Shown in pieces: positions 1 through 64,000 of a stretch of 64,000 nt of DNA. Source of the DNA: an uncultured Gemmatimonadales bacterium (GTDB taxonomy: Bacteria; Gemmatimonadota; Gemmatimonadetes; Gemmatimonadales; Gemmatimonadaceae); contig CAWBZV010000005.1 in assembly GCA_963793305.1 (NCBI GenBank), positions 384,001-448,000 of the forward strand, in the 5' to 3' direction. Made by a program: the position numbers and the translations under genes. The number at the start of each line of letters is the position of its first letter. The first letter of the stretch is position 1. The notes below the pieces were generated by a model that was not told the origin of the DNA, searched no databases, and saw nothing but the letters and a program-made list of their open reading frames with translations.

Positions 1-191
1 ACGAACACCGAATCCGGCTGGTCATCGAGCGCGGGGAGCAACACGACATCAGCGCCCGCGGCCGCGAGCGCCGCCCGATACGCCGCATGCTGGGCCCGCG
101 CCCGCTCGATATCGATCGCCTCCCGTTCGAGAAACGTGAGCTCGCAGCGCTCCATCGACGCGCTCGGCGCTCTCGTGATCGCCGTGATCAC
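1..191 (-). CDS. dimethylarginine dimethylaminohydrolase / amidinotransferase family protein (5' part; runs off window edge)
   Basis: Own translation from GTG at 191 (overlapping upstream stop, GTGA): MITAITRAPSASMERCELTFLEREAIDIERARAQHAAYRAALAAAGADVVLLPALDDQPDSVF, matching the DDAH N-terminus (A..QH..Y, PDSVF). Confidence 0.85.
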   Translation of the reverse strand, partial: MITAITRAPSASMERCELTFLEREAIDIERARAQHAAYRAALAAAGADVVLLPALDDQPDSVF

Positions 192-1015
192 GGGAGTTTC
201 GGCGACGGGAGGCTGACGAGCACGCCCGTGATGACCAGCACGACGCACGCCATCGCGATCTCATACCGCGCGGACGCGTGCAGCTCTCGCGCGGCGGTCT
301 CATCGCCCAACCGGGGTTTGATGCGCTGCCAGTTCCAGTAGCCGAACGCGACGACCGCGAGGACGGCGACGAGCTTGACGTCGAGCGCGAACCCGTACGG
401 AGTCGTCCACAGAGCGGAGAGGTACTTCACGTGGCGCACGGCGGTAATGACGCCAGTCAGCGCGAGGAGCGATGCGCCCACGAGCGCGACGGGCGAGAAC
501 GCCCGCACGAGCCACGCGACCGCCAGTCCTCGCTGCTCCACGGACACTCGCTCGTGCAGCGCGGCCGGCAACGCCGCGGCAACGAGCACGAACAACGTGC
601 CAAGCCACAGCGCCCCGCCGATGACATGCAGGGGATTTACCGTAGACGTCCATTTGTCGAGGCGCATGCTCCGCACGGCAAACACCGTGGTCGCCAACGC
701 GGCGAGCGCCCACGCCAGTGTCATGCGTCGTGCCGCCAGCACGAAAGCGACGCCGGCGACGACGATGGCCGTCATGGGCACGAGCGGCACACTATGTCCT
801 TTCTTGCTGCTCATCGCGGCCGCTACGAGGTAGAGTACCCCAAACACACTGCCCACCGCGCCGATCCACGCCGCGCGGGCCGCGGCCTCGTCGCGCACCG
901 TGACATCCGCGCGAGTCAGCACCGCGTACCGAAAGGCGACCGCGCCAATGGTGGCGTACGCCGCGAGAAATCCCGCGTATTCGACGAACGGCTTCGGCCA
1001 CTCGATGAGCGACAT
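188..1015 (-). CDS. CopD family copper resistance membrane protein
   Basis: Start MSLIEWPKP at 1015; multiple TM helices; LHVIGGALWLG, FSPVALVG..LTG and YG..L.VKL motifs typical of CopD. Confidence 0.8.
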   Translation of the reverse strand: MSLIEWPKPFVEYAGFLAAYATIGAVAFRYAVLTRADVTVRDEAAARAAWIGAVGSVFGVLYLVAAAMSSKKGHSVPLVPMTAIVVAGVAFVLAARRMTLAWALAALATTVFAVRSMRLDKWTSTVNPLHVIGGALWLGTLFVLVAAALPAALHERVSVEQRGLAVAWLVRAFSPVALVGASLLALTGVITAVRHVKYLSALWTTPYGFALDVKLVAVLAVVAFGYWNWQRIKPRLGDETAARELHASARYEIAMACVVLVITGVLVSLPSPKLP

Positions 1016-1058
1016 GTGGCCTGAAGATTGTCCTCGCGCGGTATGTGCTACGTAACGG

Positions 1059-1613
1059 TTACTTCGGGAGTTTGTAGCGAACGCCGAACTGGAACGGGAA
1101 GAACGCCGCGTCGCCAGCCGCGAACGCCTCGTGCCAACGGAGCTCGAAGAATCCGTCGACGGGCCCGAAGGGGTAACGGAGACCGCCGCCGAGATTGATC
1201 CCGAGGTTCGTGTCGCTCGCGCCACCAATGCACCCATCGCAGCTGACCGAGACATGATAGATGCCGAGCCCCCCGAGGAGATACGGCTGAAGCTTCGACG
1301 TCCAATGCACGGGAATGTCGTACAGCGCGTCAACATCGAAGCGCAAGATGTCCAAGCTGCCGCCGGTATATCCAAAGTAGTCGTACCCGATCTCGCCACG
1401 GAACGCGACGGGCAGCGTGCTTTTCGGGTGCCACTCGGCGGCCGCCATCAGATCGAATCCCAAGCCGGCAGCGCCGTACGACGGCACGGCAAACCCGATA
1501 CTTCCATCGAGGGCCCACTCACTCGGCCCTGACGTAGCGGTGGCGCGTGTTTGGCCAACAGCGACAGAAGCGATACTCAGACTGGCGATCACGGCAGAGA
1601 CAAAGGGTCTCAT
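1059..1613 (-). CDS. outer membrane beta-barrel protein (OmpA/OmpW-like)
   Basis: Signal peptide, alternating amphipathic strands, PYLLGGLG motif, C-terminal FQFGVRY. Confidence 0.8.
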   Translation of the reverse strand: MRPFVSAVIASLSIASVAVGQTRATATSGPSEWALDGSIGFAVPSYGAAGLGFDLMAAAEWHPKSTLPVAFRGEIGYDYFGYTGGSLDILRFDVDALYDIPVHWTSKLQPYLLGGLGIYHVSVSCDGCIGGASDTNLGINLGGGLRYPFGPVDGFFELRWHEAFAAGDAAFFPFQFGVRYKLPK

Positions 1614-1712
1614 CGGCGTTGCTCCTCGAATGTTGTGAGCTGACCTGCTTCCCGCCGCGATATCTTAGGCGGGCACCTCACCAACAGACACGACGGGCCA
1701 CTATGTCCCGGG

Positions 1713-2000
1713 TCACATATCTGCTGTACGCAGCAACAACCCGGCTTCTTCGAATTGGGCGATCGTCCGGGCGACGGCCTCCCGGGCCGTAACGTCATCG
1801 ATCTTGAAGTCGCGCGCCAGCGCCGCCGCGATCGTCGAGGCGTCGTCACCGGCATCGAGCCGGCCCCACACGACCGCCGCGGTGGCGTTCAGCGAGAAGT
1901 ATCGATTGGTGCCGAGATGGATGATCACGGCGCCGCCCGGCACCGCGGCGCATGCCGTGTCGGGCGACGTACGATAGGCGGCGCCGTGGTTATCGTCCAC
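1713..2000 (-). CDS. PqqD family protein / stand-alone RiPP recognition element (RRE)
   Basis: 95 aa; GGAVIIHLGTNRYFSLNATAAVVWGRL...IAAALARDF...EEAGLL is the PqqD/RRE pattern; start overlaps the end of the nucleotidyltransferase. Confidence 0.9.
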   Translation of the reverse strand: MDDNHGAAYRTSPDTACAAVPGGAVIIHLGTNRYFSLNATAAVVWGRLDAGDDASTIAAALARDFKIDDVTAREAVARTIAQFEEAGLLLRTADM

Positions 2001-2973
2001 GCGCCAGCGCTCCCCGAACCGTCGCCACCGTGCGCAGCGGCGCGCAGACCGCCCGCCATGCCAGTCCCGCCAGCACTGCTGGCGATCCCTCAGCGAGTTG
2101 GCTCGCTACATAAACGAGCGGATCGAGATCGCCCGCCACTCGGGGCGTCGCTGGGACGGCCAATCTCGCCAGCGCGACACGGCGCACCGTGCGCCACGCG
2201 CGATCAGCCTCCCGCTCGCCGCGCAAGCCCGCTGCCGCCAACAATGTCTCCGCCGCGCGCCCGATGGGGACGTCCGTGGGCGCGTCTGCGCACACCGCCG
2301 ACACGTCCAGTACGTCGCGTAAACGATATCGCAACGTGCGGTGCACGACGGTCGCGTGCTCGAGCGTGTGGCGCGCCAGCGCCACCGCCGAGGGAATTTC
2401 GAGCCCAGGCACCGGCGTCCGCGTGTCTTGCCAGATGATCGTATCGAGTCCGGATCCGCCGTCTGACAACTGCGTGTGGATCTCGACGGCCAATGATCCG
2501 GCACGAATCAACGCGGGGAGATGCCGCGATGGCGTTCCCGTGTCGTCCGGCTGATAGCCGAGCTCCCGTTGCAGCGCCTGATGCCAGGCCGTTGGATGTT
2601 CGACGAGGAGGTCGATGTCAGCCAGCGTTCTGCGCCCGGCAGGTTCGCCACTCAACAGACGCGCGGCGCCTTTGAGAACGAGCACGCGACCGATACGTGG
2701 CGCGATCTCCGCGATCTCCGCCAGTTGCACTTGAGCAGTGAGCGCGTGAGCGACGGCGGCTTCCGATTGCGCGCGCAACACGTGCCGGGCAGGCTCCATG
2801 GCGCGCGCCAATCCAGGATCCCGCCGACACGCCCATTCGAGCCACGGCCCACACGCCTCGATGCACAGCACGCGCTCCCACGTCGCGACATCGCTCGGCC
2901 CAATGTCCCCCACGCTCCGACCGCGCACGGCCGCCGAAACGATATCGTAGACGGCGGCCGCCGACGATGTCAT
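1990..2973 (-). CDS. nucleotidyltransferase family protein (NTP_transf_5-like)
   Basis: VLKGAA...GRRTLADIDLLV, VEIH and LRDVLD motifs; ATG at 2973 overlaps the kinase stop (ATGA). Confidence 0.85.
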   Translation of the reverse strand: MTSSAAAVYDIVSAAVRGRSVGDIGPSDVATWERVLCIEACGPWLEWACRRDPGLARAMEPARHVLRAQSEAAVAHALTAQVQLAEIAEIAPRIGRVLVLKGAARLLSGEPAGRRTLADIDLLVEHPTAWHQALQRELGYQPDDTGTPSRHLPALIRAGSLAVEIHTQLSDGGSGLDTIIWQDTRTPVPGLEIPSAVALARHTLEHATVVHRTLRYRLRDVLDVSAVCADAPTDVPIGRAAETLLAAAGLRGEREADRAWRTVRRVALARLAVPATPRVAGDLDPLVYVASQLAEGSPAVLAGLAWRAVCAPLRTVATVRGALARGR

Positions 2974-3743
2974 GCCGCCGCCAACAGTGTCTGATCGATG
3001 ACGTGCAGTTGCCGCGGCGAGTGCGTGAGCCGATACGCGGGGACCTGCGTCGCGATCGCACGCAAGGCATCGAGATGCCGACGCGCGTCGTCGTCCGGTA
3101 TCAATACCCACGCGGACTGCGCGATCAACTGGACGAGCGCCTCGACCGCGGTAATGCGCGTGAGGTGATCGGTCGGCCCTTGCGTCAGAAACACCATGCC
3201 GACGAGCGGCCCGCGCCGCGCGACACCCATGGTACGCGGAAGCCGTCGGCGTGCATCATTCAACACGCCTTGCCCCTCGAGCTCCGGAAATTCGCCCTTG
3301 AGATCCGTGCTGACCCACAGATCCTCGCGCCACGCGTGAGCCGTGACGCCATTCGCTACCCGCTCGAGGATCACGCCGTCGTCGCCGAGCACGCGCCAGC
3401 CCACGCGGGCCAGCGCATACGCCAGGGTGGACTTGCCGCTGCCGCTCACGCCGCTCAACACCCAGGCGCGACCGCGAGGGTCGACGACACCGGACGCGTG
3501 CAAGTGATAGCGGCCGCCACGACGTAAGCGAAGGATCGCCCCAGCGCGCGCGAGTTCGCGGCGCGATGCGGCGGGAATCGTCTCATATCCAGGTCCGCGC
3601 GCGAGTCGTCCATCGCGCACCCACAACTCGGCGCCCGCGTCGTGCGTCAGATGCGCGTCAGTACCGCGACTTCTCCCGACGACGGCGTTGAACTGCCACC
3701 GAAAATCGGTCAGTGGCAGGTTGGCGTCGGCGATTTTGTGCAC
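2970..3743 (-). CDS. HprK-related kinase (lasso-peptide-kinase / HPr-rel type); start uncertain (GTG 3743, or CTG 3713 overlapping the precursor stop)
   Basis: LHASGV, Walker A GVSGSGKST and LGDD signature of HPr kinase-like P-loop kinases. Confidence 0.85.
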   Translation of the reverse strand: MHKIADANLPLTDFRWQFNAVVGRSRGTDAHLTHDAGAELWVRDGRLARGPGYETIPAASRRELARAGAILRLRRGGRYHLHASGVVDPRGRAWVLSGVSGSGKSTLAYALARVGWRVLGDDGVILERVANGVTAHAWREDLWVSTDLKGEFPELEGQGVLNDARRRLPRTMGVARRGPLVGMVFLTQGPTDHLTRITAVEALVQLIAQSAWVLIPDDDARRHLDALRAIATQVPAYRLTHSPRQLHVIDQTLLAAA

Positions 3744-3880
3744 GAGATGCCGATCTGCAACAACGCCGCAACAGCCGGTAGGCCCGCGTGTTGTGAGAAC
3801 GCGGCTAGGAACCCGTGCTCTCTCACCACGGGCTCCTCCCACACCAGTGTACCCGGAAGCTGCAGCGTATAAGAAACCAT
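3710..3880 (-). CDS. putative RiPP precursor peptide, 56 aa (not in ORF track)
   Basis: ATG 3880 to TGA 3710: MVSYTLQLPGTLVWEEPVVREHGFLAAFSQHAGLPAVAALLQIGISCTKSPTPTCH; contains WxxPxVxxxGxxxxxS, the spacing of the RRE-binding lasso leader motif; lies directly upstream of kinase-NTase-RRE. Confidence 0.65.
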   Translation of the reverse strand: MVSYTLQLPGTLVWEEPVVREHGFLAAFSQHAGLPAVAALLQIGISCTKSPTPTCH

Positions 3881-4042
3881 CAGTAAGAAGACGCATATCG
3901 CCCCGCTCAGGTAATTGTGTCCTGTAGCACACGGCGAATCGTTTGTTCCGCACGATGTGATAGGGCGCGTCGTTTTTTCGCGTCAAGCGCGCCAAACACC
4001 CGGCCGATACTGGGAAGTGACCCTAATTGGCCGAGGATTTTG

Positions 4043-5941
4043 GTGTCTACCCACGTTCGCTTGTCCTTCATTGCCATTGCGCTCCTGGTCGCGGGCTGTA
4101 GCTCCACGGCCGATCTCGGCGTCACGCCGGGCACTGGCACGCTCTACGGTACGATCTCGAATACGAGCGGCGCACTCGCCGGCGTCACGGTTGTCGTGAC
4201 CCCGGTTGGTTCAGCCGCACTGCCGTCGGTGACGACGACCAACGCCGGGACCTATCGCGTCGCCGGCATCGACGTCTCGACGAGCGGCAGCGGCACGGTC
4301 GCGGTGAGCGGCTTGCCTAACAACTGCACGATTCCCGCGGCGGCCACGTACAACGGCCTGCGCGCGAACGATTCGGTCAACGTCTCAGTGAGCGTCACCT
4401 GTACGACGCCCCCGTCAGTCGGCTCGATCGTCGGCACCATCACGTCGAGTCTGGGTGGCGGGATCGCCGGTGCGAAAGTGACGGTCACTCCCTCCGGTGC
4501 GAGCGCTCTTGCCGCCGTCACCACTGGCTCGAACGGCGCATACTCCGTGAGCTCGGTCCCCGTGGGTCAGGGCACCGTGTCTATCTCGAGCCTGCCGCAA
4601 TTGTGCACGGCACCGAATGCCAAGGCCTATGCCAATCTCGCCTCAGGCAAAGTCGACACGGTGAACGTGACGGTCACGTGCACCCCGGCGACCGGCAGCC
4701 TGGCGGTCGTGATCAGTACCGTGGCCGGTGCGACGCCGAGCGTGACGATCACCGGTCCGGCCAGCTACTCGAAGACGTTGTCCACGACTCAGACGCTCTC
4801 GGGCCTGACGCCGGGCAGCTACACCGTCAGCGCAGCGACGGTTGACGCGTCCAATGCAATCGTCGCCACCGTTGACACGGCGACGGTGTCGGTCGCGAGT
4901 GAGAACGTCACGGCGGGCGCGACAGCAACCGATAGCATCACCTACACCGCCCGAGTCGGCACGGGCGCACTCTGGATCGCCAACGCCCAAGGCTCAGCCG
5001 CGTTCGTCGACTACACCGCCACGCAACTGGCGGCCAGTGGTTCGCCTGCTCCGAACATGTCCTCGGGTACCGCGGCACCGAGCGCCACGTCCAACGCGAT
5101 GGCGTTCGACGCCCACGGCAACCTGTGGATGATCGCCGGCAACTCGAGTCAGATCCTCGAGTATTCGGCCGCCCAGCTCACGAGCAGCACCCCCGCCGCG
5201 ACGATCACGATCAATGATGGGAACGGCGTCGGGATCAACGGCATGGCATTCGATGCGCAGGGCAATCTCTGGTTGGCGAACTACGGCCCGTGCGATATCG
5301 ACGAGCTCTCCGCGTCGCAACTCGCGTCGGCCAGTGGATCGGTCACCAAGACCCCAGTCATGATCCTGAACGGCTGCGGCGCGAACGTGACCGTGACCGG
5401 CCCGAACGGCTTGGCGTTCGATGCGAATGGCAATCTGTGGGTCGCCGATATCGACTCGTCCGATGTCTACGAGTATCCGGCGAGCGTGCTCACCGGTACG
5501 GGCGCCGTCACGAGCGAGCCCGTGTTCCAGACCCGCCCCGGCATCGCGGTCCAGTACCTGGCGTTCGACGGCGGTGGCAACCTCTGGATGAGCGGCTCCA
5601 CCCAAGTCGTGCGCCTCTCGTCCACACAGCTCGCGGCCGGCGGTTCCAACGCACCGGTGACCGCGACGCCAAGCGGCAGTGTGACAGTGACGGGCGCGTC
5701 GCTCGAGGGCGTTGCCTTCGACGACAGTGGCGACCTCTGGGTCGTCGACAATGCCAACGCCGCGGCGCTCGAGATCTCGGCCACACAGTTGGCGAATGGT
5801 GGCACCGTTACGCCGACCACCAGGATCGGTGCGTCGAGCGGCTCGTTGAGCGCGCCCTGGTCACTCGCCTTCAATCCACATCCGACCAGCCTGCCTCAGC
5901 CGGCCCAACCAGGTCCCCAAATCTCACGTCGTCGGAAGTAG
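4043..5941 (+). CDS. lipoprotein with 2 carboxypeptidase-regulatory-like (Ig-like) repeats and a C-terminal NHL/Vgb-like beta-propeller
   Basis: GAGGA RBS then GTG; lipobox LVAGC; repeated AFDxxGNLW blades. Confidence 0.8.
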   Translation: MSTHVRLSFIAIALLVAGCSSTADLGVTPGTGTLYGTISNTSGALAGVTVVVTPVGSAALPSVTTTNAGTYRVAGIDVSTSGSGTVAVSGLPNNCTIPAAATYNGLRANDSVNVSVSVTCTTPPSVGSIVGTITSSLGGGIAGAKVTVTPSGASALAAVTTGSNGAYSVSSVPVGQGTVSISSLPQLCTAPNAKAYANLASGKVDTVNVTVTCTPATGSLAVVISTVAGATPSVTITGPASYSKTLSTTQTLSGLTPGSYTVSAATVDASNAIVATVDTATVSVASENVTAGATATDSITYTARVGTGALWIANAQGSAAFVDYTATQLAASGSPAPNMSSGTAAPSATSNAMAFDAHGNLWMIAGNSSQILEYSAAQLTSSTPAATITINDGNGVGINGMAFDAQGNLWLANYGPCDIDELSASQLASASGSVTKTPVMILNGCGANVTVTGPNGLAFDANGNLWVADIDSSDVYEYPASVLTGTGAVTSEPVFQTRPGIAVQYLAFDGGGNLWMSGSTQVVRLSSTQLAAGGSNAPVTATPSGSVTVTGASLEGVAFDDSGDLWVVDNANAAALEISATQLANGGTVTPTTRIGASSGSLSAPWSLAFNPHPTSLPQPAQPGPQISRRRK

Positions 5942-5974
5942 CGGCGACGAAGCAGTCAGTGCATACTTGCGCCC

Positions 5975-6721
5975 ATGCGAACGCTGCATGGGCGCAAGTT
6001 TTTGGTGCTAGGTCTTCTGGCCGCCGCCCAGGCCGGAGCACAAGACCTCGGCCCCTGGCCGCAACACTCGATGGACCGGCCGAAGCCCGCGATTATCGAC
6101 CCGGGTCCGCCGCCATCAGACGCGATCGTGCTGTTCAACGGCCACGACCTCTCGAACTGGCGCAACGCCGACAGCGCCGACAAGCCAGCGCTGTGGAAGG
6201 TCGAGAACGGCTATATAGAAGTCGCGCCCCACACGGGCAACATCGCCACGAAGCAGTTGTTCGGCGACTGCCAGCTCCACATCGAATGGGCGACGCCCGC
6301 CAAGGTCGAGGGCGAAGGCCAGGAGCGCGGCAATAGCGGCGTGTTCATGGCGGGAAAGTACGAGATCCAGGTCCTGGACTCGTATGACAACCCCACATAC
6401 GCCGACGGCCAAGCGGCGTCGATGTTCGGCCAGTATCCGCCATTAGTCAACGCGAGCCGCAAGCCGGGCGAATGGCAGACATATGATGTCATCTGGCACG
6501 GCCCGAGATTCGACGCGAATGGGAAACTGACCCGTCCTGCACGAATCACCGTGTTTCACAATGGCATTCTCGTGCAGGACAACGTCACGCTCTCCGGTCC
6601 GACGGCGTTCAAGAGACGCCCGCCGTACACGAGCGACCCGGTGAAAATGCCGCTGGCGTTACAGGACCACGAATTCCCGGTACGCTTCCGCAATATCTGG
6701 ATCCGCGAGCTGGCGAACTAA
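5975..6721 (+). CDS. DUF1080 / 3-keto-disaccharide hydrolase family protein
   Basis: Signal peptide; LFNG.DL..W, GNSGVF, YEIQVLD, GEWQTY, LQDH..PV.FRNIWI motifs. Confidence 0.9.
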   Translation: MRTLHGRKFLVLGLLAAAQAGAQDLGPWPQHSMDRPKPAIIDPGPPPSDAIVLFNGHDLSNWRNADSADKPALWKVENGYIEVAPHTGNIATKQLFGDCQLHIEWATPAKVEGEGQERGNSGVFMAGKYEIQVLDSYDNPTYADGQAASMFGQYPPLVNASRKPGEWQTYDVIWHGPRFDANGKLTRPARITVFHNGILVQDNVTLSGPTAFKRRPPYTSDPVKMPLALQDHEFPVRFRNIWIRELAN

Positions 6722-6723
6722 CA

Positions 6724-8382
6724 GTGCGGCCGATTTACAATGTCGCCATCGTCGGCTCCGGCGCGGGCGGCGGCATGGCGGCGTACATGCTCACGAAGGC
6801 CGGCGCCAACGTCGTGTTGCTCGAAGCGGGCGCTCAGTGGAGCGCGATCGCCGACGGCGCGATGCTCACCTGGCCGTACGAGTCTCCCCGCCGTGGCGCG
6901 TCGACACCCACGCATCACTTCGGCGAATTCGACGCCTGTATCGGTGGCTGGTCGGTCGATGGCGAGCCATACACGACTGCCCCCGGCTCGGAGTTCATGT
7001 GGTGGCGCGCGCGGATGCTCGGCGGCCGCACCAACCACTGGGGTCGCATCTCGCTCCGCTGGGGTCCGGACGACTTTCGCCGCAAGTCTATAGACGGCCT
7101 CGGCGACGACTGGCCGATCACGTACGACGACGTCAAGCCGTGGTACGACGAAACCGACCGGCTGATCGGGTTATTCGGCAGCAACGAAGGTCTGCCGAAC
7201 GATCCCGACGGAGTCTTCCTCCCGCCGCCCAAGCCGCGCTGCTTCGAGCTGCTGATTCAGCAGGCTTGCAATAAGACAGGCGTTCGCTGCATTCCGGCCC
7301 GACTCTCGATCCTGACGAAACCGGTCAACGGACGTGCGGCGTGCCACTACTGCGGGCAGTGCAGCCGCGGGTGCAAAACCAACTCGAACTTCTCGAGCCC
7401 TGGCGTGCTGATCGAGCCGGCGCAGCGCACGGGCAAGCTCACGTTGCTGACGAACGCGATGGTGCGCGAAGTCACCGCCGGACAGGACGGACTCGCGACT
7501 GGCGTCAGCTACATCGACAAGACGACGGGAGCCGACGAACACGTCCGGGCTCGCATCGTCGTCCTCGCCGCCAGCGCCTGCGAATCGGCCCGTTTGCTCT
7601 TGAACTCCGGCCTCTCCAACCACAGCGGGCTGGTTGGCCAATACCTGACGGATACGACTGGCACCGACGTCTCGGGTTACATCCCACGCATGGCCGACCA
7701 CATCACGCACAACGAAGACGGCGTCGGCGGCATGCACCTCTACATGCCATGGTGGGTCGACAACAAGACGTTGGACTTTCCTCGGGGCTATCACATCGAG
7801 CCCAGCGGCGGCCTGCATTTGCCGGCGTACGGCTTCATGAGCGACACCATGCGACACGTGTCCCACGCGGGGTACGGCAAGGCGCTCAAGGCCGACTATC
7901 GCCGCCTCTACGGCGCAACCGTGCATTTCTCGGGTCGCGGCGAGATGATCCCCAACGCCGACTCGTACTGTGAGATCGACCCGAACGTGGTCGATCGGTG
8001 GGGCATTCCCGTGCTCCGCTTCCATTGGAAGTGGACCGACTACGAGTACAAGCAGGTGAAGCACATGCAAGAGACCTTCCGGTCGTTGATCAGCGCGATG
8101 GGCGGCGAGCCGCTGACGCCGATGCCCACGGCCGCCGAGGGCTATGGCATCGCGGCCGGCGGGCAGATCATCCACGAGCTCGGCACGACGCGCATGGGTC
8201 GTGACCCATTGACGTTGGTGCTCAATGCGTGGTGCCAATCGCACGAGGTCAAGAACCTCTTCGTCGTCGACGGCGGCCCGTTCGTCTCGCAGGCCGACAA
8301 GAATCCCACGTGGACGATCCTCGCCCTCGCCATGCGCACGAGCGACTATATCGCCACGCAGCGCAAATCGGGGGCGCTATGA
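6724..8382 (+). CDS. GMC family flavoprotein oxidoreductase (glycoside 3-dehydrogenase-like)
   Basis: GSGAGG FAD motif, LGGRTNHW, CHYCGQC..GC Fe-S motif, IIHELGTTRMG, KNPTWTILALA. Confidence 0.9.
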   Translation: MRPIYNVAIVGSGAGGGMAAYMLTKAGANVVLLEAGAQWSAIADGAMLTWPYESPRRGASTPTHHFGEFDACIGGWSVDGEPYTTAPGSEFMWWRARMLGGRTNHWGRISLRWGPDDFRRKSIDGLGDDWPITYDDVKPWYDETDRLIGLFGSNEGLPNDPDGVFLPPPKPRCFELLIQQACNKTGVRCIPARLSILTKPVNGRAACHYCGQCSRGCKTNSNFSSPGVLIEPAQRTGKLTLLTNAMVREVTAGQDGLATGVSYIDKTTGADEHVRARIVVLAASACESARLLLNSGLSNHSGLVGQYLTDTTGTDVSGYIPRMADHITHNEDGVGGMHLYMPWWVDNKTLDFPRGYHIEPSGGLHLPAYGFMSDTMRHVSHAGYGKALKADYRRLYGATVHFSGRGEMIPNADSYCEIDPNVVDRWGIPVLRFHWKWTDYEYKQVKHMQETFRSLISAMGGEPLTPMPTAAEGYGIAAGGQIIHELGTTRMGRDPLTLVLNAWCQSHEVKNLFVVDGGPFVSQADKNPTWTILALAMRTSDYIATQRKSGAL

Positions 8383-8416
8383 AAGTCGGGAGCGCTATGA
8401 AATCGGGAGCGCTATG
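8365..8416 (+). repeat. three tandem copies (17/18/17 nt) of AAA(G)TCGGG(A/G)GCGCTATG spanning a gene junction
   Basis: aaatcgggggcgctatg / aaagtcgggagcgctatg / aaatcgggagcgctatg read directly. Confidence 0.9.
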
Positions 8417-8947
8417 AGTGAGATCTCTCGCCGCGAGATGGTGGCGTGGCTCGCCACCTTGCCAATCGCGCAGGCGGCGTTAGCCGCCGAGCGCGCCTTG
8501 CGTGCCAACGCACCATTCGCGCCGAAATTCTTCACGCCGCACGAATGGCGCACGGTTCGCTTACTGGCCGACTATATCATCCCACGCGATGACCGCTCCG
8601 GCAGCGCCACCGATGCGGGCGTGCCGGAGTTCATGGATTTCATCATGACGGACCGCCCACAGGAGCGCTTGGCCATGCGCGGCGGTCTCCACTGGCTCGA
8701 CAATCACTGTCGCGACCGGTTCAACGCGACGTTCGCCGACTGCACACCGGCTCAGCAGACATCCATGCTCGACCAAATCTCCACTCCTCCAGTCGAGTTC
8801 TTCGCGATGTTCCGCGACCTGACGGCCACGGGATTCTGGTCGAGCAAAATGGGCGTCGCCGATCTCCGCTACATTGGCAACACGGTCGTGCACGAATGGA
8901 ACGGCTGCCCCGACGCGGCCCTCGCCAAGCTCGGAGTCTCTTACTGA
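8414..8947 (+). CDS. gluconate 2-dehydrogenase subunit 3 family protein (Tat-exported partner of the GMC enzyme)
   Basis: MSEISRRE Tat-like start; IIPRD..SGSA.DAGVPEF.DF; GFWSSK.G..DL.Y.GN. Confidence 0.88.
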   Translation: MSEISRREMVAWLATLPIAQAALAAERALRANAPFAPKFFTPHEWRTVRLLADYIIPRDDRSGSATDAGVPEFMDFIMTDRPQERLAMRGGLHWLDNHCRDRFNATFADCTPAQQTSMLDQISTPPVEFFAMFRDLTATGFWSSKMGVADLRYIGNTVVHEWNGCPDAALAKLGVSY

Positions 8948-10176
8948 TGGCGGCCCGTCGACTCGGCATCGGTTTCGTCGGGAGCGGATTCAACGCCCGA
9001 TTTCACATCCAGTCGCTCGTTGCCATCCGCGATGCCGACGTCATCGGCGTCTGGAGTCCCAACGCCACTCGCGCCGCCGAAGCCGCTGCCCTCGCCCGTT
9101 CTCTCGACGTCGGCAATGCTCGGCCATTCGCCTCGATCGCCGACATGGTTGCCGACCCGGCAATCGACGCACTGTGGATCTGCGGCCCAAATCAAGCGCG
9201 AATCGAGAATATAGAAGAGATGGTCGAAGCGTTGTCACGTGGCCGGGGCAAGCTCATTGGGGTCGCGTGCGAGAAGCCCTTGGCGCGAAATGTTGCCGAG
9301 GCGGAGAAGGTCGTCGCGCTCGTTCAAGGCGCCGGACTCGCACACGCGTACCTGGAGAACCAAGTCTACGCCCCGCAGGTTGCGCACGGCCGTACAACGA
9401 TATGGTCGCGCGGAGCGCGCCAAACAGGCCGCCCATATCTCGCCAGAGCCGCCGAGGAACACGGCGGCCCACACATGCCTTGGTTCTGGCAGGGCGCGCT
9501 CCAGGGTGGTGGCGTCCTCAATGATATGATGTGCCACTCGGCCCTCCTTGTTCGCCACTTATTGACGGGCCCAGGCGAGACGATCGCACCAAAGCGCGTG
9601 ACCGCCCATATCGCGAGCCTCAAATGGTCGCGCCCGGAATACGCCGCGCAACTCTCGAAGACGATGGGAGTCGACTATACCCGAACGCCGTCAGAAGACT
9701 TCGCCAGCATGACGATCGAGTTCGAAGCCCCCGATGGCCGCCTCGTGTTCGGCGAGGCGACGACCTCGTGGAGCTACGTCGGCGCCGGCCTGCGCTTATC
9801 GGCCGAGCTCCTCGGCCCCGAGTATTCGATGTCCTGGAACACGCTCAACAGCGGACTTCAGGTCTTTTTCAGCCGCGCGGTCGCCGGCGCGGCGGGGGAA
9901 GATATGATCGAGAAGCAGAACGCCGAGATCGGCCTCATGCCGCTCGTCACGAACGAGGCGGAGGCCTACGGCTACGTGGGCGAAAACCGCCACATCGTGC
10001 GCGCGTTCCTGCGCGGTGAAAAGCCGGACTACACGTTCGACGACGGGCTCGAGGTCGTGAAAATACTCATGACCGCGTACATGAGCGCGGAGCAAGGCAG
10101 GACGTTGTCTTTCCCGCCGAACGATCTGACGACGTTCGTCCCCCAAGTAGCCAAAGGGAGCTGGCGTCCTCAGTAG
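8947..10176 (+). CDS. Gfo/Idh/MocA family oxidoreductase
   Basis: GFVGSGF Rossmann motif, CEKPL, GGGVLNDMMCH; TGATG coupling. Confidence 0.88.
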   Translation: MAARRLGIGFVGSGFNARFHIQSLVAIRDADVIGVWSPNATRAAEAAALARSLDVGNARPFASIADMVADPAIDALWICGPNQARIENIEEMVEALSRGRGKLIGVACEKPLARNVAEAEKVVALVQGAGLAHAYLENQVYAPQVAHGRTTIWSRGARQTGRPYLARAAEEHGGPHMPWFWQGALQGGGVLNDMMCHSALLVRHLLTGPGETIAPKRVTAHIASLKWSRPEYAAQLSKTMGVDYTRTPSEDFASMTIEFEAPDGRLVFGEATTSWSYVGAGLRLSAELLGPEYSMSWNTLNSGLQVFFSRAVAGAAGEDMIEKQNAEIGLMPLVTNEAEAYGYVGENRHIVRAFLRGEKPDYTFDDGLEVVKILMTAYMSAEQGRTLSFPPNDLTTFVPQVAKGSWRPQ

Positions 10177-10973
10177 GTCAGTTGCCGTAAGTAGGTATAA
10201 CTGATCCGCGCATCATCCAGTGGAGCCGTCGGCTCGTCATGCTCGACGAAGATGTGCTTGAGCCCAGCCTGTTCGGAATGGCGAAAAATAGCGCCGAAGT
10301 CGATGGCGCCACGTCCGACGTCGACCATCTCGCCACTCTTGGTCATGTCTTTCGCATGCACCATCGGAAAGCGTCCTGGATATGCCGCGAAGTACTTGAT
10401 CGGATCCCACCCACCCTTGACCATCCAAAAGATGTCGCACTCCATCTGCACGAGCTTCGAATCGCATTCGTGCAGCAGGAGGTCGTAGGGGATGATGCCT
10501 TCGACCGTGTCGAACTCGAAGTCGTGATTGTGGTACGCGAACTGGATGCCGGCCTTCTGCGTCAGCTCCCCAAATTGGTTGTACTTGGCCGCGTTACGCT
10601 TGTATCCGTCGACGGTCCGGTCACTCTGATCGGTAAACGGACACACGATATACCGCTGCCCGATGACCCCGGCATCGTCGATGATCTTGTTCCAGTCACT
10701 CTTGAGCACGGCCACGTGCCCTGATGGCGCTCTGAGGCCCGCGCCATCCAGCATCTTCCGCATCTCAGCCGCCGTCTTGTCGTAGAATCCGGCGAGCTCC
10801 ACCTCGCGGTACCCGATGGACGCCAGTGCGGCGAGGGTCCCCGCCACATCGCGTTGCATGAGCGACCGAACCGTGTAGGCTTGTATGCCGATTGGCCCGA
10901 GCTTGCTCTTGCTGCGTAACCCGAGAGCGATCATCGCTTGTGTCGCATGCCGGATAAACGTTCGCCGAATCAT
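10170..10973 (-). CDS. sugar phosphate isomerase/epimerase (xylose isomerase-like TIM barrel)
   Basis: IRRTF Tat-like start; GIQAYTVR, YHNHDFEF, HAKD, FVEHD. Confidence 0.88.
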   Translation of the reverse strand: MIRRTFIRHATQAMIALGLRSKSKLGPIGIQAYTVRSLMQRDVAGTLAALASIGYREVELAGFYDKTAAEMRKMLDGAGLRAPSGHVAVLKSDWNKIIDDAGVIGQRYIVCPFTDQSDRTVDGYKRNAAKYNQFGELTQKAGIQFAYHNHDFEFDTVEGIIPYDLLLHECDSKLVQMECDIFWMVKGGWDPIKYFAAYPGRFPMVHAKDMTKSGEMVDVGRGAIDFGAIFRHSEQAGLKHIFVEHDEPTAPLDDARISYTYLRQLTY

Positions 10974-11924
10974 ATGCCTGGTCCCATTGTGGTTCTCCGA
11001 GAGCCCGAGATCCGCTCGTTACTCGACCCCGCGTCGTGCATCGCCGCCGTCGAGCAAGCCTTCACGGCCTACGCGACCGGCGGCGCGGAGCTCCCCGGCG
11101 TGATCCACCTCGACGTGCCGGAGCATCGAGGCGAGATCCATATCAAAGCGGGTCATCTCCGCGGCGGCAACTGGTACGCGTGCAAGTTCGCATCCGGCTT
11201 CGCCGGACGGAACGATGGCGTCGTGCTGACGTTCGACGCGCGGACCGGGGCGCCTGCCGGGATCTTGTTCGATGGTGGCTATTTAACGGACCTGCGCACC
11301 GCCGCCGCCGGCGCCATCGCCGCCCGTCACCTGGCCGTTCCGTCAGTCGACACTGTAGCGATACTCGGCACCGGAATCCAGGCACGTCTCCAGCCTCGAC
11401 TCATAGCCACAGTCCGTCCATTTCGGTCAGCCCGGGTGTGGGGGAGACGTCACGACGCGGCCGAGGCGGTTGCTGCCGACATCGGAGGCACCGTCGCCGA
11501 GACAGTCGAGGCCGCTGTAAATGGCGCGCAAGTCATTATCACGGTCACCGCCAGCCGCACTCCGATCCTACGTGCGGAGTGGCTTACCCCGGGAGTGCTG
11601 GTGATCGCCGTCGGTTCCGATGGCCCGGACAAGCAAGAATTGGATGTCGGAGTTCTAGCCCGCGCCGATCGATTGGTTGCCGATTCCTTGCTACAATGCG
11701 CGAGACTTGGCGAGATCCATCATGCCCTGTCCGCCGGAGTCATCTCCGAACGTGACGTAACCGAGCTCGGCCAGATCACCTCAGGCCAGGCCCCAGGCCG
11801 TCGCACCCCGACCGAGACGATCGTGTGCGACTTGACCGGAGTAGGAGTACAAGATGTCGCCGCGGCGACGGTCGTGATGGAGCGCGCGCTGGCTACACGA
11901 GACCTTTACGAGCGGCGAATATAA
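10974..11924 (+). CDS. ornithine cyclodeaminase / mu-crystallin family protein
   Basis: HIKAGH, LTDLRTAAAG, GTGIQA, VGSD...KQEL, DLTGVGVQD. Confidence 0.88.
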   Translation: MPGPIVVLREPEIRSLLDPASCIAAVEQAFTAYATGGAELPGVIHLDVPEHRGEIHIKAGHLRGGNWYACKFASGFAGRNDGVVLTFDARTGAPAGILFDGGYLTDLRTAAAGAIAARHLAVPSVDTVAILGTGIQARLQPRLIATVRPFRSARVWGRRHDAAEAVAADIGGTVAETVEAAVNGAQVIITVTASRTPILRAEWLTPGVLVIAVGSDGPDKQELDVGVLARADRLVADSLLQCARLGEIHHALSAGVISERDVTELGQITSGQAPGRRTPTETIVCDLTGVGVQDVAAATVVMERALATRDLYERRI

Positions 11925-12336
11925 AATCGGTCGTCGCGGGTGTATCGCCGCGATCCCGCGTCAACATCGCCAATTGCCCGCGATGATACGCCGAGTGCAT
12001 GAGCACGTGCGTGAGCACGTCCTCGATGGAATTCTCGGACGCTTCACCCTTCGCGTTGGTATAGCGGAGTCTCGCGGAGAGATCGGGTCCGCTGGCGAGA
12101 TACGCACTCCACTCACTCGCGTCGGTCGCGAGCTCCGCGGCGCACTGATCGCGCGTGAGAGTGGGCCAGACCACGAGCGGGCTAGCCCGCCCGGTCAGCC
12201 GCGACAGCCATGTGCGTTGTGATCCGGCGAGGTGCCCGAGGATGGCGAGCGCACGAGGCGATGGCGTCTCCGGGAGCGCCGCGATCGACTCGCGATTCGC
12301 CCACGCGTCGTAACCAAAGAGTCGAGGGAAGTTCAT
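11893..12336 (-). CDS. DinB family protein
   Basis: YDAWAN, GHL, HVLMHSAYHRGQ. Confidence 0.88.
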   Translation of the reverse strand: MNFPRLFGYDAWANRESIAALPETPSPRALAILGHLAGSQRTWLSRLTGRASPLVVWPTLTRDQCAAELATDASEWSAYLASGPDLSARLRYTNAKGEASENSIEDVLTHVLMHSAYHRGQLAMLTRDRGDTPATTDFIFAARKGLV

Positions 12337-12767
12337 TCGACGATGATCGTCCCTTGCATGCCGAGCGACTGATGCGGCAAGCAGTAGAACTTGTACGCGC
12401 CGGGCTTGACGTCTTTGAACGTGATCACGTACGAATCATCAGGGTTCGGCACCAGCGGACCCGTGAGCTTGGCCTGTTGCCGCGGCATGTCCGCGTCGAG
12501 CGTCGGCGCGGCGCCCTCTGGGATGTCCTGCGGATCGAACGTGATGTTGTGCGGCCCCCCTGAGACGGTCACGAACTTCACGCTCTGCCCGGCTTTGATT
12601 CGTACCATCGATGGTTTGAACGAATATCCAGCGCTCGAGCCAATCATTTGCACGGTGACCGTGTCGCCGGCTGCGTTTCCAGTGCGGACGGCTGGGGCTG
12701 GATGCGCAGCGAGTAGCACGACCGTTGCAACGAATACCGTGAGCGTGCCAATCCCGAGCTTATGCAT
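12333..12767 (-). CDS. plastocyanin/azurin family blue copper protein
   Basis: Signal peptide; GPHNI and YCLPHQSLGM type-1 copper ligands. Confidence 0.9.
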   Translation of the reverse strand: MHKLGIGTLTVFVATVVLLAAHPAPAVRTGNAAGDTVTVQMIGSSAGYSFKPSMVRIKAGQSVKFVTVSGGPHNITFDPQDIPEGAAPTLDADMPRQQAKLTGPLVPNPDDSYVITFKDVKPGAYKFYCLPHQSLGMQGTIIVE

Positions 12768-12815
12768 GTGTTTCTCTGTATATATTGGGTAAGCCTATTA
12801 CGAGGAGAGAAGGGA

Positions 12816-13148
12816 ATGAGCACAATATGGCGTGTCGGCAACGCAGTGGGCACTCTCGTCGTTGTGGTTGCGATGGCCGGCTGTTCGAATGGGGACAAGC
12901 AGCTGGCCAATGGTGACCTCGGTTTGACGGGGACCATTCACTCGGTGCAAGCGAGTGACGGCAGTACGTGCTGGACGCTGACGTCGGCGTCGGGCAAGAC
13001 GTACGAGCTGCAGCCCGCGCAAGCGCCACAAGATCTGCTCGTCGATGGCAAGCAAGCGACGATCACGGCCAAGCCGCGCTCCGGAGGCAGCTTCTGCAAG
13101 ATGGGGCAGATCATCGACGTGGTGCGGGACTCGACAGCGAAGACCTGA
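12816..13148 (+). CDS. hypothetical lipoprotein
   Basis: Purine-rich RBS; lipobox MAGC; short beta-rich domain with a Cys pair. Confidence 0.65.
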   Translation: MSTIWRVGNAVGTLVVVVAMAGCSNGDKQLANGDLGLTGTIHSVQASDGSTCWTLTSASGKTYELQPAQAPQDLLVDGKQATITAKPRSGGSFCKMGQIIDVVRDSTAKT

Positions 13149-13209
13149 TCGCCCGCTCAACAAACTGTTGCCTTGCGTGAGTCGCAGCGCCCCGCACATC
13201 GTTGGGGCG

Positions 13210-14119
13210 ATGCTGGCTCGTGCGCTGATTCTCGTCTGTCTGGCCATGGCTGGGCCCGCATGGGCTCAGACGTGTCATTTGCCGCCGGATAGCCACGAGG
13301 CGCGCCTCCTGGCCTTCTTCGAGGCTCCTCTGGCGTTCTCGACCGCGACCGGACCAGAGCAGCACGAGCCGCTCACCGTACGGCTCGGCGTCGAGGTGTC
13401 GCCACTCCCGTCGCCGGACTCCTCGCTGCGAGAGACCGGCGCGTGCTACCTCGCCAAAAGCGAGCACACGACGCTGGCGCCAGTCTTCCCGCGTCCCCGG
13501 ATTACCGTGTGGTTGCCATTCGGTTTCGCGGCCGAGGCGAGCTACGATCCGCCGATTCCCATCGGCCAGGCGAATGTCAACGTCGGGAGCCTGGCCCTCG
13601 CGTACACCCACCGCATCGTGAGCCTTCCGGGCGTTGACCTGGCGCTCGGGCTCCGCGCGCAAGGCACGCTCGGACATATCACGGGTCCGATCACCTGCCC
13701 ACAGTCCGCACTGCAGCTCACGGACACGTCGGCCGCATGCTACGGCACGAAGCCGTCAAAGGATGCATTCAATCCGGCGATGTACGGCGTCGAGGGATCG
13801 CTCGGCGCGTCGTTCCTGAGCGGCCATCTCCGCCACGTACGTCGGCGGCGGGCTGTCCCGCCTCTACCCGACGTTCGATGTCGGATTTCATTCGGCTTCC
13901 TACTCGATAACGTATGGCGGGACTCCCGGGGTTGGCCTGGGCTACGGGTCTCCGACACCATACCTGCCGCACTTGGTCGTCGACCTCACGCGAGGCACCG
14001 TATTCGGCGGCGTCGTCTGGCACGTGACGCGCGCGTTCGACGTGAATACGCAGGTCTACTCGGTGCCGAAAGACGTCACCACCTTCCGATTCGGCGCCGG
14101 CTACCGACTCGGTACCTAG
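13210..14119 (+). CDS. secreted/outer-membrane beta-barrel-like protein, frameshifted near 13830
   Basis: Signal peptide MLARALILV...AWAQ; after an extra base near 13830 the shifted frame reads ATYVGGGLSRL...TTFRFGAGYRLGT* (TAG 14117-14119). The 431-aa ORF in the track is an artefactual fusion. Confidence 0.65.
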
Positions 14120-14340
14120 TGCAGCGCGAGCCAGTCTCCTCATCGTCCATCGCCTCCGTCGGGTACGACGAGGCAACCGCGACGCTGGAGATCGAGTTTC
14201 ACAACGGCCGCATCTATAAATTCCGGGGCGTGCCGCCACAGATGGCCGTGGCGTTGCGCGCCGCTCCATCCACTGGCGCGTACTTCAACAAATATGTCCG
14301 CAATGGCGGCTACGAATTCACGTTGGTTCGCGAGCGGTAA
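14119..14340 (+). CDS. KTSC domain protein
   Basis: GTG start; REPVSSSSIASVGYD..TLEIEF.NG..Y...GVP...APSTGAYFNKYVR. Confidence 0.88.
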   Translation: MQREPVSSSSIASVGYDEATATLEIEFHNGRIYKFRGVPPQMAVALRAAPSTGAYFNKYVRNGGYEFTLVRER

Positions 14341-14983
14341 GACCTGGATCTGGATCGTGATCGCGCTCGTCGCTTTCGTGGCGGCGTCGCTGATCGATAC
14401 GTGGGCGTTCCATCATCTCCAGAAGCCGAACGTCTACGATCAGGATTGGGGCCGAGCCCTGCGTTCAGTCGGCTACTGGCCGCTGTGGATGCTCCTCGCC
14501 CTGGCACTCTGGCTCGTCGACCGCAAACGCGGCCAGGGCTACCGTCGCGCGGCGTTCCTCGCCGGTTCCATCACCGTTGCGGGCATCCTCGGCGAGATCC
14601 TCAAGCTCATCGTCCGTCGTGAGCGCCCGGGCACACACGACGGCCTCTATGGATTCCGTCCGTTCGCGGATCACCCGTTCAGTAGCCGCAACTTCGGGAT
14701 GCCGAGTAGCCACGCCGTCATTGCGTTCTCCGGCGCGGCCGCGCTCAGCGTTCTCTTTCCCGAAGCGACCGTGGTCTGGTACGCGCTCGCCATCGGCTGT
14801 GGCGTGACACGCGTGCTCTCCGGCGCCCACTTCGTGAGCGACGTTGTCGCCGGTGCCGCGATCGGCATCGCCGTCTCTATCGTCATCGCGCGCCGGCTCG
14901 GCTCAGCCGAGCTCCGTCCAATCGACCAGTCGAGCAGCGCTTGCGCTGCATCGACGCGCGGCGGAGCCGCCGTCCGGCCCTAG
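14294..14983 (+). CDS. PAP2 family membrane phosphatase (start uncertain)
   Basis: K..VRRERP, MPSSH, TRVLSGAHFVSDV motifs. Confidence 0.88.
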   Translation: MSAMAATNSRWFASGKTWIWIVIALVAFVAASLIDTWAFHHLQKPNVYDQDWGRALRSVGYWPLWMLLALALWLVDRKRGQGYRRAAFLAGSITVAGILGEILKLIVRRERPGTHDGLYGFRPFADHPFSSRNFGMPSSHAVIAFSGAAALSVLFPEATVVWYALAIGCGVTRVLSGAHFVSDVVAGAAIGIAVSIVIARRLGSAELRPIDQSSSACAASTRGGAAVRP

Positions 14984-16824
14984 TGCGGCTGCGCTGATTC
15001 CCGCGGGATCGACATCGCACCGGCGGCTTTCGCCCTCTCGTACGCCGCATCGAGATCGTGCTTTTCTTGCTCGTGCCGCGCGTCGCGCTCGGCGGCGCTC
15101 TCACCCTCTTTCGGGTGCTCTTTCTCCGAGCGCTGCCGGTCGTCGAGCTCCGCCTTCTGTCTTTCGTAGTCGGCTTCCAGCGCCGGCGACACCTGTCCCG
15201 CCTTCCAAGCCTTCCCATTTGACATGGGAGTCAGCCGAGCCGGCGCGGCCGCAGGCTCGGTCGGCGGCGTCGCCGCAGTTGTCGCAGTCGCAGTTGCACT
15301 CGGCGCACTCGCGGTTACCGGCCTCGCTGGCTGCGCAGAGATGAGAGTCGGCTCAGTACGCGCAGGCGAAGCCGCGCGCGCCGCCGGGTGAATAACGACC
15401 ACGTCGTGCCGCTCCGCCGTCGGCGCATGAATCGCCACGACGGCTCTGGCCGACGTAGCCGCCGGCGGTACCGCGCGAGAAACAGGCACGATCCGCACCG
15501 GCTGCACGGCTGGCGCCCCAGCGATGATGCTCACCACTTTCACCTGGCTGACCACCAGATGCTGCTCCACGTGCTGCTGCGTCGCGAACGTCTGCTGCTG
15601 CACCACGGTGACGGCATTCGGCGCCGCACTATTCCGATACTTGACGGCGCTCAGCCCTTCGGGATTGATCCGCGCCCGATACGCGGGACTGGCCGCGTAC
15701 GACGGCTGATACGGCTCCCCCGGCCCAAGCGGCACCCACGCCACCGTGGCCGCATTCGGAGCTGTCGCATTGACGAACGAGACAAGCGCCGGTGCATACG
15801 CCGGCGGCGCGCTCGTCGGTCGTCCCGGACACCACCCCCACGCGCCATTGCGATACGCCCACCGACCGTAGTGATACGGCGCATATCCCCACGGCGCCGC
15901 ATCAACCCAAGTCCATCCCCACGGCCGCACAAACGCCCATCGCCCGGCTCTATACGGCACCCACCCGGGCGCGACCGTCGTCGGAGTCCACACCGGCCCG
16001 AGCTCGGGATCAAGCTCCCATCGGCCATACCCCGCAAGGTCCGCCGCGCCCGGCATGCTCACCGGCACATACTGGAGCCCCGCGGTCAACCGATCCCGGT
16101 CGGCGTCACGCTGCATCCCCCAGCGATCGAACGCATCGGGCGGCGCCGCATCCGCGAGCTGAAACGTCGGCGCATCACCTGGCCCACTCACCGTCGCGGT
16201 CTGCCGTGCGTTGACGACGAACGATGACCCGGCCTCACTCACCGTCGCCTCTCCACCCCAGACCGTGACCGTCGTCGTCATCCCGTCCGGCGAGACGTCG
16301 ACGCGATACACGCCGGGCCGATCCGCGGACACCGCGGCGTTCGGCGCATCGATCTCGTGCTCCTCGCCATTCTCGCCGCCCAATACGCGCTCGGTGAGCG
16401 CGCCCTGCGGCAATCGCACCTGTACCGTGCGATCATCGAGCTCCACGACATCGAGCTCCGACTGCGGCCCGACGCGCATGACGACCGCGCCGACATCGAC
16501 CTCGGCCCTCGAGTCAACGTCCGTCCACACCCGATCAAGCGACGCCACCGGCCAGTTCGCCTCGGCTGGTGCCCACTCGTCCGTCTCGGCGGGCCGGAAC
16601 GACACCGTGCCCATCACGAGGCCTAGCCGTCCCACCCGCGTGGGCGGATCAGGCATCGCCACCGGTGGCGGCGGAGGTGGCGCCTGTTGCACCGATGGTG
16701 CGGGCGGCGGCGCCTGGGCCACCGTGGCCGGCTGTGGCGCCCCCTGCGGAGGCGGCACGACCGTCACGGAGCAAGCGGCGATGGCGACGATAGCGAAAGC
16801 GAGAATGGCGGTGCGGGAACTCAT
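14980..16824 (-). CDS. FecR-like / DUF6600 domain lipoprotein
   Basis: Lipobox IAAC; DPPTRVGRL, FecR-like segment, W.PY..GRW....PWGWTWVD..PWG.APYHYGRW block; low-complexity tail. Confidence 0.8.
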   Translation of the reverse strand: MSSRTAILAFAIVAIAACSVTVVPPPQGAPQPATVAQAPPPAPSVQQAPPPPPPVAMPDPPTRVGRLGLVMGTVSFRPAETDEWAPAEANWPVASLDRVWTDVDSRAEVDVGAVVMRVGPQSELDVVELDDRTVQVRLPQGALTERVLGGENGEEHEIDAPNAAVSADRPGVYRVDVSPDGMTTTVTVWGGEATVSEAGSSFVVNARQTATVSGPGDAPTFQLADAAPPDAFDRWGMQRDADRDRLTAGLQYVPVSMPGAADLAGYGRWELDPELGPVWTPTTVAPGWVPYRAGRWAFVRPWGWTWVDAAPWGYAPYHYGRWAYRNGAWGWCPGRPTSAPPAYAPALVSFVNATAPNAATVAWVPLGPGEPYQPSYAASPAYRARINPEGLSAVKYRNSAAPNAVTVVQQQTFATQQHVEQHLVVSQVKVVSIIAGAPAVQPVRIVPVSRAVPPAATSARAVVAIHAPTAERHDVVVIHPAARAASPARTEPTLISAQPARPVTASAPSATATATTAATPPTEPAAAPARLTPMSNGKAWKAGQVSPALEADYERQKAELDDRQRSEKEHPKEGESAAERDARHEQEKHDLDAAYERAKAAGAMSIPRESAQPH

Positions 16825-16946
16825 ATGATCGGATCTCCGGGTTCGATGCAACCCTGCCGAAGGGGTGACGCGGCACCCGGTATCCGGTCACTCAACCAGG
16901 ATTCGGCACTGGGTTCTGATCCGGAGGTTCGCTAGACTCTTTCTCG

Positions 16947-18680
16947 ATGCGCTTTCTCGCAACCCTGGTCTTCGGTCTCGCGACGACCGCACACGCCCAG
17001 TCCGATGAGTGGACGGTTCCGGCGAAGGACTATGCCGCCACGCGCTACAGCAGCCTCGCCCAGCTCACGTCCGCGAATGTCAAAAGCCTCCATCCGGTCT
17101 GGACGTTCTCCACCGGTGTGCTCGGCGGCCACGAGGGCCAACCGCTGGTCGTCAAGCATACGATGTACGTGGTCACGCCGTACCCGAACGTGCTCTACGC
17201 GTTCGACCTCACGCAGGACGGCTACCCACTGAAGTGGAAGTACCGCCCGGCCGTGGACCAGAATGCCGTCGGTCTCTCGTGCTGCGATGTCGTCAATCGG
17301 GGTGCGTCATACGCCGATGGCAAGATCGTCTACAACCTGCTCGACGGTCATACGGTTGCGATCGACGCCGCGACCGGACGCGAGCTCTGGAAAACGCCAA
17401 TCGCCGATTTGACTCGCGGCGAGACCGTCACGATGGCGCCGTTCGTCGTGAAGAATCGCGTCATCGTCGGCGCGTCCGGCGGAGAATTTGGCATACTCGG
17501 CTCGATCAAGGCGCTCGATCTCGCCTCGGGCCACCTCGTCTGGACCGCGACCAACCTCGGCCCGGACTCGTCGATGCACATCGGGGCCAACTTCAAGTCG
17601 TTGTACGACACCGGGTCCAACCTCGGCGTGACGACGTGGCCGACCGACGCCTGGAAGCACGGTGGTGGTCCGGTGTGGGGCTGGCTCTCCTATGATTCGA
17701 CGCTGGACCTCGTGTACTACGGCTCGGGGAATCCCGGCCCGTACAATCCCGAGCAGCGGGCCGGCGACAACAAGTGGACCGCGAGCGTGATGGCGCGTCG
17801 TCCCTCGGATGGCTCGCTCGTGTGGGCGTATCAGTTCACGCCCCACGACAGCTGGGACTACGATGCGACGGCCGAGATGGTCCTTGTCGATCTCACGATC
17901 GCTGGCAAGCCTCGCAAAGCACTCGTCCACTTCGACAAGAACGGTTTCGCCTACACGCTGGACCGTGCCACGGGCGAGCTGCTGGTGGCCGAGCCGTATG
18001 TCGACGTGAACTGGGCGACGAAGATCGACCTGACGACCGGTCGCCCGGTGCTCAACTCCACGAAAGCCACGGGCGCCTCGCGCGGCAACGTGCGCGACAT
18101 TTGTCCGACGTTGGAAGGCGGCAAGAGTCCCGCATCACCCGTGTCGTACTCGCCGCAGACAAAGCTTTTCTATGCCTCGACGAACAACATGTGCATGGAC
18201 TACGAGGCCGCGCAGTCCACGTATCTTGCCGGCACGCCGTTCCTCGGCGCGAACACCCCATATCACGCCGGCCGCGGCGGTAATCTCGGGTTTTTTATTT
18301 CGTGGGATCCCACGACCGGTCATAAAGTGTGGCAAATCCCGGAACGCTATCCCGTCTGGAGCGGAAGTCTCGCCACGCGGGGCAATGTCGTTTTCTACGG
18401 GACACTCGACGGCTGGTTCAAAGCGGTGGATGCGACGACGGGCCGCGCGCTCTGGAAATTCAAGGTCGGCTCGGGCGTCGTCGGCAGCCCGATCACGTAC
18501 ACCGGTCCCGACGGCAAACAATACGTCGCGATCTATGCTGGCATCGGCGGCGACTGGTTTCTGTTATCGGGCGACTACCGATCCGATGATCCCGCTGATG
18601 TGCGCGACCCCGCGGACTTCGCCCGCGATCTCGCCCGGTACACGAGCCAAGGTGGCATCGTATGGATCTTCGCGCTCTGA
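16947..18680 (+). CDS. PQQ-dependent methanol/ethanol family dehydrogenase (XoxF-like, D-x-D lanthanide-type motif)
   Basis: WTFSTG..GHEG.PLV, vicinal CCDVVNRG, GGEFG, GNPGP, HDSWDYD. Confidence 0.9.
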   Translation: MRFLATLVFGLATTAHAQSDEWTVPAKDYAATRYSSLAQLTSANVKSLHPVWTFSTGVLGGHEGQPLVVKHTMYVVTPYPNVLYAFDLTQDGYPLKWKYRPAVDQNAVGLSCCDVVNRGASYADGKIVYNLLDGHTVAIDAATGRELWKTPIADLTRGETVTMAPFVVKNRVIVGASGGEFGILGSIKALDLASGHLVWTATNLGPDSSMHIGANFKSLYDTGSNLGVTTWPTDAWKHGGGPVWGWLSYDSTLDLVYYGSGNPGPYNPEQRAGDNKWTASVMARRPSDGSLVWAYQFTPHDSWDYDATAEMVLVDLTIAGKPRKALVHFDKNGFAYTLDRATGELLVAEPYVDVNWATKIDLTTGRPVLNSTKATGASRGNVRDICPTLEGGKSPASPVSYSPQTKLFYASTNNMCMDYEAAQSTYLAGTPFLGANTPYHAGRGGNLGFFISWDPTTGHKVWQIPERYPVWSGSLATRGNVVFYGTLDGWFKAVDATTGRALWKFKVGSGVVGSPITYTGPDGKQYVAIYAGIGGDWFLLSGDYRSDDPADVRDPADFARDLARYTSQGGIVWIFAL

Positions 18681-19135
18681 TCCTGGCTCTCGCGGTAATC
18701 GGCTGTAACTCGAAGCCGATCCGCCTCGTGCGCGGCAGAAAGGAGGGCGTGCCGCCATCCATCCGCCCGAGCTCGCGCATATTCGCGGGCGGTATCGCGC
18801 CGCCAGCTGGCGCCCTTGGCAATCCGCAGCCCGAAAACGCGAAGACGGCCGCCGAGGGCGCGAAGCTCTTCACGAGCATGAACTGCGACGGCTGCCACGG
18901 CGGCGGCGGCGTCGGATTCGTCGGTCCGAGCCTCACCGCGCGCCGCTGGCGCTACGGTGGGAGCGATGGTGAGATCTTCACGTCGATCTTCTACGGGCGC
19001 TCACACGGCATGCCCGCGTTCGGCGGTGCGCTGCCGCCCGAGATGATCTGGAAGATCGTGACCTACATCAAATCCCTGCCGCCACCGACCGACCTTCCCA
19101 CCGAGTCATGGCAGGAGGTCGGCGGGGATCGGTGA
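18662..19135 (+). CDS. class I cytochrome c (probable electron acceptor of the PQQ dehydrogenase)
   Basis: CDGCH heme motif, GPSL...W.YGG, GMPAFG; overlaps the dehydrogenase end. Confidence 0.85.
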   Translation: MDLRALILALAVIGCNSKPIRLVRGRKEGVPPSIRPSSRIFAGGIAPPAGALGNPQPENAKTAAEGAKLFTSMNCDGCHGGGGVGFVGPSLTARRWRYGGSDGEIFTSIFYGRSHGMPAFGGALPPEMIWKIVTYIKSLPPPTDLPTESWQEVGGDR

Positions 19136-19645
19136 ATTCGGCCGCTCATCGTCCCACGACGCGGCTGTGATCCACCACCGGTTGCCGTCCCAGTAGAGAT
19201 CGATCGAGTTGACGCCGCGCGCGGTCACGGGTCCCGCGGCGACTCTCCGCGACTCGTACGTGCTCATGACGTGCGCGATGTTCCCGATGCGGGACATCGT
19301 GCGGTGAATCTCGTGCTCGTCGAATCCATTTTTCGCGAACCCGCCATCAGTCGCATCGACGTACTCCTGATGCGTGAGCACGCGCACCGTCGGTGTGCCG
19401 TCCTTGTTCACACTGGCCGCGAAGAATCGGATGCCCGGCCAGTAGAGCGTCCGATCCCGCCCCCATTGCCGGGGCTGTCCAGCGGGACCTGAGATGACAT
19501 CATAGTACGCGGCAACGATGCCATCGATCGTCGCGACATCCGCCGGCCGCGGCGTGAGCGTCGGAACAGCCACGTGCGAGGCTGGCGCTTGCGCGCTGGC
19601 GACCGTCGCCAGCGTCGCGGTCAGTACGAAAAGTGAGAGGCGCAT
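19106..19645 (-). CDS. secreted NTF2-like hypothetical protein
   Basis: Signal peptide; YDVISGPAG, GNIAHV.STYE, RGVNSI.L..DG.RWWI. Confidence 0.7.
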   Translation of the reverse strand: MRLSLFVLTATLATVASAQAPASHVAVPTLTPRPADVATIDGIVAAYYDVISGPAGQPRQWGRDRTLYWPGIRFFAASVNKDGTPTVRVLTHQEYVDATDGGFAKNGFDEHEIHRTMSRIGNIAHVMSTYESRRVAAGPVTARGVNSIDLYWDGNRWWITAASWDDERPNSPIPADLLP

Positions 19646-19693
19646 GCCGGCTATATAGCGCGCCTCCCACCGCCACGCTACCCCGCGTCGGCG

Positions 19694-19975
19694 CTAACTC
19701 GCCGCGGCACACGTCACCTTGATCGACATCGTCGTATAGATCTGGAACGTGAGCAACGCGACGAGCCCGTTCCAGAACGATTCCCGCGTTTCGACGCGCG
19801 CGACGCCGTTCGGGCACTTCGACGCCGTCTCGACGGTAGCCGGTAGCGTGGCCCACTCTTTATTGATGACCGTGTCCGACGGCTTGGCGCCGGTCACGAT
19901 CGTGGCGTGATAGCAGGCGGCGCCAGCGAATACACTCAGGGTGAGGGCGACACAACGACGTGCGTGCGAATGCAC
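19694..19975 (-). CDS. Bor/Iss-like lipoprotein
   Basis: Lipobox GAAC; CPNGVARVET..SFWNGLV..LT..IYT...I.VTC. Confidence 0.7.
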   Translation of the reverse strand: MHSHARRCVALTLSVFAGAACYHATIVTGAKPSDTVINKEWATLPATVETASKCPNGVARVETRESFWNGLVALLTFQIYTTMSIKVTCAAAS

Positions 19976-19990
19976 AAGGGCTCTCGCGCC

Positions 19991-20623
19991 CTACGGCGCG
20001 GCGTCGAGCCGCTTGTGCATCTCGGTGAGCGCCGAATCTACCTGGGGCAACGCGCCCGAGACGAAATCGCTGGTGAACGAACAGCACCAGCTGGAGCACC
20101 GCGTGTTGATGAGGAAGATATGCGTTCCCTCAACGTCGAAGCTCAGGAATCTGGCCGTCGCCACGTGCGACGTTCCGTGCTTCCTGAGGAGCAGCGGCCG
20201 AACGTACCGTCTGCTCAGCGAATCCTCGGGGATCATGACGCCCCGCGCATTCTCTCCCGACCCGGACACCCAGAAATAGGTCGTACCAGCGGACGCGCCC
20301 AATGGCCCAAATGGGGCGCTGCTCTGTATACGTGCGATGATGCGGCCAGCCTCGACCGCGGAATCGGTGAGCGTAGCCGCGCCGACCTCTGGAGCGGCCG
20401 TGAGGTGGATCGTGTCCCCGGCCGGCGTGTGGACCGTAATCGTGTCCGCGCCCGGCGCAGCCGAATCGAACTGCAAGGTCTTGGCATACGCGATCACATC
20501 GCTATTCGAGACACTCGCGATCGGCTTCCCGGCGAACGGGGGCGCGGGCGTCGGCCGCGGTTCCTTGGTGCAGGCAACGGCGACGAGACAGGGCACGACC
20601 AGCGGCAGGACGCGGCGGAACAT
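19991..20623 (-). CDS. hypothetical lipoprotein
   Basis: MFRRVLPLVVPCLVAVAC lipobox; C-terminal RCSSWCC. Confidence 0.6.
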   Translation of the reverse strand: MFRRVLPLVVPCLVAVACTKEPRPTPAPPFAGKPIASVSNSDVIAYAKTLQFDSAAPGADTITVHTPAGDTIHLTAAPEVGAATLTDSAVEAGRIIARIQSSAPFGPLGASAGTTYFWVSGSGENARGVMIPEDSLSRRYVRPLLLRKHGTSHVATARFLSFDVEGTHIFLINTRCSSWCCSFTSDFVSGALPQVDSALTEMHKRLDAAP

Positions 20624-20663
20624 GGGAACTCCGTCGAGAGGATTTGGGAATGTCGCTCGATTG

Positions 20664-23444
20664 CTACGGCTGCGCGAGGGCGCGCGCTCGTGTAACAATC
20701 GGTTGTAGCTCGGGATCAGCGCCGCCCCAGAGGGCGACCACAGCCTGGGCCCAGCGACTCGCGGTACGCGCATCGCCAGTATGATGCGCCAGATCTGCTC
20801 TCAGCGCCATCATCCGCACAAACGGCGCCGCTTCGGAGGCGTCCTCCGTGAGCCGCAAGCCGAACCGGGGGATGGCGTCCAAGCCCTGGAAGTCGATCTC
20901 GCCAATGGCGCTCGCGGTGTCACCTGCGGCGAGGGCCAATCGGGCATCCACGAACAGCCCGGCCGGGTCGGCGTCGCCGGGCATGACGAGCCGCATCTGC
21001 TCTTTCAACTCGGCGATGTACGTCCGCTCCGGCGAGAGATCCCCATGCGTAAAGGACCACTGGCGAGCCATCTGCGAGTTTGCTCCACCGTCCGGACGGT
21101 GGTCGACCGACACCCCCATCTCGTCGTAGGCGAGCGTGGCCGGCCAGTCCATCAGCGCGCGACGCACTTCCTGCCTATGAGCCGTATCGACCCACGCACG
21201 AATGGCCCGCACGGTGCGCTCGGCGCTGACGCGCATGCTGTCGACCGGTGCCCCGCAGGCGGCATAGCCGAGATACGCGAGCGCCTCCGACGCCGGCATG
21301 ATGGGTGCGAGCGCGCGAGCTTTCGGCGGAGGGAGCGAGATCGTGTCGTATGCCGCGGTCATGCGCAGGGCGGCGACCGTCCGGCCCACGTGACCCGTCA
21401 GCGCCGCCGCTGTCGCGACCAACCCCGCTTCTTCGGCGGTTGGCAGAGTCCATGACGACAGAATCGAGTCCGCAATGGCTCGGGCGGAGACGAAGCGCTC
21501 GACCTCGATATCGAGCCGCGCCTCATCCAGCATCGCGGTCAGGCGCTGCAACGGCCGCTCCGACAGCGCGCGAGCGCGCCGTGCTTCGTCGAGCGCATTC
21601 GTATCGCCCGCGGCCCGTGACGAGATCGCGCCGGCGGCCTCGAGCGCACGCGCCAGTTGCAGATGGGCGGCGCCACTTCCCGGAGCCGAATGTACCCACG
21701 CGACTGCGACCGTTCTCAGCAGGGCGATGTTGCGCGCGATCGCCTCATTCTGTGTCGCTGGCCGCACCGAAATCCGACCTTGCCGTATTTCCTCGAAGAG
21801 TCGTGGCACGAATACCAACGTGTCGTGGCCCAGCTCCGGGAAGGCCGCAAAGTACGTCGTGTCGCCATTGGCAACGGCGAAACCCAGGCGGATCATGTTT
21901 GGCTGTGTCCAGAGCAACCGTGACAGTCGCTCGGAGCCAAGATTGATGAACGCTTCCTGGAACTCCGGCAGAATCTGCAGCGCCTTCGTGTATGCGTTCA
22001 CGGCCGAGTGCATGCTCGACCGGAACCGCCAACCGGTGGGACTGGATGGGTCGCGGACGACGAGCCGGTCCTGGCTGCGGCACTCGCCAAGACCGAACCA
22101 GGCGATGAAATCTTGCGAGTCCGCCTTGACCATCTCGCCGTACCGATCGCACGCCTCGGCGTACCGGCCGTCCGTGAGGGCCGACAGCGCTTGGATCGAC
22201 TGCTGGTCGTGCGGTCCGAGCCGATCGCGGAGTCCCATCGCCCGATCGACGATGGCCTTCAAGGTGGTCGGAGCCGCCGAGTGGCTGGGGTTCTGCCACT
22301 CCATGGTCTGCGCCAGCCACAGCTGCGCTTGCGCGAACTGCGGGTCCGCTTGTACTGCCGCACCGAACTGTTGCGACGCGCCATTGAGATCCCACGCCGC
22401 GAGGGCGCGATGCGCGGCGACGTACGTGTCGTGCGCCCGCGGCGACCGTGTCTCGGCGGCCTCGGCGTCGGAGACGAAAGGCAGGAGATGTCGCGCATTG
22501 CCGGCGGGGCCGCGCCGAAGCGCCAGGAGCGCGACGAGCGCCAGGCCGGCGGTGCCGACCGACGTGAGCCACGGGTGGCGACGAATGCGAACGCCGACGG
22601 ACGAACGGCGCGGCATCGGTGGTGGTTCGCCCTCCAGCGACCGGATGAACGCGCTCGCGTTCGGGAAGCGATCTCCGGGCGCGAGGCGGAGCGCACACAG
22701 GATGGTCCGCTCGAGCGCAGCCGGCACGTCGCGCCGTCTGCGCCGCAGAGGCTCCGGCGGCGTCAAGAACCGGTCGAACGCCAGGCCACTCAGTCCCCGT
22801 GGCGACACGGGCGGCTCGCCGACCAGCGCCTCGTAGAGCACGCAGGCAAGCGAGTACAGATCGCTGCGGGCGTCTGCCGGGTCGCCGCACGCCTGCTCGG
22901 GACTCATGTAGGCTGGCGTGCCAAGGCCGACGCCCGTCGCGGTCAGCGCGGGATCGCCGATCGGTGTCTCGGCTCGCGCGATACCAAAGTCGGCGAGCAG
23001 CGCATGGCCGTCGGCGATCAGCACGTTCTCGGGCTTGATGTCCCGGTGCACGTATCCGCGGGCGTGGGCGAACGCGAGGGCGTCCGCCATCTCTCGCGCG
23101 AGCCGTGCGACATCGGCAACCGGCAGCATCTTCTCGGTCAAGAGGCGCGTCCGCAGGGAGCCGCCCGCGACGTAGGGCATGACGAAGAACAGCGTGCCGT
23201 CGTGCTCGCCCGAGTCGTACAGCGGCAGAATGTGCGGATGCGCGAGCTGCGCGAGCGTGACGATCTCGCGCAGGAATCGCCTGACGGCCACCGGGTCCGG
23301 ATAGGGGCCGACGAGGAACTTGAGCGCTACATCACGGCCGTGCTTCTCGTCGTGCGCCAGGTAGACGGCCGCCATCCCGCCGCGTCCGATCTGCCGCTCA
23401 ATGCGATAGCGGTCCCCTACTACCGAATAGTCTGCGGGCAACAT
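20664..23444 (-). CDS. Hanks-type Ser/Thr protein kinase with TM segment and TPR-like C-terminus
   Basis: GRGGMAAVY, VALK, HRDIKPEN, DFG, GTPAYMSPE, DLYSL. Confidence 0.92.
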   Translation of the reverse strand: MLPADYSVVGDRYRIERQIGRGGMAAVYLAHDEKHGRDVALKFLVGPYPDPVAVRRFLREIVTLAQLAHPHILPLYDSGEHDGTLFFVMPYVAGGSLRTRLLTEKMLPVADVARLAREMADALAFAHARGYVHRDIKPENVLIADGHALLADFGIARAETPIGDPALTATGVGLGTPAYMSPEQACGDPADARSDLYSLACVLYEALVGEPPVSPRGLSGLAFDRFLTPPEPLRRRRRDVPAALERTILCALRLAPGDRFPNASAFIRSLEGEPPPMPRRSSVGVRIRRHPWLTSVGTAGLALVALLALRRGPAGNARHLLPFVSDAEAAETRSPRAHDTYVAAHRALAAWDLNGASQQFGAAVQADPQFAQAQLWLAQTMEWQNPSHSAAPTTLKAIVDRAMGLRDRLGPHDQQSIQALSALTDGRYAEACDRYGEMVKADSQDFIAWFGLGECRSQDRLVVRDPSSPTGWRFRSSMHSAVNAYTKALQILPEFQEAFINLGSERLSRLLWTQPNMIRLGFAVANGDTTYFAAFPELGHDTLVFVPRLFEEIRQGRISVRPATQNEAIARNIALLRTVAVAWVHSAPGSGAAHLQLARALEAAGAISSRAAGDTNALDEARRARALSERPLQRLTAMLDEARLDIEVERFVSARAIADSILSSWTLPTAEEAGLVATAAALTGHVGRTVAALRMTAAYDTISLPPPKARALAPIMPASEALAYLGYAACGAPVDSMRVSAERTVRAIRAWVDTAHRQEVRRALMDWPATLAYDEMGVSVDHRPDGGANSQMARQWSFTHGDLSPERTYIAELKEQMRLVMPGDADPAGLFVDARLALAAGDTASAIGEIDFQGLDAIPRFGLRLTEDASEAAPFVRMMALRADLAHHTGDARTASRWAQAVVALWGGADPELQPIVTRARALAQP

Positions 23445-23468
23445 CGACGATATGATGCATCCGGGTCC

Positions 23469-23933
23469 TCACCTAGCGACCTCAGCCGGTTTATAGGCCC
23501 CAGGAACGAGGCGAGCGGCGATCGCCAGCCGGTTCCAGGCATTTATTGCCGCCACCGCGAGGGTCAGATCCGCGAGCTCCTTCTCGCCGAACTGCCGACG
23601 AACCTCCTCGTAGACGCTGTCGCTCGCGTGTCCGTTGGCGATGAAGGTCACCGCCTCGACCCAGGCCAATGCCGCGCGCTCGCGATCCGTATAGTACGGC
23701 GCCTCGCGCCACGCATCGAGACCGTACAGCCGCTGCTCGGTCTCATCGATCGCGCGGAGGTCCTTCCAGTGCATGTCGATGCAAAACGCGCAGCCATTGA
23801 GCTGCGACGCGCGCAGTTGCACGAGCAACAACAGCGATCGCTCCAATCCGCTCGTGCCGAGGTAGGTGTCGAGCGGATCCATGGCGTCGTAGACGCCCGG
23901 CGCGACTTTGGGATAGCTGAATCGAGCTTTCAT
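23469..23933 (-). CDS. carboxymuconolactone decarboxylase / AhpD family protein
   Basis: LVQLRASQLNGCAFCIDMH; INAWNRL. Confidence 0.9.
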   Translation of the reverse strand: MKARFSYPKVAPGVYDAMDPLDTYLGTSGLERSLLLLVQLRASQLNGCAFCIDMHWKDLRAIDETEQRLYGLDAWREAPYYTDRERAALAWVEAVTFIANGHASDSVYEEVRRQFGEKELADLTLAVAAINAWNRLAIAARLVPGAYKPAEVAR

Positions 23934-24313
23934 GATTGGTTCTCCGCGAGTAAGAGCGCTGCTGCCGAAGCCGAAAACACCGAGTAGTCGAGCGGCGACC
24001 ATGGGCCGAACGAGATCGCCATCGCCGTGCCGAAGATCGCGAGGAGCGCGGCGCTGCCGAGCGCGACCCATCGCTTCCACACGCCGGCGACGAGGAGCGC
24101 GCCGAGGACGAGCTCGGCCACCGTCGCTGCTCCCGCCAAGAACGGGATGCTCCACGCGGGCATGAACGCGTTCACTTGGCCCGTGTACTTGACGAAGTTG
24201 GCATAGTTGCCATAGCCAACGTCCTTGCCGTACAGCCCGAAGCGCTCCGCGATTCCATTCAAGAACGCCAGGCCGAGCGCGATGCGAGCGTAGATCAGCG
24301 CGGCTTTTCGCAT
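23930..24313 (-). CDS. DoxX family membrane protein
   Basis: RIALGLAF...ERFG, ATVAELVLG, DYSVFSAS; ATGA overlap. Confidence 0.8.
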   Translation of the reverse strand: MRKAALIYARIALGLAFLNGIAERFGLYGKDVGYGNYANFVKYTGQVNAFMPAWSIPFLAGAATVAELVLGALLVAGVWKRWVALGSAALLAIFGTAMAISFGPWSPLDYSVFSASAAALLLAENQS

Positions 24314-24594
24314 ATGAAAATCGCGAGAAAGGTGGTCGGCTGAGTCGTGCTCGCGTTCGCCGAGACCCGGTGCTCGACGCCCTTCGCTTCGTAGAACATC
24401 TGTCCCGCCACGTACGTGCTCTCCGGCTGGTCGGCGACCTGACTCCGGTACGCCCCTTTGAGCACATAGGCGATCACCGGACATTCATGATGGTGGGCCG
24501 GGGAGCTCCCGCCGGGGCCATACGTCACTTCCTGCACCTTCACGATCGCGTGGGGCAGCACGATCGGCGCGAGGAGCATGATGAGATATCGCAT
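24295..24594 (-). CDS. cupin domain protein
   Basis: YGPGGSSPAHHH..VIAYVLKG; YEA....H.VS.NAS. Confidence 0.8.
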   Translation of the reverse strand: MRYLIMLLAPIVLPHAIVKVQEVTYGPGGSSPAHHHECPVIAYVLKGAYRSQVADQPESTYVAGQMFYEAKGVEHRVSANASTTQPTTFLAIFICEKPR

Positions 24595-24662
24595 GAGCGT
24601 GAACCTAGGCTGAATACGGCCTAGTGCATAGAGCCATATTCGTTATTTTGACTGGACCATTT

Positions 24663-26129
24663 ATGCCGAAACGATCCACGACTTTGGCGCTCGTTCTTCC
24701 GCCTCGTTCGCCCAATGCGCCCGCCACTCAATGGCTCTACGGCGCCATTCGGGCCGAGATCCTCGAGGGTCGTCTTCGTCCGGGAGCCCGTCTCCCAGCC
24801 TCACGCGACCTCGCGCGCCAATACGGTCTCTCGCGCGGCACGATCGTCAGCGCGTTCGCGCAGCTGTCGTCGGAGGGATATGTCGAGGGAACCATCGGGT
24901 CCGGCACACGGGTAAGCGAGGTTCTGCCCGACGACCTGCTGCACACGGGCCCGAGCGAGCCGGTGCAAAAGGCGCGGCCGCGTCGGGTGCTCTCGTCGTA
25001 TGGCCAACGGGTCGGACTCTTCCCCGCGTATCGCACGCGCCCTATCCGCGCATTCCGCGCCGACCAACCGGCGCTCGACCTGTTCCCCACGACGCTGTGG
25101 GCCCAGCTCGCCGCGCGCCGGTTGCGCCGGGCTACCACGAGTCTGCTCCTCGGCACGAGTCCGATGGGCTATGGCCCCTTACGGGAGGCCGTCGCCGACT
25201 ATGTTCGCACCGCGCGCGGCGTCCAGTGCACGGCCGACCAGATCGCGATCGTCTCCGGCGTGCAGGAGGCGCTCGATCTCGTCACGCGATTGTTCGTCGA
25301 CCCGCTCGACCGTGTGTGCATGGAGGACCCGGGTTACCCGGGCGCCGCACTCGCGTTTGTAGCCCGCGGAGCTCGAGTCCTCGGCCTCTCGGTCGACGAC
25401 GAGGGGATGACGATTCCGCGCGGCGACGCTCGCCTGGTGTACGTGACTCCTGGTCACCAGTTTCCGCTCGGCATCAGCATGAGCTTGCGACGGCGCTTGG
25501 CCCTGCTCGAGTGGGCAAGTGGATCCGGCGCGATGATCCTCGAGGATGACTACGACAGCGAGTATCGCTACTCGGGTCGACCCGTGCCGGCCCTGCAGGG
25601 ACTCGACCGCCGCGGTATCGTGCTGTTCGCCGGGAGCTTCAGCAAGGTTCTCTTCCCGTCGCTTCGCCTCGGCTACCTGGTGGTGCCGTCGGATCTCGTC
25701 GACGTCGTCACCGCCACGTTGTCGATCACGAGCCGCCATGCTCCGCTCATCGACCAAGCGATTCTCGCGGATTTCCTCGTCGAGGGACATTTCGCGCGGC
25801 ATGTCCGGCGCATGCGCGAGATCTACGCCGAGCGCCTTGCCGTTCTCATGGAGTCCGCGCAGGCGCACTTGGCTGGCCTGCTCACGATCTCGGGTCTGGA
25901 GGCCGGCCTGCAAACGGCTGCTTGGGTCGCCGATGGCATAGACGCGCAGGCCGCGGCGCGGGCCGCGGCCGTGCGCGATGTAGAAGTTACGCCGCTAGCC
26001 TGGTATACTCGCGGCCGACGCCCACGTGTCATCCGTCAGGGTCTCCACTTGGGCTTCGCCGCTGTCGACGTCCCGGAAATCCGCCGCGGTGTCCGCGATC
26101 TCGCTCGTGCGCTCGAATCTCTCTCCTGA
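24663..26129 (+). CDS. MocR/GabR family GntR-PLP transcriptional regulator
   Basis: LPASRDLA..G.SRGT HTH; TPGHQFPLG, EDDYDSE, SFSKVLFPSLRLG. Confidence 0.92.
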   Translation: MPKRSTTLALVLPPRSPNAPATQWLYGAIRAEILEGRLRPGARLPASRDLARQYGLSRGTIVSAFAQLSSEGYVEGTIGSGTRVSEVLPDDLLHTGPSEPVQKARPRRVLSSYGQRVGLFPAYRTRPIRAFRADQPALDLFPTTLWAQLAARRLRRATTSLLLGTSPMGYGPLREAVADYVRTARGVQCTADQIAIVSGVQEALDLVTRLFVDPLDRVCMEDPGYPGAALAFVARGARVLGLSVDDEGMTIPRGDARLVYVTPGHQFPLGISMSLRRRLALLEWASGSGAMILEDDYDSEYRYSGRPVPALQGLDRRGIVLFAGSFSKVLFPSLRLGYLVVPSDLVDVVTATLSITSRHAPLIDQAILADFLVEGHFARHVRRMREIYAERLAVLMESAQAHLAGLLTISGLEAGLQTAAWVADGIDAQAAARAAAVRDVEVTPLAWYTRGRRPRVIRQGLHLGFAAVDVPEIRRGVRDLARALESLS

Positions 26130-26140
26130 GGAACACTAGG

Positions 26141-26563
26141 ATGTGGCGACTCTTGCTGCTGGTTCTCGTCGTAAGCCGCGCCTCGGCCCAGTCGGTCCGC
26201 TACGTGCCGGCGGGACCGAACCTGCCGTTCTCATCGGCCGTTGTTGTCGACAAGATGATCTATGTCGCGGGTCAGATCGGGAGTGACCCTGCCACCGGCG
26301 CGCTCGTTCCAGGCGGCATCAAGGCCGAGACCGCCCAGGCGCTCAAGAACATCGACGCGGTTTTGCACGGCCTCGGCTCATCGCTCGATCATGTCGTCAA
26401 GTGCACGGCGATGCTCGCGGACATTCAGGAGTGGCCGGCGATGAACGAGGCGTACGTGCCGTTCTTCCCGCACCACCTGCCAGCCCGCAGCGCGTTCGCG
26501 GCCGCCGGCCTCGTGCGCGGCGCGCGGGTCGAGATCGAGTGTACCGCTACCGTGTCGAAGTAG
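26141..26563 (+). CDS. RidA/YjgF family protein with N-terminal signal peptide
   Basis: PFSSAV..IYVAGQIG, MNEAY, PARS, VEIE; MWRLLLLVLVVSRASA signal. Confidence 0.88.
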   Translation: MWRLLLLVLVVSRASAQSVRYVPAGPNLPFSSAVVVDKMIYVAGQIGSDPATGALVPGGIKAETAQALKNIDAVLHGLGSSLDHVVKCTAMLADIQEWPAMNEAYVPFFPHHLPARSAFAAAGLVRGARVEIECTATVSK

Positions 26564-26780
26564 AACCAGTCACCGTAAACCCAACGGCCGCCGATCGACT
26601 ACTCCGTCCGCGCCCGTCGGACGCCGTGACGGTCCATCGATAGGTCACGCCGCGCGTCAGCGCGAGCGTGGACACATCGATCGTGGTGTCCCCGAGCGTG
26701 GCGGCCGAGGCGACGGGGACACCATCGGGCCGCGCGACCTCGATCGTGTAGCGCACCGCGCCACGCACCGAGTGCCACGC
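26547..26780 (-). pseudogene. orphan C-terminal FN3/Ig-like fragment
   Basis: AWHSVRGAVRYTIEV...GVTYRWTVTASDG reads like an FN3 module; the frame hits TAA inside the ArsR promoter with no signal peptide or convincing start. Confidence 0.45.
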
Positions 26781-26823
26781 TTGACAGAGTGCGCGGCCAT
26801 CGCTTATTTAACCAAATAGTTAT
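26781..26823 (+). promoter_or_regulatory. putative promoter and ArsR operator (TTGACA; TAAC-N6-GTTA)
   Basis: TTGACA at 26781-26786; TAAC caaata GTTA at 26809-26822 directly before the ATG. Confidence 0.6.
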
Positions 26824-27168
26824 ATGCCACCCACCAGCAATGCGTTGAGCGCGACGTTCTCGGCCCTCGCCGATCCGACTCGCCGCGCGATTTTATCTCG
26901 CTTAGCCACGGGTGAGGCGTCCGTGACCGAGCTCGCCCAGCCATTCGCGATGAGCATGCCCGCGATCTCGAAGCACTTGAAGGTGCTCGAGCACGCCGGC
27001 CTCATCGCCCGGGGCCGTGACGCCCAGTGGCGGCCGTGCCGCTTGGAGGCGGGGCCACTGCGTGGCATCGCCGACTGGGTCGAGCCGTACCGTCGTCTCT
27101 GGGAAGGCCGTTTCGACCGGCTCGAAGCCTACCTGCGGGTGGCCAAGCGCAAACGGAGATCTCGTTGA
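26824..27168 (+). CDS. ArsR/SmtB family transcriptional regulator
   Basis: FSALADPTRRAIL; MSMPAISKHLKVLE.AGLI. Confidence 0.92.
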   Translation: MPPTSNALSATFSALADPTRRAILSRLATGEASVTELAQPFAMSMPAISKHLKVLEHAGLIARGRDAQWRPCRLEAGPLRGIADWVEPYRRLWEGRFDRLEAYLRVAKRKRRSR

Positions 27169-27593
27169 ACGACCGCGAGCTGATCATCACTCGCGTGTTC
27201 GACGCGCCGCGCGATCTCGTGTTCAAAGCCTGGACGGAGCCCGAGCGCTTGGCGAAGTGGTGGGGCCCGGAAGGATTTGCGTTACCGTTTCTCGAGCTCG
27301 ACATGCGGCCGGGCGGCACATGGCGGGCGTGCATGCGTGGGCCCGACGGCGCCAACTACTGGCAACACGGTGTCTGTCGAGAGCTCGTGCCGCCCGAGCG
27401 ACTGGCCTACACGCTCATCTGGGACTCGGATCCCGAGCACGAGATGCTCGTCACCGTCGTCTTCGCCGAGCGCGGGCGGAAGACCGAGATGACGTTCAGT
27501 CAGCGCCTGTTCAAGTCCGTCGAGTCGCGCGACTCGCACCGCGACGGTTGGTCGTCCTCGCTCAACCGTCTCGACGCCTATCTCGCATCATGA
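27165..27593 (+). CDS. SRPBCC/AHSA1 domain protein
   Basis: ITRVFDAPRDLVFKAWTEPE...WWGP; GW...L.RL; TTGA overlap. Confidence 0.9.
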   Translation: MNDRELIITRVFDAPRDLVFKAWTEPERLAKWWGPEGFALPFLELDMRPGGTWRACMRGPDGANYWQHGVCRELVPPERLAYTLIWDSDPEHEMLVTVVFAERGRKTEMTFSQRLFKSVESRDSHRDGWSSSLNRLDAYLAS

Positions 27594-28336
27594 CGCACGC
27601 GTTCTACGCCCAACCGGGCCCGATGACGTCCACTGGTGCCCACGATCTCAGTCGTGCGCCAAAGCATCCCGCGGACATCGCGCGCATGATCCAGGGCCTG
27701 GTCATTCACGAGTTCATGGCTCCGGCGTATGGCGTAACCGTGTCGGCAGAGCGTGTCAACGAAAGCCACATCCGTCATGTCGCCGAGATGCTGGACGGCA
27801 TATTCGCGCTGGACCCTTCGCCGCTCACCGTCGCGCGCCCGCCGGAAAAACGGCTCGTCGGCGTGTGCCATCATTTTTCGTTGCTGTTCGTCGCGATGAT
27901 GCGCGAGCACGGCATGCCGGTCCACTGGACGTCCCGCGTGACCGATTCATCGTCGCCGGCGACGCCTGGCAGCAATGTCGCTCGGGCAGGGCGGACCCCG
28001 CGCACTTCGGGATCTTCTGCGGCAACCTGCGCGGTCTCTGGTTCGTCGCTGGCGGAGATGATCCGCGACATGTCGGCGCTCAACGCGATCGAGTTGCTCC
28101 CCTGGGACGTCTGGGGCGCCATGCCCCCACCGGGCGAGCCGCTCGACGCACGACTCCCGTATTTCGATCAGCTGGCGGCGCTCACGCTATCCGATTCGCT
28201 CGCCGACGTGCGCTCGCGATTCGAGGCCGATGCCGGACTCCGCGTCCCGCCAACGGTGTTCAACGCCGTGCGGAACCGCCCGGAGGCCATTACTGGATCT
28301 TGGCGACCCCAGAGCCAGGGGTCGGGTAGCGCGTAA
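27590..28336 (+). pseudogene. transglutaminase-like protein with internal deletion and two frameshifts
   Basis: N-part has RLVGVCHHF; a second frame gives LDVPRDRFIVAGDAW..CRSG..GLWFVAG; the C-part has ELLPWDVWG; the segment normally carrying catalytic His/Asp is absent. Confidence 0.7.
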
Positions 28337-29123
28337 AGATCTCCGGATCATGGCCGGGCAGAATGAGGCTGGGATCGCTGGCGATGCGATGCATGCGATC
28401 TTGTGCCGCGACATTGGAGACCGTGTCGGCTGGCGAAAATGTCTGCGCGATCGACGCGCGCTTGGTGAGATTCTCGTACGTATAGGCGTTGTCGGACGCC
28501 AGCACGACCGTCCCCTTCGTGGTTTTGACACCCAGGTATTGCGACGCGTAGGTATGTCGCCCGCCGGTATACACGGTGATGCCGGGCATGATCTCTTTGT
28601 TGTCGCCGTCAATGAGGACCACGCGCCCGGCTTTCTTTAATTGGCCGAGCATGGCGGCGTCCGCGGTATCGATCGTATTGGCCTTTGGCCGTCCGTCGGC
28701 ATCGACGTAGTGCTCGTACTCGTCCTTCTGTATCCAGATCTTCGCGCGCGGAAAGAGATCCGCGCCGTCGAGATGGTCCCAGTGCACATGGGAGATGATG
28801 ATGTCCGTGATGGCGTCCGGCGCGAGGCCGATCTTGGCGATGGCCTCCGAGGGTCGCACGAACCCCGTCGGCTTCCACGCCTTGATGAACTTGTCGCGAT
28901 AAAATCCGGCATCGAACAGCACGACGCGATGCGGGTCGCCGGTGGGTTTGAGGGCCCACACGATGAACGCGATATTCTGCTTGCGCGTCGAGTCCGCGTG
29001 CAACACGAGCGCGTTAGTCGGCAAGCCGGTGTACCCCGCGAACTGGATGCCATAAATCTCGTACTGCGCTCTCGCTTGCTGCCCCAACAAAGCGAGGGCC
29101 GCGACTGCCGTCGTGATTTTCAT
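28290..29123 (-). CDS. N-acyl homoserine lactonase family metallo-beta-lactamase fold hydrolase
   Basis: SHVHWDH, GRHT, ASD, PGHD; signal peptide. Confidence 0.88.
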   Translation of the reverse strand: MKITTAVAALALLGQQARAQYEIYGIQFAGYTGLPTNALVLHADSTRKQNIAFIVWALKPTGDPHRVVLFDAGFYRDKFIKAWKPTGFVRPSEAIAKIGLAPDAITDIIISHVHWDHLDGADLFPRAKIWIQKDEYEHYVDADGRPKANTIDTADAAMLGQLKKAGRVVLIDGDNKEIMPGITVYTGGRHTYASQYLGVKTTKGTVVLASDNAYTYENLTKRASIAQTFSPADTVSNVAAQDRMHRIASDPSLILPGHDPEIFTRYPTPGSGVAKIQ

Positions 29124-29977
29124 GCCAGGTAGTCTACGACAACGTCGCGCAGAATGTCCCGCAGTCGCTCGACGCCGGGGCTCAACCCCCCGGCGGCAGC
29201 ATGGAGCGTGACCGGAAAGGCGCCGAGCCGGGGCAGATCGAACAACGTCTTATGCGAGACGAGCGAGCGAGGCACACCGAGCGCGCTCCGCACGGTGACG
29301 CCGAGTCCGGCCATGCCCAGCGCCCAAAGACCGGCGAGGCTCGGGCTCACGGCGGCGATCCGCCAGGGATGGCCCGCCGCGTCGAGGCTTTCGATGGCCT
29401 CTTTGCGGAACACGCACTGCGGCCCGAGGACTACGAGCGGCAGTGGTTCGTTGCGAGGCGCGAAATCCCGACGGGCGATCCACACGAGGTCAATGGTGCC
29501 GAGGGTGATGGCGTTCGGCCGTTGAGCGTGTCCAACGACGAGGACCAGGTCGATCTCGCCTTTGCTCACGGCCTCAACGAGCACGGCGTTCCCCTCGATG
29601 CGCACTTCCAATTGCACGAGCGGATAGAGTTTCGTGAACTGTGACAGGGCCCGCGGCAGTACGGTCTCGGCGAAATCCTGTGAGACCCCGACGCGAATCC
29701 GGCCGGCCAGTGACGCGCCCCGTACGGTGTCGAGGACTTCGTCGTTGAGGGCGAGCATCCGCCGCGCGTAGCGAAGGACGATCTCGCCCGCTTCGGTCAG
29801 CGCCACGCCACGTCCTGATTTGCGAAAAATCGTGGCGCCGACCGAGGCCTGCAGCTTCTTCATCTGCAGGCTGATTGCCGACGGCGTTCGTCCGAGTCGT
29901 GTCGCGGCCTGCCCATAGCCTCCCAGGTCATTCGCCACGACCAGCGTGCGCAGCGTATCGAGATCCAGGTTGATCAT
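29120..29977 (-). CDS. LysR family transcriptional regulator
   Basis: AATRLGRTPSAISLQMKKL; LTEAGE. Confidence 0.92.
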   Translation of the reverse strand: MINLDLDTLRTLVVANDLGGYGQAATRLGRTPSAISLQMKKLQASVGATIFRKSGRGVALTEAGEIVLRYARRMLALNDEVLDTVRGASLAGRIRVGVSQDFAETVLPRALSQFTKLYPLVQLEVRIEGNAVLVEAVSKGEIDLVLVVGHAQRPNAITLGTIDLVWIARRDFAPRNEPLPLVVLGPQCVFRKEAIESLDAAGHPWRIAAVSPSLAGLWALGMAGLGVTVRSALGVPRSLVSHKTLFDLPRLGAFPVTLHAAAGGLSPGVERLRDILRDVVVDYLA

Positions 29978-30043
29978 AGTTGAGCAACGCTAACTAATTA
30001 GCCGAGAATATTCAAATTGTGTTGCGCATAATTTAAGTGTACC

Positions 30044-30610
30044 ATGCGCGTCATGACACGTCTATCGATTGTTTTGCTTTCGCTCGCCTGCGCCGCGACG
30101 CGCCTCGACGACGCCCAGGGGTTGATAACCCTCGACGACGGGGGCCACGCGATCACGTTCCAGTTCGACCGCGCGCGTCGCTTGGATCCGCCATCGCTCG
30201 CGGGCGTATGGACGCTCACGGTCGCCGACGAGATTCGCCCGGATGGCTCGCGTGTGCATGCGTACGGCGAGTATCCAGAGGGCCAGCTCATCCTCGATCC
30301 GTCAGGCCACTACTCCGTATTCGTTTTCCGGACGCCGCACACGAAGTTCGCTTCCGGCGACAAGTCGCGCGGCACCGCCGCCGAGTATGAGGCGGCGACG
30401 CGGGAAGCGAGCGCGCACTACGGGCGCTACACCGTGGACGCGACCAGTCACACACTCACGTTCGACATCGACCACGCGTCGTTCCCGAACCAAGACGGTG
30501 TCGAGCAGAAGCGCCCATACGAGCTCGTGGGGGACGATCTCACCTACCGCATCCCCCCGCGCGCCGACGGCACGATCTCGATCTCTTCGTGGCACCGGTT
30601 GGTTCGATAG
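30044..30610 (+). CDS. lipocalin-like domain protein
   Basis: LAGVWTL, G.L..D.SG.YS, AHYGRY.VD, SFPN.DG..QKR. Confidence 0.75.
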   Translation: MRVMTRLSIVLLSLACAATRLDDAQGLITLDDGGHAITFQFDRARRLDPPSLAGVWTLTVADEIRPDGSRVHAYGEYPEGQLILDPSGHYSVFVFRTPHTKFASGDKSRGTAAEYEAATREASAHYGRYTVDATSHTLTFDIDHASFPNQDGVEQKRPYELVGDDLTYRIPPRADGTISISSWHRLVR

Positions 30611-30652
30611 GGAGCGAACCGTTGCGGCTGGTGTTCACGATACATTGGGGTC

Positions 30653-31394
30653 ATGAGAATGCTCTATTGTCGCACTATTCATAGTCCCAGCGGTCGCACA
30701 GGCCCAATGGAAAACCCCTTGGAGCTATGAGGGCCCGCGGGGTTACGCGCACTGGGGTGATCTAGACCCCGACTACGCCACGTGCAAAACGGGCCAGGCC
30801 CAGTCCCCGATCGACATTCGCTCCACCGAGAAGGCCGATTTGGCGCCGATCCGATTCCAGTACACGAGCGCCCCGCTCAAGTACTTGATCAATAACGGCT
30901 ACACCATTCGCGTGAACTACCACGACACGTCGAGCGTTCTCGTCGTCGGCGACAAACGCTACCATCTCACCCAATTCCACTTCCATCGCCCCAGCGAGGA
31001 GTATATCCACGACAAGCCGTACGCGATGGAGCTGCACTTGATGCACACCGCGAGCGACGGCGAGATCGCCGGCGTCGCCGTGATGATCACTTCGGGCGCG
31101 GCGAACGAGACGGTCCAGCGCCTCTGGGACCACATGCCCAAGGTGAAGGGCAATGAGCAAGAGATCCCCGGCGTCGCCATTGATCCCTCTGGTCTCATTC
31201 CTCACGATCTCTCCTACTATCTGTACACGGGCTCGATCAGCGCGCCGCCATGCACCGAAGGCGTGCTCTGGTACGTGCTCGAGACGCCGATCACGCTGTC
31301 GCCCGCACAGATCGCGGCGTTCGCCGAGTTGTACCCGCACGACGTCCGGCCGCTGCAACCGCTCAACGGGCGCGTGGTCAAGGAGAGCCGCTAA
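30653..31394 (+). CDS. alpha-class carbonic anhydrase (1-nt frameshift in signal peptide near 30665)
   Basis: WSYEG..G..HWG, QSPIDI, QFHFH.PSE, ELHLMH, PPCTEGV.W, RPLQPLNGR; ATG 30653 is out of frame with the IVALFIVPAVAQA signal. Confidence 0.88.
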
Positions 31395-31403
31395 TTTGAC
31401 GGA

Positions 31404-32420
31404 GTGAAGGCCACACGGCAGCTCGCTCGCCTCGGGGCGCTCGTCGGCGCCTGGTGCGCTGTCGTGCTGTTCACGGCGAGCCAATACTCGCTGATCTACA
31501 CCGCCACGGGTGGCGCGGCCCACTTCCCGATGGCTCTCCGGGTCTCGGCCCTGCAGTGGCTGCCCTGGCTCGTCATCGGCCCGTGCGTCGTGCTCTTGGC
31601 CCAACGCTTCCCGCTGCGCGGCGCTCACTGGCCGCAACACCTGGCCATTCACCTGCTCGCCACCGTTGTCGTCGCCGCGGTCGTCACGCGCTCGTTCGGC
31701 GCGGCATTTTTGCGCAATGTCCATTCGGAGGCGATCGTCTATTGGCTGCTGGTCGCCAGCACCCACCTGGCCGACTCGCTCCGCCGCGCGCGCGAGCGCG
31801 AAAGCCACGTGTCCCGTCTCGAGGTACAGCTCGCCGATGCCCGCCTGGCCGCGCTCCAGTCGCAGCTTCACCCGCACTTCCTGTTCAACACCCTGCACGC
31901 CGTGTCATCACTGATCCACGAGGATGCCGACGGGGCCGAAGATATGCTCACCGCGTTGAGCGATCTCCTCCGCACGACGCTCAGCCGCGGCAGCCAACGC
32001 GAGGTGCCGCTCCACGACGAGATCGACTTTCTCGAGCGGTACCTCGAAATTCAAAAGATGCGCCTGGGCGACCGCCTGCAGGTGACGCTGGACGTCCCAT
32101 CGGAGGTCGCCGATATCCTGGTCCCGTCGTTCGCGATACAACCGCTGGTCGAGAACGCGATCCGTCATGCGATCGCCCCGCGGCGCGCCGGCGGCCATCT
32201 CGAGATCCGGGCGACGCAAGTCGATGGCCGCTTGCGTGTGACGGTAGCCGACGACGGGCCGGGCTTTCCGGCCGAAATGGGGTGGGGGATAGGCCTGGAG
32301 AACACCCGCGCGCGCCTCACGCAACTGTACGGCGACGAATGCCGATTCATCATCGCCGACCGAGCGACGGGAGGCGCGTCCGTGACGATCGAGCTCGTCG
32401 CGCGCACGAAGACCGCATGA
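31404..32420 (+). CDS. LytS-type sensor histidine kinase
   Basis: TM helices; QLHPHFLFNTLH, QPLVENAIRH, DDGPG, GIGLENT. Confidence 0.92.
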   Translation: MKATRQLARLGALVGAWCAVVLFTASQYSLIYTATGGAAHFPMALRVSALQWLPWLVIGPCVVLLAQRFPLRGAHWPQHLAIHLLATVVVAAVVTRSFGAAFLRNVHSEAIVYWLLVASTHLADSLRRARERESHVSRLEVQLADARLAALQSQLHPHFLFNTLHAVSSLIHEDADGAEDMLTALSDLLRTTLSRGSQREVPLHDEIDFLERYLEIQKMRLGDRLQVTLDVPSEVADILVPSFAIQPLVENAIRHAIAPRRAGGHLEIRATQVDGRLRVTVADDGPGFPAEMGWGIGLENTRARLTQLYGDECRFIIADRATGGASVTIELVARTKTA

Positions 32421-33196
32421 ACATCACGGCGGTCATCGTCGACGACGAACCGCTCGCCCGCCGGCGCATTCGCTCGCTGCTCGCCCGGGAGCGCGATATC
32501 GAGGTGCTCGAAGAATGCGCCGACGGCACGAGCGCCGTCGACGCGATTCGACGCCGCCGACCGGATCTCGTGTTTCTCGATGTCCAGATGCCGGAGATGA
32601 ACGGCTTCGCGGTCCTTCGCGCGCTCGGGAGAGACCTCACGGCGGCCGTCGTCTTCGTGACGGCCTACGAGCAATTCTCGCTGCGCGCCTTCGACGTCCA
32701 CGCGCTCGACTATCTGCTCAAGCCATTCCATCGCCGACGCTTCCAGGAAGCGCTGCGCCGCGTTCGACAGCGCTTCACCAACGAACGCGAGCTGGCCGAC
32801 GTCCGCGTGCGCCTGGCCGCGCTCCTCGAGGCCTCCGACGACGGCGCCGACACGGTCCGCGCGGCTCCGATCGAGCGCCTGGCGATCCGCACGACGACCA
32901 AGGTCGCGATCGTGCGCGTGCGCGAGATCGACTGGATCCAGGGCGACGGGAACTACGTTCGGCTGCACGTCGGGGGTGCCGTGCATCTGCTCCGACAGAC
33001 CATGAAGGCGCTCGTCGGCCAGCTCGACCCGAGCCTGTTCGTCCGCATCCACCACTCCTGCATCGTGAACGTGGAGCGCGTGCGTGAGCTTCAGCCGTGG
33101 TCGCACGGCGACTACGTCGTCGTCCTCGACAACGGGAAGCGCCTCATGTCGAGCCGGACCTACAGCGGGAATCTGCGCCGCGCGTTCGCGCTGTAA
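32417..33196 (+). CDS. LytTR family response regulator
   Basis: VDDEPLAR, LDVQMP, DYLLKP, FVRIH.S.IVN; ATGA overlap. Confidence 0.92.
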   Translation: MNITAVIVDDEPLARRRIRSLLARERDIEVLEECADGTSAVDAIRRRRPDLVFLDVQMPEMNGFAVLRALGRDLTAAVVFVTAYEQFSLRAFDVHALDYLLKPFHRRRFQEALRRVRQRFTNERELADVRVRLAALLEASDDGADTVRAAPIERLAIRTTTKVAIVRVREIDWIQGDGNYVRLHVGGAVHLLRQTMKALVGQLDPSLFVRIHHSCIVNVERVRELQPWSHGDYVVVLDNGKRLMSSRTYSGNLRRAFAL

Positions 33197-33278
33197 CTCC
33201 AGTTGGTGTCACGGGTGGTCCGCACGGTCCCGTCGCCGCTGCGAAGTCACCCGCGAGCGTGCCACCGTTGGCGCATTC

Positions 33279-33770
33279 ATGCGCAACCTCATTCTAGGTT
33301 TCACCGCGGGCCTCGCGACCATCCCGTCGGTTCTGTTCGTCGCAGGCCTACTCGGTCTTCTCCCGACTCGGTCCACGGACACTCCGCCAGCCTGGGAGAC
33401 AGCCTTCGGGCGCCACGCTCTGCACGCGGCCGCCGCGATCCACGCCCCTCATCTCCAGAATCCGGTGGCCCCAACCGACTCCAGCCTCCGTGCGGGCATG
33501 AAATACTTCAACGACCAGTGCGAGGGATGTCACGGCTCCGTGAAGCGAGACAACTCGGTCGGTCTCTATCCACCCCCACCGCGTTTCGCGACCCATCCGC
33601 CGACGCTTCCGGACTGGCAGTTGTTCTGGATCGTGAAGAACGGCGTTCGGTACTCGGGAATGTTCGCGAACGCCAACGTCGCCGACGAGAAGATCTGGAC
33701 TGTCGTGACCTTTTTGCGCCACCTGGACTCGCTCCCGCCCTCAGTCGCCGCCGAGTGGAAGTCGCACTAG
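33279..33770 (+). CDS. membrane-anchored cytochrome c
   Basis: CEGCH; LFWIVKNGVR..GM. Confidence 0.85.
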   Translation: MRNLILGFTAGLATIPSVLFVAGLLGLLPTRSTDTPPAWETAFGRHALHAAAAIHAPHLQNPVAPTDSSLRAGMKYFNDQCEGCHGSVKRDNSVGLYPPPPRFATHPPTLPDWQLFWIVKNGVRYSGMFANANVADEKIWTVVTFLRHLDSLPPSVAAEWKSH

Positions 33771-34348
33771 GTCAGCGAATTCCAGAATTCGATCGTGCGA
33801 GGATTGACCGGTCGCTGCCGTCTGATCCGCGAGCTGATCTGGTGCGCGAGAATCTGACGCAGCACGCCGTCGGGGTCGCGGGGGACGCGCTTCGCCAGTT
33901 GCGCGCGCTGCTTGCGCCGGCTCTTGCGGCCGGGTTCCAAGAAGTCGGCCAGATAGAGCATCTTCCCCACGTCATCCCAGCGCGGGTGCCCCACGCTGTG
34001 GTACCGGACCGCGCTCAGCACCCCGCGGTCCGACTCGCCGTGCGACGCCGCGAGCTCGGCCGCCGCGTGGCCATGGCCGATGCCATCCGGCAGCTCGGCG
34101 TCCCTCAGCGCGTCATGCAGCCAACACGCCGTGAGCCACCGCTGGCGCTCCTCTTGGCTCACGTCCATATCGTCTGCCCACTCGTCGAGAAGCGCGATCA
34201 TGCGCCGCACATGGGCCCGCCGCTTCTTGCCCGCTTGCGCCCAGTCCGGCAGGTCCGTCGCTGCTTGCGCAGGCGCCGGTCGCCCCCGGACACGTCGGCC
34301 GAAGAGCCGTAGCAACAGGTTGCGGGTGCGTTGAGCGAACTGGGGCAT
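33767..34348 (-). CDS. HD domain phosphohydrolase (YqeK-like)
   Basis: AHV, LHDALR, HGHAAA, AVRYHSVG, LYLADFLEPGR. Confidence 0.75.
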   Translation of the reverse strand: MPQFAQRTRNLLLRLFGRRVRGRPAPAQAATDLPDWAQAGKKRRAHVRRMIALLDEWADDMDVSQEERQRWLTACWLHDALRDAELPDGIGHGHAAAELAASHGESDRGVLSAVRYHSVGHPRWDDVGKMLYLADFLEPGRKSRRKQRAQLAKRVPRDPDGVLRQILAHQISSRIRRQRPVNPRTIEFWNSLT

Positions 34349-34384
34349 GGCCGGACATAAAATAAAAGCTCCCCGCCGTTCTGG

Positions 34385-34873
34385 TCAGCGCGTCCCGTGG
34401 CGGGTGTATAGCCCGTCGAACACGATCTGCCAGGTCGCGCCGCCATCCGACGACGTATCCCACACCTGCCGGACGCGATTCGGATCGCCGTGCTCGCGTT
34501 GCCACGTGATGCGATTGATGATCGCGCCACCCGTCGCACTCACGCCGGGTCCGCTCAAGACCATCTTGTCGCCGGCGAACGACCCGTCGAGCAACAGCAG
34601 GGTGCCCTGATCATCGACCCAGGTCTGATGCCATTGCTTGCGCGTCGCGTCGTACACGTTGAAGCTCGACCCGCGCGTTCCACGCGCGCCGACCCAATGC
34701 TCTTGCAACACGCAGCCGCCGAGTGGCCGATCGATGGAGTTCGTGCCGACGACATTGCCTTTGGGTCCGGTCACTGTCCAATCGCCGACCCAGAAGTCGA
34801 ACTGATGGTATTCGGGTGCCGCGCAGGCGGGGGCGACGAGCATCGTCAGCACGAGACCGACAGAGACGATCAT
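34385..34873 (-). CDS. secreted hypothetical protein (FDFWVGDW family)
   Basis: Signal peptide; EYHQFDFWVGDW, W.QTWVD, SSDGGATW...FDG.Y. Confidence 0.7.
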   Translation of the reverse strand: MIVSVGLVLTMLVAPACAAPEYHQFDFWVGDWTVTGPKGNVVGTNSIDRPLGGCVLQEHWVGARGTRGSSFNVYDATRKQWHQTWVDDQGTLLLLDGSFAGDKMVLSGPGVSATGGAIINRITWQREHGDPNRVRQVWDTSSDGGATWQIVFDGLYTRHGTR

Positions 34874-34962
34874 GGTGCGCTCCGATGGTGGGTGTCGCAT
34901 CCAACATGACGGTGACCCACGCACCGCACCAGACGCGTGACGATTTCCGCACAACCCGATGA

Positions 34963-35328
34963 CTAATTCTCGTCCCGATGCACGGTCGTCGTCGAAAACG
35001 CCGGAATACAGATCGCGACATACTCCGCGCCGCCGGCATCTGGGCTGCTATAGCGAATCCATTCCCCCGGTTGCGCGATGACGGCCTGTCCCGCCTTCAC
35101 CTGGAGCGCGCCGCCGTCGTACTCCACTCGCAGCATCCCGCGCAGCACGACCGTAATCTCCTCGAACTCCGGTCGTTGACCCGGTTCGGCCCACCCTTCT
35201 GGAGAAACCATTCGGGCCACACTGACTGTCGCATGACCGGACCGCATCCGCCCGGCGTACTCCTCGATGCGTTTGGGCTTGTTCCCGACGGCCGGGATCA
35301 CGGCCGGTGAGTCGATCAGTATCGGCAT
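34963..35328 (-). CDS. cupin domain protein
   Basis: GW.EPGQRPEFEE; W.RYS; YVAIC.PAFS..TVHRD. Confidence 0.85.
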   Translation of the reverse strand: MPILIDSPAVIPAVGNKPKRIEEYAGRMRSGHATVSVARMVSPEGWAEPGQRPEFEEITVVLRGMLRVEYDGGALQVKAGQAVIAQPGEWIRYSSPDAGGAEYVAICIPAFSTTTVHRDEN

Positions 35329-35421
35329 TTTTATCGGAGGGGGAAAGCACGTCCGTGATTTCGCGGATTCGACCTGGCGAGTAATCAGTGGAAGTACAGC
35401 CTCGTCGACAAGTGGGTGGAG

Positions 35422-36546
35422 TTACAGGATGCTTTCGACCAACGTGGCCCAATAACTGGCGCCAATCGGCAGGATGTCGTCGTTGAAGGCATAGCGGGAG
35501 CTGTGTAGGCCGACGCCGTCGACAATGGGCCCATTGCCGATCCACAGGTAGCAGCCTGGCCGCGCCGCCAACATGAACGCGAAGTCCTCGCACCCCATGC
35601 TCGGCACGACGTCGCGCTGCACCTGCTCGTCGCCCGCGACCGTTGCCGCCGCCCGAGTCGCCCACTCGGTTGGCCCGTCGGCGTTCACCGCGGGAGGAAT
35701 CGGCTTGTAGTACGCGATCTCGCTTCTCACCCCGTAGGTCGCGGCCACGCCGTCCGAGACTCGCCGGATCGCATCCCTGAGAACCGCCCGAAGCTCTGGC
35801 CTCAAGTACCGACAGGTCCCGCGCAACACGACCTGCTCGGGAACGATGTTCCACGTATTCCCGCCCTGGACCTGCGTGACGCTGACGACGGCCCCGTCCT
35901 GCGGATCGATCGTCCGACTCACGATGGTCTGGACGGCGCCGATGCACGCCGCCGCGGCAACAATGGGGTCGTCGCCCAGGTGCGGCATGGCGGCGTGCGC
36001 ACCGCGCCCGGTGATGGTGATCTCGAACTTGTCGTCCGCCGCCATGATCGGCCCGACGCAGACGCCGAACGAGCCCACGGCCAGCCCCGGCCAGTTGTGC
36101 ATCCCGTAGACCGCCTCGACGGGAAACCGCTCGAACAGCCCATCCTCCACCATCTTCTGCCCGCCGCACTCATTCTCCTCGGCGGGCTGAAAGATGAAGT
36201 GCACGATGCCGTCGAAATGCCTCGTCTCCGCCAGATATCGCGCCGCGCCGAGGAGCATGGCGGTATGACCGTCGTGGCCGCACGCATGCATAATGCCGTG
36301 AATGGGTAGCGCGTCCATATCCGCGCGCAGCCCGATCGCCCGTCGCCCACGACCGGCGCGGAGCGTTCCGACGACCCCGGTGCTGGCCAGGCCTCTATGG
36401 GTCTCGATGCCGAACCCGGCCAGTGTCCGGGCCACCAGCTCCGATGTTCGATGCTCTTGAAAGGCCAGCTCGGGGTGCATGTGAATGTCATGCCGCCAGG
36501 CTTTCATGTCGGCATGAAAATCGACAATGCGTTCGATGAGGGGCAT
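35422..36546 (-). CDS. M20 family amidohydrolase (hippurate hydrolase-like)
   Basis: HPELAFQE, RADMDALP, MHACGHDGH, FQPAEE, GMHNWP, EDF. Confidence 0.92.
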   Translation of the reverse strand: MPLIERIVDFHADMKAWRHDIHMHPELAFQEHRTSELVARTLAGFGIETHRGLASTGVVGTLRAGRGRRAIGLRADMDALPIHGIMHACGHDGHTAMLLGAARYLAETRHFDGIVHFIFQPAEENECGGQKMVEDGLFERFPVEAVYGMHNWPGLAVGSFGVCVGPIMAADDKFEITITGRGAHAAMPHLGDDPIVAAAACIGAVQTIVSRTIDPQDGAVVSVTQVQGGNTWNIVPEQVVLRGTCRYLRPELRAVLRDAIRRVSDGVAATYGVRSEIAYYKPIPPAVNADGPTEWATRAAATVAGDEQVQRDVVPSMGCEDFAFMLAARPGCYLWIGNGPIVDGVGLHSSRYAFNDDILPIGASYWATLVESIL

Positions 36547-36561
36547 GGCCGAAATCGTAGT

Positions 36562-37377
36562 CTATGCCCGATCTCCCGGATTGAACGTTATTGCACCCGG
36601 CGTGACGCCATACGCCGCCTTGAATTTCCGGATGAGATGACTCTGATCCGAAAATCCCACGGTAACCGCCGCGATCGCCGCCGACTCGCCGTCGAGCAAG
36701 AGTCGCTTCGCGCGCCGGAGCCTGAGCTGTGTCTGATACCAATGCGGCGGCAGCCCGACGTGTCGGCGAAACGCGCGGAGCAGTTGAAATCGATCGACGC
36801 CGGCCATGGCCGCGAGCTCCGTCAACGAGCAGTCGTCCGCGAAATGCTCCGAGAGATACTCCCTTGCGATCCTCACTGCCCGCGGCGTGGATCGTTCGCC
36901 CCCGGCCCGCGGCGGAACCCCGCCATGCCGCCGCGCCAGCGCGGCGACCGCGGTCAGCAGTCGCGTAAGACTCTCGAGCCGGGGCTCGGGACGCTCGAGT
37001 GCGCGGTGCGCGTCGAGGATGCACTGGGCGAGCGCGCGATCACTGACGACGGCGTCCGGGAAGAACGGCGTAGCTTCGAGCACGGTCTCCACGACCGCGC
37101 GGTCGAGGTAGATCATACGATACGAATACTCGTCACCGCGCCCCGCGGGCCCGCCGTCGTGCTCGTCCTCGGGATTGACGATGATGACGCGTCCCGGAAT
37201 AGCAGTCCACACTCGACCGCGTGCCCAGAACGCGTGCGCCCCAGCGACGACGGCGCCGAGCGCGTAGCCCTCATGCGAATGCCGCGCGTAGCGATGGGAG
37301 CTGGCGTCCCATCGCAAGAGCTCCACGCCAGCAATCCCTGCGGGTCTCCAGTATCGGGAAACCATACGATCATACAA
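36562..37377 (-). CDS. AraC family transcriptional regulator
   Basis: RHSHE cupin domain; GFSDQSHL.R.FK..YG.TPG. Confidence 0.92.
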   Translation of the reverse strand: MYDRMVSRYWRPAGIAGVELLRWDASSHRYARHSHEGYALGAVVAGAHAFWARGRVWTAIPGRVIIVNPEDEHDGGPAGRGDEYSYRMIYLDRAVVETVLEATPFFPDAVVSDRALAQCILDAHRALERPEPRLESLTRLLTAVAALARRHGGVPPRAGGERSTPRAVRIAREYLSEHFADDCSLTELAAMAGVDRFQLLRAFRRHVGLPPHWYQTQLRLRRAKRLLLDGESAAIAAVTVGFSDQSHLIRKFKAAYGVTPGAITFNPGDRA

Positions 37378-37390
37378 ATTAACTCACACC

Positions 37391-38255
37391 ATGAAATTAC
37401 AAATGCTGCACGTCGTACTGCTCGCCGGCGCCGTCGCGGCCTGCCATTCGTCAGATCCGTCCGCTCGCGCGCCGGTCCTCAGGATTTCGGCCATTCCAGA
37501 CCAGGACCCCGAAAAGCTGCAGCGGCTGTACGGCAAGGTCTCGACGTATCTCTCGACCGCGCTCGGCGTCCCGGTCGAGTATCGCCCGGTGACCGATTAC
37601 ACCGCATCGGTGACCGCATTCAAGGTCGGCGATCTCGATCTCGTCTGGTACGGTGGCCTCACCGGCGTGCAAGCGCGACTACAGGTCCCCGGCGCACACG
37701 CGATCGCCCAGCGCGACATCGACACGGCGTTCCACGCGGTGTTCATCACCCGTCGCGCGTCGGGCATCCGATCGCTCGCCGATCTCAAGGGCCATACGTT
37801 CACATTCGGCAGCGAGACATCAACGTCGGGGCGGCTCATGCCGCAGTACTACCTGCACCAGGGGGGCGTGGAGCTCTCTGACTTCCGTGGCCCCCCGGGA
37901 TTTTCGGGGTCGCACGACAAGACGATCGCCCTCGTCGCGGCCGGCACCTACGACGCCGGAGCGCTGAATGCCCAGGTGTGGCAAGCCCGCGTCGCCAGCA
38001 AGGCGGTCGACACAACGCAAGTCGTCGTCTTCTATGTGACGCCGGCATTCCACGACTATCACTGGGTCTTGCGCCCCGAACGTCGAGCGGCGCTTCGGCG
38101 CGGGATTCGCCGATAAGGTGCGGTCCGCGCTGATCACGCTGGATCAACAGGACATCCTCGACCTCTTCGGCGCGCACCGCTTCGTGAGCGCGGCGGACAG
38201 CGATTACACACAAATCGAGTCCGTTGGTCGCGCCATAGGAACGATCGTACAGTGA
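37391..38255 (+). CDS. PhnD-like (putative selenate/phosphonate) ABC substrate-binding lipoprotein, frameshift in C-run 38074-38077
   Basis: ISAIPDQ, DLVWYGGLTGVQAR, STSGRLMP, SGSHD.T; after removing one C the frame reads NVERRFGAGFADKV...IGTIVQ* ending at the GTGA overlap with the ATPase. Confidence 0.85.
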
Positions 38256-38944
38256 TCGTCGCGTTACGGCACGTGAGTCGCCGGTTCGGCGAGCGGCTCG
38301 CCGTCGACGACGTGTCGCTCAATGTTCGCGCCGGCGAGCGTGTCGCGCTCATCGGTCCGAGCGGCGCCGGCAAGACCACGCTGCTGCGGTTGATCAACGG
38401 GAGCGTCGGGCCGACCGCCGGTCACGTCACCGTTTCGGCGGCGCGCCGCGAGATCGGGACCATCGACCAATCCTTGGCGCTCGTCGACGCGCTCCGGGTC
38501 ATTCACAATGTCAATGCCGGTCACCTGGGTCGCTGGTCGACGCTGCGCGCGCTCGTCTCGTTGATCGTCCCGCGGGAGCGACCACACGCCGCCGCGGTGC
38601 TCGAAGGACTCGGCATCCCCGAGACAATCGACGCACGCACTGGCGATCTATCGGGCGGCCAGCGCCAACGAGTCGCGATCGCGCGCGTTCTGGTACAGGA
38701 CCCGCTGCTCGTCCTCGCCGACGAACCGGTCTCGCAGCTCGACCCCGAGCGCGCGCGGATGATCTTGACGCTCCTCGCGAGTCGCGGCGGTACGCTGATC
38801 GCCAGTCTGCATCGTCCCGATCTGGCCCGCGAATACTTCGACCGAATCATCGGCCTCCGTGCCGGGCGCGTCGTCTTCGATCGGCCGCCAGCCAACGTCA
38901 AAGCGGCGCTGCTCGAGCAGCTCTACACGGTCGCGCCGCCGTGA
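38252..38944 (+). CDS. PhnC-like ABC transporter ATP-binding protein
   Basis: GPSGAGKT, LSGGQRQRVAIAR, ADEP. Confidence 0.9.
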   Translation: MIVALRHVSRRFGERLAVDDVSLNVRAGERVALIGPSGAGKTTLLRLINGSVGPTAGHVTVSAARREIGTIDQSLALVDALRVIHNVNAGHLGRWSTLRALVSLIVPRERPHAAAVLEGLGIPETIDARTGDLSGGQRQRVAIARVLVQDPLLVLADEPVSQLDPERARMILTLLASRGGTLIASLHRPDLAREYFDRIIGLRAGRVVFDRPPANVKAALLEQLYTVAPP

Positions 38945-40428
38945 AGCTCGACCGGCCGCGGCGTGCCCGCGGCGTCGGTCTCGTTGTCGTGCTGCTGCTC
39001 GGGTGGTCTTTTGTTCGGGCGGTCGGCGGGCATAGCGCCATCGCGAACCCCGCGGGCTGGCCAATGGTTCGCGCGTTCGCGACCGCGGCGTTGCACCCGG
39101 ATCTCTCGCCATCGCTCGTCCGACTCGCGTTCGTCTCGAGCGGCATAACGCTCGCATTCGCCACCGTCGGAACGGCCGTCGCCCTCGTCATCGGCACGGT
39201 CGGCGGAGTGCTCTCGTCGAACATCTGGTGGGGCGACCATCGACCCGCCGCGACGATCTGCCGCGGATGCTTCGCCATCCCGCGCGCACTCCACGAAGTC
39301 GTCTGGGGCCTGCTCCTGCTGAGTTGCTTAGGGCTGTCGCCACTCACCGCGATTCTCGCGATCGGCATCCATTACGGCGCGATCACGGCGCGCGTCACCG
39401 GCGAGACGCTCGACGACACGCCCGCGGCCGCGTTCTATGCGCTCCGCCTGGCCGGCGCCCGGCGTCTCACGGCGCTGTGCTATGGATTGCTGCCCGGCGC
39501 GGCCCCGGATCTCATCGCATACGGCTTCTACCGATTCGAGTGCGCGATCCGCGCCAGCGTCGTCCTGGGGATGATCGGCGCCGGCGGCTTGGGATTCCAG
39601 GTGCTCCTCAGCATGCAGTCCTTGCGCTACGGCGAAGTCTGGACGTTCGTCTACGCGCTAATGGTGCTCTGCGGTCTTACCGACGTCTGGAGCGCGGCGG
39701 TACGGCGAAGGCGCTTTCGGTCTCCTCGGGGCTCGCTCGCCCTGGCGGCGCTGCTCCTCGCGTGGTCGCTCTGGTCTCTCCCACTCGACCTGTCGCGACT
39801 GGTCAGCTCCCACACCTATCATCTGCTGGGGGACGTTCTCTCACGCGCCTTCCCTCCGCGTCCCGCGTCGAATCTGCTTTCGCTCTCCGCCGACACCCTG
39901 GCGATGTCGATCCTGGCGATCGCCATGGCCTTCGCGGCTGCGCTCCTCGTCGCTCTCCGACGGGGTATCGTGAGCCGGTTCGTGTTGCTCCTCAGTCGTG
40001 CCGCGTCCGCGCCCGTCTGGACGCTGATCGCGTTGTTCGTACTGTTCCCCGGCACACTGCCCGGCGCCGTGGGCTTGGCGGTGTTCAACTTCGGTGTGCT
40101 CGGCCGTCTCTTGGGGGATGCGATCGAGGACTTGCCTCGTTCTCCGATCGCGGCGCTCGAAGCAATGGGCGCCCGACCCTGGAGCGTCGCCCTCTACGCG
40201 GTGCTCCCCGCGCTCAGGCCGCGGGCCATTACGCTGGCCGCCTATCGGTGGGAGGAGTGCGTGCGCGGCACTGTCCTAGTCGGCCTCGTCGGTGCGGGAG
40301 GTCTGGGCACGCTGCTCACACAGCAACTCGCCGCGTTCGACTATCGCGGTGTCGCCGCCACGCTCGGCGCGTTCATCGTTCTGACGCTCGTCGCCGAGTG
40401 GTTGGTCCGGGCCATCTCGAGGTCGTGA
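38941..40428 (+). CDS. PhnE-like ABC permease (two fused modules)
   Basis: Two halves with YRFECAIR / YRWEECVR and GAGGLG motifs. Confidence 0.88.
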   Translation: MKLDRPRRARGVGLVVVLLLGWSFVRAVGGHSAIANPAGWPMVRAFATAALHPDLSPSLVRLAFVSSGITLAFATVGTAVALVIGTVGGVLSSNIWWGDHRPAATICRGCFAIPRALHEVVWGLLLLSCLGLSPLTAILAIGIHYGAITARVTGETLDDTPAAAFYALRLAGARRLTALCYGLLPGAAPDLIAYGFYRFECAIRASVVLGMIGAGGLGFQVLLSMQSLRYGEVWTFVYALMVLCGLTDVWSAAVRRRRFRSPRGSLALAALLLAWSLWSLPLDLSRLVSSHTYHLLGDVLSRAFPPRPASNLLSLSADTLAMSILAIAMAFAAALLVALRRGIVSRFVLLLSRAASAPVWTLIALFVLFPGTLPGAVGLAVFNFGVLGRLLGDAIEDLPRSPIAALEAMGARPWSVALYAVLPALRPRAITLAAYRWEECVRGTVLVGLVGAGGLGTLLTQQLAAFDYRGVAATLGAFIVLTLVAEWLVRAISRS

Positions 40429-40467
40429 TGATCGTCTACGCGAACGACGATTCCAATGGGCGGCGCC

Positions 40468-40860
40468 CTACCAGCGCGCCAGCTGGGTGATTTGCACGAG
40501 GTTGCCGCAGGTGTCCTTCAGCTGGGAGATGGTCGCCCCGGTCACCGAAGTGGGCGGCATGGTGAACTCGGCGCCGCGTCCCTTGATGCGCTCGTAGTCA
40601 CCTTTGACGTCGTCGCTATAGAACATGACCGCGGGCTGATTCTGCTGAAACATCGCTTGCTGGTAGGTCGCGGCCGCGGGATTGCTGTTCAACTCCAGAT
40701 GCAACTGGGTGCCGTCCGGTTCCTCCGTCGAGCCGACCGTGAGCCAGCGATACGGACCCTGCGAAAAGTCCGCTTTCTTCACGAGCCCCAACACGTTCGT
40801 GTAGAACGTGAGCGCCTTGTCCAGGTTATCAACGTAGATATTCGTGAGCTTGATCTTCAT
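40468..40860 (-). CDS. VOC/glyoxalase family protein
   Basis: IYVDNLDKALTFYT..LG; RWLTV; DTCGNLVQ. Confidence 0.9.
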   Translation of the reverse strand: MKIKLTNIYVDNLDKALTFYTNVLGLVKKADFSQGPYRWLTVGSTEEPDGTQLHLELNSNPAAATYQQAMFQQNQPAVMFYSDDVKGDYERIKGRGAEFTMPPTSVTGATISQLKDTCGNLVQITQLARW

Positions 40861-40877
40861 ATGACTCTCCTCGTGTC

Positions 40878-41300
40878 TTACTGCAGTTCCGCGGCCACTC
40901 GTTCCAGGCCGCCAATGAATTTGTTCCAACCGTACTTCGCGCCGTTGTAGGCCGCGGTCTGCTCCGCGCCGAATCCCGAGTGCTCCATGCGCACGAGCGT
41001 GCCGGCCTCCGTCGGCGTCAACGTCCATGCGACGACGCTCACCAGTCCCAACGAGCCCCAGGTGTAGGACAACCGCTTATTGGGTTCGTCGACCACCAGC
41101 ACTTTGGAGTCGATGATGCCATCCCAACCGGGCACCGGCGTCGAGCGGAACTGGAACGTGTGGCCCACGGTCGGCTGAAAGTCGTTGTCCATCAGCCACT
41201 CCTTGATCAGCGCGCCGTGCGTGAGCGCGCGCCAGATCTTCTCGGGCGGATGCGGCATCTCGCGTTCAATGACAACCGAGCGCGTCGTGGCGGTGCTCAC
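40878..41300 (-). CDS. SRPBCC domain protein
   Basis: HPPEKIWRALT, WLM.NDF, MEHSGF, GW. Confidence 0.9.
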   Translation of the reverse strand: MSTATTRSVVIEREMPHPPEKIWRALTHGALIKEWLMDNDFQPTVGHTFQFRSTPVPGWDGIIDSKVLVVDEPNKRLSYTWGSLGLVSVVAWTLTPTEAGTLVRMEHSGFGAEQTAAYNGAKYGWNKFIGGLERVAAELQ

Positions 41301-41620
41301 GTGTCCATCCGGTTCAAGAGATCCTCGAGCCGATCGAACTTGTCGGGCCAGAAGTCGCTGTAGAAACTCAACCAGTCGATCAGCGGCGCGAGTCCGCGCC
41401 GTCGAGCGCTGTAATGCGTCTCCCGGCCCGTCCGACGCCCGCGAACCAGCCCCGCGTGTTTGAGCGCGCCCAGGTGCTTGGATACCGCCGGCTGAGATAC
41501 GCCGGAGCTATCGGTCAGCACCCGCACCGTCAGTTCGCCCTCTCGACTCAGGCGCTCGAACAACGCCCGACGGGTCGGATCAGCGAGAGCGGTGAAGAGT
41601 TTCCCGGACGCGGCCAGCAT
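41297..41620 (-). CDS. ArsR/SmtB family transcriptional regulator
   Basis: FTALADPTRR; VSQPAVSKHL..LK.AGLV. Confidence 0.92.
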   Translation of the reverse strand: MLAASGKLFTALADPTRRALFERLSREGELTVRVLTDSSGVSQPAVSKHLGALKHAGLVRGRRTGRETHYSARRRGLAPLIDWLSFYSDFWPDKFDRLEDLLNRMDT

Positions 41621-41625
41621 GGAGT

Positions 41626-41655
41626 ATTCATAACCCACGAGTTATGAATTGTCAA
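41626..41655 (-). promoter_or_regulatory. perfect 9-6-9 inverted repeat (ArsR operator) next to a TTGACA
   Basis: ATTCATAAC ccacga GTTATGAAT at 41626-41649; TTGACA on the minus strand at 41655-41650. Confidence 0.75.
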
Positions 41656-41706
41656 GCGACGCCCATCCCGTTGCTCGGCCGATCCACGTGGCCTCATTTT
41701 ACCGGC

Positions 41707-42225
41707 GTGGACGCATCCGGTTATCTCTACACCATCGCGACCGTCGGCATGACCTTCGCGGGCCTGTCTGTCCTGACCATGATCCTTCGGCAACTGCTGG
41801 GGGGTCGAATGACCAAGTGGGACAGCTTCGTGGCGCGCACGTGGCTCGAGCTGGGATTCATGACATCGTTCGGCTCGATCCTGCCGCCGCTGTTGATATT
41901 GTGTGGGGCGCCGACGCCGACCGCATGGCGCATTTCCAGCGGCGTCGTGGCCGTCATTCTCGGGAGCTGGGCGCTGTCATTTCCGCTCCGTCGGCTCCGT
42001 GTCAACGCGACGCGTTTGCCAATACCGGTGGTGATATTCTCGCTGGCGATGGATATCACGGCGCTCGCTCTGGCGGCAAATACGATCGTTGTTCGTGGCG
42101 AGCTACTGGCAGGCGTGTATTCCGCCGCGGTGACGGCGATACTCGTCGGTGCCGCGATGTTGTTCCTGTTCGCCTACGTGCATTGGTACGACGCGATCAT
42201 CACGCACGAGCAGCCGACATCGTGA
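41707..42225 (+). CDS. hypothetical membrane protein
   Basis: About 5 hydrophobic helices; YLYTIATVGMTFAG start region. Confidence 0.65.
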   Translation: MDASGYLYTIATVGMTFAGLSVLTMILRQLLGGRMTKWDSFVARTWLELGFMTSFGSILPPLLILCGAPTPTAWRISSGVVAVILGSWALSFPLRRLRVNATRLPIPVVIFSLAMDITALALAANTIVVRGELLAGVYSAAVTAILVGAAMLFLFAYVHWYDAIITHEQPTS

Positions 42226-42282
42226 GTCAGGGGTGTACGACCGGCTTTCGCGTCGGTCGTACACCCCCGTGAGACACGCCGC

Positions 42283-44745
42283 CTACCGTCTCGCCGAGCC
42301 CACCCGTCGACCGGCGCGGTTGTACAATGGGAGAAATTCAGAGTGCGGGTAGAACGCGAGCGTCCACGGCTGGTTGGCCGCCGACCCGTTCGCCGTACCG
42401 ATGGCGATGTTCGGTGTCAGTGACCCACCGGTCGCCAACTGACTCGTCGTGAATTCGTCAACGCCGTTGGCGACCGCATCGACGACCCACAGGTTCCTGT
42501 TGGTGTCGAACCCGAGCCCTTCGAACTGCGCGCCGCTCGCGGTGATGGTGACCGCCGGCGTGACCGTCGCGGTTGTGCCGAGCTGAGATGACGAGAACTC
42601 GATGACGCGACTGCTCCCGCTCGTCACCCAGAGGTTCCCGCTGTCATCGAATGCCAGATACTGCCCCACCATATTGTCCGTCGTATTCAGCCGCACGACC
42701 GGCTCGACGTTGGCCGTTCCCGATGCCGCGAGCGAGGCGGCCGTGTACATGTACTCCTGGCTGTTGTCGGTGTCGACGACCCAAAGGTTCCCGTTGAAAT
42801 CGAACGCCAGTGCCGACGGACCGCTCAAGGTCGCGTCGAACCGGCAACTGTTCAGCACCAAGGCTGGCGTCACGGTCGCCGCCCCGCTCAGCCCGGACAG
42901 TTGCGCGGCGCTGTACTCGTCGATCTGACACGGGCCGTAATTCGCCAGCCACATGTTGCCGTTGGCATCGAAGGCGAGGCCCTTGACGTAGCTGAGGCCA
43001 CTGTAGGTGAGCGACCCGATCGGTGTCGCGCCCGGAGTGCCGAGCGACGCAGCCGCATACTCTTTGAGCGTGTTCGTTTGCACGTCGACGCTCCACAGAT
43101 TGCCGCTGCGATCGAACGCGATGTTGATCGGATTGCCCCCGGGTAACGTCCCCGTAATCACATTGGCCGGCGTCTGGGCGCCGCTCGACACCAGCTGCGT
43201 TGGAGTGAATTGCGCATACTCATCGGCGCCGGTGGCGTCGGCCACCCACATCCCGGTCGGCTCCGGCACGTAGGTGACGGTGACGGACGCGGTCGCGTTG
43301 CTGGCGACCGTGGCGGGTGAGCCAGTCACGAGGGCCGTGTCCCGATACATACTCTCGCAGACTCCGCCCACGATGATGCTGGCGGTCACGCTGTAGCTGC
43401 CCGGCACGAGCCCGGTCAGTGTCTGTGTCGCACTGAGGCTTCGCGTGTACCCGCTCGGGCCCGTCACGGAGACGCTGGGGGTCGAGCCGCCTGGCGCGTT
43501 GACCGTGATCGTCAAGTTGCCCGTGAGTGGGGTGCACGTGACCGTCACGTTTGCGGTCACCGTCTTGCCAGACGTGAGCCCGGAATACGCGACCGGGCTT
43601 GGCGCCGTGCAGTTGGTCGGCAGTGACGACACGGCCACACTTCCGCTCCCGGCGCCGATCGGCACGGTCGCCGCGTACACGCCCGTGCCGGATGTCGTGA
43701 CCGCGGGAGCCGCCGAACCACCGGACGGTGTGACCGTCACGTTCGCGTTCGCGATCCCACCACCCAGACTGCTCGTGACCGTGCCACCGACCGTTCCCGT
43801 GAGTGGTGTGCACGTCACCGTGACGTCGACGGTCAGTGCGGCACTCGACGTGAGACCGGAGTATGCTTTCGGGCCCGGCGCGGTGCAGTTCGTCGGCAAG
43901 GAGGAGACCGCGACGGTGCCGGTCCCAGCGCCAACCGGCACGCCGGTGGCCGAGTAGCCACCGGACGACGACAATGTCACGGCCGCGATTGCCGTGCCGC
44001 CAGTCGGAGTCACCGTGACCGACGCACCCGCGATCCCACCACCCAGGCTGCTCGTGATCGTGCCGCTGATGGTGCTCGTGAGCGGGGTGCACGTCACCGT
44101 GATGTTGACCGTCACGCCGCCCCTGAATGTCAGGCCGGAATACAACGTCGGACTCGGCGTCGTACAGTTCGGCGGGAGCGACGACACGGCCACCGCGCCC
44201 GTGCCATCGCCGACCGATACACTGGAGACCGTGTAGGCGCCAGCGGACGACGACTGCACGGCCGCCAAGGCCGTGCCGCCGGTCGGAGTCACCGTAACCA
44301 ATGCACCCGGGATCCCGCCGCCCAAGCTGCTCGTAATCGAGCCGGTGATCGAGCCCGTCAAGGGAACACATGGGACCACGATCGGAACGATCACCGAATC
44401 ATCGGCGAAGAGCCCGGTATAGCCCACGGTCGGCGGCGCCGTGCAGTTCACCGGCACGCCGGACACCGCAATCGAGCCTGAGCCCGTGACGGCCGGGACG
44501 TCGATAACGCGGAACGTGCCGGTGCTGCCGCTCGTGACCTGCGCCATCGCTTTACCGCCGGTCGGTGTCACGACCAGCGAGACTCCGCTGAGCGAGCCGC
44601 CAAGGGAGCTCGTGACCGAGCCGACGATGACGCCGCTCGGCGCGAGGCCCGCGGACGTGTCATGGCAGGCGACGGCGAATGCGCCGAGCGCGAGCACGAG
44701 GCCGAACATGAGAAAAGACCAACGGGAAGCGCGGACCACGGCCAT
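42283..44745 (-). CDS. lipoprotein with 4 carboxypeptidase-regulatory-like repeats and an NHL/Vgb-like beta-propeller (paralog of 4043-5941)
   Basis: Lipobox AVAC; four 93-aa repeats (TSSLGG...NCT.P....Y.GL......V.C); AFDxxGNLW blades; shared WLANYGPC.IDE.S motif. Confidence 0.82.
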   Translation of the reverse strand: MAVVRASRWSFLMFGLVLALGAFAVACHDTSAGLAPSGVIVGSVTSSLGGSLSGVSLVVTPTGGKAMAQVTSGSTGTFRVIDVPAVTGSGSIAVSGVPVNCTAPPTVGYTGLFADDSVIVPIVVPCVPLTGSITGSITSSLGGGIPGALVTVTPTGGTALAAVQSSSAGAYTVSSVSVGDGTGAVAVSSLPPNCTTPSPTLYSGLTFRGGVTVNITVTCTPLTSTISGTITSSLGGGIAGASVTVTPTGGTAIAAVTLSSSGGYSATGVPVGAGTGTVAVSSLPTNCTAPGPKAYSGLTSSAALTVDVTVTCTPLTGTVGGTVTSSLGGGIANANVTVTPSGGSAAPAVTTSGTGVYAATVPIGAGSGSVAVSSLPTNCTAPSPVAYSGLTSGKTVTANVTVTCTPLTGNLTITVNAPGGSTPSVSVTGPSGYTRSLSATQTLTGLVPGSYSVTASIIVGGVCESMYRDTALVTGSPATVASNATASVTVTYVPEPTGMWVADATGADEYAQFTPTQLVSSGAQTPANVITGTLPGGNPINIAFDRSGNLWSVDVQTNTLKEYAAASLGTPGATPIGSLTYSGLSYVKGLAFDANGNMWLANYGPCQIDEYSAAQLSGLSGAATVTPALVLNSCRFDATLSGPSALAFDFNGNLWVVDTDNSQEYMYTAASLAASGTANVEPVVRLNTTDNMVGQYLAFDDSGNLWVTSGSSRVIEFSSSQLGTTATVTPAVTITASGAQFEGLGFDTNRNLWVVDAVANGVDEFTTSQLATGGSLTPNIAIGTANGSAANQPWTLAFYPHSEFLPLYNRAGRRVGSARR
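43520..44635 (-). repeat. four intragenic 279-bp degenerate tandem repeats
   Basis: TSSLG codons recur at about 44599, 44320, 44041 and 43762 (279-nt period). Confidence 0.85.
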
Positions 44746-44941
44746 CGCGACCTCGACGCAAAAAATGCGCAGTGGAGGAAATCGACATGCGCGACCGCGG
44801 CACGCGGCGACGCACACTGCGGCAGGGACGAGGGGCGCGACGTTTGGTTACTGATTAGCGCGCGCTAAGAGAATGCTCAGTACTGATTGATTGGACGCTG
44901 CGTTTGCGTCACGCCATCGGCACGAACGGACTCCGCGCAAG

Positions 44942-45808
44942 TCAGAGAGTGAACTGGCCCGTCGCGACGGATGCGACGTTCCCGCCGACGTCGATGGTGT
45001 CGCCGTCGATGGCGACGTGCAGGAAGCTGCGCCGTCCCATCTTGGTGCCTTGCTCGCTGGTCATGCGGGACGCGGTCAGGAGGCCGTGCCGCGTCATGAA
45101 CGAGGCGAGCGGGCCGGTCGCGCTCCCCGTCCCGGCATCTTCGGACATACCGAAGTCGGGCGCGAACATTCGCGAGTACGCACCCGTCAACGTCGGCGCG
45201 AAGGGAAAGATGCCGAACCCATCGACCATGTCGCCGCCCTTGAGCGTGGCGAGACGCTCCGGGTGCGCGCGATCCACGACGCCGGGGTCCTTGAGGGGGA
45301 TGAACAGCATCTGCAGGCCGGCACTGACGAACTGCGGCGCGATGTCGAGGAGGTCGTCGACGCCAAGACCCAGCGCGGCGGCACAGGTGGCGCGGTCGCG
45401 GGTCGGGCCATACGTAATCGGTGGCGTCCGCAACCAGATCAGCGGCCGATCGCCGGGGTCGACCCGGATCGGCACCGGGCCAACCTTTTCTTCCAGCGCG
45501 AAATTGGACGTGTTCCCCGGGACGAGGCCTTCGTCCAGCAGCACGAAGCTGGTTCCAATGGTTGGGTGGCCGGCGAACGGCAACTCCTTGGTCGGTGTGA
45601 AAATCCTGACCTGCGCCACGCAGTCGGGGCGCGTGGCCGGAAAGCAGAAGGTCGTCTCCGAGAGGTTGAGCTCCCGGGCAATGAGTTGCATCGCGCGGTC
45701 GTCGAGGCCGTGCGCGTCGGTGAACACGGCCAGCGGATTCCCCTCGAACGGCTCCGTCGTGAACACATCGACGAGGCGATACCGGTAGGGCCGGCGCACG
45801 TGGCTCAT
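44942..45808 (-). CDS. PhzF family phenazine biosynthesis-like isomerase
   Basis: VDVFT....GNPLAV, LNLSET, ELPFAGHPT, ED..TGSA, QG..MGR.S. Confidence 0.92.
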   Translation of the reverse strand: MSHVRRPYRYRLVDVFTTEPFEGNPLAVFTDAHGLDDRAMQLIARELNLSETTFCFPATRPDCVAQVRIFTPTKELPFAGHPTIGTSFVLLDEGLVPGNTSNFALEEKVGPVPIRVDPGDRPLIWLRTPPITYGPTRDRATCAAALGLGVDDLLDIAPQFVSAGLQMLFIPLKDPGVVDRAHPERLATLKGGDMVDGFGIFPFAPTLTGAYSRMFAPDFGMSEDAGTGSATGPLASFMTRHGLLTASRMTSEQGTKMGRRSFLHVAIDGDTIDVGGNVASVATGQFTL

Positions 45809-46182
45809 CGCGCGATGACCTCCAGCTCGACCAGGCCGCCCAGCGGCAGCGCGACGACCGCCACGGTCGTCCGAGCCGGATACGGCGCGCTGAACTGACG
45901 GCCGAACACCTCGTTCATCGCGGCGTAGTGCGTCATGTCCGTCAGGTACACGTTCACCTTGATGACGTTCTCCAAGCTCAAGTTCGCCGCCTGCAACGTC
46001 GCCTCGATGTTGCGAAAGATCCGTTCCGTCTGTGTCGCGACATCGCCGGCAATGAGCTTGCCGGTCGCGGGATCTTGAGCGACCTGTCCACTCAGGTACA
46101 GCGTCTCACCGGCGCGAATGGCTGGCGAAAAAGGACCGACCGGCTTGGCGATTTTATCCGTGGTAATGGCGGTTCTGGCCAT
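45805..46182 (-). CDS. RidA family deaminase
   Basis: GPFSPA, LSGQ, MNEV, PARTTV, VELE. Confidence 0.9.
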   Translation of the reverse strand: MARTAITTDKIAKPVGPFSPAIRAGETLYLSGQVAQDPATGKLIAGDVATQTERIFRNIEATLQAANLSLENVIKVNVYLTDMTHYAAMNEVFGRQFSAPYPARTTVAVVALPLGGLVELEVIAR

Positions 46183-46193
46183 AAGGCGCCCGA

Positions 46194-47165
46194 TTACAGG
46201 GTGAATACGATGGAGCCGTGGGTGCGGCGCGCCTCGAGATCGCGGTGCGCCGTTGCCGCATCGGCGAGCGCGTATCGTCCGCCGATGGTCGGCGTGATCG
46301 CGCCCCGCGCCACCATGTCGAAGACCGACGCGGCCGATTGCTCCAGATCGGCGCGGCTCGCGATATAATGCGCGAGGCTCGGCCGCGTGAAGTGCAACGA
46401 GCCCTTCTTCATGAGGGTGAGCGGCTCGATCGGCGGCACGGCGCCCGACGCGTTGCCGAACGTGATGAGGCTGCCCGTCGGTTTGAGACAATCGAGAGAG
46501 GGCATGCACGTATCGCGGCCGACGCCATCGTAGACAACGTCGACGCCGCGACCACCCGTGAGCTCTTTGACGCGGGCGACCCAGTCCGTCGTGCGATAGT
46601 TAATGACGAAGTCCGCGCCGAGGGCCGTGGCCGCCGCGCACTTCTCGTCGGACCCCGCGGTCCCGATGACCGTCGCGCCGAGCGCCTTGAGCCAGCCCAT
46701 CGCGATCGTGCCGGTGCCGCCGGCCGCCGCATGCCACAACACCCATTCTCCGGGTACGACGTGGTAGCAGCGCTCGACCAGGTACTCGACCGTCATGCCC
46801 CGCAGCATGAGACCAGCGGCAATGTCATCGGCGACCGTGTCCGGCAACGGGATGAGGCGATCGGCCGGCGCCAAGCGCGCCTCGGCGTAGCTTCCCGGGA
46901 GAAGCGCATACGCGACCCGCGCGCCTGGCTCGAGACCGGTCACGCCCGGTCCAATCGCTTCGACCACGCCCACGCCCTCGACACCAGGGATGAACGGCAG
47001 CGGCTGCGGGTACAGGCCGCTCCGGTGGTACGTGTCGATGTAATTGATCCCGATCGCCGTATGCGCGAGGCGCACCTGTCCAGGCCCGGGTGCGCCGAGC
47101 GCGATCGTCTCCCAGCGGAGCACTTCCGGGCCGCCTGTAGCGGATATGCGAATAGCACCCGTCAT
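46194..47165 (-). CDS. qor: NADPH:quinone oxidoreductase (zeta-crystallin family)
   Basis: GGPEVL, IGINYID...RSGLY, HAAAGG.G, VYDGVG, GNASG. Confidence 0.88.
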   Translation of the reverse strand: MTGAIRISATGGPEVLRWETIALGAPGPGQVRLAHTAIGINYIDTYHRSGLYPQPLPFIPGVEGVGVVEAIGPGVTGLEPGARVAYALLPGSYAEARLAPADRLIPLPDTVADDIAAGLMLRGMTVEYLVERCYHVVPGEWVLWHAAAGGTGTIAMGWLKALGATVIGTAGSDEKCAAATALGADFVINYRTTDWVARVKELTGGRGVDVVYDGVGRDTCMPSLDCLKPTGSLITFGNASGAVPPIEPLTLMKKGSLHFTRPSLAHYIASRADLEQSAASVFDMVARGAITPTIGGRYALADAATAHRDLEARRTHGSIVFTL

Positions 47166-47231
47166 GCGCACAATCTGCGTCTCGTGGAGAGTTGCGTCAA
47201 ATGCAATGTTTTCACTATTATGTTGCTCGAT

Positions 47232-48122
47232 ATGCTGGATGAGATTCGATCGTTCATCGTGCTCGCCGAGTCCGGCTCGTTGCGGCGCGCGTCCGAGCGG
47301 CTGTTCCTGACGCCGTCGGCGCTCACGCGGCAGATTCAGCGCCTGGAGCACGCGCTCGGGACTTCGCTCCTCGATCGCCGCGTCAAGCCGGCGCGGATCA
47401 CCCGTGCGGGTCGGGCGGTGCTCGATCGCGGACGGCACGTGTTGCGGGTCATGGATGATCTCAAGGCCACGGCGTCGCCGAACGCCGAGCCGACCGGCAC
47501 GTTCCGATTGGGGATCGCCCACGCGCTCGCGCAGGCCAGTCTCGTCGGCGCGATTCAGAGATTGACGAATCGGTTCAGCCAACTGCGGCCGGTGATCACG
47601 ACGGATCTCACGCGGACGCTCCTCGAGCAGGTGCGGACGGGCGCCCTCGACGCGGCGCTGACGCTCATGCCCGCCAGCGGGGGCGCGCCGAGCGACGTGG
47701 ACGCCGCCGTCGTGGCCACGGAACGGCTCGTGCTGATCCGCTCGCGCGACCGCGAACGCCGGTTGCCCGGGCCCGACCTCGACGCGCCGTGGGTGGTCAA
47801 TCCACTGGGGTGCCTCATTCGGCAGGCACTCGAAGTGAAGCTGCGCGAAATGGGATTACCGTTCCGCGTCGCCGCCGAGATCCACAACGTCGAGATGCAG
47901 CTGTCGCTGGTCGCCGGTGGATTGGGGCTCGGGGTCGTGCCGGCCCGCCTCCTCGCCACGCATCCGCGGCGCCGGCATCTGGAGCAGCTCACGCGGACCG
48001 GCGTGACGCTGTCGGCCGCGATCGTCTTCGTGCGCGCCGGTCACCTCGGACAGCTCGACATCGCAGCCGAGTTCTTCCAGGACGCGCTCACGGAACACTT
48101 CGCGCCTAAGGGGACGAAATGA
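47232..48122 (+). CDS. LysR family transcriptional regulator
   Basis: GSLRRASERLFLTPSALTRQIQRLE..LG..L.DR; divergent from qor. Confidence 0.9.
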   Translation: MLDEIRSFIVLAESGSLRRASERLFLTPSALTRQIQRLEHALGTSLLDRRVKPARITRAGRAVLDRGRHVLRVMDDLKATASPNAEPTGTFRLGIAHALAQASLVGAIQRLTNRFSQLRPVITTDLTRTLLEQVRTGALDAALTLMPASGGAPSDVDAAVVATERLVLIRSRDRERRLPGPDLDAPWVVNPLGCLIRQALEVKLREMGLPFRVAAEIHNVEMQLSLVAGGLGLGVVPARLLATHPRRRHLEQLTRTGVTLSAAIVFVRAGHLGQLDIAAEFFQDALTEHFAPKGTK

Positions 48123-48733
48123 GGAAGATTATTGCGACCGCGTTTGTTTCGCTCGACGGTGTCATGCAAGGTCCTGGCGGCCCAGCAGAAGATCCGAGCG
48201 GCGGGTTCGGTCTCGGGGGATGGTCCGCGCAATACTCTGATGAAAAATCCGGCGCCGCTGTCATGCGGATGGTGGGCACCATCGCCAAGCCAAATGACGT
48301 TCTGCTCGGGCGCAAGACGTACGACATCTGGACCGGCCATTGGCCGCATGTTCCTGCGAACGATCCCATTGGACCGGTGTTCACCAAGGCCAACAAGTAT
48401 GTGATGACCGGCGGCACGAGCGCATTGGCGTGGGCCAACAGCCACCAGCTGCACAACATTGACGAATTGAAGAACGTCAAAACTGGCAACGGGGCTGACA
48501 TTGTTCTGTGGGGCAGTTCGACGCTCTATCCGCAGCTGTTGGAGGCCAATCTCATCGACCGCCTGCTGCTGCTGACATTTCCCGTGATGCTCGGAAAGGG
48601 GAAAAAGCTCTTCGGCAACACCACGCATCCCGTCGCCATGAAGCTTTTGGCGAGTGAGGTAAACTCGACCGGCGTCATCATCGCCACGTACGAGTCGCCC
48701 AGAGCCCCGACGTTCTGGAACGCGTCCACGTAA
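48119..48733 (+). CDS. dihydrofolate reductase / RibD C-terminal family protein
   Basis: FVSLDGVMQGPG, LLGRKTY, GSSTL, PV.LGKGKKLF. Confidence 0.9.
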   Translation: MRKIIATAFVSLDGVMQGPGGPAEDPSGGFGLGGWSAQYSDEKSGAAVMRMVGTIAKPNDVLLGRKTYDIWTGHWPHVPANDPIGPVFTKANKYVMTGGTSALAWANSHQLHNIDELKNVKTGNGADIVLWGSSTLYPQLLEANLIDRLLLLTFPVMLGKGKKLFGNTTHPVAMKLLASEVNSTGVIIATYESPRAPTFWNAST

Positions 48734-48841
48734 ACCTGGTCACTCCGACGTCCACATCACGAAGGTGCGGACGCGGCATGCTGGGCTGATCGTCTCGAGC
48801 CATCCGCCAGTCGCGCGATAGGTGAGCAGCCAATGGAGGAA

Positions 48842-48915
48842 TAGGCCGAGGTGGAGTTGAACCACCGACCTCACGCTTATAAGGCGTGCGCTCTAACCAC
48901 CTGAGCTACCGGCCC
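48842..48915 (-). tRNA. tRNA-Ile (anticodon UAU), CCA not encoded
   Basis: Reverse complement GGGCCGG TAGCTCAGGTGGTTAGAGC G CACGC CT-TAT-AA GCGTG AGGTC GGTGG TTCAACT CCACC TCGGCCT A: full cloverleaf, A73 discriminator, anticodon at 48881-48879. Confidence 0.93.
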
Positions 48916-48983
48916 CGAAGCAATCGGCCCCCAAGCGAATCGATCGACAATGCGACGCACGCTCGGGCATCCTTCTGGGATTA

Positions 48984-49458
48984 GCGCCTGATCCCGCGCT
49001 CTTTCGTCACTTCATGGAGTACGTGCGTAGCCTGTCGGGCAGTGTGTACGGTCGCCGCATGTACGAGGTCATGCGGTATTGGGACGAAGACCTTCCGGAC
49101 TGGGACGCGCAGGACCACGAGTTCGCGGGCGCTGTGGCGGAACCAACCGAAGTGGGTCGTGTCGCGCTCGTTGAAGTCAGTCGGTCCCAACGCCACACTC
49201 GTCGAGGATGACATCGAGGCGGTGATACGTGGGCTGAAGGCTCAGCTCGCTGGGGAGATTGCAGTTGGTGGACCAGACCTGGCGCGAAGCCTGGCCGACC
49301 TTGGTCTTATCGATGAGTATCGACTCTACATCCGGCCCTATGTGCTTGGTCATAGCAAGCCGTTCTTCGCGGGCCCCCGGCCCCCGCTCCGTCTCGTGGC
49401 CAGCGATCGACTCAGCGAGGACACGATTCGACTGACGTATGTTCCTGCCGCTTTGTAA
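48984..49458 (+). pseudogene. 5'-truncated, frameshifted DHFR/RibD-C family gene
   Basis: APDPALFRHF...YGRRMYEVMRYW, frameshift at GGG 49127-49129, then W...PKWVVSRSL...GLIDEYRL...P.VLG..KPFF; the N-terminal SLDG motif is missing. Confidence 0.75.
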
Positions 49459-50003
49459 GTCTGCTCCAAACCATAACACGCGCCCGCCTCTTGACCAGTC
49501 GGCGCTTGCCAAGCACGCACGCCTGCTTCCGCAGCGTTGAGCGTGGCGGATCTGACCTTCTCCATGTGCATGCGCTCACCGTAGGAACGTCTACCTTAAG
49601 CATCGAACAGTTGGACGTGGCGTGGTCGGGAAGCGCCGAAGATCATGAGCGCAGGTGAAGCAAGTGCTATGGCGACCTAGCGCCCGCCGATGATCACCCC
49701 GGCACCTGGCGGCGCGACGATTTATCGCGGCGGTGTACTGGGCCATCGCGGTGGCAGCGGCAGGCCAGCCGACAAAGTTCGGCGGGCTCTCGTGGGGCTC
49801 GCGAGCGCTCACGTAGCCACGACGCCGCAGCTCGCATCGAGAGAAACACTCCAGTCATCATCCTGCCGGAACTCGGGACCGAGCGGACAACGCGGACATG
49901 GCAAGATTTCACGGGTCTAGTCCAATGCATGTGTCACCCGATGGCAGCAAGATCTTGATCGATCTCTAGTGCGGTATTCACTGTGCGCTCACGAATTGAG
50001 GCG

Positions 50004-51086
50004 ATGAAGCGCGTAACCCTTGGCGCCTTTCTCCTGGCGGCAAATCCGGCCGTCCGGAAACCACAGATTGTTGGCGCTCAGGAGCCTGCGCGCGTACAGG
50101 CGGACCCCAGACAGCTGATCGACCATATCACAAAGGCTGTGCTCGCGGACAACACGGTTTGGCTCTTGGATATCAACGGGCGACTCTCGCATGTCCCATT
50201 GGATTCGATGCGCCTCGTCCCGGATACCGCACTTGGCACCGTTCTCGATTTCGGGGTCGACCGTAAGAACCAAATCGTCGCGGTCGTGGAGCAGTCACGC
50301 GTTGCCGTCGTTTCGCGACGTGATGCGCGCGGGCAGTGGCATGTCGATGCACAACTGCCGCTGCGCAATACGACGGCAACCGTGATAACGATCGTGTCCG
50401 CTAGCGACCCCATCATGTTCTTGACGGCAGAAGCCATCTACACCGAGCAGGGGAGGTCTTGGCAGCGCCGCCAATTGGTCCCTGCGCTCGATTTGCATTC
50501 CGTGCAACGATCGGTCGCCGTGACATTGGACGGCAGCGTATACGTTGGCACCAACGTCGGCGAATGGGGCGGCACGCTGTGGCGCGTGAGTGGAGGCTTG
50601 GCCGGCGATCGCGCGCAGTCGGTGGCAACGGCGAGAATCGCCAGATCATTGGCACTTCCCGTGACCGGCATTGCCCAGGACCCGGAGCATTCTGCCTGTG
50701 TGATCGCGTCTATGGGGCTACTGCACATGTTAGAACGCGGCGGCATCGTCAGGGTTTGCGGCGACTCGGCCACGGTGCTCTTTGAGCAACCGTGCCCCCG
50801 CGCGGCGGGTATCGATACGGTCAAAGGCGCGCGGCTCGCCCGCTCCTGTCGGTTGGCAGTGTTCGCCATCGCGCCCTCTCATGGAGGCTTCTGGGCCGCA
50901 ACATCTCGCGAGCTGGTGCGATTCCACGATGACGGGATAGCTGAGCGATTGCCGATGCCGAGTTTCAGGAACATGGGCGGAATACCCCTCTCGGTGGCCC
51001 GTCCAGGACTGGTGATCGTTCGGACCAACATCAACTGGAGCGTATCGCTCAGTGGACCGACGCCGCTCATTCTCTCGGAGCCATAG
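50004..51086 (+). CDS. secreted hypothetical protein (beta-propeller-like)
   Basis: Long ORF, N-terminal hydrophobic stretch, G.N.GEWGG.L motif. Confidence 0.6.
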   Translation: MKRVTLGAFLLAANPAVRKPQIVGAQEPARVQADPRQLIDHITKAVLADNTVWLLDINGRLSHVPLDSMRLVPDTALGTVLDFGVDRKNQIVAVVEQSRVAVVSRRDARGQWHVDAQLPLRNTTATVITIVSASDPIMFLTAEAIYTEQGRSWQRRQLVPALDLHSVQRSVAVTLDGSVYVGTNVGEWGGTLWRVSGGLAGDRAQSVATARIARSLALPVTGIAQDPEHSACVIASMGLLHMLERGGIVRVCGDSATVLFEQPCPRAAGIDTVKGARLARSCRLAVFAIAPSHGGFWAATSRELVRFHDDGIAERLPMPSFRNMGGIPLSVARPGLVIVRTNINWSVSLSGPTPLILSEP

Positions 51087-51496
51087 CTTGGCTGTCGCTC
51101 CGTTCCGCGATGGGACTCCGATCGAGATCGTACCCAGTCCGGCCGATCGCCTGCGTGCGAGTCACGGCGGCGACACTTCGGCGCGGCGCGGTCCGTCACA
51201 CCGGGCGGTTGCCCGTCGACTAACCAGGGCGGCCTCCGCCGCCTGTCGACTGCCGCTACCAGCGATTAGGCGGTGAGCTCGAATGCGTGATGGCGCACGT
51301 GTTTGCTTGCGTGTCGATCTCGTGCGCTCGCGCATTGGCCACGATGCATGGTTCATGCGACCCGATCGTCTGCTGTCTTGAACAAATGCAACATGCCGCG
51401 TCTTACGTCGACACAGTAGGCCGGTTGTGCATGATGGCGTGTTGTGACGTCACGCGACCTTGCGCCGCCTAGCGCTGACGAATATTGATGTTCCCT

Positions 51497-51680
51497 ATGC
51501 GTGCCATGCTCATTCTCGTTTGTGCTCGCCGCCGCCTGCGTGGGTCATGCCACGCCTCGGTTGGACCCCGCGGTCTACTCGAAGCTCTGCTCACCGACGA
51601 CCGATGCTGAAACCGCAAAGCGCGGCGGTTGCGTACTGAACGACCACGTCACCTCGAAGCCTGAATGGGTGCTTCCCTAG
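51497..51680 (+). CDS. small 60-aa lipoprotein, 1-nt frameshift in T-run near 51520 (not in ORF track)
   Basis: Removing one T gives MRAMLILVVLAAACVGHATPRLDPAVYSKLCSPTTDAETAKRGGCVLNDHVTSKPEWVLP*. Confidence 0.5.
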
Positions 51681-51850
51681 TCTCGCAATAGCCCCGGTGA
51701 TACTTCAGTAGGGGTAAGTTCCGAGAGGATTCGGTCGGCCTCGTCTCGCCCGGTACGGTGGTCCGTACGCGGCGGTGGACATTTGGTGCCAAATCCGACA
51801 TGGGCGTTGCCGCTCTCGCGACCTTGACCGGACATGGTAGGTTTGCGATC

Positions 51851-53017
51851 ATGCGCCTAAGCGCTATTGTCGCCGCGTTCGCCATATCGCTGCTGGCGGC
51901 GCCGCTCCGCGCACAGTCGGCCCAGGCCCCGCCAGGGTGGCCGACCTTCACGCGCCTGTTCGACGATGCCACCGATCACGACAGCATTGTCGGCGCCAGC
52001 ATCGTGCTCGTCCGCGGCGGCCGCGTCGTGGCGCACCACGAACATGGCTGGGCCGACCGCGCTCGCCACCTTCCCGTGACGGAGCGTACGATCTTCCACT
52101 ACGGCTCTGTCACCAAGACATTGACCGCCATCGCCATCATGCAGCTGCGCGATCGTCACCGGCTGACGTTGGACGATCGCGTGACGAGCTACGTTCCCGA
52201 GCTGCGGCTCGTTCACGACCCGTACGGTTCTATAGATAGCGTGACGATTCGCATGCTCCTCTCCCACGCGGCGGGTTTCCAAAACCCCACCTGGCCCTAC
52301 ACCACCGGCGCAACCTGGGAGCCCTTCGAGCCCACGACCTGGAACCAGCTCGTGGCGATGATGCCCTATCAGGAGCTCTCGTTCCCGCCTGGCTCGCGCT
52401 ACAGCTACTCGAACCCGGGGTTCATTTACCTGGGCCGCATCATCGAGCAGTTGAGCGGCGATCCTTGGGAGACCTACATCCAGAAGAACCTCTTCTCGCC
52501 ACTCGGTCTCTCGCACAGCTACTTCGGCGTCACTCCGTACTACCTCGCCGCGGACCGATCCCACAACTACACGCGCGTCCGCGACTCCTCCGGCCATGAG
52601 TTCGTCCGCGACAACGGCGCGGATTTCGACCCCGGCATCACGATTCCCAATGGCGGTTGGAACGCCCCCCTGTCCGACCTTGCCGCCTATCTCGCCTTTC
52701 TCACGGGCGCCACACCAGACAGCGTGGTCCTGGCACGATCCAGCCTGACCGAGATGTGGCGCGCACGCTATCGGACGTCCAATGACACAGTCGTGGTGCC
52801 GGATTCGATCGGCCTCTCGTTCTTCGTGCTTCACCGCGGACAGGATACGTTCATCGGCCACACGGGAAGCCAAGCCGGATTCCTGGCCTTCCTGTACCTT
52901 AATCCCGCCAGTGGTGCGGCCGTTGTCGCGACGTTCAACACGGCGAGCGAGATTCCAACGTCCACGCCGTCGGCCTTCCGGCGCATTCGGGAGGCCGCCC
53001 TCACCTTGATTCAATAG
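51851..53017 (+). CDS. serine hydrolase, beta-lactamase family
   Basis: SVTK, LLSH..G, YSYSN, GHTG; signal peptide. Confidence 0.92.
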   Translation: MRLSAIVAAFAISLLAAPLRAQSAQAPPGWPTFTRLFDDATDHDSIVGASIVLVRGGRVVAHHEHGWADRARHLPVTERTIFHYGSVTKTLTAIAIMQLRDRHRLTLDDRVTSYVPELRLVHDPYGSIDSVTIRMLLSHAAGFQNPTWPYTTGATWEPFEPTTWNQLVAMMPYQELSFPPGSRYSYSNPGFIYLGRIIEQLSGDPWETYIQKNLFSPLGLSHSYFGVTPYYLAADRSHNYTRVRDSSGHEFVRDNGADFDPGITIPNGGWNAPLSDLAAYLAFLTGATPDSVVLARSSLTEMWRARYRTSNDTVVVPDSIGLSFFVLHRGQDTFIGHTGSQAGFLAFLYLNPASGAAVVATFNTASEIPTSTPSAFRRIREAALTLIQ

Positions 53018-53026
53018 GAGAGACCC

Positions 53027-54334
53027 GTGCCCCTCCTGCACGCCGCGATACTCGCGCTCATCATGCAGAGTCCGGATTCGGGCGTGACGGCGCTCCGTGC
53101 CGCTCGACTCCTCGATCCCAAAACCGGCACGATCACCACGAACGCCGTCGTCGTCGTCCAATTGGGTGTGATCAAGGCCGCGGGTGCCGGGGTCGCAATT
53201 CCGTCCGGCGCGACCGTCATCGACTTGGGCGCCGTCACATTGCTGCCCGGACTCATCGACTGCCACACCCACCTCTTGCAGAACTACAAAGGGGCATACG
53301 GTGGCGATGATCCCAACATGGCGCTCACCGTGGCCACGCTGGGCACGACCCGTCGCGTCCTCCTCGGGGTCGCGATGGGCCGGCAAGACCTCGAGGCCGG
53401 AATCACCACGGTGCGCGATGTCGGCAACTCCGGTTGGGGTGGCGACGTCGCGCTGCGCGATGCGATTGCTGACGGATGGGTGACCGGGCCGCGCATCATC
53501 GCATCGACGCGTGCGCTGGCTGCAGCCGGCGGCCAGTTCGGCACACTCGCTCCGGAAGCGCAGCCGCTCATTCAGCAGGAATACGTCGTCGTGAGCGGCG
53601 TCGAGGACGCGCGCCGGGCCGTCCGACAGGCGTTCTACGACGGCGCCGATCTCATCAAAGTCATCGTGAACACGGGACCGCGCGTCGTCTCGCTCGAGGA
53701 GATGAAGGTCATTGTCGACGAGGCCCACCGTGTCGGCAAACGCGTCGCGGCCCACGCGACCAACGATTCCGCGACGCGGATCGCGGCCCTGGCTGGTGTG
53801 AACTCCGTGGAGCACGGCTATACGATTTCCGACGACGCGCTACGCATGATGGCGGCGAAAGGTATCTATCTCGTCCCGACCGACTACCCGGCTGCTTTCT
53901 ACGCTGACGCTCTGGCCCCGAGCGGACGGAGTGCGGCGGAGCACGATCGCGAGCTCGCCGAGGCGCGCGAGTTCGAGGCGCACTCGCGCGAGCGTCTGAC
54001 CCGCGCCATCAAACTCGGCGTCCGGATCGCGTTCGGCTCTGACGAGTATTACGACGTCTCTGGTCGAACGCGCGGCCAGGCGAGCCTCCTGCCGCTCGAA
54101 GCCTATCAAAACGACGGCATGTCCCCACTCGATGTGATCCGCGCCGCCACCATCAACGCCGCCGATCTCATTGGGTGGGGCGACCGGCTGGGCGTGATCG
54201 AGGCGGGGAGGCGCGCTGATATCATCGCGGTCGATGGCGATCCGCTGAAGGACGTACGCACCCTCGAGCACGCCCGCTTCGTCATGAAAGACGGCATCGT
54301 CGTCCGCAACGACGTGGCCGGCGCTGCCAGGTAG
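53027..54334 (+). CDS. amidohydrolase family protein (Xaa-Pro dipeptidase-like)
   Basis: PGLIDCHTH, GITTVRD, GAD.IK, AAHA, SVEHG, GSD. Confidence 0.9.
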   Translation: MPLLHAAILALIMQSPDSGVTALRAARLLDPKTGTITTNAVVVVQLGVIKAAGAGVAIPSGATVIDLGAVTLLPGLIDCHTHLLQNYKGAYGGDDPNMALTVATLGTTRRVLLGVAMGRQDLEAGITTVRDVGNSGWGGDVALRDAIADGWVTGPRIIASTRALAAAGGQFGTLAPEAQPLIQQEYVVVSGVEDARRAVRQAFYDGADLIKVIVNTGPRVVSLEEMKVIVDEAHRVGKRVAAHATNDSATRIAALAGVNSVEHGYTISDDALRMMAAKGIYLVPTDYPAAFYADALAPSGRSAAEHDRELAEAREFEAHSRERLTRAIKLGVRIAFGSDEYYDVSGRTRGQASLLPLEAYQNDGMSPLDVIRAATINAADLIGWGDRLGVIEAGRRADIIAVDGDPLKDVRTLEHARFVMKDGIVVRNDVAGAAR

Positions 54335-54422
54335 GCCCTAGGGCGCCACGAACGCCCTTGAGCTACCTTGGCCCATGCTCGCTTATCATGACGCAGCCTA
54401 TCAACGTCACCCGGAGCGTCAG

Positions 54423-54851
54423 ATGTCGGATTTCGTCACGTACCGCGGCGCGATTTTGCCGTGGCATTGTGATCACATGGGCCACATGAACGTGATGTGG
54501 TACGTCGGCAAGTTTGACGAGGCCAGCTGGAATCTGTTCGCGCACATAGGGCTCACGCCGTCGTACCTGCGCCAAGCGACGTACGGGATGGCCGGTGTGC
54601 AGCAGAACATCACGTACAGTCGTGAGCTACTGGCCGGCAACGTCATCGAGATTCGAAGTCATCTCGTCGAGGCGCGAGCGCGGCTGATACGCTTTGTCCA
54701 CACCATGCGCAACGCCGAGCGCGATGAAGTGGCGGCGACGTGTGATTTGACGGCTGTGCATCTTGACCGTCGTTCACGGAAAGCGTGTGCGTTGCCCGAT
54801 GCGGTGCGCGGGGCCGCAGAGCGGCTCGTGACGCGGCCAGGCTCACCGTAG
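54423..54851 (+). CDS. acyl-CoA thioesterase (4HBT-like hotdog fold)
   Basis: CDHMGHMNV.WY.GKFDEA. Confidence 0.88.
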   Translation: MSDFVTYRGAILPWHCDHMGHMNVMWYVGKFDEASWNLFAHIGLTPSYLRQATYGMAGVQQNITYSRELLAGNVIEIRSHLVEARARLIRFVHTMRNAERDEVAATCDLTAVHLDRRSRKACALPDAVRGAAERLVTRPGSP

Positions 54852-55378
54852 ACTGCGCTCGCGTTCAGCGCGCCGTCGGCATTCGCGCCCGACGCGGTAT
54901 CGAGTCGCGCTCAACAGGATCTTGGGCACGCTCGGTGAGCTCGTGCCGGCGACTTCCGATGCCGAGGTCATCCCAATGCGCGAACGCGCGCACGATCAGC
55001 CCGACCATGGAGGCGTTCGTTCTTCGCAATGGCCGGTGGGTGAACCCATTCTGGCATCTGGGTAAATCGGTCAGATGTCGCTCACGGAGCTTCATCTATC
55101 CTGGTCTCCGCGCTCGGACGGGTTGTCAGCGGCGTTTCGTCTGGTTCTGTCTTGGGCATTGCGGCGCGAATCTGCTGCGGTTGTTGGGTCCGTTCAGAGA
55201 CGTCGTGCCAGTCATTCGGCTATCAAGAGTGCGCGACCACTCACCACCTGAGACCTTCGGTCACGATGCCATCGTCCGCAATCCTGGCCCCCGTCGGTGC
55301 CATCGCGCGTCTGGTCGGCCGTGGGCGGCGGACGACGGGCGCGGCGACGGAGGCGCACGTCTCGAATCTGACCGTGAG

Positions 55379-55990
55379 GTGAGCGCGGGGGCGTGGGTTG
55401 CGCTCGCTGCGCTCGCGCTGAACTGCGCGAGCACGTGGGATTCTCCCGAGACGGAGCCGCATCATCATTTGGTGCTGGCGAACGATCGGGTCCGCGTGTT
55501 CGACGTTCGCGTGGCTCCGCACGATGGGACTCCGCTGTACGCGCACGACCATGACCATTTAACGGTCACGATCGGGCCGGCGCGGATGTCGGATATCCCG
55601 TACCATGACTACGTCCACACCATGGTGCGCGAGCTGCGCGGTGGGGAAGTGGAGTTCACGGAGAATACCGCGGTCCACTCCGAGGACAACATTGGCAGCG
55701 CGCCATTTCACGAGGTCGTGATCGACTTCGTACGCCCGTCGATCAACGTGAGCCCGTGCGCGGCGCCTTGCGTCTTCAGGTCGGATCATTGGGCTGTTTC
55801 GTCGGTCACGCTGGCGCCGTCGGCGCGCATCGTGACTGGCGAAGCGGTGATCGTCGCGTTGTCGGCGGTCAACCTGACCCAGGCCGGGCCGGCTTTCAGC
55901 GGCGGCCCGGGTGGGGTCGCGTCCATGCACGGACCCATCGCCAACGTTGGGACGGCCGACGCGCGATTCGTCTTGCTCGAGCTCAAGTAG
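55379..55990 (+). CDS. secreted cupin-like hypothetical protein (start approximate)
   Basis: EPHHHLVL.N..VRVFDV.V.P....H.HD; H..DNIG..PF....IDF. Confidence 0.65.
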   Translation: MSAGAWVALAALALNCASTWDSPETEPHHHLVLANDRVRVFDVRVAPHDGTPLYAHDHDHLTVTIGPARMSDIPYHDYVHTMVRELRGGEVEFTENTAVHSEDNIGSAPFHEVVIDFVRPSINVSPCAAPCVFRSDHWAVSSVTLAPSARIVTGEAVIVALSAVNLTQAGPAFSGGPGGVASMHGPIANVGTADARFVLLELK

Positions 55991-56017
55991 ACGTTGGCGG
56001 CGTTCTGCCCCGGCGCT

Positions 56018-56494
56018 TTACGGCGTCGAGTCGTGCTGGGTGTTCGCGTGCACGATCACGTGCCACCCGCGTGCATCCTTGCGCCAGATGTCGAGCCAGG
56101 CCGCGGTGAATGCGAAGTGCTGCCGAGCGCCATCGGCCGGTGTCACGACGCCACGGATGCGGGCATGGCCGATCACCGTGGCGGTGCGGCCGTCGGGTGA
56201 GATGTCGATCCGAGGTGGCTCGATCAGCGACGCTTCCGTGAACATTCTGCCCCCGAGATACGTGCCGGCTTCCGCGAGATGTTCGGCGCGCGTGCGTGAC
56301 TGCACATCGCCGTCGGCGATCACGAGCACCGTGTCCGCGTCGGCTGCCACGAAGCCCGCGGGGTCGCTCGCGAGGTGCGCATCACCCACGGCTTGTAGCG
56401 CTTGCAGAATCGCCGCGCGGTCGGCGGCTCTGTCGGGCGTAACACAAGCGACGAGAGTCATGCCAATACCTATGTACAGGATCAAGCTGCGCAT
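56018..56494 (-). CDS. NTF2/DUF4440 family lipoprotein
   Basis: Lipobox LVAC; WLDIWRK...GW.VI.HAN. Confidence 0.75.
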   Translation of the reverse strand: MRSLILYIGIGMTLVACVTPDRAADRAAILQALQAVGDAHLASDPAGFVAADADTVLVIADGDVQSRTRAEHLAEAGTYLGGRMFTEASLIEPPRIDISPDGRTATVIGHARIRGVVTPADGARQHFAFTAAWLDIWRKDARGWHVIVHANTQHDSTP

Positions 56495-56657
56495 GTGGTG
56501 TGTTCCGGGAAGCTGCCGTGATGGTTCTGCGGAGTGCGATACCGTCGAGTTCAGGCCCTGCGTTGTCTAGAACGATGCCAACATCTCTGTATGGTTTGAC
56601 CGCGCGAGGGGCGCAATGATAGCATGACCATCATTGCACTCTCACCAGGAGCGGGTG

Positions 56658-57755
56658 ATGCGCTTTTCAGTGTGGGCGCTCGCGACGTACGGCGCGACGG
56701 TCCTTGGTAGTCGCCCGGCTCACTTCACATTGACAATCGACGAGAGCGGCGCACAGGCCGTCCTCGAGGCGGCCACGGCTGACTCGTCGCACGCCGCCGC
56801 CGCGGCGGATGCGGCGCTCGAGAACCGCGCGGTACGTGCAATGATCGCGAAGATGGCGAAGTATGACTCGACGGTCACTCCCGCTGCGTTCAAGGCTGCT
56901 GTCCGCGCGTTGGCCAGCGGCGGTTCGGGACAGCCATTCGATCTGGACCGGTTACGGTCGGATCCGGCCCCTACGCGGCGGATGCTCGAACGAGTCACGC
57001 GTGATAGCGCTGTCATCGCGCGCCAGCTGGCTGACCGCTTGCAGTCGTTCACGCCGGAAGGAGTCGACGTGCAGGCGACGCTGTTCGTTCTCGTCGGCGC
57101 GGCGCATCAGAATGGCTGGGTGCCCGATGGGGAGAAGGCAAGCTTCTACGTCGACCTTGGGTTTCACGGCGAGGAGCTCGAGAGCGTGGAGAACGTCGCG
57201 ACGCACGAGCTCTTTCACGTCGTACAAGAAGTGTCGCGGCCTGGATTCGATGACGATTTCACCGACCGCCCTGACCTCCCCGTCGCGGCGCGCGAACGAC
57301 GCCGGGCCCATGCCGTGCTCACCAACCTGGTGATCGAGGGCATGGCCACCTACGTGGGTGACGCGGCGCGCTATCCATCACCCGGGCCGCGGCTGACCCG
57401 CGAGCAGGGGGAGCTCCGGCGTGAGCTGGGCCGGGCCGGTGACATCTTCGGGTTGTTCGACACGATCCTCTACCGGGCGCGGCATGATCCCGATGCACCG
57501 CTCGCGACGCTGCTGCGCATCGGGTTCGGCGGGCAGTGGGACCAAACGGGGTACTATGTCGGGTATCGGATGGCCAAGACCATCGATCGCTACGCCGGTC
57601 GCGACCGCCTGCGTGCCTTGGTCACTGTGCCGCCTGAGGCGTTTGTGGCCGAGTATATCCGGATCGCTCGGGCTCACCCCGGAGACCCGGAGATCACGCC
57701 GCTCGCACCGGCGTCGATTGCGACGGTCGAGGAGCTCGCGGTGCCGCGTTCGTGA
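56658..57755 (+). CDS. putative zinc-dependent protease (DUF5700/DUF2268-like)
   Basis: HELFH, EGMATY, GYYVGY.MA..I. Confidence 0.75.
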   Translation: MRFSVWALATYGATVLGSRPAHFTLTIDESGAQAVLEAATADSSHAAAAADAALENRAVRAMIAKMAKYDSTVTPAAFKAAVRALASGGSGQPFDLDRLRSDPAPTRRMLERVTRDSAVIARQLADRLQSFTPEGVDVQATLFVLVGAAHQNGWVPDGEKASFYVDLGFHGEELESVENVATHELFHVVQEVSRPGFDDDFTDRPDLPVAARERRRAHAVLTNLVIEGMATYVGDAARYPSPGPRLTREQGELRRELGRAGDIFGLFDTILYRARHDPDAPLATLLRIGFGGQWDQTGYYVGYRMAKTIDRYAGRDRLRALVTVPPEAFVAEYIRIARAHPGDPEITPLAPASIATVEELAVPRS

Positions 57756-57832
57756 GCGTGTACCCGATGCGTTGTCTTGAACGAACCCAACGTACGATCG
57801 CGGGTTTGACGGCATGCGTCCGCCGTGATAGC

Positions 57833-58780
57833 ATGGGCACCATGTTCGCGCGAGCGTGGTGTGCGGCTCTGTTTGTGCTCGGCGCAGGCGTGGTGGGCGC
57901 GCAGCCCGTGCTGTTCGCGCCCGGTGTGGTGTCGACGCCGGACAATGAGCGCAACGCGACGTTCACGCCGGACGGCGACACGGTGTATTTCGTCAAGCGT
58001 GGTGCGGGTGGTGCGTATTACTCGGCCATTTGCATCAGTGCGCGCATCCACGGTCGCTGGACGACGCCACGCATCGCGCCGTTCTCCGGTCGATACATCG
58101 ATGCCGATCCAGCCATCTCGCCCGACGGGCGGACGTTGGTGTTCACGTCCACTCGCGGCGGTGCGTCGCATCTCTGGGTCGTGCGCCGGACGAGTGATGG
58201 TGGATGGAGCGAGCCGGATGCGTTACCGGCGCCGATAGCGTCGGATGCGGCCGAAGGCACGCCGTCGTTCGGTCCCGATGGGAGCCTTTATTTCAGCTCG
58301 AATCGCCCGGGTGGTGCGGGGTCCTTTGACCTCTATGTCGCCGCTCGCGACGGTGACCATTGGTCGGCGCCGGTCGCGCTCGCGGCCGTCAATACGGCGG
58401 CCGCGGAGTTCTCGCCGGCAGTCTCGAAGGATGGCACGCTCCTCGTGTTCGCATCGGTGGGGCGTCCCGACGAAATCCTCGGCGCTGGCAGGATATACCG
58501 GAGAGGGGATCTCTATGTCAGTCGCAAAGTCGGCGAGGGGTGGGGACCTCCAGTTCATCTGCCGCCGCCGATCAACTCCGCGGCGGCGGAGTGTTGCGTG
58601 AGCTTTTCACCCGATGGAGAAACGATGTACTTCACGAGCGAGCGGGGTTTCGCGATGGATACGCCGACGCAGGCATTGACGTGGACGGGGATGCGTCAAG
58701 GGCTGCAGTCGATTCTCAACGGCCTTGGGAACATTTACGCGATACAGACGCGCGAGGTGCGCGCGTTGGTCACACCATGA
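57833..58780 (+). CDS. PD40/TolB-like beta-propeller protein
   Basis: Repeated P..SPDG..L.F.S.R blades; signal peptide. Confidence 0.85.
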   Translation: MGTMFARAWCAALFVLGAGVVGAQPVLFAPGVVSTPDNERNATFTPDGDTVYFVKRGAGGAYYSAICISARIHGRWTTPRIAPFSGRYIDADPAISPDGRTLVFTSTRGGASHLWVVRRTSDGGWSEPDALPAPIASDAAEGTPSFGPDGSLYFSSNRPGGAGSFDLYVAARDGDHWSAPVALAAVNTAAAEFSPAVSKDGTLLVFASVGRPDEILGAGRIYRRGDLYVSRKVGEGWGPPVHLPPPINSAAAECCVSFSPDGETMYFTSERGFAMDTPTQALTWTGMRQGLQSILNGLGNIYAIQTREVRALVTP

Positions 58781-60057
58781 TGCACACGCTCGCGGTGCTC
58801 CTTGTCGCGGCGCTCGTGGGGGATACGGCGCCGGCGCCCGAGATGATCGCGCCGGGCGTCATCTCGACGGAGTTCGACGAGTTCGGCGGCGCGCTGACGC
58901 CGGATGGCGATACGATGTATTTCTCGCGTGGGGTCACGCGATCCTACACGTACGCCATCCTTCGGAGTCACCGGACGCGTGCGGGGTGGAGCACGCCGGA
59001 GATCGCGCCATTTTCGGGTCGCTTTCGCGATCATGATCCGGTTCTTGCGCCCGATGGCCGGCGGTTCTATTTCGCGTCGGATCGGCCGATCGATGGCGTG
59101 CGTCCGACCAACTATCACATCTGGGTCATGGATCGGACGCCAAACGGCTTGTCTGAGCCGCGGGTGCTGGGTGCGCCATTCGACCAGTTCGGATTTCTCT
59201 GGTTTCTCTCCGAGACGCGCGACGGCGTGATCTACTTCAACGCGCAACCGGACAACGGGCCCGCCCGCATCTATATGACACGCCGGACGTCGACGGGGTA
59301 CACGGCGCCGGAGCTCTTGCCGAGCGAGGTCAACATCCCGAACTGGGACGCGCGGGAGCCGTATATCTCGCCCGACGACAGTTTCATGGTCTTCGATGCG
59401 GGGCCGGCGGGGGCCGTCAATCTGTACGATCTCTATGTCAGCGATCATTGCAATGGCGCGTGGACGCCGGCGCGGAAGCTGACGGCGCTCAGCACGCCGA
59501 CGCGCGACTATAGCCCGCGGATCACCCCGGACGGTCAGTGGCTGTACTACACGACCGAGCATGGGTTCGCCGACCCGCCGTTGGATCGGGCCCTGACGTA
59601 CGACGAGATGGAGCGGGCGCTTCACGGCGTGCTGAATGGACTCGGCAACATCTATCGGGTGCCGATCGCGGCGGTGCATGACACCACGCCGAGCTTGGAC
59701 AGCATCAATCGGGCGTACATCAAAGCGTACGAGGACTCTGATGCGAAGGCGGTCATCGCCTTCTACGATACCGGCGCGACGGAGCTTTTGGATCATGGCC
59801 GGATGGTGCACGGTCACGACGCGCTCTTGGACTATTGGGGGAAGTGGATCGCGCACAACGGCCGAATCGGGTTGTCGATCTCGGTCGCGAGCACCTGGGT
59901 CACCGGCCCGAGGCTCTACGAGACGGGTACCTACACCACCCGGTTTCACACGAAGAAGGGGACGACGGACAGCGTGAGCGGAAACTACGCTCGAATATGG
60001 AAGCGCCAGTCCGATGGGGCGTGGAAGATCGAGGCGGTGTTCGATACGCCGAAATAG
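58777..60057 (+). CDS. PD40/TolB-like beta-propeller fused to C-terminal DUF4440/NTF2 domain
   Basis: PD40 blades, then YETGTY...GNY..IWKRQSDG.WKI; ATGA overlap. Confidence 0.82.
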   Translation: MMHTLAVLLVAALVGDTAPAPEMIAPGVISTEFDEFGGALTPDGDTMYFSRGVTRSYTYAILRSHRTRAGWSTPEIAPFSGRFRDHDPVLAPDGRRFYFASDRPIDGVRPTNYHIWVMDRTPNGLSEPRVLGAPFDQFGFLWFLSETRDGVIYFNAQPDNGPARIYMTRRTSTGYTAPELLPSEVNIPNWDAREPYISPDDSFMVFDAGPAGAVNLYDLYVSDHCNGAWTPARKLTALSTPTRDYSPRITPDGQWLYYTTEHGFADPPLDRALTYDEMERALHGVLNGLGNIYRVPIAAVHDTTPSLDSINRAYIKAYEDSDAKAVIAFYDTGATELLDHGRMVHGHDALLDYWGKWIAHNGRIGLSISVASTWVTGPRLYETGTYTTRFHTKKGTTDSVSGNYARIWKRQSDGAWKIEAVFDTPK

Positions 60058-60109
60058 TATCAGACCATGGTCCAGATCCGGCGGACGGCGTGACGCTGGG
60101 TGAAGGTGC

Positions 60110-60205
60110 ACCGCCACGGGCGTCGATAGCCCTCCGCACGGGTTTCGCGGATCAGAGTCACTTCACGCGAGCCTTCACGTCGACGGTCGGTTGGCCTGCC
60201 GGTGC
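60110..60205 (+). pseudogene. remnant of an AraC C-terminal helix-turn-helix
   Basis: ASIALRTGFADQSHFTRAFTSTVGWP with no accompanying N-terminal part. Confidence 0.6.
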
Positions 60206-60469
60206 CGTCCGCGTGTGGTGTTTGCCGACCTCCGGGTCGTCAGCGAGCAACGTGGCATAGCGTTCACGTGACGGCAACGTCTCGCACCAATTCGACTTTC
60301 GTCTGTGTTGCGTTTGTTCAAGACCGGCCACGATGTCACGTCCATGTTGCGCGGTGATACGCGCTCGGTTATGGGCTGCGACGATGCGACCGTCTCAGGC
60401 ATGCGTCCTGGGACGGTTGTCCGCGCCTATTGCGTTCCACCCGCACCCGCGAGAGAGGGGGATCGGCAC

Positions 60470-63400
60470 ATGAGACGTTAGTGGTTGGTGTACGGAGTCG
60501 CACTAGCGATGCCATGGTGTGCAACTGGAACCGCCATGGCGCAAGTGACCGGCGGTACGGTGTTGGGCCACGTCACCGATCGGTCGAGCGGTTTGTCTGT
60601 CGCAGGCGCTGTGGTGAACGTTGTCGGCACCGCGATCCGAGCGGCGACCAACGCGGACGGTACCTATCGCCTGCGCGGCGTACCCGCTGGCTCGCAGGTG
60701 CTCCGAGCGGTGCGCTTGGGCTTCGCGGCGGCGAACAGCGCTCCCGTCACCGTTGTCGAGGGTGGTACGGCGACGGTCGATCTCGTGTTGGTCCCAGCGT
60801 CGGTGACCTTGACGACGGTTCAAGTCACGGCCACCGGTCAGTCAGAGGAATCGCGTGAGATCGCGACGCTGACGCCGCAGTTTACGCCGGACTCGCTCAA
60901 CCTGGCTGCGGCACCGACCTTCGCCAGCGTGCTCGAAGGATCCGCGCCGGGCGTCCAAGTTTTTCAGCCGAGTGGGACGAGCGGAACGGGAGCCAAGATC
61001 CGCATCCAGGGATCGAGCAGCGTCTCGCTGAGCAATGAGCCGCTGCTCGTGATCGACGGCGTCGAAGCGGTCAACGAACCGAACGCAATTGCCACGAGCT
61101 TCGGCGTCGGCGGCCAGTCGACCTCGCGCATCGACGATATCAATCCGGATGACATCGCCTCCGTGCAAGTGCTCGAGGGGCCTGCCGCGACCGGGTTGTA
61201 CGGCACGGCGGCGGCGAACGGCGTGATCGTCGTCACGACCAAGCGGGGCCAGGCCGGAAAAGCCCACTGGGATGGTTTCGTCGAGAACGGCGAGCTGCAC
61301 GACGACACCAACTATCCGTTGGACTACATTCTCGTTCTCGCCAGGTGGCGGAGGGAAGCCGACGCCATCCGACTGCCCCATATACTTGACCACCACCCCG
61401 GCGGCCATGGGTGGGTGCACCATCGACAGCGTCTCCGGCTTTTCGCCACTCCGTTCGGCGACGACCCCGATCCGCGTCGGACGGCGTCAGGAGTACAATC
61501 TCTCCACCAGTGGTGGTACCGATGTCAACACGTATTACGTGAGCGGCGACTATCAGCTCGAGAACGGTACAGACCAGGCGAATCAAGTCCAGAAAACGAA
61601 TGCCCGCGCGAACTTCACCACTCGTCCGCGGTCGGATCTGTCCTTGAGCGCGAGTACGGGATACCTCGCCAGCAACACCCAATTACCCCAGAATGACAAT
61701 GACGTCCTGGGTGACCTGTCGACGGGTCTGCTGGGCAGCGGCTTGAGCGGCGCGGCCAACAACTACGGCTACTACGGCGGGGTCTATCCGGCGCTCAGCG
61801 ATCAGCTGCGCTCGTTCTCGGACATTCAGCGCTTCACGCCTTCGCTTACGGCGAACTATCAGCCCTTGTCGTGGTTGTCCGCGAACGCCACGGGTGGGTT
61901 CGACCTGGTGAATCAGGATGATCAGCAGACGGTTCAGCCGAACGTCGTACCGTTCGCCTTTCTTCCGCTCGGCTTCAGATCGCGCAACCGCTTGGAGTTC
62001 GAGAACTACACGATCAACTCGAACCTGAGCGCTACCGCGCAACTCCCGGCCGACATTGCCTCGACTACCACAATGGGTGGCAGCTGGCGTCGCAACCTGT
62101 TCACTGGCAATTACGCAGCGGGCTACGGCCTGACGGGCGGGTCGAACTCGTTGACCGCCGTGTCACAGCTGATCACGGTCAGCGAGGTGAACCAAGACAA
62201 CCGGACGATCGGCGGATTCGTTCAGCAGCAATTCAGCTGGCGCAGCAAGCTGTATCTCACCGGTGGCGTCCGCCTGGACAAAAACAGCTCCACCGGATTC
62301 GCGGCGGGAACGACCGCCTATCCGACTGGCAGTCTTGCCTACGTGCTCAGCGACGAGCCGTGGTTTCCGAAAGGCGGCGTCATCTCCGCGCTCAAGTTAC
62401 GTGCCGCGGTTGGACAATCGGGACTGCACCCGGCCTTTCTCAATGCGCTGACGTACAAGAACCCGGTCGCTGCCGTCACACCGCTCGGCAACTCGACGGC
62501 GGCGTTCACCGCCGGCAATCCGGGGAATCCGAACCTCAGGCCCGAGCGCACCACCGAGATCGAAACCGGGTTCGACTTGTCGCTGCTGCACGATCGTCTG
62601 ACGATCAACGCCACGTACTTCGACAAGCACACCCAAGACGCGCTCATTCAACAGGAGCTCGTGCCGTCACTTGGCGACACCAACTTCCGTTGGATCAACG
62701 TTGGCAAAGTGAGAAATCGCGGCGTCGAGCTCGATGCGTCTGCGACGCCGATCGATATACGCGCCGTGACCTTCACGGTCCACGGCAACTTCTCGACGCT
62801 CGAGAATCGGCTCCAAGAGCTGGGAGCGGTCAACGGGCAGCAGATTCAACCCATTCTGACCGGCTTCGGTGGCAACACGCAAGAGTTCGCGCAGGGCTTC
62901 CCCCTCGGAGGCTATTGGCAACTCCCCTACACGTACGCCGACAAGAATCACGACGGGATCATCGAGCCGAACGAGGTCACGCTGACGAGCAACACGCCCA
63001 GGTACATGGGCACGCCAACCCCGACCGAGCTTGCCTCGCTCTCGCCACAGCTCACGGTGTTCAAGGTTATTCGACTGAGCTCCCTGTTCGATTTCCAGGG
63101 CGGGCAAAAACTGTTCGATGCCACGGCGCTATACCGGGACGCGGTCATCGGCAACGGCAAGGCGGACTATGTCAAGGGAGATCTCGCGGGCGAGGCCGCT
63201 GTCATTGCCTCGCAACAGGATGGCACCTTCGCGGGATACTTCCATGACGCGACATTCTGGAAATGGCGGGAGGCGGCCATCTCGCTGCTCGTTCCAACCC
63301 AATGGGCGCACCGCATCTACGCCCGCGGCGTCACCCTCACATTTGCCGCGCGCAATCTGCGCACGTGGACGAAGTACCCGGGCCTCGACCCGGAAACGTC

Positions 63401-63491
63401 ATTCCTCGGACAGGACAACTTCATCGTCGCCGATTTTCTGACGCAGCCACCCGTCCGCTACTATACGTTCCGCGCCACTCTCAACTACTAA
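60470..63491 (+). CDS. SusC/RagA family TonB-linked outer membrane protein (in-frame TAG at codon 4; frameshift near 61330)
   Basis: Carboxypeptidase-like N-domain, plug (IRIQG.SS...NEPL.VIDG; DINPDDI....LYG..AANGVI.VTTK), NPNLRPERT.E.E.G, YPGLDPE. Confidence 0.9.
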
Positions 63492-64000
63492 TGCCCATGC
63501 GACGCCTTTCGACACACGCGCGCGCGGCCGGCGCGGCGATAGCTTTGACGCTCACCCTCATGGCCTGCGACAACCGCATTCTGCGGGTGACTGCCCCTGA
63601 TGTTGTTCTGCCATCCGCTCTATCGAGCGCGAGCGCCCTGCCGACAGTGACCGCATCCGTCTACGGTGATTTTGCGTACGCCTACGCCGGGACGTTGGCG
63701 GAAGAGGACGAAGGGATGATCGAGGACGGCGGCCTCCTCGGTGACGAGTTCCACTCGAGTGACACATTCACGACCCGCATCCAGATCGATCAGCGGGCGG
63801 TCACGAGCGATAACAGCCAAAATGAGATTGATTTTCGCCGCATCGAGCGCGCTCGAGCGACGGCGGAATTCGCGGTGGCGCAGTACGAGCATCTCGAGCC
63901 GAACGCGGCCCTCGAGGCGGAAGCTTTCAGCTTCGTGGGCTTCGCATACCTCTTGGCCGGCGAGAACTACTGCACGGGCATTCCCTTCAGCAGCGCTCTG
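63491..64000 (+). CDS. SusD/RagB family lipoprotein (partial)
   Basis: TAATG coupling; MPMRRLS...LTLMAC lipobox; GLLGDEF..SDTF..R...DQR; ENYCTGIPFS. Confidence 0.82.
   Translation, partial: MPMRRLSTHARAAGAAIALTLTLMACDNRILRVTAPDVVLPSALSSASALPTVTASVYGDFAYAYAGTLAEEDEGMIEDGGLLGDEFHSSDTFTTRIQIDQRAVTSDNSQNEIDFRRIERARATAEFAVAQYEHLEPNAALEAEAFSFVGFAYLLAGENYCTGIPFSSAL

Follow-up and report, generated by a model that had tools for sequence, protein, structure and literature searches.

Four tightly coupled genes in a Gemmatimonadaceae soil bacterium raise the question of whether they form a peptide-modification pathway of their own, or whether their enzymes act on a lasso peptide that is encoded elsewhere in the genome. 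The genes lie at positions 1713-3880 (minus strand) of the stretch of DNA analyzed here, which is referred to as the window (64,000 nt; GCA_963793305.1, CAWBZV010000005.1, positions 384,001-448,000), and they encode a 56-aa ORF, a P-loop kinase of the HprK/PEPCK fold, a nucleotidyltransferase of family PF14907 (NTase) and a PqqD protein that resembles lasso B1 proteins. We favor, with a probability of about 0.6, the reading that they constitute a self-contained, RRE-dependent (RiPP) peptide-modification cassette, which acts on its own 56-aa precursor and whose product is not a lasso peptide.

Organization of the locus

As the initial annotation had described, the four minus-strand genes are coupled throughout. 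The precursor gene (3710..3880, minus strand; stop codon TGA at 3712-3710) overlaps the kinase gene (2970..3743, minus strand) by 34 nt if the latter starts at GTG 3743, the kinase stop and the start of the NTase gene (1990..2973, minus strand) share the sequence ATGA at 2973-2970, and the NTase stop overlaps the start of the PqqD gene (1713..2000, minus strand; GTG 2000) by 11 nt. Upstream of the precursor gene, two non-coding blocks (3908..3962, minus strand) are conserved in four genomes, as invariant columns 39-56 and 79-93 in alignment A1, and may serve the cassette as promoter or operator; a scan for the sigma-70 consensus found no match in these blocks, and promoter and terminator consensus scans together with Rfam returned nothing useful across the cassette. 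No clear Shine-Dalgarno sequence is present upstream of ATG 3880. An ORF at 3907-4140 (minus strand) was dismissed, as its composition is not coding-like and it runs opposite the 5' end of the long ORF listed for a plus-strand gene. Positions 3577-3853 are covered by a 279-nt metatranscriptome-library contig that comes from a close relative and has 7 differences, and parts of the kinase gene and the 3' flank by two more; these contigs, which carry neither strand nor level and could derive from contaminating DNA, give at most a hint of transcription.

The 64 kb had also been described as free of cyclase, B2 peptidase, radical SAM and transporter genes. For ~20 kb on each side of the cassette, none of the first three is present, nor is an exporter; Pfam scans of these flanks detected neither a leader peptidase nor an MsbA-like exporter, and the closest Asn_synthase match is outside the window, 207 kb off. 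The statement does not hold for transporters, however, as the window contains a phosphonate ABC importer (37391-40428, 34 kb off; its sole ABC system) and a TonB-dependent receptor (61272-63491), both of which are distant from the cassette and bear no apparent relation to it. A search for a SipW-type SpI (TIGR02228) gave no match anywhere in the genome, which is 92% complete.

The short ORF and its precursor family

The substitution pattern of the short ORF marks it as a real, conserved gene under purifying selection. In codons 1-47, the synonymous/non-synonymous differences from three genomes of the same genus (G001, G004 and G005) are 7/0, 7/0 and 17/4, respectively, third codon positions take 22 of the 27 variable sites in the four genomes, and GC3 is 0.70 in the ORF's own frame versus 0.41 in the kinase-frame extension at 3744-3896. 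Although it matches no Pfam or NCBIfam family, seven homologous proteins were found, and the wider precursor family consists of 43 representative clusters, every one of them 54-111 aa in length.

The encoded peptide can be divided into a leader (residues ~1-30), a conserved hydrophobic segment (residues 31-45) and a variable Cys loop (residues 46-56). Its leader carries a lasso-type RRE-docking motif, W14-V19 (WEEPVV; 3824..3841, minus strand), that conforms to the [Y/W]xxPx[L/V/I] definition given in PMC13381572 and places H22 at motif position 9; the family-wide form of the leader motif is WxxPxLxxH.SL.VLTQ. The short ORF is thus the real, precursor-like gene that the initial annotation had supposed. 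All of 15 diverse precursors share W14, P17, H22 and G33, and C47 and C55 are each found in at least 90% of them; eight close homologs share 35 invariant columns, C55 being the only one after C47. The variable C-terminal loop between the two near-invariant Cys (codons S46-H56, the ISCTKSPTPTCH region; 3713..3745, minus strand) contains candidate phospho-acceptor Ser/Thr residues. In all 15 precursors, a Ser or Thr immediately precedes (-1) or follows (+1) the first-Cys column, a feature that not every sequence of the wider family shares, the 'QINCGVSG' group having its Ser at +3. Some family members (e.g. L029) are devoid of Cys. The predicted core (residues 31-56) contains no Asp or Glu, which rules out a macrolactam and with it a lasso product, in agreement with the non-lasso product proposed initially.

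The kinase, nucleotidyltransferase and PqqD protein

The best-supported start of the kinase gene is GTG 3743, which aligns with an ATG in the same column of G005 and yields a protein of 257 aa that fits the 222-330 aa range of the 120 homologs listed. Two starts further upstream, ATG 3896 and TTG 3995, were rejected on the low GC3 (0.41) of the added stretch, an AGG in place of ATG 3896 in G001, and homolog lengths of ~253-260 aa. By its modeled fold and Walker A motif, the protein is an HprK/PEPCK-fold P-loop kinase: a Foldseek search with its AlphaFold model (pLDDT 90.6) retrieved PEPCK (E 4e-7) and HprK/P (E 1.7e-6), with target-normalised TM-scores of 0.59-0.62, and in the Walker A sequence GVSGSGKST (3426-3452) residues G98, G101, G103, K104, S105 and T106 are invariant among the kinase homologs. 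It falls below every curated sequence threshold (Hpr_kinase_C, 16.8 bits versus 33.3; TIGR04352, 37.7 versus 200), which counts against our best explanation; precomputed annotation assigns Pfam PF27840 to 118 of the 120 listed homologs. The homologous kinases LppK, PsmK and PadeK are described as phosphorylating Ser residues of precursor peptides (PMC13381572, PMC6993621).

The NTase (327 aa) matches PF14907 (NTP_transf_5) at 49.5 bits, above the cut-off of 31.2. It has a pol-beta-type signature, K101-G102...D119-I120-D121 (2611-2670), and a glutamate, E164 (2482-2484), and K101, G102, D119, I120, D121 and E164 are all invariant in 10 NTase sequences. Fold matches to its model (pLDDT 86.6) are weak, with none at E <= 0.001, and all are nucleotidyltransferases; a search of PDB sequences gave 0 matches. 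PsmN, the closest tested NTase, adds a hexose, and its activity is reported to require an Asp pair equivalent to that of the cassette enzyme (PMC6993621). LppN, according to PMC13381572, was inactive on heterologous expression.

The last gene encodes a discrete PqqD-type RiPP recognition element of 95 aa that matches PF05402 at 58.6 bits (cut-off 23.4). It scores 54.5 bits against the NCBIfam model lasso_PqqD_Strm (cut-off 70), and the solved chains nearest to it are the lasso B1 proteins TfuB1 (2.9e-6) and TbiB1 (3.8e-5). The predicted complex of PqqD with the precursor lends weak backing to docking. It has a score of 0.44, as compared to 0.01 for the best of three controls, with at least 68% of contacts shared between runs and a partner pLDDT of at least 50; since RRE-leader complexes of this kind have already been solved, the prediction may be recall. 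In the benchmark of this score, 18 of 157 solved complexes passed at 0.60 or below, and the 2 of 215 mismatched pairs that passed were both in this range.

Pairing of kinase and precursor across genomes

The precursor gene travels with one kinase subfamily. A conserved short ORF at homologous loci, which the initial annotation had suggested looking for, is present at 28 of the 37 loci examined. In 401 sampled Gemmatimonadota genomes, the close kinase subfamily (E <= 1e-80) and the precursor family (E <= 1e-3) occur in exactly the same 14 genomes, which span 7 genera, with 0 precursor matches in the other 387, an overlap that overstates the support, as related genomes are not independent samples and kinase-adjacent sequences went into building the precursor model. 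In four of these 14 genomes, which belong to genus g52, the precursor gene is separated from the kinase-NTase-PqqD triad, either by 124-129 kb or by its location on a different contig.

Three maturation modules are seen with the kinase: NTase and PqqD, as in the window; PqqD, a PD40 propeller and two large unknown proteins; and a radical SAM/SPASM enzyme, PqqD, a B2-like peptidase and an NTase-PD40 fusion. At some sister loci the kinase is thus paired with PD40 (TolB-like) propellers or with NTase-PD40 fusions that have a hydrophobic linker, and at others the radical SAM/SPASM enzyme adjoins the same kinase. A tblastn search of the bacterium's own genome with the sister-locus accessories (B2, radical SAM, the two large proteins and PD40) revealed no specific partner, the matches being generic PD40 repeats and distant radical SAM proteins. 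Four of 29 more distant kinase loci outside the phylum (L036-L064) have PqqD and/or B2 nearby.

Proposed pathway and alternative explanations

In the self-contained cassette, the 56-aa product would be the substrate. PqqD would bind the leader motif W14-x-x-P17-x-V19..H22 and hand the peptide to the P-loop kinase, which would phosphorylate a C-terminal Ser or Thr, the likeliest site being beside Cys47. The PF14907 NTase may then use or extend the phosphate by an NTase-dependent addition of NMP or a sugar, for which the PsmN-dependent addition of a hexose is the analogy, and the product would be linear or contain a Cys47-Cys55 loop. The chemistry of this scheme is drawn throughout from analogy; the cassette probably makes a phosphate-decorated linear peptide, and leader removal, export and a biological role are added by inference. 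Against the scheme stand the missing leader peptidase and exporter within ~20 kb, the negative genome-wide search for a SipW-type SpI, the inactivity reported for LppN and those family members in which no Ser or Thr adjoins the first Cys.

The conserved hydrophobic stretch of residues 31-45, which ends at Cys47, the first of the two near-invariant Cys, could be taken to indicate a small peptide that is exported to the envelope and perhaps anchored there by its Cys. Its long conserved N-terminal part would double as an export signal, with cleavage immediately in front of Cys47, and the kinase and NTase would decorate the C-terminal piece (10 residues here) before export. The PD40 propellers and linker-containing NTase-PD40 fusions of the sister loci would suit such a role, as would the Arg-Arg pair that occurs up to four residues before the Trp in 6 of 15 family members, but the window peptide and its same-genus homologs lack this pair and their N-terminal region is acidic. 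The lipobox consensus has Leu at -3, which the G-I-S before Cys47 does not fit, and we consider this explanation unlikely.

The Ser/Thr-rich loop flanked by two near-invariant Cys also allows for a different fate of the phosphate, in which phosphorylation serves as activation, the phospho-Ser/Thr is eliminated to a dehydro residue, and reaction with Cys47 or Cys55 creates a lanthionine-like thioether ring. Kinase-then-elimination chemistry is established in class III/IV lanthipeptides, and the radical SAM/SPASM enzymes beside the same kinase at sister loci suggest that cross-linking of the Cys loop matters. However, Pfam and NCBIfam searches detected no lyase or cyclase domain in the cassette, Cys-free family members exist, and in LPP and pseudomycoidin the phosphate is described as persisting and being extended (PMC13381572, PMC6993621), which makes ring formation less likely still.

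The lasso pathways of the same genome provide a further candidate substrate. The genome contains three complete B1-B2-cyclase clusters (C5:654.7-657 kb, C3:509.9-512.2 kb and C3:763.8-766.2 kb), to which its PF00733 and PF13471 matches are confined, and the kinase, NTase and PqqD could be a trans-acting tailoring module for one of them, comparable to paeninodin and pseudomycoidin, with the short ORF incidental. No kinase is located inside any of the three clusters, two candidate lasso precursors have a C-terminal Thr, and 14 of the 15 other kinase-carrying genomes have a B2 gene, as a raw count. Against this, every lasso cluster owns a B1, and all seven candidate lasso precursors have YxxP whereas the cassette peptide has WxxP; the Tyr/Trp residue of this motif is reported as a main RRE discriminator in Bacillota (PMC13381572). 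Purifying selection on the short ORF and its presence in 14 of 14 genomes with the close kinase, unlinked cases included, also speak against an incidental ORF, and genome G311 (93% complete, in 3 contigs) combines triad and precursor with no B2 match. A lasso B2 might also cleave the cassette leader in trans, an idea that these B2 counts neither favor nor disfavor. The initial annotation had allowed for a cyclase, a peptidase and a true lasso precursor elsewhere that these enzymes might serve; full lasso clusters with candidate precursors do exist, yet the data speak for a cassette that acts on the precursor it encodes, and lasso tailoring is in our view improbable.

Least credible is that the ORF is untranslated or that its small protein product has a regulatory or structural role with no link to the enzymes, for which the lack of a clear Shine-Dalgarno sequence and of family matches would speak, and which is opposed by the codon-position substitution pattern, the docking motif, the strict co-occurrence with the kinase and the 43 clusters of uniformly small proteins.

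Implications for a possible wider peptide class

More tentatively, and at slightly less than even odds, the self-contained cassette may represent a Gemmatimonadaceae-wide, undescribed peptide class. Its members would share a leader of the Trp type (WxxPxLxxH.SLTVLTQ), followed by a hydrophobic spacer and a small Cys loop, would always be accompanied by one HprK-fold kinase subfamily, and could be encoded more than 100 kb from their enzymes. The maturation modules would be interchangeable, with phosphorylation as the shared first step toward several end chemistries, and the Trp/Tyr split would insulate the pathway from lasso pathways of the same cell. If the cassette acts as proposed, kinase-dependent linear RiPPs, so far shown in Bacillota only, would extend to a soil phylum that is Gram-negative and poorly cultured. 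With its four genes the cassette is compact and easily tested by co-expression, the strict pairing of kinase and precursor subfamilies, even when unlinked, offers a rule for finding the substrates of 'orphan' kinase/PqqD/NTase triads, and the three alternative accessory modules around one kinase-precursor pair are a natural experiment on the role of the PF14907 enzyme.

Comparison with known systems

The leader motif recognized by lasso B1 RREs is YxxPxLx3Gx5Tx. In our reading, W14-P17-V19-G23-S29 of the cassette leader fits this spacing, and PqqD is nearest to TfuB1 and TbiB1; the cassette differs from lasso pathways in that it has no macrolactam synthetase or B2 cysteine peptidase in cis and no Asp/Glu at core positions 7-9. 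HPr-rel-A (TIGR04352, HprK-related kinase A, with TIGR04353, PqqD-family peptide chaperone) is a cyclase-free cassette with the same three protein types, and its models are the best NCBIfam matches of the kinase, in a match limited to the P-loop region. The initial comparison with HPr-rel systems does not carry over to these models, as the scores fall far short of the cut-offs (37.7 versus 200 bits for TIGR04352 and 25.7 versus 35 for TIGR04353). Paeninodin and pseudomycoidin, as presented in PMC6993621, share the combination of an HprK-family kinase (PadeK/PsmK) and a PF14907-type NTase (PsmN) beside a B1-type RRE; the cassette NTase retains the catalytic Asp pair of PsmN, and paeninodin-like precursors also have a Trp-type leader. 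In contrast to these systems, the cassette has no cyclase or B2, its core lacks an acidic ring-closing residue, and its peptide does not end in Ser.

The initial annotation had considered the system undescribed, but its enzyme logic has been published for the linear polyphosphorylated peptides (LPP) of Bacillota, which combine a precursor, an RRE, an HprK-like kinase and an NTP-transferase with no cyclase (Popov et al., Nat Commun, May 2026, PMC13381572). Our literature search found no paper on such a cassette in Gemmatimonadota; the supplementary cluster lists of PMC13381572, which lie outside that search, could hold non-Bacillota members. A survey of marine Gemmatimonadota reports lasso clusters in 29 MAGs and, in the part consulted here, mentions no peptide kinase (PMC11316326). 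LPP clusters (LppA/K/B/S/D/N) are called restricted to Bacillota in the account of Popov et al., and they differ from the cassette in having an SpI-like (archaeal-type signal peptidase I, SipW-type) leader peptidase, which is absent from the cassette locus and genome, and an MsbA-like ABC exporter, of which there is none near the cassette. For want of both, and as it lies in another phylum, the cassette falls outside LPP. The LPP core is a 45-residue peptide, whereas that of the cassette is a short Cys loop, and the phosphorylated Ser at LPP motif position 19, three residues past the cleavage site, is Ala in the cassette peptide. Trp replaces Tyr in the docking motif, and it is here the lasso precursors that have Tyr, the opposite of Bacillota.

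Other features of LPP, as far as its published motif and gene content extend, recur in the cassette. Both systems have a discrete RRE, a kinase resembling HprK and an NTP-transferase and lack a macrolactam synthetase, the precursors of both are conserved at the N-terminus and variable at the C-terminus, and both occur in genomes that also contain lasso clusters, the leaders of one pathway having Tyr where those of the other have Trp. In our comparison, the LPP leader YxxPxVLxHQxIxFETxxS and the family leader WxxPxLxxH.SL.VLTQ have the same or similar residues at positions 1, 4, 6, 9, 12, 14 and 16 (W/Y, P, V, H, aliphatic, hydrophobic and S/T), including His 9 and Thr/Ser 16, with Trp for Tyr at position 1 and Ala for Ser at position 19 of the cassette peptide as the departures. 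Compared in this way, by published motif and gene content, the product of the cassette is probably a relative of LPP.

A short gene with a docking motif precedes the kinase

The four coupled minus-strand genes of the initial annotation are borne out at 3880-1713, and each overlaps the next. A short ORF of 56 residues (3880..3710) is followed by a P-loop kinase, whose best start, GTG 3743, falls 34 nt within the 3' end of the ORF and whose stop lies at 2970; an ATGA is common to this stop and the start (ATG 2973) of a 327-residue nucleotidyltransferase (NTase), which the PqqD start (GTG 2000; 95 residues, ending at 1713) overlaps by 11 nt. The kinase is single-copy in this genome, as judged by a genome-wide search.

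Relative to three same-genus genomes with the same gene order (G001, G004 and G005), codons 1-47 of the short ORF contain 7/0, 7/0 and 17/4 synonymous/non-synonymous differences, respectively; in the frame of the kinase these differences amount to 0 synonymous and 7, 6 and 19 non-synonymous changes. Third codon positions account for 22 of the 27 variable sites. The GC content of the ORF's own frame is 0.60/0.51/0.70 at codon positions 1/2/3. In the kinase-frame extension that overlaps it, GC3 is 0.41, unlike that of a coding sequence, and the upstream kinase-frame ATG 3896 reads AGG in G001. The peptide is 100% identical in G001 and G004, where the kinase is 95% and the NTase 92% and 89% identical. 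An alignment of eight close homologs has 35 invariant columns, of which only Cys55 falls after Cys47; the variable zones are the segment between the two cysteines and the extreme C-terminus. Judged from its sequence, the short ORF is a gene, and its constant leader and variable core are typical of RiPP precursors.

Section 6 of PMC13381572 states that discrete lasso-type RREs bind [Y/W]xxPx[L/V/I/F/A], which W14-E-E-P17-V-V19 of the precursor fits. In 15 precursors from Gemmatimonadota loci and metagenomes, W14, P17, H22 and G33 are invariant and each cysteine is present in at least 90%. Searched against 1.84 billion proteins, a profile of this set retrieved 43 representative clusters (E <= 0.001), with lengths of 54-111 residues throughout and a rough consensus of (R)RxWxxPxLxxH(E/A)SLTVLTQ...LLQI.C....C. 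The predicted PqqD-precursor complex scored 0.44 (best control 0.01) and lends weak support to docking. Of 157 solved complexes, just 18 passed at scores <=0.60, a range in which both passing mismatches also lie. Its runs agreed in at least 68% of contacts with a partner pLDDT of at least 50; because structures of similar complexes exist, the predictor may simply be reproducing them.

The precursor accompanies one kinase subfamily

NTase homologs occur in 6 of 61 genomes (this genome and 60 relatives), namely this genome, four of the five others of its genus and one of another genus. In a 401-genome Gemmatimonadota sample the kinase profile matches 34 genomes at E <= 1e-20, and 14 of these, from one family and seven genera, match strongly (E <= 1e-80). 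The genomes matched by the precursor profile (E <= 1e-3) are those same 14; the other 387, among them all 20 with only distant kinases, have no match. In this 14/14 overlap, related genomes are not independent, and the precursor model was built partly from kinase-adjacent ORFs. Four genomes of the genus g52 are absent from that model; they carry a kinase-NTase-PqqD triad that no precursor adjoins, and the precursor homolog sits on a different contig or at a distance of 124-129 kb. The check for a conserved short ORF that the initial annotation had proposed found a precursor match in 28 of 37 loci (including two duplicate pairs, each from the same genome); of the remaining nine, three are cut upstream by contig ends, one lacks the kinase and five are g52-type triads. 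What precedes the enzymes is a selected small gene with an RRE docking motif, genetically tied to one kinase subfamily.

Three architectures surround this pair. Besides the precursor-kinase-NTase-PqqD order, a second form opens with two large proteins without a Pfam match and continues with precursor, kinase, PqqD and a PD40 propeller protein. The third runs from the precursor through an unknown protein, radical SAM/SPASM, kinase, PqqD and a B2-like peptidase to an NTase with fused PD40 repeats, and has a radical SAM-kinase-precursor-PD40 variant. The constant element is therefore the kinase-precursor pair, and the NTase is one accessory among several.

The large ORFs of the second form (loci L021, L023, L025, L026, L029, L030, L099 and L102) are conserved, span ~445-480 residues each and always lie upstream (~2500-5550 in the 12.7-kb loci). 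In the PF14907-PD40 (TolB-like) fusions of the radical SAM form (L032:7383-8759, L031:1717-3057, L100:2374-3711), the two parts are joined by a hydrophobic '...AGCSDSTRP' linker, which hints at a membrane or periplasmic link. In several genera the kinase, or the precursor and kinase together, is immediately preceded by the gene for an 800-900-residue protein without a Pfam match, with repeats resembling 'GDSGVVY...GTW...YLVGDGG' (L018:3447-5855, L095:2092-4674, L097, oriented 4027-6783, and L027:3340-5754). Distant kinase homologs at L036, L037, L047 and L053 (Chloroflexia, Acidobacteriota and an unclassified MAG) adjoin PqqD and/or B2-like genes, and are probably kinase-bearing lasso clusters.

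Enzyme families and a proposed pathway

The kinase shows only sub-threshold P-loop matches: 16.8 bits to Hpr_kinase_C (cut-off 33.3), 37.7/200 to HprK_rel_A, 27.6/200 to HprK_rel_B and 19.9/125 to ScmC. The cassette thus stays below the cut-offs of the HPr-rel-A system. The AlphaFold model of the kinase (14 sequences; pLDDT 90.6) resembles PEP carboxykinase (E 4e-7) and HprK/P (E 1.7e-6), with a target-normalised TM-score of ~0.6, and the Walker A motif GVSGSGKST is invariant among aligned kinases. The NTase matches PF14907 (NTP_transf_5) at 49.5 bits (cut-off 31.2) and keeps K101-G102...D119-I120-D121...E164 in 10/10 aligned homologs; the fold matches of its model (pLDDT 86.6) are weak, every one a nucleotidyltransferase fold, and include ANT(2'')-Ia, the template cited in PMC6993621 for the pseudomycoidin enzyme PsmN. 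The 95-residue protein matches PF05402 at 58.6 bits (cut-off 23.4) and the true PqqD model at only 17.1 (cut-off 46), and its nearest solved chains are the lasso B1 proteins TfuB1 and TbiB1. The PQQ-dependent dehydrogenase encoded together with a cytochrome c at 16947-19135 (+) is unrelated to it.

HprK-type kinases of RiPP clusters are described as phosphorylating precursor serines, often repeatedly (PMC13381572, PMC6993621). One or two hexoses are added to the phosphorylated peptide where PsmN is present, which is required (PMC6993621), and LppN, the NTP-transferase of linear polyphosphorylated peptides (LPP), is described with no visible activity (PMC13381572). At this locus PqqD would bind precursor residues 14-22, the phosphate acceptor of the kinase would be a Ser or Thr close to Cys47, and the NTase would build on that phosphate. 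All 15 precursors have Ser or Thr immediately beside the first-Cys column (-1 or +1); this does not extend to every sequence of the wider profile-found set.

Genomic surroundings and lasso clusters

The ~20 kb to either side of the cassette yielded neither a cyclase, B2 or radical SAM enzyme, in agreement with the initial annotation, nor a peptidase or exporter, and the window contains none of the 25 radical SAM matches in the genome. The annotation's claim of no transporter in the 64 kb is not literally right: a phosphonate ABC importer and a TonB-dependent receptor lie farther along. In the flanks lie genes for CopD, sugar oxidoreductases, an outer-membrane beta-barrel protein and a divergent beta-propeller lipoprotein. 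The divergently transcribed, lipoprotein-like gene (3917-5941, +) has CarboxypepD_reg and NHL/SGL propeller repeats, and the region upstream of this gene has the conserved intergenic blocks in common with the cassette.

A genome-wide search for cyclase and B2, also suggested earlier, returned three complete B1-B2-cyclase clusters, at C3:509.8-513.3 kb (L006 13881-17258), C3:763.8-767.3 kb (L007 9813-13244) and C5:654.7-657.3 kb (L004 9740-12252). Seven short ORFs just downstream of the cyclases (three in tandem at each of the first two, one at the third) are candidate precursors, and 7/7 carry YxxP. The cassette itself was rejected as a lasso cluster, having no cyclase or B2 within ~20 kb. Of 15 other carrier genomes, 14 have B2 genes and G311 (3 contigs, 93% complete) has none, so a lasso B2 may remove the leader in trans but is not required to. 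A genome-wide search found no SipW-type signal peptidase.

Elsewhere in this genome, a few kb separate a second PF14907 nucleotidyltransferase (90.6 bits) from two radical SAM genes (C5:1316.6-1323 kb; L009), which may be another peptide-modification locus, and a PqqD match directly adjoins a radical SAM gene (C3:1448133-1448817; L008), an arrangement typical of radical SAM RiPP pairs.

Comparison with linear polyphosphorylated peptides

The initial annotation had called the system a candidate undescribed one; its enzyme logic equals that already known from LPP, and full-text literature searches found no description of this cassette form. Positions 1, 4, 6, 9, 12, 14 and 16 of the LPP leader motif YxxPxVLxHQxIxFETxxS are the same or similar in the cassette family. 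At position 19, where LppA has its phosphorylated Ser, the cassette peptide has Ala. In Bacillota, Tyr or Trp at the docking residue is the main feature by which LPP and paeninodin RREs discriminate between their peptides (PMC13381572, section 9); the split is also present in this genome with roles reversed, Tyr in the lasso candidates and Trp in the cassette peptide. Two of the features that define LPP, the SpI peptidase and the MsbA-like exporter, were both tested for and are absent from the cassette, and the text of PMC13381572 describes LPP as restricted to Bacillota. By gene content and sequence, the cassette appears to be a variant of LPP-like logic, distinct in its absence of peptidase and exporter and in its leader type, core and phylum.

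Follow-up and report, generated by a model that had tools for sequence, protein, structure and literature searches.

A 56-residue peptide encoded on the minus strand of the window (the whole 64,000-nucleotide stretch analysed) is a real gene hidden within a kinase reading frame, and it belongs to an undescribed, kinase-centred variant of the cyclase-less phosphorylated RiPPs. Conservation at the protein level, combined with the co-occurrence of precursor and kinase, makes the peptide the likely substrate of an undescribed pathway, and we regard it as highly probable that the peptide is the substrate of this kinase. No description of the precursor family was found in the searchable literature, and the words "kinase" and "nucleotidyltransferase" are absent from the main texts of PMC7470986 and PMC12710340. 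The genes form a minus-strand operon in the order precursor, HprK-like kinase, NTP_transf_5, RRE, with the precursor at its head and a lipoprotein gene diverging from it:

3710..3880, minus strand: precursor peptide gene, 56 aa (purifying selection in the peptide frame; family profile searches)
2970..3743, minus strand: HprK-like peptide kinase, likely start GTG 3743 or CTG 3713
1990..2973, minus strand: NTP_transf_5 (PF14907) nucleotidyltransferase-like protein (E 5.6e-13, above cut-off; K-G and D-x-D intact)
1713..2000, minus strand: stand-alone RRE (PqqD, PF05402), above cut-off; Asn38 kept, Ala75 in place of the Asp of Tyr-binding RREs
4043..5941, plus strand: divergent lipoprotein with lipobox LLVAGC, Ig-like domains and an NHL beta-propeller (Pfam), present or absent together with the cassette

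A conserved gene hidden by the kinase reading frame

A first-pass annotation, made from the letters of the sequence, had proposed that an over-extended kinase ORF masks a short peptide with a lasso-type leader and a Cys-bracketed tail. Translation of 3880-3710 on the minus strand returned the same 56 residues, lying in a different frame within the 341-aa open kinase frame. The W14-P17-V19-G23-S29 spacing held when checked on the translated peptide, as did the lack of Asp or Glu after E21, the five Ser/Thr in residues 46-56, the Cys47/Cys55 pair and the caveat of a weak RBS. The lasso-type motif by itself could arise by chance: in a looser form, [WY]xxPx[LV]xxxGx5[ST], it has 30 matches in the six frames of the whole genome, 14 of them 20-70 aa ahead of a stop. 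The motif derived from the family has a single match in the six frames, which is the 56-aa ORF. It is conservation, not the motif, that establishes the gene.

The close loci came from a kinase search of 61 genomes and a metagenome scan (12 loci); genome G012 enters only the tally of the 61-genome search. Over codons 1-46, dN/dS against 10 close loci was 0-0.24 in the peptide frame versus 2.0-8.5, or undefined where there was no synonymous change, in the kinase frame, all pairs sharing one common reference and the loci being kin. The peptide frame is therefore the one under selection, the outcome of a check that the first-pass annotation had itself suggested. It had also named what would speak against the peptide, namely homologous loci that keep the kinase frame from MRLLTDG instead, or stops in the peptide frame. 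Neither applies, because the kinase frame carries a stop inside the peptide gene at 4 of 13 loci (two of the four are probably the same strain) and the ATG of MRLLTDG is unconserved, being AGG in L002, L031, L033 and L035; the peptide frame has no stop at any of the 13 loci. G001 and G004 encode exactly this peptide, differing from the window by 7 and 6 synonymous changes and no replacement; in G005 the peptide is 85% identical, and in G002 43%. GC3 over the same stretch is 0.70 in the peptide frame versus 0.48 in the kinase frame. That the ORF is a coding gene is in our view virtually certain, and its being an artefact of the kinase frame is ruled out by dN/dS and by the kinase-frame stops.

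RNA data include one run with a small share of the words (0.07), and a 279-nt RNA contig spans 3577-3853 with 7 differences, which indicates presence only and is no proof of transcription; the three differences listed inside the peptide gene all fall at third codon positions. Pfam and NCBIfam gave zero matches for the peptide, an Atlas search with it returned no usable look-alike, Rfam found nothing in 1500-6200, and no sigma-70 promoter was called in 3400-4200. The divergent intergenic region 3885-4045 contains blocks kept across the close loci, TCACA..GTGCGGAAC and CACAATTACCTG on the minus strand, which from their conservation could possibly be promoter or regulator sites.

The probable start codon of the kinase is GTG 3743 or CTG 3713, the latter overlapping the TGA stop of the peptide, and not TTG 3995 or ATG 3896. 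The suspicion that its ORF was over-extended is thus borne out and the annotation corrected. A model of 245 residues from 3707 is complete (pLDDT 83.5) and matches HprK/PEPCK P-loop structures. Numbered from 3707, the kinase retains H70-G86-G89-G91-K92-S93-D109-D110, which is the catalytic motif of BsfK, with the D-D pair 17 residues past the Walker Lys. A programmed fusion of precursor and kinase by frameshift was also considered and is unsupported, as a stop separates the two in L005 and the 245-aa model folds as a whole. The best NCBIfam match of the kinase is the HPr-rel-A model TIGR04352, at 37.7 versus a cut-off of 200, and the HPr-rel-A PqqD model TIGR04353 scored 25.7 versus a cut-off of 35, which places the cassette outside that class. 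We take the TIGR04352 kinase and TIGR04353 PqqD chaperone to make up the HPr-rel-A kinase-PqqD cassette of unknown function, for which we know of no precursor family.

The kinase is the constant partner of the precursor

Precursor profile searches recovered 90 proteins (one labelled Gemmatimonadaceae) and 87 clusters at 50% identity, with two main core types, the Cys-loop type of the window (Q-I-G-x-[ST]-C-x(4-8)-C) and a radical-SAM (rSAM) type (I-P-[CG]-S-x-G-F-[CF]-P). In a sample of the phylum the peptides are nearly limited to one bacterial family, with 11 of its 69 genomes positive versus 2 weak matches among 231 others. Across 401 genomes of the bacterial family, 70 were positive with the kinase profile and 75 with the precursor profile, such that 67 carry both, 3 the kinase only, 8 the precursor only and 323 neither; these genomes are kin and non-independent, the profiles were partly built from these loci, and the two draws of 401 were taken as identical because their per-genus counts match. 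The unpublished genome G550 contributes to these totals (70, 75 and 67) as well as to the dN/dS, loop, tail and core counts. Among the kinase-only genomes two have the gene at a contig edge and one on a 7.8-kb contig, and 7 of the 8 precursor-only genomes have weak matches (E at least 1.7e-6). Six genomes with two kinases likewise carry two precursors. Genus g52 has the kinase-nucleotidyltransferase-RRE operon in the window's gene order with the precursor more than 100 kb away or on another contig, and both are kept.

At 20 loci chosen by the precursor, the kinase is adjacent in 16 and elsewhere in the genome in the other four. Taken from the kinase side, 37 wide loci (several close kin, and some cut by contig ends) contain an RRE in 27, the nucleotidyltransferase in 20, a radical SAM enzyme in 13, a B2 peptidase in 7, a PD40 propeller in 24, an unnamed ~450-aa lipoprotein or its N-domain in 22 and a cyclase in none; the nucleotidyltransferase is missing near 17 and the RRE near 10, contig ends cutting some of these loci.

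Several related arrangements were seen alongside. Loci L062, L126-L131, L166-L168, L170 and L173 form a sister subtype in which a radical SAM enzyme, and often B2, accompanies the highly conserved rSAM-type core; this is probably a further undescribed RiPP. Another kind of cyclase-less cassette, in L067, L068 and L069, has a longer kinase, an RRE, a nucleotidyltransferase and often B2, and its precursors are short, with FxxP, a T-L-x-S end and then a Gly-rich or Cys-bracketed core; three precursors stand in tandem in the L010/L067 cassette. NTP_transf_5 ORFs run in frame into a PD40 propeller at L062:2257-4224, L130:10483-12483 and L131:3127-5010, which, given an internal lipobox-like motif, may each be two overlapping genes and were set aside. 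A kinase-RRE fusion in L112 is probably a frameshift, as its close relative L174 has two ORFs. A second NTP_transf_5 gene lies at G000:C5:1322269-1322955, near glycosyltransferase, methyltransferase and radical-SAM-like genes.

Leader, spacer and core of the peptide

The peptide divides into the following elements:

3794..3841, minus strand: leader motif W14-x-x-P17-x-V19-x-x-H22-x-x-L25-x-x-F28-S29, predicted RRE-binding site
3755..3793, minus strand: hydrophobic spacer Q30-Q42 with the LLQ junction at its end (mean hydropathy 2.08 over residues 32-41)
3713..3754, minus strand: putative core I43-H56, S46 and C47 + C55 around a variable loop (core comparison)
3743-3745, minus strand: S46 codon, candidate phospho-acceptor (S/T exchange before the first Cys)

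The lasso-like leader motif of the first-pass annotation is real, but its conserved residue is His22 (83 of 86), not the Gly23 it had marked. Over 86 diverse members with the consensus WxxPxLxxHxSLxxLT, the successive positions count W 84, P 86, L 80, H 83, S 64, L/M 83, L/M 74 and T 75, counts that are partly circular as the profile contains these columns. S29 occupies the lasso Thr(-2) position. Between leader and core lies a further conserved element, LLQ-IG, which the annotation had passed over, and leader and spacer are better conserved than the loop. The Cys pair is conserved, in 35 of 37 non-rSAM-type tails and 66 of the 86 diverse members. The Ser/Thr-rich tail, described together with it, is not; because the loop is hypervariable, with a length of 3 to 10 and 7 of 41 loops devoid of Ser/Thr, this feature is incidental.

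The residue directly before the first Cys is Ser in 28 and Thr in 14 of 45 window-type cores, with another residue in 3 (S/T 42/45). In the diverse set 66 members carry Cys, and S/T holds this place in only 22 of them, versus a mean of 8.0 and a maximum of 16 in 2000 shuffles. The rSAM subtype has its Ser one place later, after Cys/Gly, and S/T is missing within -3..+1 of the first Cys in 8 of 87 members. Since the S/T exchange before the first Cys preserves the hydroxyl, Ser46 is most likely the phospho-acceptor, judging from sequence comparison.

We then considered the aromatic residue of the leader. In PMC13381572, Tyr leaders are held by an RRE Asp (D70 of LppB, 37 residues after N33), Trp-preferring RREs are without that Asp, and an Asp-bearing RRE is able to bind Trp leaders. 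The window RRE keeps Asn38 and has Ala75 37 residues on, aligned to Asp in TfuB1; its equivalence to D70 rests on spacing, with TfuB1, not LppB, in the alignment. Asp occurs at the Ala75-equivalent position in 0 of 26 RREs from cyclase-less kinase loci, several of which have FxxP or unidentified precursors, versus 3 of 3 lasso RREs of this genome. These belong to three YxxP lasso clusters (RRE-B2-cyclase) at G000:C5:654700-657300, C3:763800-767300 and C3:499000-512800, with Asp/Glu in the precursors and the C5 cyclase seemingly split across two overlapping ORFs. Any insulation between the systems is possibly one-way, because an Asp-bearing RRE can bind Trp leaders.

A variable unit beside surface lipoproteins

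In G003 (same genus, single contig, 94% complete) a porin-like gene is joined directly to a sugar-hydrolase gene and all between them is missing; kinase, transferase and precursor were not found elsewhere in G003. Because this empty site lacks the lipoprotein too, the variable unit includes the 4043-5941 gene, which adjoins the cassette in 10 close loci. Neither a peptidase (Pfam) nor an MsbA-like exporter was found among the five genes so bounded, so that the cassette itself offers no route for releasing a mature product. The window carries no cyclase or B2 peptidase in 1-20000, and the 20 wider loci no cyclase.

Surface lipoprotein genes flank 29 of the 37 kinase loci by two profiles, which were built from these loci and have a baseline of about 32 of 367 windows of this genome; four loci of the window's own type have an NHL lipoprotein instead. 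In G002, further propeller lipoprotein genes lie around and after the kinase, the nucleotidyltransferase and RRE being on another contig. The lipoprotein link is softened by the genomic background, in which 31 of 367 15-kb windows contain PD40 and the NHL lipoprotein has many paralogues. The arrangement of a fixed scaffold and a variable Cys loop beside propellers of peptide-binding type suggests a strain-specific surface signal, a reading from sequence that we prefer while counting it weakly supported. Separately, L114:5367-6707 and its homologues (22 of 37 kinase loci) represent an unnamed ~450-aa Gemmatimonadota lipoprotein family tied to the cassettes, which in Atlas falls in an unnamed cluster with weak (0.85 or lower) carbohydrate-binding leads.

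Relation to known phosphorylated RiPPs

Among known systems, the linear polyphosphorylated peptides (LPP, genes lppA-K-B-S-D-N) described from Bacillota come nearest (Popov et al. 2026, PMC13381572). Like LPP, the window combines a precursor, an HprK-like kinase, a discrete RRE and an NTP transferase with no cyclase, and the aromatic residue, P, aliphatic, His, aliphatic and Thr of the LPP leader YxxPxVLxHQxIxFETxxS are in register with WxxPxLxxHxSLxxLT. It differs in that the cassette is without the SpI/SipW-like peptidase and the MsbA-like exporter, both LPP features; in Trp (84 of 86) in place of Tyr; in the absence of the LPP Ser3 (0 of 37); in the 13-residue spacer with LLQ junction, the Cys-bracketed core and the S/T exchange; and in its Gram-negative phylum. 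PMC13381572 calls LPP restricted to Bacillota, and "Gemmatimonad" and "Gemmatirosa" are absent from its 6 supplements.

The Bsf cluster for a phosphorylated lasso peptide from Bradymonas sediminis (PMC10368454) has in common with the window the kinase motif H-G-G-G-K-S-D-D, an RRE, a nucleotidyltransferase and tolerance of both Ser and Thr. When the printed bsfA gene is read by eye, its leader places His and Leu in the same register as the window peptide, and the leader-core junction before the phospho-Ser, IIR|GTS, resembles LLQ|IGIS. Bsf differs in having B2, a cyclase, an ABC exporter and a ring-forming acid, and its phospho-Ser is core residue 3, right after the leader. Paeninodin and pseudomycoidin (PadeK, PsmK, PsmN; PMC6993621, PMC9266682) offer a WxxP leader, a His-Lys-Asp-Asp kinase and a DxD-dependent partner of NTP_transf_5 type, but are lassos phosphorylated on a C-terminal Ser, a residue that ends only 2 of 86 members here.

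The window shares with lasso systems a discrete RRE (PF05402 above cut-off) and, as W14-P17-V19, the leader motif [Y/W]xxPx[LVIAFY] given in PMC13381572. The other lasso hallmarks are missing, as the cassette has no B2 peptidase and Ser29 stands in the place of Thr(-2). The earlier statement that this is not a lasso peptide stands, there being no cyclase at the locus, no ring acid (8 of 86 in the family) and no B2.

Proposed pathway and its rivals

On this evidence, and by analogy with the characterized systems, we find it reasonably probable that the kinase carries out RRE-guided phosphorylation of a non-lasso peptide, probably capped by the nucleotidyltransferase-like enzyme. The proposal builds on the observed coding status, operon, intact catalytic motifs, co-occurrence, the lack of a cyclase at every locus examined and the exchange of Ser and Thr at position 46. 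In this scheme the WxxP leader would dock onto the RRE, a Ser/Thr close to the first Cys (most likely Ser46) would receive phosphate from the kinase, and in an optional step this phosphate would probably be capped with a hexose or nucleotide by the nucleotidyltransferase-like enzyme. All three steps, and the acceleration of (poly)phosphorylation by the RRE, are carried over from the biochemistry of Bsf, pseudomycoidin and LPP: BsfK takes Ser as well as Thr and works faster with its own RRE (PMC10368454), and PsmN, for which DxD is essential, adds a hexose onto the phosphate (PMC6993621). More tentatively, a Cys47-Cys55 disulfide might form after export, and a protease from another locus (a housekeeping enzyme or one of the genome's three lasso B2 proteins) might remove the leader at Q30 or at Q42, cutting behind that residue. 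The product might then serve at the cell surface as a signal, or as a ligand of the beta-propeller lipoproteins linked to the cassette. With the disulfide and one phosphate, the calculated monoisotopic mass is 6049.01 for the full-length peptide, 2663.30 for residues 31-56 and 1521.64 for residues 43-56. Against the proposal, position +3 after a lasso-type cut is Gly33 in this peptide, known kinases in the LPP, Bsf and lasso papers target core Ser3 or a C-terminal Ser, no Ser was found at the LPP Ser3 position among 37 members, family members differ in the acceptor residue, a share of the kinase loci have no nucleotidyltransferase or RRE nearby, and the cassette has neither peptidase nor exporter. 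In the LPP study, LppK rejects Thr and LppN was inactive (PMC13381572).

Processing bears directly on what the product is. B2 is limited to the rSAM type (7 of 37 loci, six with the radical SAM gene in the locus and the seventh with it on another contig), and Thr(-2) is T in 73 of 74 rSAM-type tails, the other types having 19 T, 21 S and 3 A (n=43), with tail types sorted by regex and a few misplaced. The lasso-type cut therefore seems relaxed in the window's lineage, where the peptide may undergo cleavage at LLQ by a different protease, cleavage in trans, or none. If it is neither cut nor secreted, the whole 56-aa (or 26-aa) phosphopeptide would be the product, a membrane-associated microprotein that regulates or carries phosphate within the cell or at its membrane. 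The lack of B2, SpI-like peptidase and exporter in the cassette, the drift of Thr(-2) to S/A in B2-less types and the better conservation of leader and spacer than of the loop all fit such a product, yet we consider it unlikely: a conserved Cys pair around a hypervariable loop better suits an oxidised, exported ligand, surface lipoprotein genes stand beside most kinase loci, and in heterologous hosts the pseudomycoidin precursor is cut even when its B proteins are absent (PMC6993621).

The fixed S/T-C ... C arrangement could also be read chemically, with Ser46 phosphorylation as an activation, followed by elimination and attack by Cys55 (or Cys47) to give a thioether-cyclised, lanthionine-like peptide made by the kinase only, with the nucleotidyltransferase-fold protein assisting. 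Kinase-then-lyase chemistry has a precedent in class III-V lanthipeptides. This is quite improbable, since every HprK-like RiPP kinase characterised in the accessible literature leaves a stable phosphate, Pfam showed neither a lyase nor a LanC-like gene in the cassette, and 20 of 86 members are without Cys. Slightly less probable still is that spacer and I-G-I-S-C make up a cryptic lipoprotein signal, the core becoming a tiny lipopeptide acylated at Cys47. Its appeal lies in the uncharged hydrophobic stretch (mean 1.73 over residues 32-47) that ends in x-S-C, which fits a relaxed lipobox pattern, and in the lipoproteins encoded by neighbour genes. Bacterial lipoproteins carry an N-terminal signal whose lipobox Cys lies at about residue 15-35, with Ala and Gly dominating position -1; here the Cys is residue 47, position -1 is S or T in 42 of 45 cores and never Ala or Gly, a basic n-region would be missing after a cut, and Cys-free members retain the same leader and kinase. 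A decayed lasso cluster, or lasso maturation by a cyclase encoded elsewhere, is the most remote reading of all. The genome does hold three RRE-B2-cyclase clusters, and 5 of 33 family members weakly match the lasso leader model NF033521 (best E 0.003), but D/E is found at core positions 7-9 in so few members, and nowhere after residue 21 in this peptide, that with strong purifying selection on the peptide and zero cyclases at 37 loci the reading is already contradicted here.

Significance

The reading that we prefer, RRE-guided phosphorylation of a non-lasso peptide, gives the kinase/NTP_transf_5/RRE cassette, a widespread orphan in a poorly cultured phylum (70 of 401 family genomes), the substrate that it lacked, in a four-gene, 2.2-kb system that is testable in E. 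coli. It bears on two questions that the LPP and Bsf papers leave open, namely the role of the PF14907 enzyme and the purpose of the phosphopeptides. As the same genome carries three YxxP lasso clusters, it also provides a natural test of W/Y leader discrimination outside Bacillota. A wider and decidedly speculative extension, which we think rather doubtful, is that Gemmatimonadaceae have a kinase-defined class of RiPPs in which a two-step leader, made up of RRE site, spacer and LLQ junction, gives phospho- or phosphoglycosylated disulfide-loop peptides whose hypervariable loops act as strain-specific signals for co-inherited surface propeller lipoproteins, with the Trp leader and Asp-less RRE insulating them from the YxxP lassos and the rSAM/B2 type as a sister subtype. 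If true, this would be an independent repeat, in a Gram-negative phylum, of a W/Y discrimination described, in the literature accessible, only for Bacillota.

Follow-up and report, generated by a model that had tools for sequence, protein, structure and literature searches.

A tRNA-Ile(UAU) gene of apparent tRNA-Ile(GAU) ancestry, and candidate parallel reader of AUA, in an uncultured Gemmatimonadales bacterium

The window analysed here, a stretch of 64 kb that corresponds to positions 384001-448000 of contig C5 in the source genome (labelled G000; an assembly of 5.7 Mb in 26 contigs, 92% complete and with 5% contamination), contains a single tRNA gene by ARAGORN, a tRNA-Ile with the anticodon tat. 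The gene lies on the minus strand at 48842..48915, is 74 nt long, and is also recovered by the Rfam model RF00005, with a score of 66.7 bits over positions 1-71 of 71 (E 2.6e-12, the gathering score being 29). Its cloverleaf is complete. The acceptor stem has 7 bp, among them the wobbles G1.U72 and G7.U66, the D stem has 4 bp, the anticodon stem is CACGC/GCGTG and closes the loop C-U-UAU-A-A, the T stem is GGTGG/CCACC, and the discriminator base is A; CCA is not encoded, as in most other tRNA genes listed for this genome. The anticodon occupies 48879..48881 (minus strand), with the wobble base U34 at 48881, an A on the plus strand. A preliminary description of the window had recognised an intact tRNA-Ile(UAU) from the letters alone and had placed the wobble base correctly, and to this the strand can now be added; ARAGORN, the Rfam score and the complete cloverleaf all bear out the identification. 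A truncated or mispaired cloverleaf, the mark of a pseudogene or an att-site fragment, is not what is found at this locus, where the gene matches the model from end to end. That the gene and its anticodon are real is as good as certain. Genuine fragments of tRNA genes do occur elsewhere, in the form of a remnant in the relative G001 and of repeats on contig C2 of the source genome.

The tRNA gene is carried by a segment (48107..52980) that varies within the genus. Synteny with three relatives (G001, G003 and G004) is lost at 48106, exactly where a LysR gene ends, and is regained near 52981; the segment in between holds a RibD_C gene, the tRNA, a truncated RibD_C paralog, an unknown ORF and a beta-lactamase-family gene. 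The RibD_C-domain gene at 48119..48733 on the plus strand (PF01872, 63.1 bits) is a conserved neighbour of the tRNA, as it is 88% identical over 555 nt to positions 1-555 of L182, a 3.5-kb metagenome contig that represents the orthologous locus of a diverged relative and has the same RibD_C-tRNA adjacency. Between this gene and the tRNA a small ORF of unknown family survives as a remnant of its 5' end (48766..48830, minus strand), 91% identical to L182 918-983 and 86% to C2:478402-478458. The small ORF itself (about 106 aa, with no Pfam match) is complete in L182, where it lies directly downstream of the tRNA, and it recurs on C2 in an island next to the tRNA-Ile(GAU) gene, the two versions (L182 845-1152 and C2:478320-478627) being 78% identical. 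On its other side the tRNA has an upstream flank (48916..48988, minus strand) in which no promoter is recognisable and which extends to the second, 5'-truncated RibD_C paralog (49042..49458, plus strand; Pfam match to profile positions 49-195 of 197). This paralog is truncated at the start of the tRNA segment, its homology to the paralogs of relatives beginning at about 48989-48993. A frame change near 49127 is probably an assembly indel, since a contig from the sequencing run X1 is 1 base shorter at that position. The upstream flank is not conserved in L182, a point that was counted against function.

The preliminary description had raised the prospect of a single-base error at the wobble position in view of the quality of the assembly, a concern about quality that was fair given the probable indel at 49127. 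Parts of the locus are contained in 20 public runs, none of them recorded as RNA, and contigs from runs of this set were aligned to 48200-49600. In run X1 a contig of 1108 nt (depth 8.7) spans 48200-49065 with 0 differences and with UAU, and in run X2, from another sample of the same study, a contig of 239 nt (depth 3.4) covers 48768-49006, likewise with 0 differences and with UAU; both include the tRNA plus flanks that are unique to the locus. As X1 is possibly the sample behind the assembly its support is only partly independent, and in run X3 the tRNA in the window is uncovered. UAU is also the anticodon of the orthologous gene in L182, an independent metagenome contig. When runs X3, X6, X8 and X9 were compared with L182:800-1600 no contig with the L182 flanks was found in them, and two pieces of the tRNA body of 32-34 nt were seen in X9 alone. 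GAU-type contigs nevertheless dominate the metagenome depth at 48881, with C at 132/141 in X1, 303/306 in X2 and 244/244 in X5, from 3-4 contigs per run; the two C-type contigs shown in detail overlap the tRNA body alone, with 5 mismatches each, and the C calls are read as probable GAU tRNAs from other loci or organisms. These calls, together with at least one probable indel error near the tRNA (which leaves base 48881 unaffected), are what would speak for an error of sequencing or assembly and for GAU as the true anticodon, but the flank-specific contigs of two samples and the gene in L182 argue against such an error, as do the 5 further positions at which the GAU gene of this genome differs from the UAU gene. 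The error explanation therefore deserves almost no credence, and the earlier caveat can be regarded as answered.

The relationship of the gene to other isoleucine tRNAs points to its source. It is identical at 68/74 positions (6 differences) to the tRNA-Ile(GAU) gene of the same genome, and it differs at 7/74 positions from the GAU gene that is common in the family. The common family and order version of the GAU gene reads GGGCCTG...CACGC...GGTAG/CTACC...CAGGCCC, the GAU genes of G000 and of G001, its closest relative among those searched, read GGGCCGG...CTCGC...GGAGG/CCTCC...TCGGCCC, and the UAU gene reads GGGCCGG...CACGC...GGTGG/CCACC...TCGGCCT. When the states are polarised against the GAU gene common in the family, the UAU gene has 5 derived positions in common with the G000/G001 GAU gene (G6, a G-C pair of the T stem, and U66/C67), and it keeps the ancestral A29-U41 and T-stem pairs, which in the G000/G001 GAU gene have been replaced by two compensatory double substitutions. 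Lineage-specific changes number 2 in the UAU copy (G34U and C72U) and 4 in the essential GAU copy. Because the UAU copy holds ancestral pairs whose replacement in the GAU gene is common to G000 and G001, the duplication predates the split of these two genomes, and the simplest history is a duplication in their common ancestor. In G001 a truncated tRNA copy is present 5.9 kb from the same LysR break; positions 2-32 (31/31 identical) remain in it, G6 and A29 are of the paralog type, and the break comes immediately before U33. The GAU loci of G000 (on C2), G001, G003 and G005 are mutually syntenic and have the tRNA alone in common with the UAU locus. The earlier suggestion of a GAU-derived duplicate with a G34U change is borne out by the identity to the genome's own GAU gene, by the 5 derived positions and by the separate, non-syntenic locus. 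The accompanying clue, that the gene stands alone and not in an rRNA spacer, carries no weight, since the GAU gene (C2:481800-481873) is also solitary, and in the ARAGORN list the single 16S gene, on C11, has no tRNA downstream of it.

For a single sense codon, AUA, nearly all bacteria depend on an essential tRNA-modifying enzyme, TilS, and students of the evolution of the genetic code have long asked how a lineage might escape from this dependence; most of the natural escapes known so far concern reduced or uncultured lineages in which TilS has already been lost. In G000 the canonical lysidine route looks intact, as judged from its genes. A genome-wide ARAGORN search lists one tRNA-Ile(gat), one tRNA-Ile(tat) and four tRNA(cat) genes. 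One of the last group (C5:1143143-1143216) matches the annotated E. coli ileX at 62/74 positions as against 53/74 for metT, is conserved in relatives, and has the motif TTGACC-N17-TAACCT upstream; by this likeness to ileX it is assigned as a putative tRNA-Ile2(CAU), the assignment having been made by direct comparison with annotated ileX, metT and metU of E. coli. A BLAST search of the same tRNA against E. coli was uninformative, as the best place in each record was an annotated tRNA-Arg with a similar acceptor stem. The gene at C2:869527 is closer to metT (59/75) than to ileX (57), the one at C2:862173 resembles an initiator tRNA in its C1xU72 mismatch and in the three G-C pairs of its anticodon stem, and the one at C4:17138 has an encoded CCA and an A.C mismatch within the anticodon stem. 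The TilS homologue (C14:67983-68501) is an open frame of 301 aa with an SGGTDS PP-loop, and it scores 128.5-130.1 bits on TIGR02432, for which the cut-off is 93.6. Codon counts, taken from 2224 long, high-GC3 ORFs that form a crude gene set, give ATA as 1716 of 949,278 codons (1.81 per 1000, or 3.75% of Ile codons), with at least one occurrence in 1121/2224 ORFs; the codon is rare but widespread in this genome.

This inventory, in which a search for tilS and for the GAU and CAU isoleucine tRNAs that the preliminary description had recommended turned up a TilS homologue, one GAU gene and an ileX-like tRNA(CAU), bears directly on the strongest form of its proposal, according to which the lysidine route is defunct and the UAU tRNA has replaced it as sole reader of AUA. 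Such a replacement could appeal to the shortness of the TilS homologue and to its 68 bits on a full-length E. coli-type model with a cut-off of 606, the N-terminal domain model alone being above its cut-off. However, that domain does pass a curated threshold, the PP-loop is intact and the frame open, the ileX-like tRNA(CAU) is intact, conserved and preceded by a promoter-like motif, and relatives that have no UAU gene possess the same set, so that a takeover of this kind is very improbable. As the TilS homologue, the ileX-like tRNA and the tRNA-Ile(GAU) are all kept, the UAU tRNA can be at most a parallel reader of AUA, and with the canonical route intact there is no evident need for it. The phrase "TilS-independent AUA decoding" used earlier can accordingly be retained in the sense of a likely direct reader of AUA and has to be given up in the sense of a substitute for the lysidine route.

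The distribution of the gene is narrow. The UAU form of the pattern used for searching was absent from 40/40 close relatives from the genus, family and order (leaving G000 alone, 1/41) and from 400/400 other genomes sampled from the phylum (1/401, in 148 genera); both tallies include an unpublished genome, G012, which gave no match. A pattern for the full-length tRNA (up to 3 mismatches, with N at position 34) matched 0/300 other genomes of the order, a result that reflects variation of the acceptor and T stems between genera and is uninformative on UAU. When an exact 28-mer of the anticodon arm was compared with 241 million metagenome records two matches were obtained, one of them L182 and the other a contig labelled L183. 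In L182 the tRNA is identical at 73/74 positions and keeps UAU, U72 and both paralog-type stems; its sole change turns G7.U66 into A7-U66 and thereby restores a Watson-Crick pair. The surroundings have diverged much further, as noted above for the RibD_C gene and as seen in the approximately 45 nt upstream of the tRNA, which are about 60% identical by manual count. By our own arithmetic the probability of no more than one change in 74 nt at a divergence of 11.9% is about 1e-3. It is mainly this conservation of the L182 tRNA, far above that of its surroundings, that suggests purifying selection on the UAU gene. The gene has been retained in at least two diverged lineages, G000 and L182, and retention is known for these two only.

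One might also assume that the gene is a silent or nearly neutral relic, a stranded GAU duplicate that gained G34U and C72U, is transcribed little or not at all, and has no role in decoding. This is the main rival to a parallel reader of AUA, and several observations are in its favour. No sigma-70-like promoter or terminator was found at the UAU gene (0 sites), and no TANNNT is seen by eye within 90 nt upstream of it. The gene lies in a variable, rearranged segment, with a truncated RibD_C gene on one side and a 65-nt remnant of an ORF on the other; it has no counterpart with UAU among the 40 close relatives and the 400 phylum genomes; and in G001, where the paralog survives as a truncated copy, it must be dispensable. 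To this may be added the C72U change, which weakens the first acceptor pair and was counted against function, the intact canonical route for AUA, and an isoleucyl-tRNA synthetase whose anticodon pocket is unchanged. The strict motif TTGNNN-N16-18-TANNNT, however, stands upstream of 16/35 lead tRNA genes of G000, the ileX-like gene among them, and is absent from 19/35; it is missing at the UAU gene and at the essential GAU gene alike, and since an essential gene can do without it the missing motif is weak evidence against function. Moreover, a relic would not be expected to keep 73/74 positions and UAU in L182 beside a gene that is at 88%, with a single change that repairs a pair, nor to have gathered just 2 changes of its own in the time since a duplication that preceded the split of G000 and G001, and on the Rfam tRNA model it scores close to working GAU genes (66.7 bits, as against 70.6-71.3 for the GAU copies). 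A relic is thus an unlikely explanation, though one with some claim to attention.

Signs of integration at tRNA genes abound in the neighbourhood. A further possibility is that the tRNA and a short flank travel with an integrative element, in which case the near-identity of the G000 and L182 genes would stem from recent transfer and carry no information on selection, and any function would serve the element. At the tRNA-Ile(GAU) locus on C2 there are two att-like repeats of 45 nt that correspond to the 3' part of that tRNA, 7 and 17 kb from the gene, and these bracket islands with TIR-domain genes; the remnant downstream of the UAU gene is homologous to the small ORF in the C2 island; L182 contains a fragment of a tRNA-Pro(GGG) region that is repeated in G000; and the segment is variable within the genus. 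Against transport by an element stands the fact that no integrase, recombinase or phage gene was found by Pfam in the tRNA segment, the C2 islands, L182 or L183. A search for direct or inverted repeats that would bound the variable segment gave only short, chance-like matches, and the 28-mer had 0 matches in a collection of viral contigs. The RibD_C neighbour that is common to G000 and L182 and the G001 remnant at the same LysR break fit vertical descent at one locus, and the body of the tRNA bears derived states of the lineage's own GAU gene. Carriage by a mobile element is on these grounds improbable.

The proposal that best accommodates the evidence is that a tRNA-Ile(UAU) derived from the lineage's own tRNA-Ile(GAU) reads AUA in parallel with the route through TilS and tRNA-Ile2(CAU). 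In outline, the UAU tRNA would be transcribed, the type-2 isoleucyl-tRNA synthetase (IleRS) would charge it with isoleucine, and U34, probably unmodified as in the G34U suppressor of Bacillus subtilis, would pair with the A of AUA and only weakly with the G of AUG. The outcome would be two redundant readers of AUA, that is, the "transition state" in the turnover of AUA decoding proposed by Taniguchi et al. We consider it probable, with clear room for doubt, that the UAU tRNA is such a second, TilS-independent reader that is redundant with the lysidine route. The fuller statement, that a free-living soil lineage with TilS and a type-2 IleRS has naturally recruited a tRNA-Ile1(GAU) paralog to read AUA and has retained it by vertical descent, seems to us about evenly poised between true and false.

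Charging is the step at which the synthetase comes into play. G000 has a single IleRS, on C14, of 1054 aa (TIGR00392, 846 bits). It aligns over its whole length to the 1032-residue IleRS2 chains of P. megaterium (8c8w, 8c8v and 8c9d; 868-882 bits). To the type-1 chains 8c9f and 1ffy it aligns only as far as about residue 800 (371 and 333 bits), and their zinc-binding C-terminus is left unmatched; by these alignments it is classed as type 2. As a consequence, the test based on W905/R865 is inapplicable to it. According to PMC13752280 the pocket for G34 in the P. megaterium IleRS2 is formed by Q961, R964, K965 and L969, and this enzyme is more stringent about the anticodon than IleRS1; the main text of that paper contains neither "G34U" nor "G34A". 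The aligned residues in the G000 enzyme are Q, R, K and L, at 973, 976, 977 and 981 of the ORF by manual count. G001 has the same pocket motif, and G007 and G025 share its Q, R and K, so that comparison with these three genomes reveals no adaptation of the pocket specific to G000. With the G34 pocket unchanged and the P. megaterium IleRS2 as stringent as it is, we can only infer that UAU would be charged by the type-2 enzyme.

A suppressor of B. subtilis, for which Kohrer et al. 2014 cite Fabret et al. 2011, provides one point of reference. In the account of Kohrer et al. (2014, PMC3919564), a B. subtilis tRNA1-Ile in which GAT was changed to TAT is charged by IleRS, has an unmodified U34, and binds strongly to AUA and weakly to AUG; the suppressors, JJS80/EDJ958, arose in a tilS deletion background and retain other GAU copies. 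The G000 gene resembles this suppressor in its GAU-type body (with the CACGC/GCGTG arm) and in the change from GAT to TAT. It differs in that the suppressor is described as being of laboratory origin under loss of TilS, with a type-1 IleRS that has Arg at the site of wobble contact, whereas the change seen in G000 is natural, has been retained by at least two diverged lineages, and stands in a genome with an intact TilS (the TilS-deficient background of the suppressor being absent) and a type-2 IleRS.

A second point of reference is the group of species in Table S1 of Taniguchi et al. (2013, PMC3575796), where a TAT gene is listed beside tilS for Streptomyces scabiei, Treponema primitia, Chitinophaga pinensis, Ferrimonas balearica, Clostridium lentocellum and Lactobacillus casei; the text adds Cyanothece PCC 7424, with a TAT gene beside tilS, and reads the coexistence of TAT, tilS and CAT as redundant decoding of AUA by LAU and UAU, a transition state. 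G000 is like this group in all three traits, having a TAT gene, a tilS homologue and a putative tRNA-Ile2(CAU). As that paper presents it, however, the UAU gene is modelled as a duplicate of the CAT gene with a C-to-T change, and the body of the G000 gene is of GAU type; the string "Gemmatimon" has 0 matches in the searchable supplementary file. Mycoplasma mobile, according to the same source, has no tilS and no tRNA-Ile(CAU), and its type-1 IleRS carries Arg865 in the zinc-binding domain. Both M. mobile and G000 have a gene-encoded UAU anticodon, which is described as AUA-reading in M. mobile, but G000 has kept tilS and the CAU tRNA, and its IleRS2 has no zinc-binding domain; neither the loss of tilS and CAU nor a type-1 IleRS with a basic residue at the position of E. 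coli W905 is thus seen in G000. Bifidobacterium and Neorickettsia appear in the same paper's table of species with a TAT gene, with no tilS homologue and an IleRS of eukaryote type; G000 is similar in combining a type-2 IleRS with a UAU tRNA and unlike them in having tilS.

The UAU kind of tRNA is already known, is common in uncultured groups, and has been catalogued in its arrangement beside tilS since 2013. Three features appear particular to G000, judging from its genes: the UAU gene arose naturally from the GAU type, it has been kept in a large free-living genome whose TilS route is intact, and the IleRS is of type 2. If the proposed reading is true, the gene would represent an earlier step of escape, in which a spare GAU gene of a large free-living genome was converted by one transversion and then persisted next to an intact lysidine route, the pocket of the synthetase being to all appearance unaltered. 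It would then be a wild counterpart of the B. subtilis tilS suppressor and a living instance of the "two redundant AUA readers" of the transition state, and as such a system for the study of two questions, namely by what means a GAU-type tRNA body with an unmodified U34 keeps clear of AUG, and by what means U34 is accepted by an IleRS2 whose G34 pocket has not changed. The practical weight is modest, because the mechanism has been published, as has this class of coexistence, metagenomes are the only source from which the organism is known, and expression is inferred. The gene nonetheless gives natural support to the laboratory finding that a change from GAT to TAT in tRNA1-Ile is tolerated.

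The entries of tRNADB-CE include TAT genes in 19 bacterial species, as given in PMC4013482. No natural GAU-derived UAU gene was found in the literature searched, a search too limited to establish absence. In a pattern scan with one genome per species, 116/120 among the matches listed are tRNA-Ile(tat) by ARAGORN, mostly from Patescibacteria, and all of these 116 have anticodon arms that differ from that of the G000 gene by more than 2 mismatches. The listed UAU genes of Patescibacteria and others belong to older, separate UAU lineages, whereas the gene described here keeps the nearly universal GAU-type arm. The other metagenome contig matched by the 28-mer, L183, is a 33-kb contig with a GC content of 0.57 that comes from an unrelated organism; its tRNA has a different acceptor stem and an encoded CCA, and it is a second, independent appearance of UAU on a GAU-type arm.

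The pairing of a UAU anticodon with an anticodon arm of the GAU type is not confined to the tRNA-Ile(UAU) gene of the window (48842-48915, minus strand). A 33-kb metagenome contig (L183, ERZ1292632...832), which matches an exact 28-mer from the anticodon arm of that gene, carries at positions 1180-1256 a tRNA(UAU) gene with an encoded CCA end, and its anticodon arm is of the same GAU type. The contig belongs to an unrelated organism, and its tRNA(UAU), which is adjoined by a small HTH_3 (Cro/C1-type) gene, is a second, independent case.

Within the source genome itself, the tRNA-Ile(GAU) paralog (C2:481800-481873) is followed by two 45-nt direct repeats of its own 3' part (C2:464599-481873; L177 1600-18874), which start in the anticodon stem, extend to its 3' end and are found some 7 and 17 kb downstream. 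The repeats resemble att scars left by two islands in tandem, whose content includes two CAP12/Pycsar-type TIR-domain genes and pieces of MacB/FtsX-like permeases; no integrase was recognisable in them. Comparable tRNA-Ile fragments of 48-51 nt are found in two related genomes, G003 and G005, at 10-15 kb from their GAU genes. A third relative has a truncated tRNA-Ile remnant (G001:C94; L166 10151-10284), and about 50 nt upstream of it lies the apparent 3' end of a second tRNA-like or tmRNA-like gene with the T arm GCGGGTTCAAATCCCGC, an arrangement that suggests a junction of integrated elements.

The truncated RibD_C paralog in the window (49042-49458) shows a shift of frame at 49127. A contig from the public sequencing run X1, elsewhere identical, lacks one base at this position (depth 14.1 of 18.6). 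The shift is more likely to be an assembly indel than a true frameshift.

Upstream of the single 16S rRNA gene of the genome lie tRNA-Pro(tgg), tRNA-Arg(tct) and tRNA-Lys(ctt) (C11:71737-73766). ARAGORN found neither tRNA-Ile nor tRNA-Ala downstream of it on the 141-kb contig C11, so the rRNA spacer of this genome seems to be devoid of tRNAs. The sole convincing tRNA-Lys gene is that for CUU (C11:71925); a further 'Lys(ctt)' call of 70 nt, on C2, appears spurious. No tRNA-Lys(UUU) was found by ARAGORN in the whole genome despite an AAA usage of 5.65 per 1000 codons. Hence either tRNAs are missing from the set recovered for this genome, which is 92% complete, or its CUU/UUU usage is unusual.

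There is also a fourth tRNA(CAT) gene (C4:17138-17214) with an encoded CCA end, in which an A.C mismatch closes the anticodon stem and the loop is UU-CAU-AA; it has 54 identities with each of E. coli ileX and metT, and may be element-borne. Finally, three 87-nt 'tRNA-Ala(cgc)' calls made by ARAGORN (C3:451773, C3:636248 and C3:709201), all of which share a conserved upstream motif (GTGTCGCAGCA...), may represent tRNA-like domains within a longer RNA.
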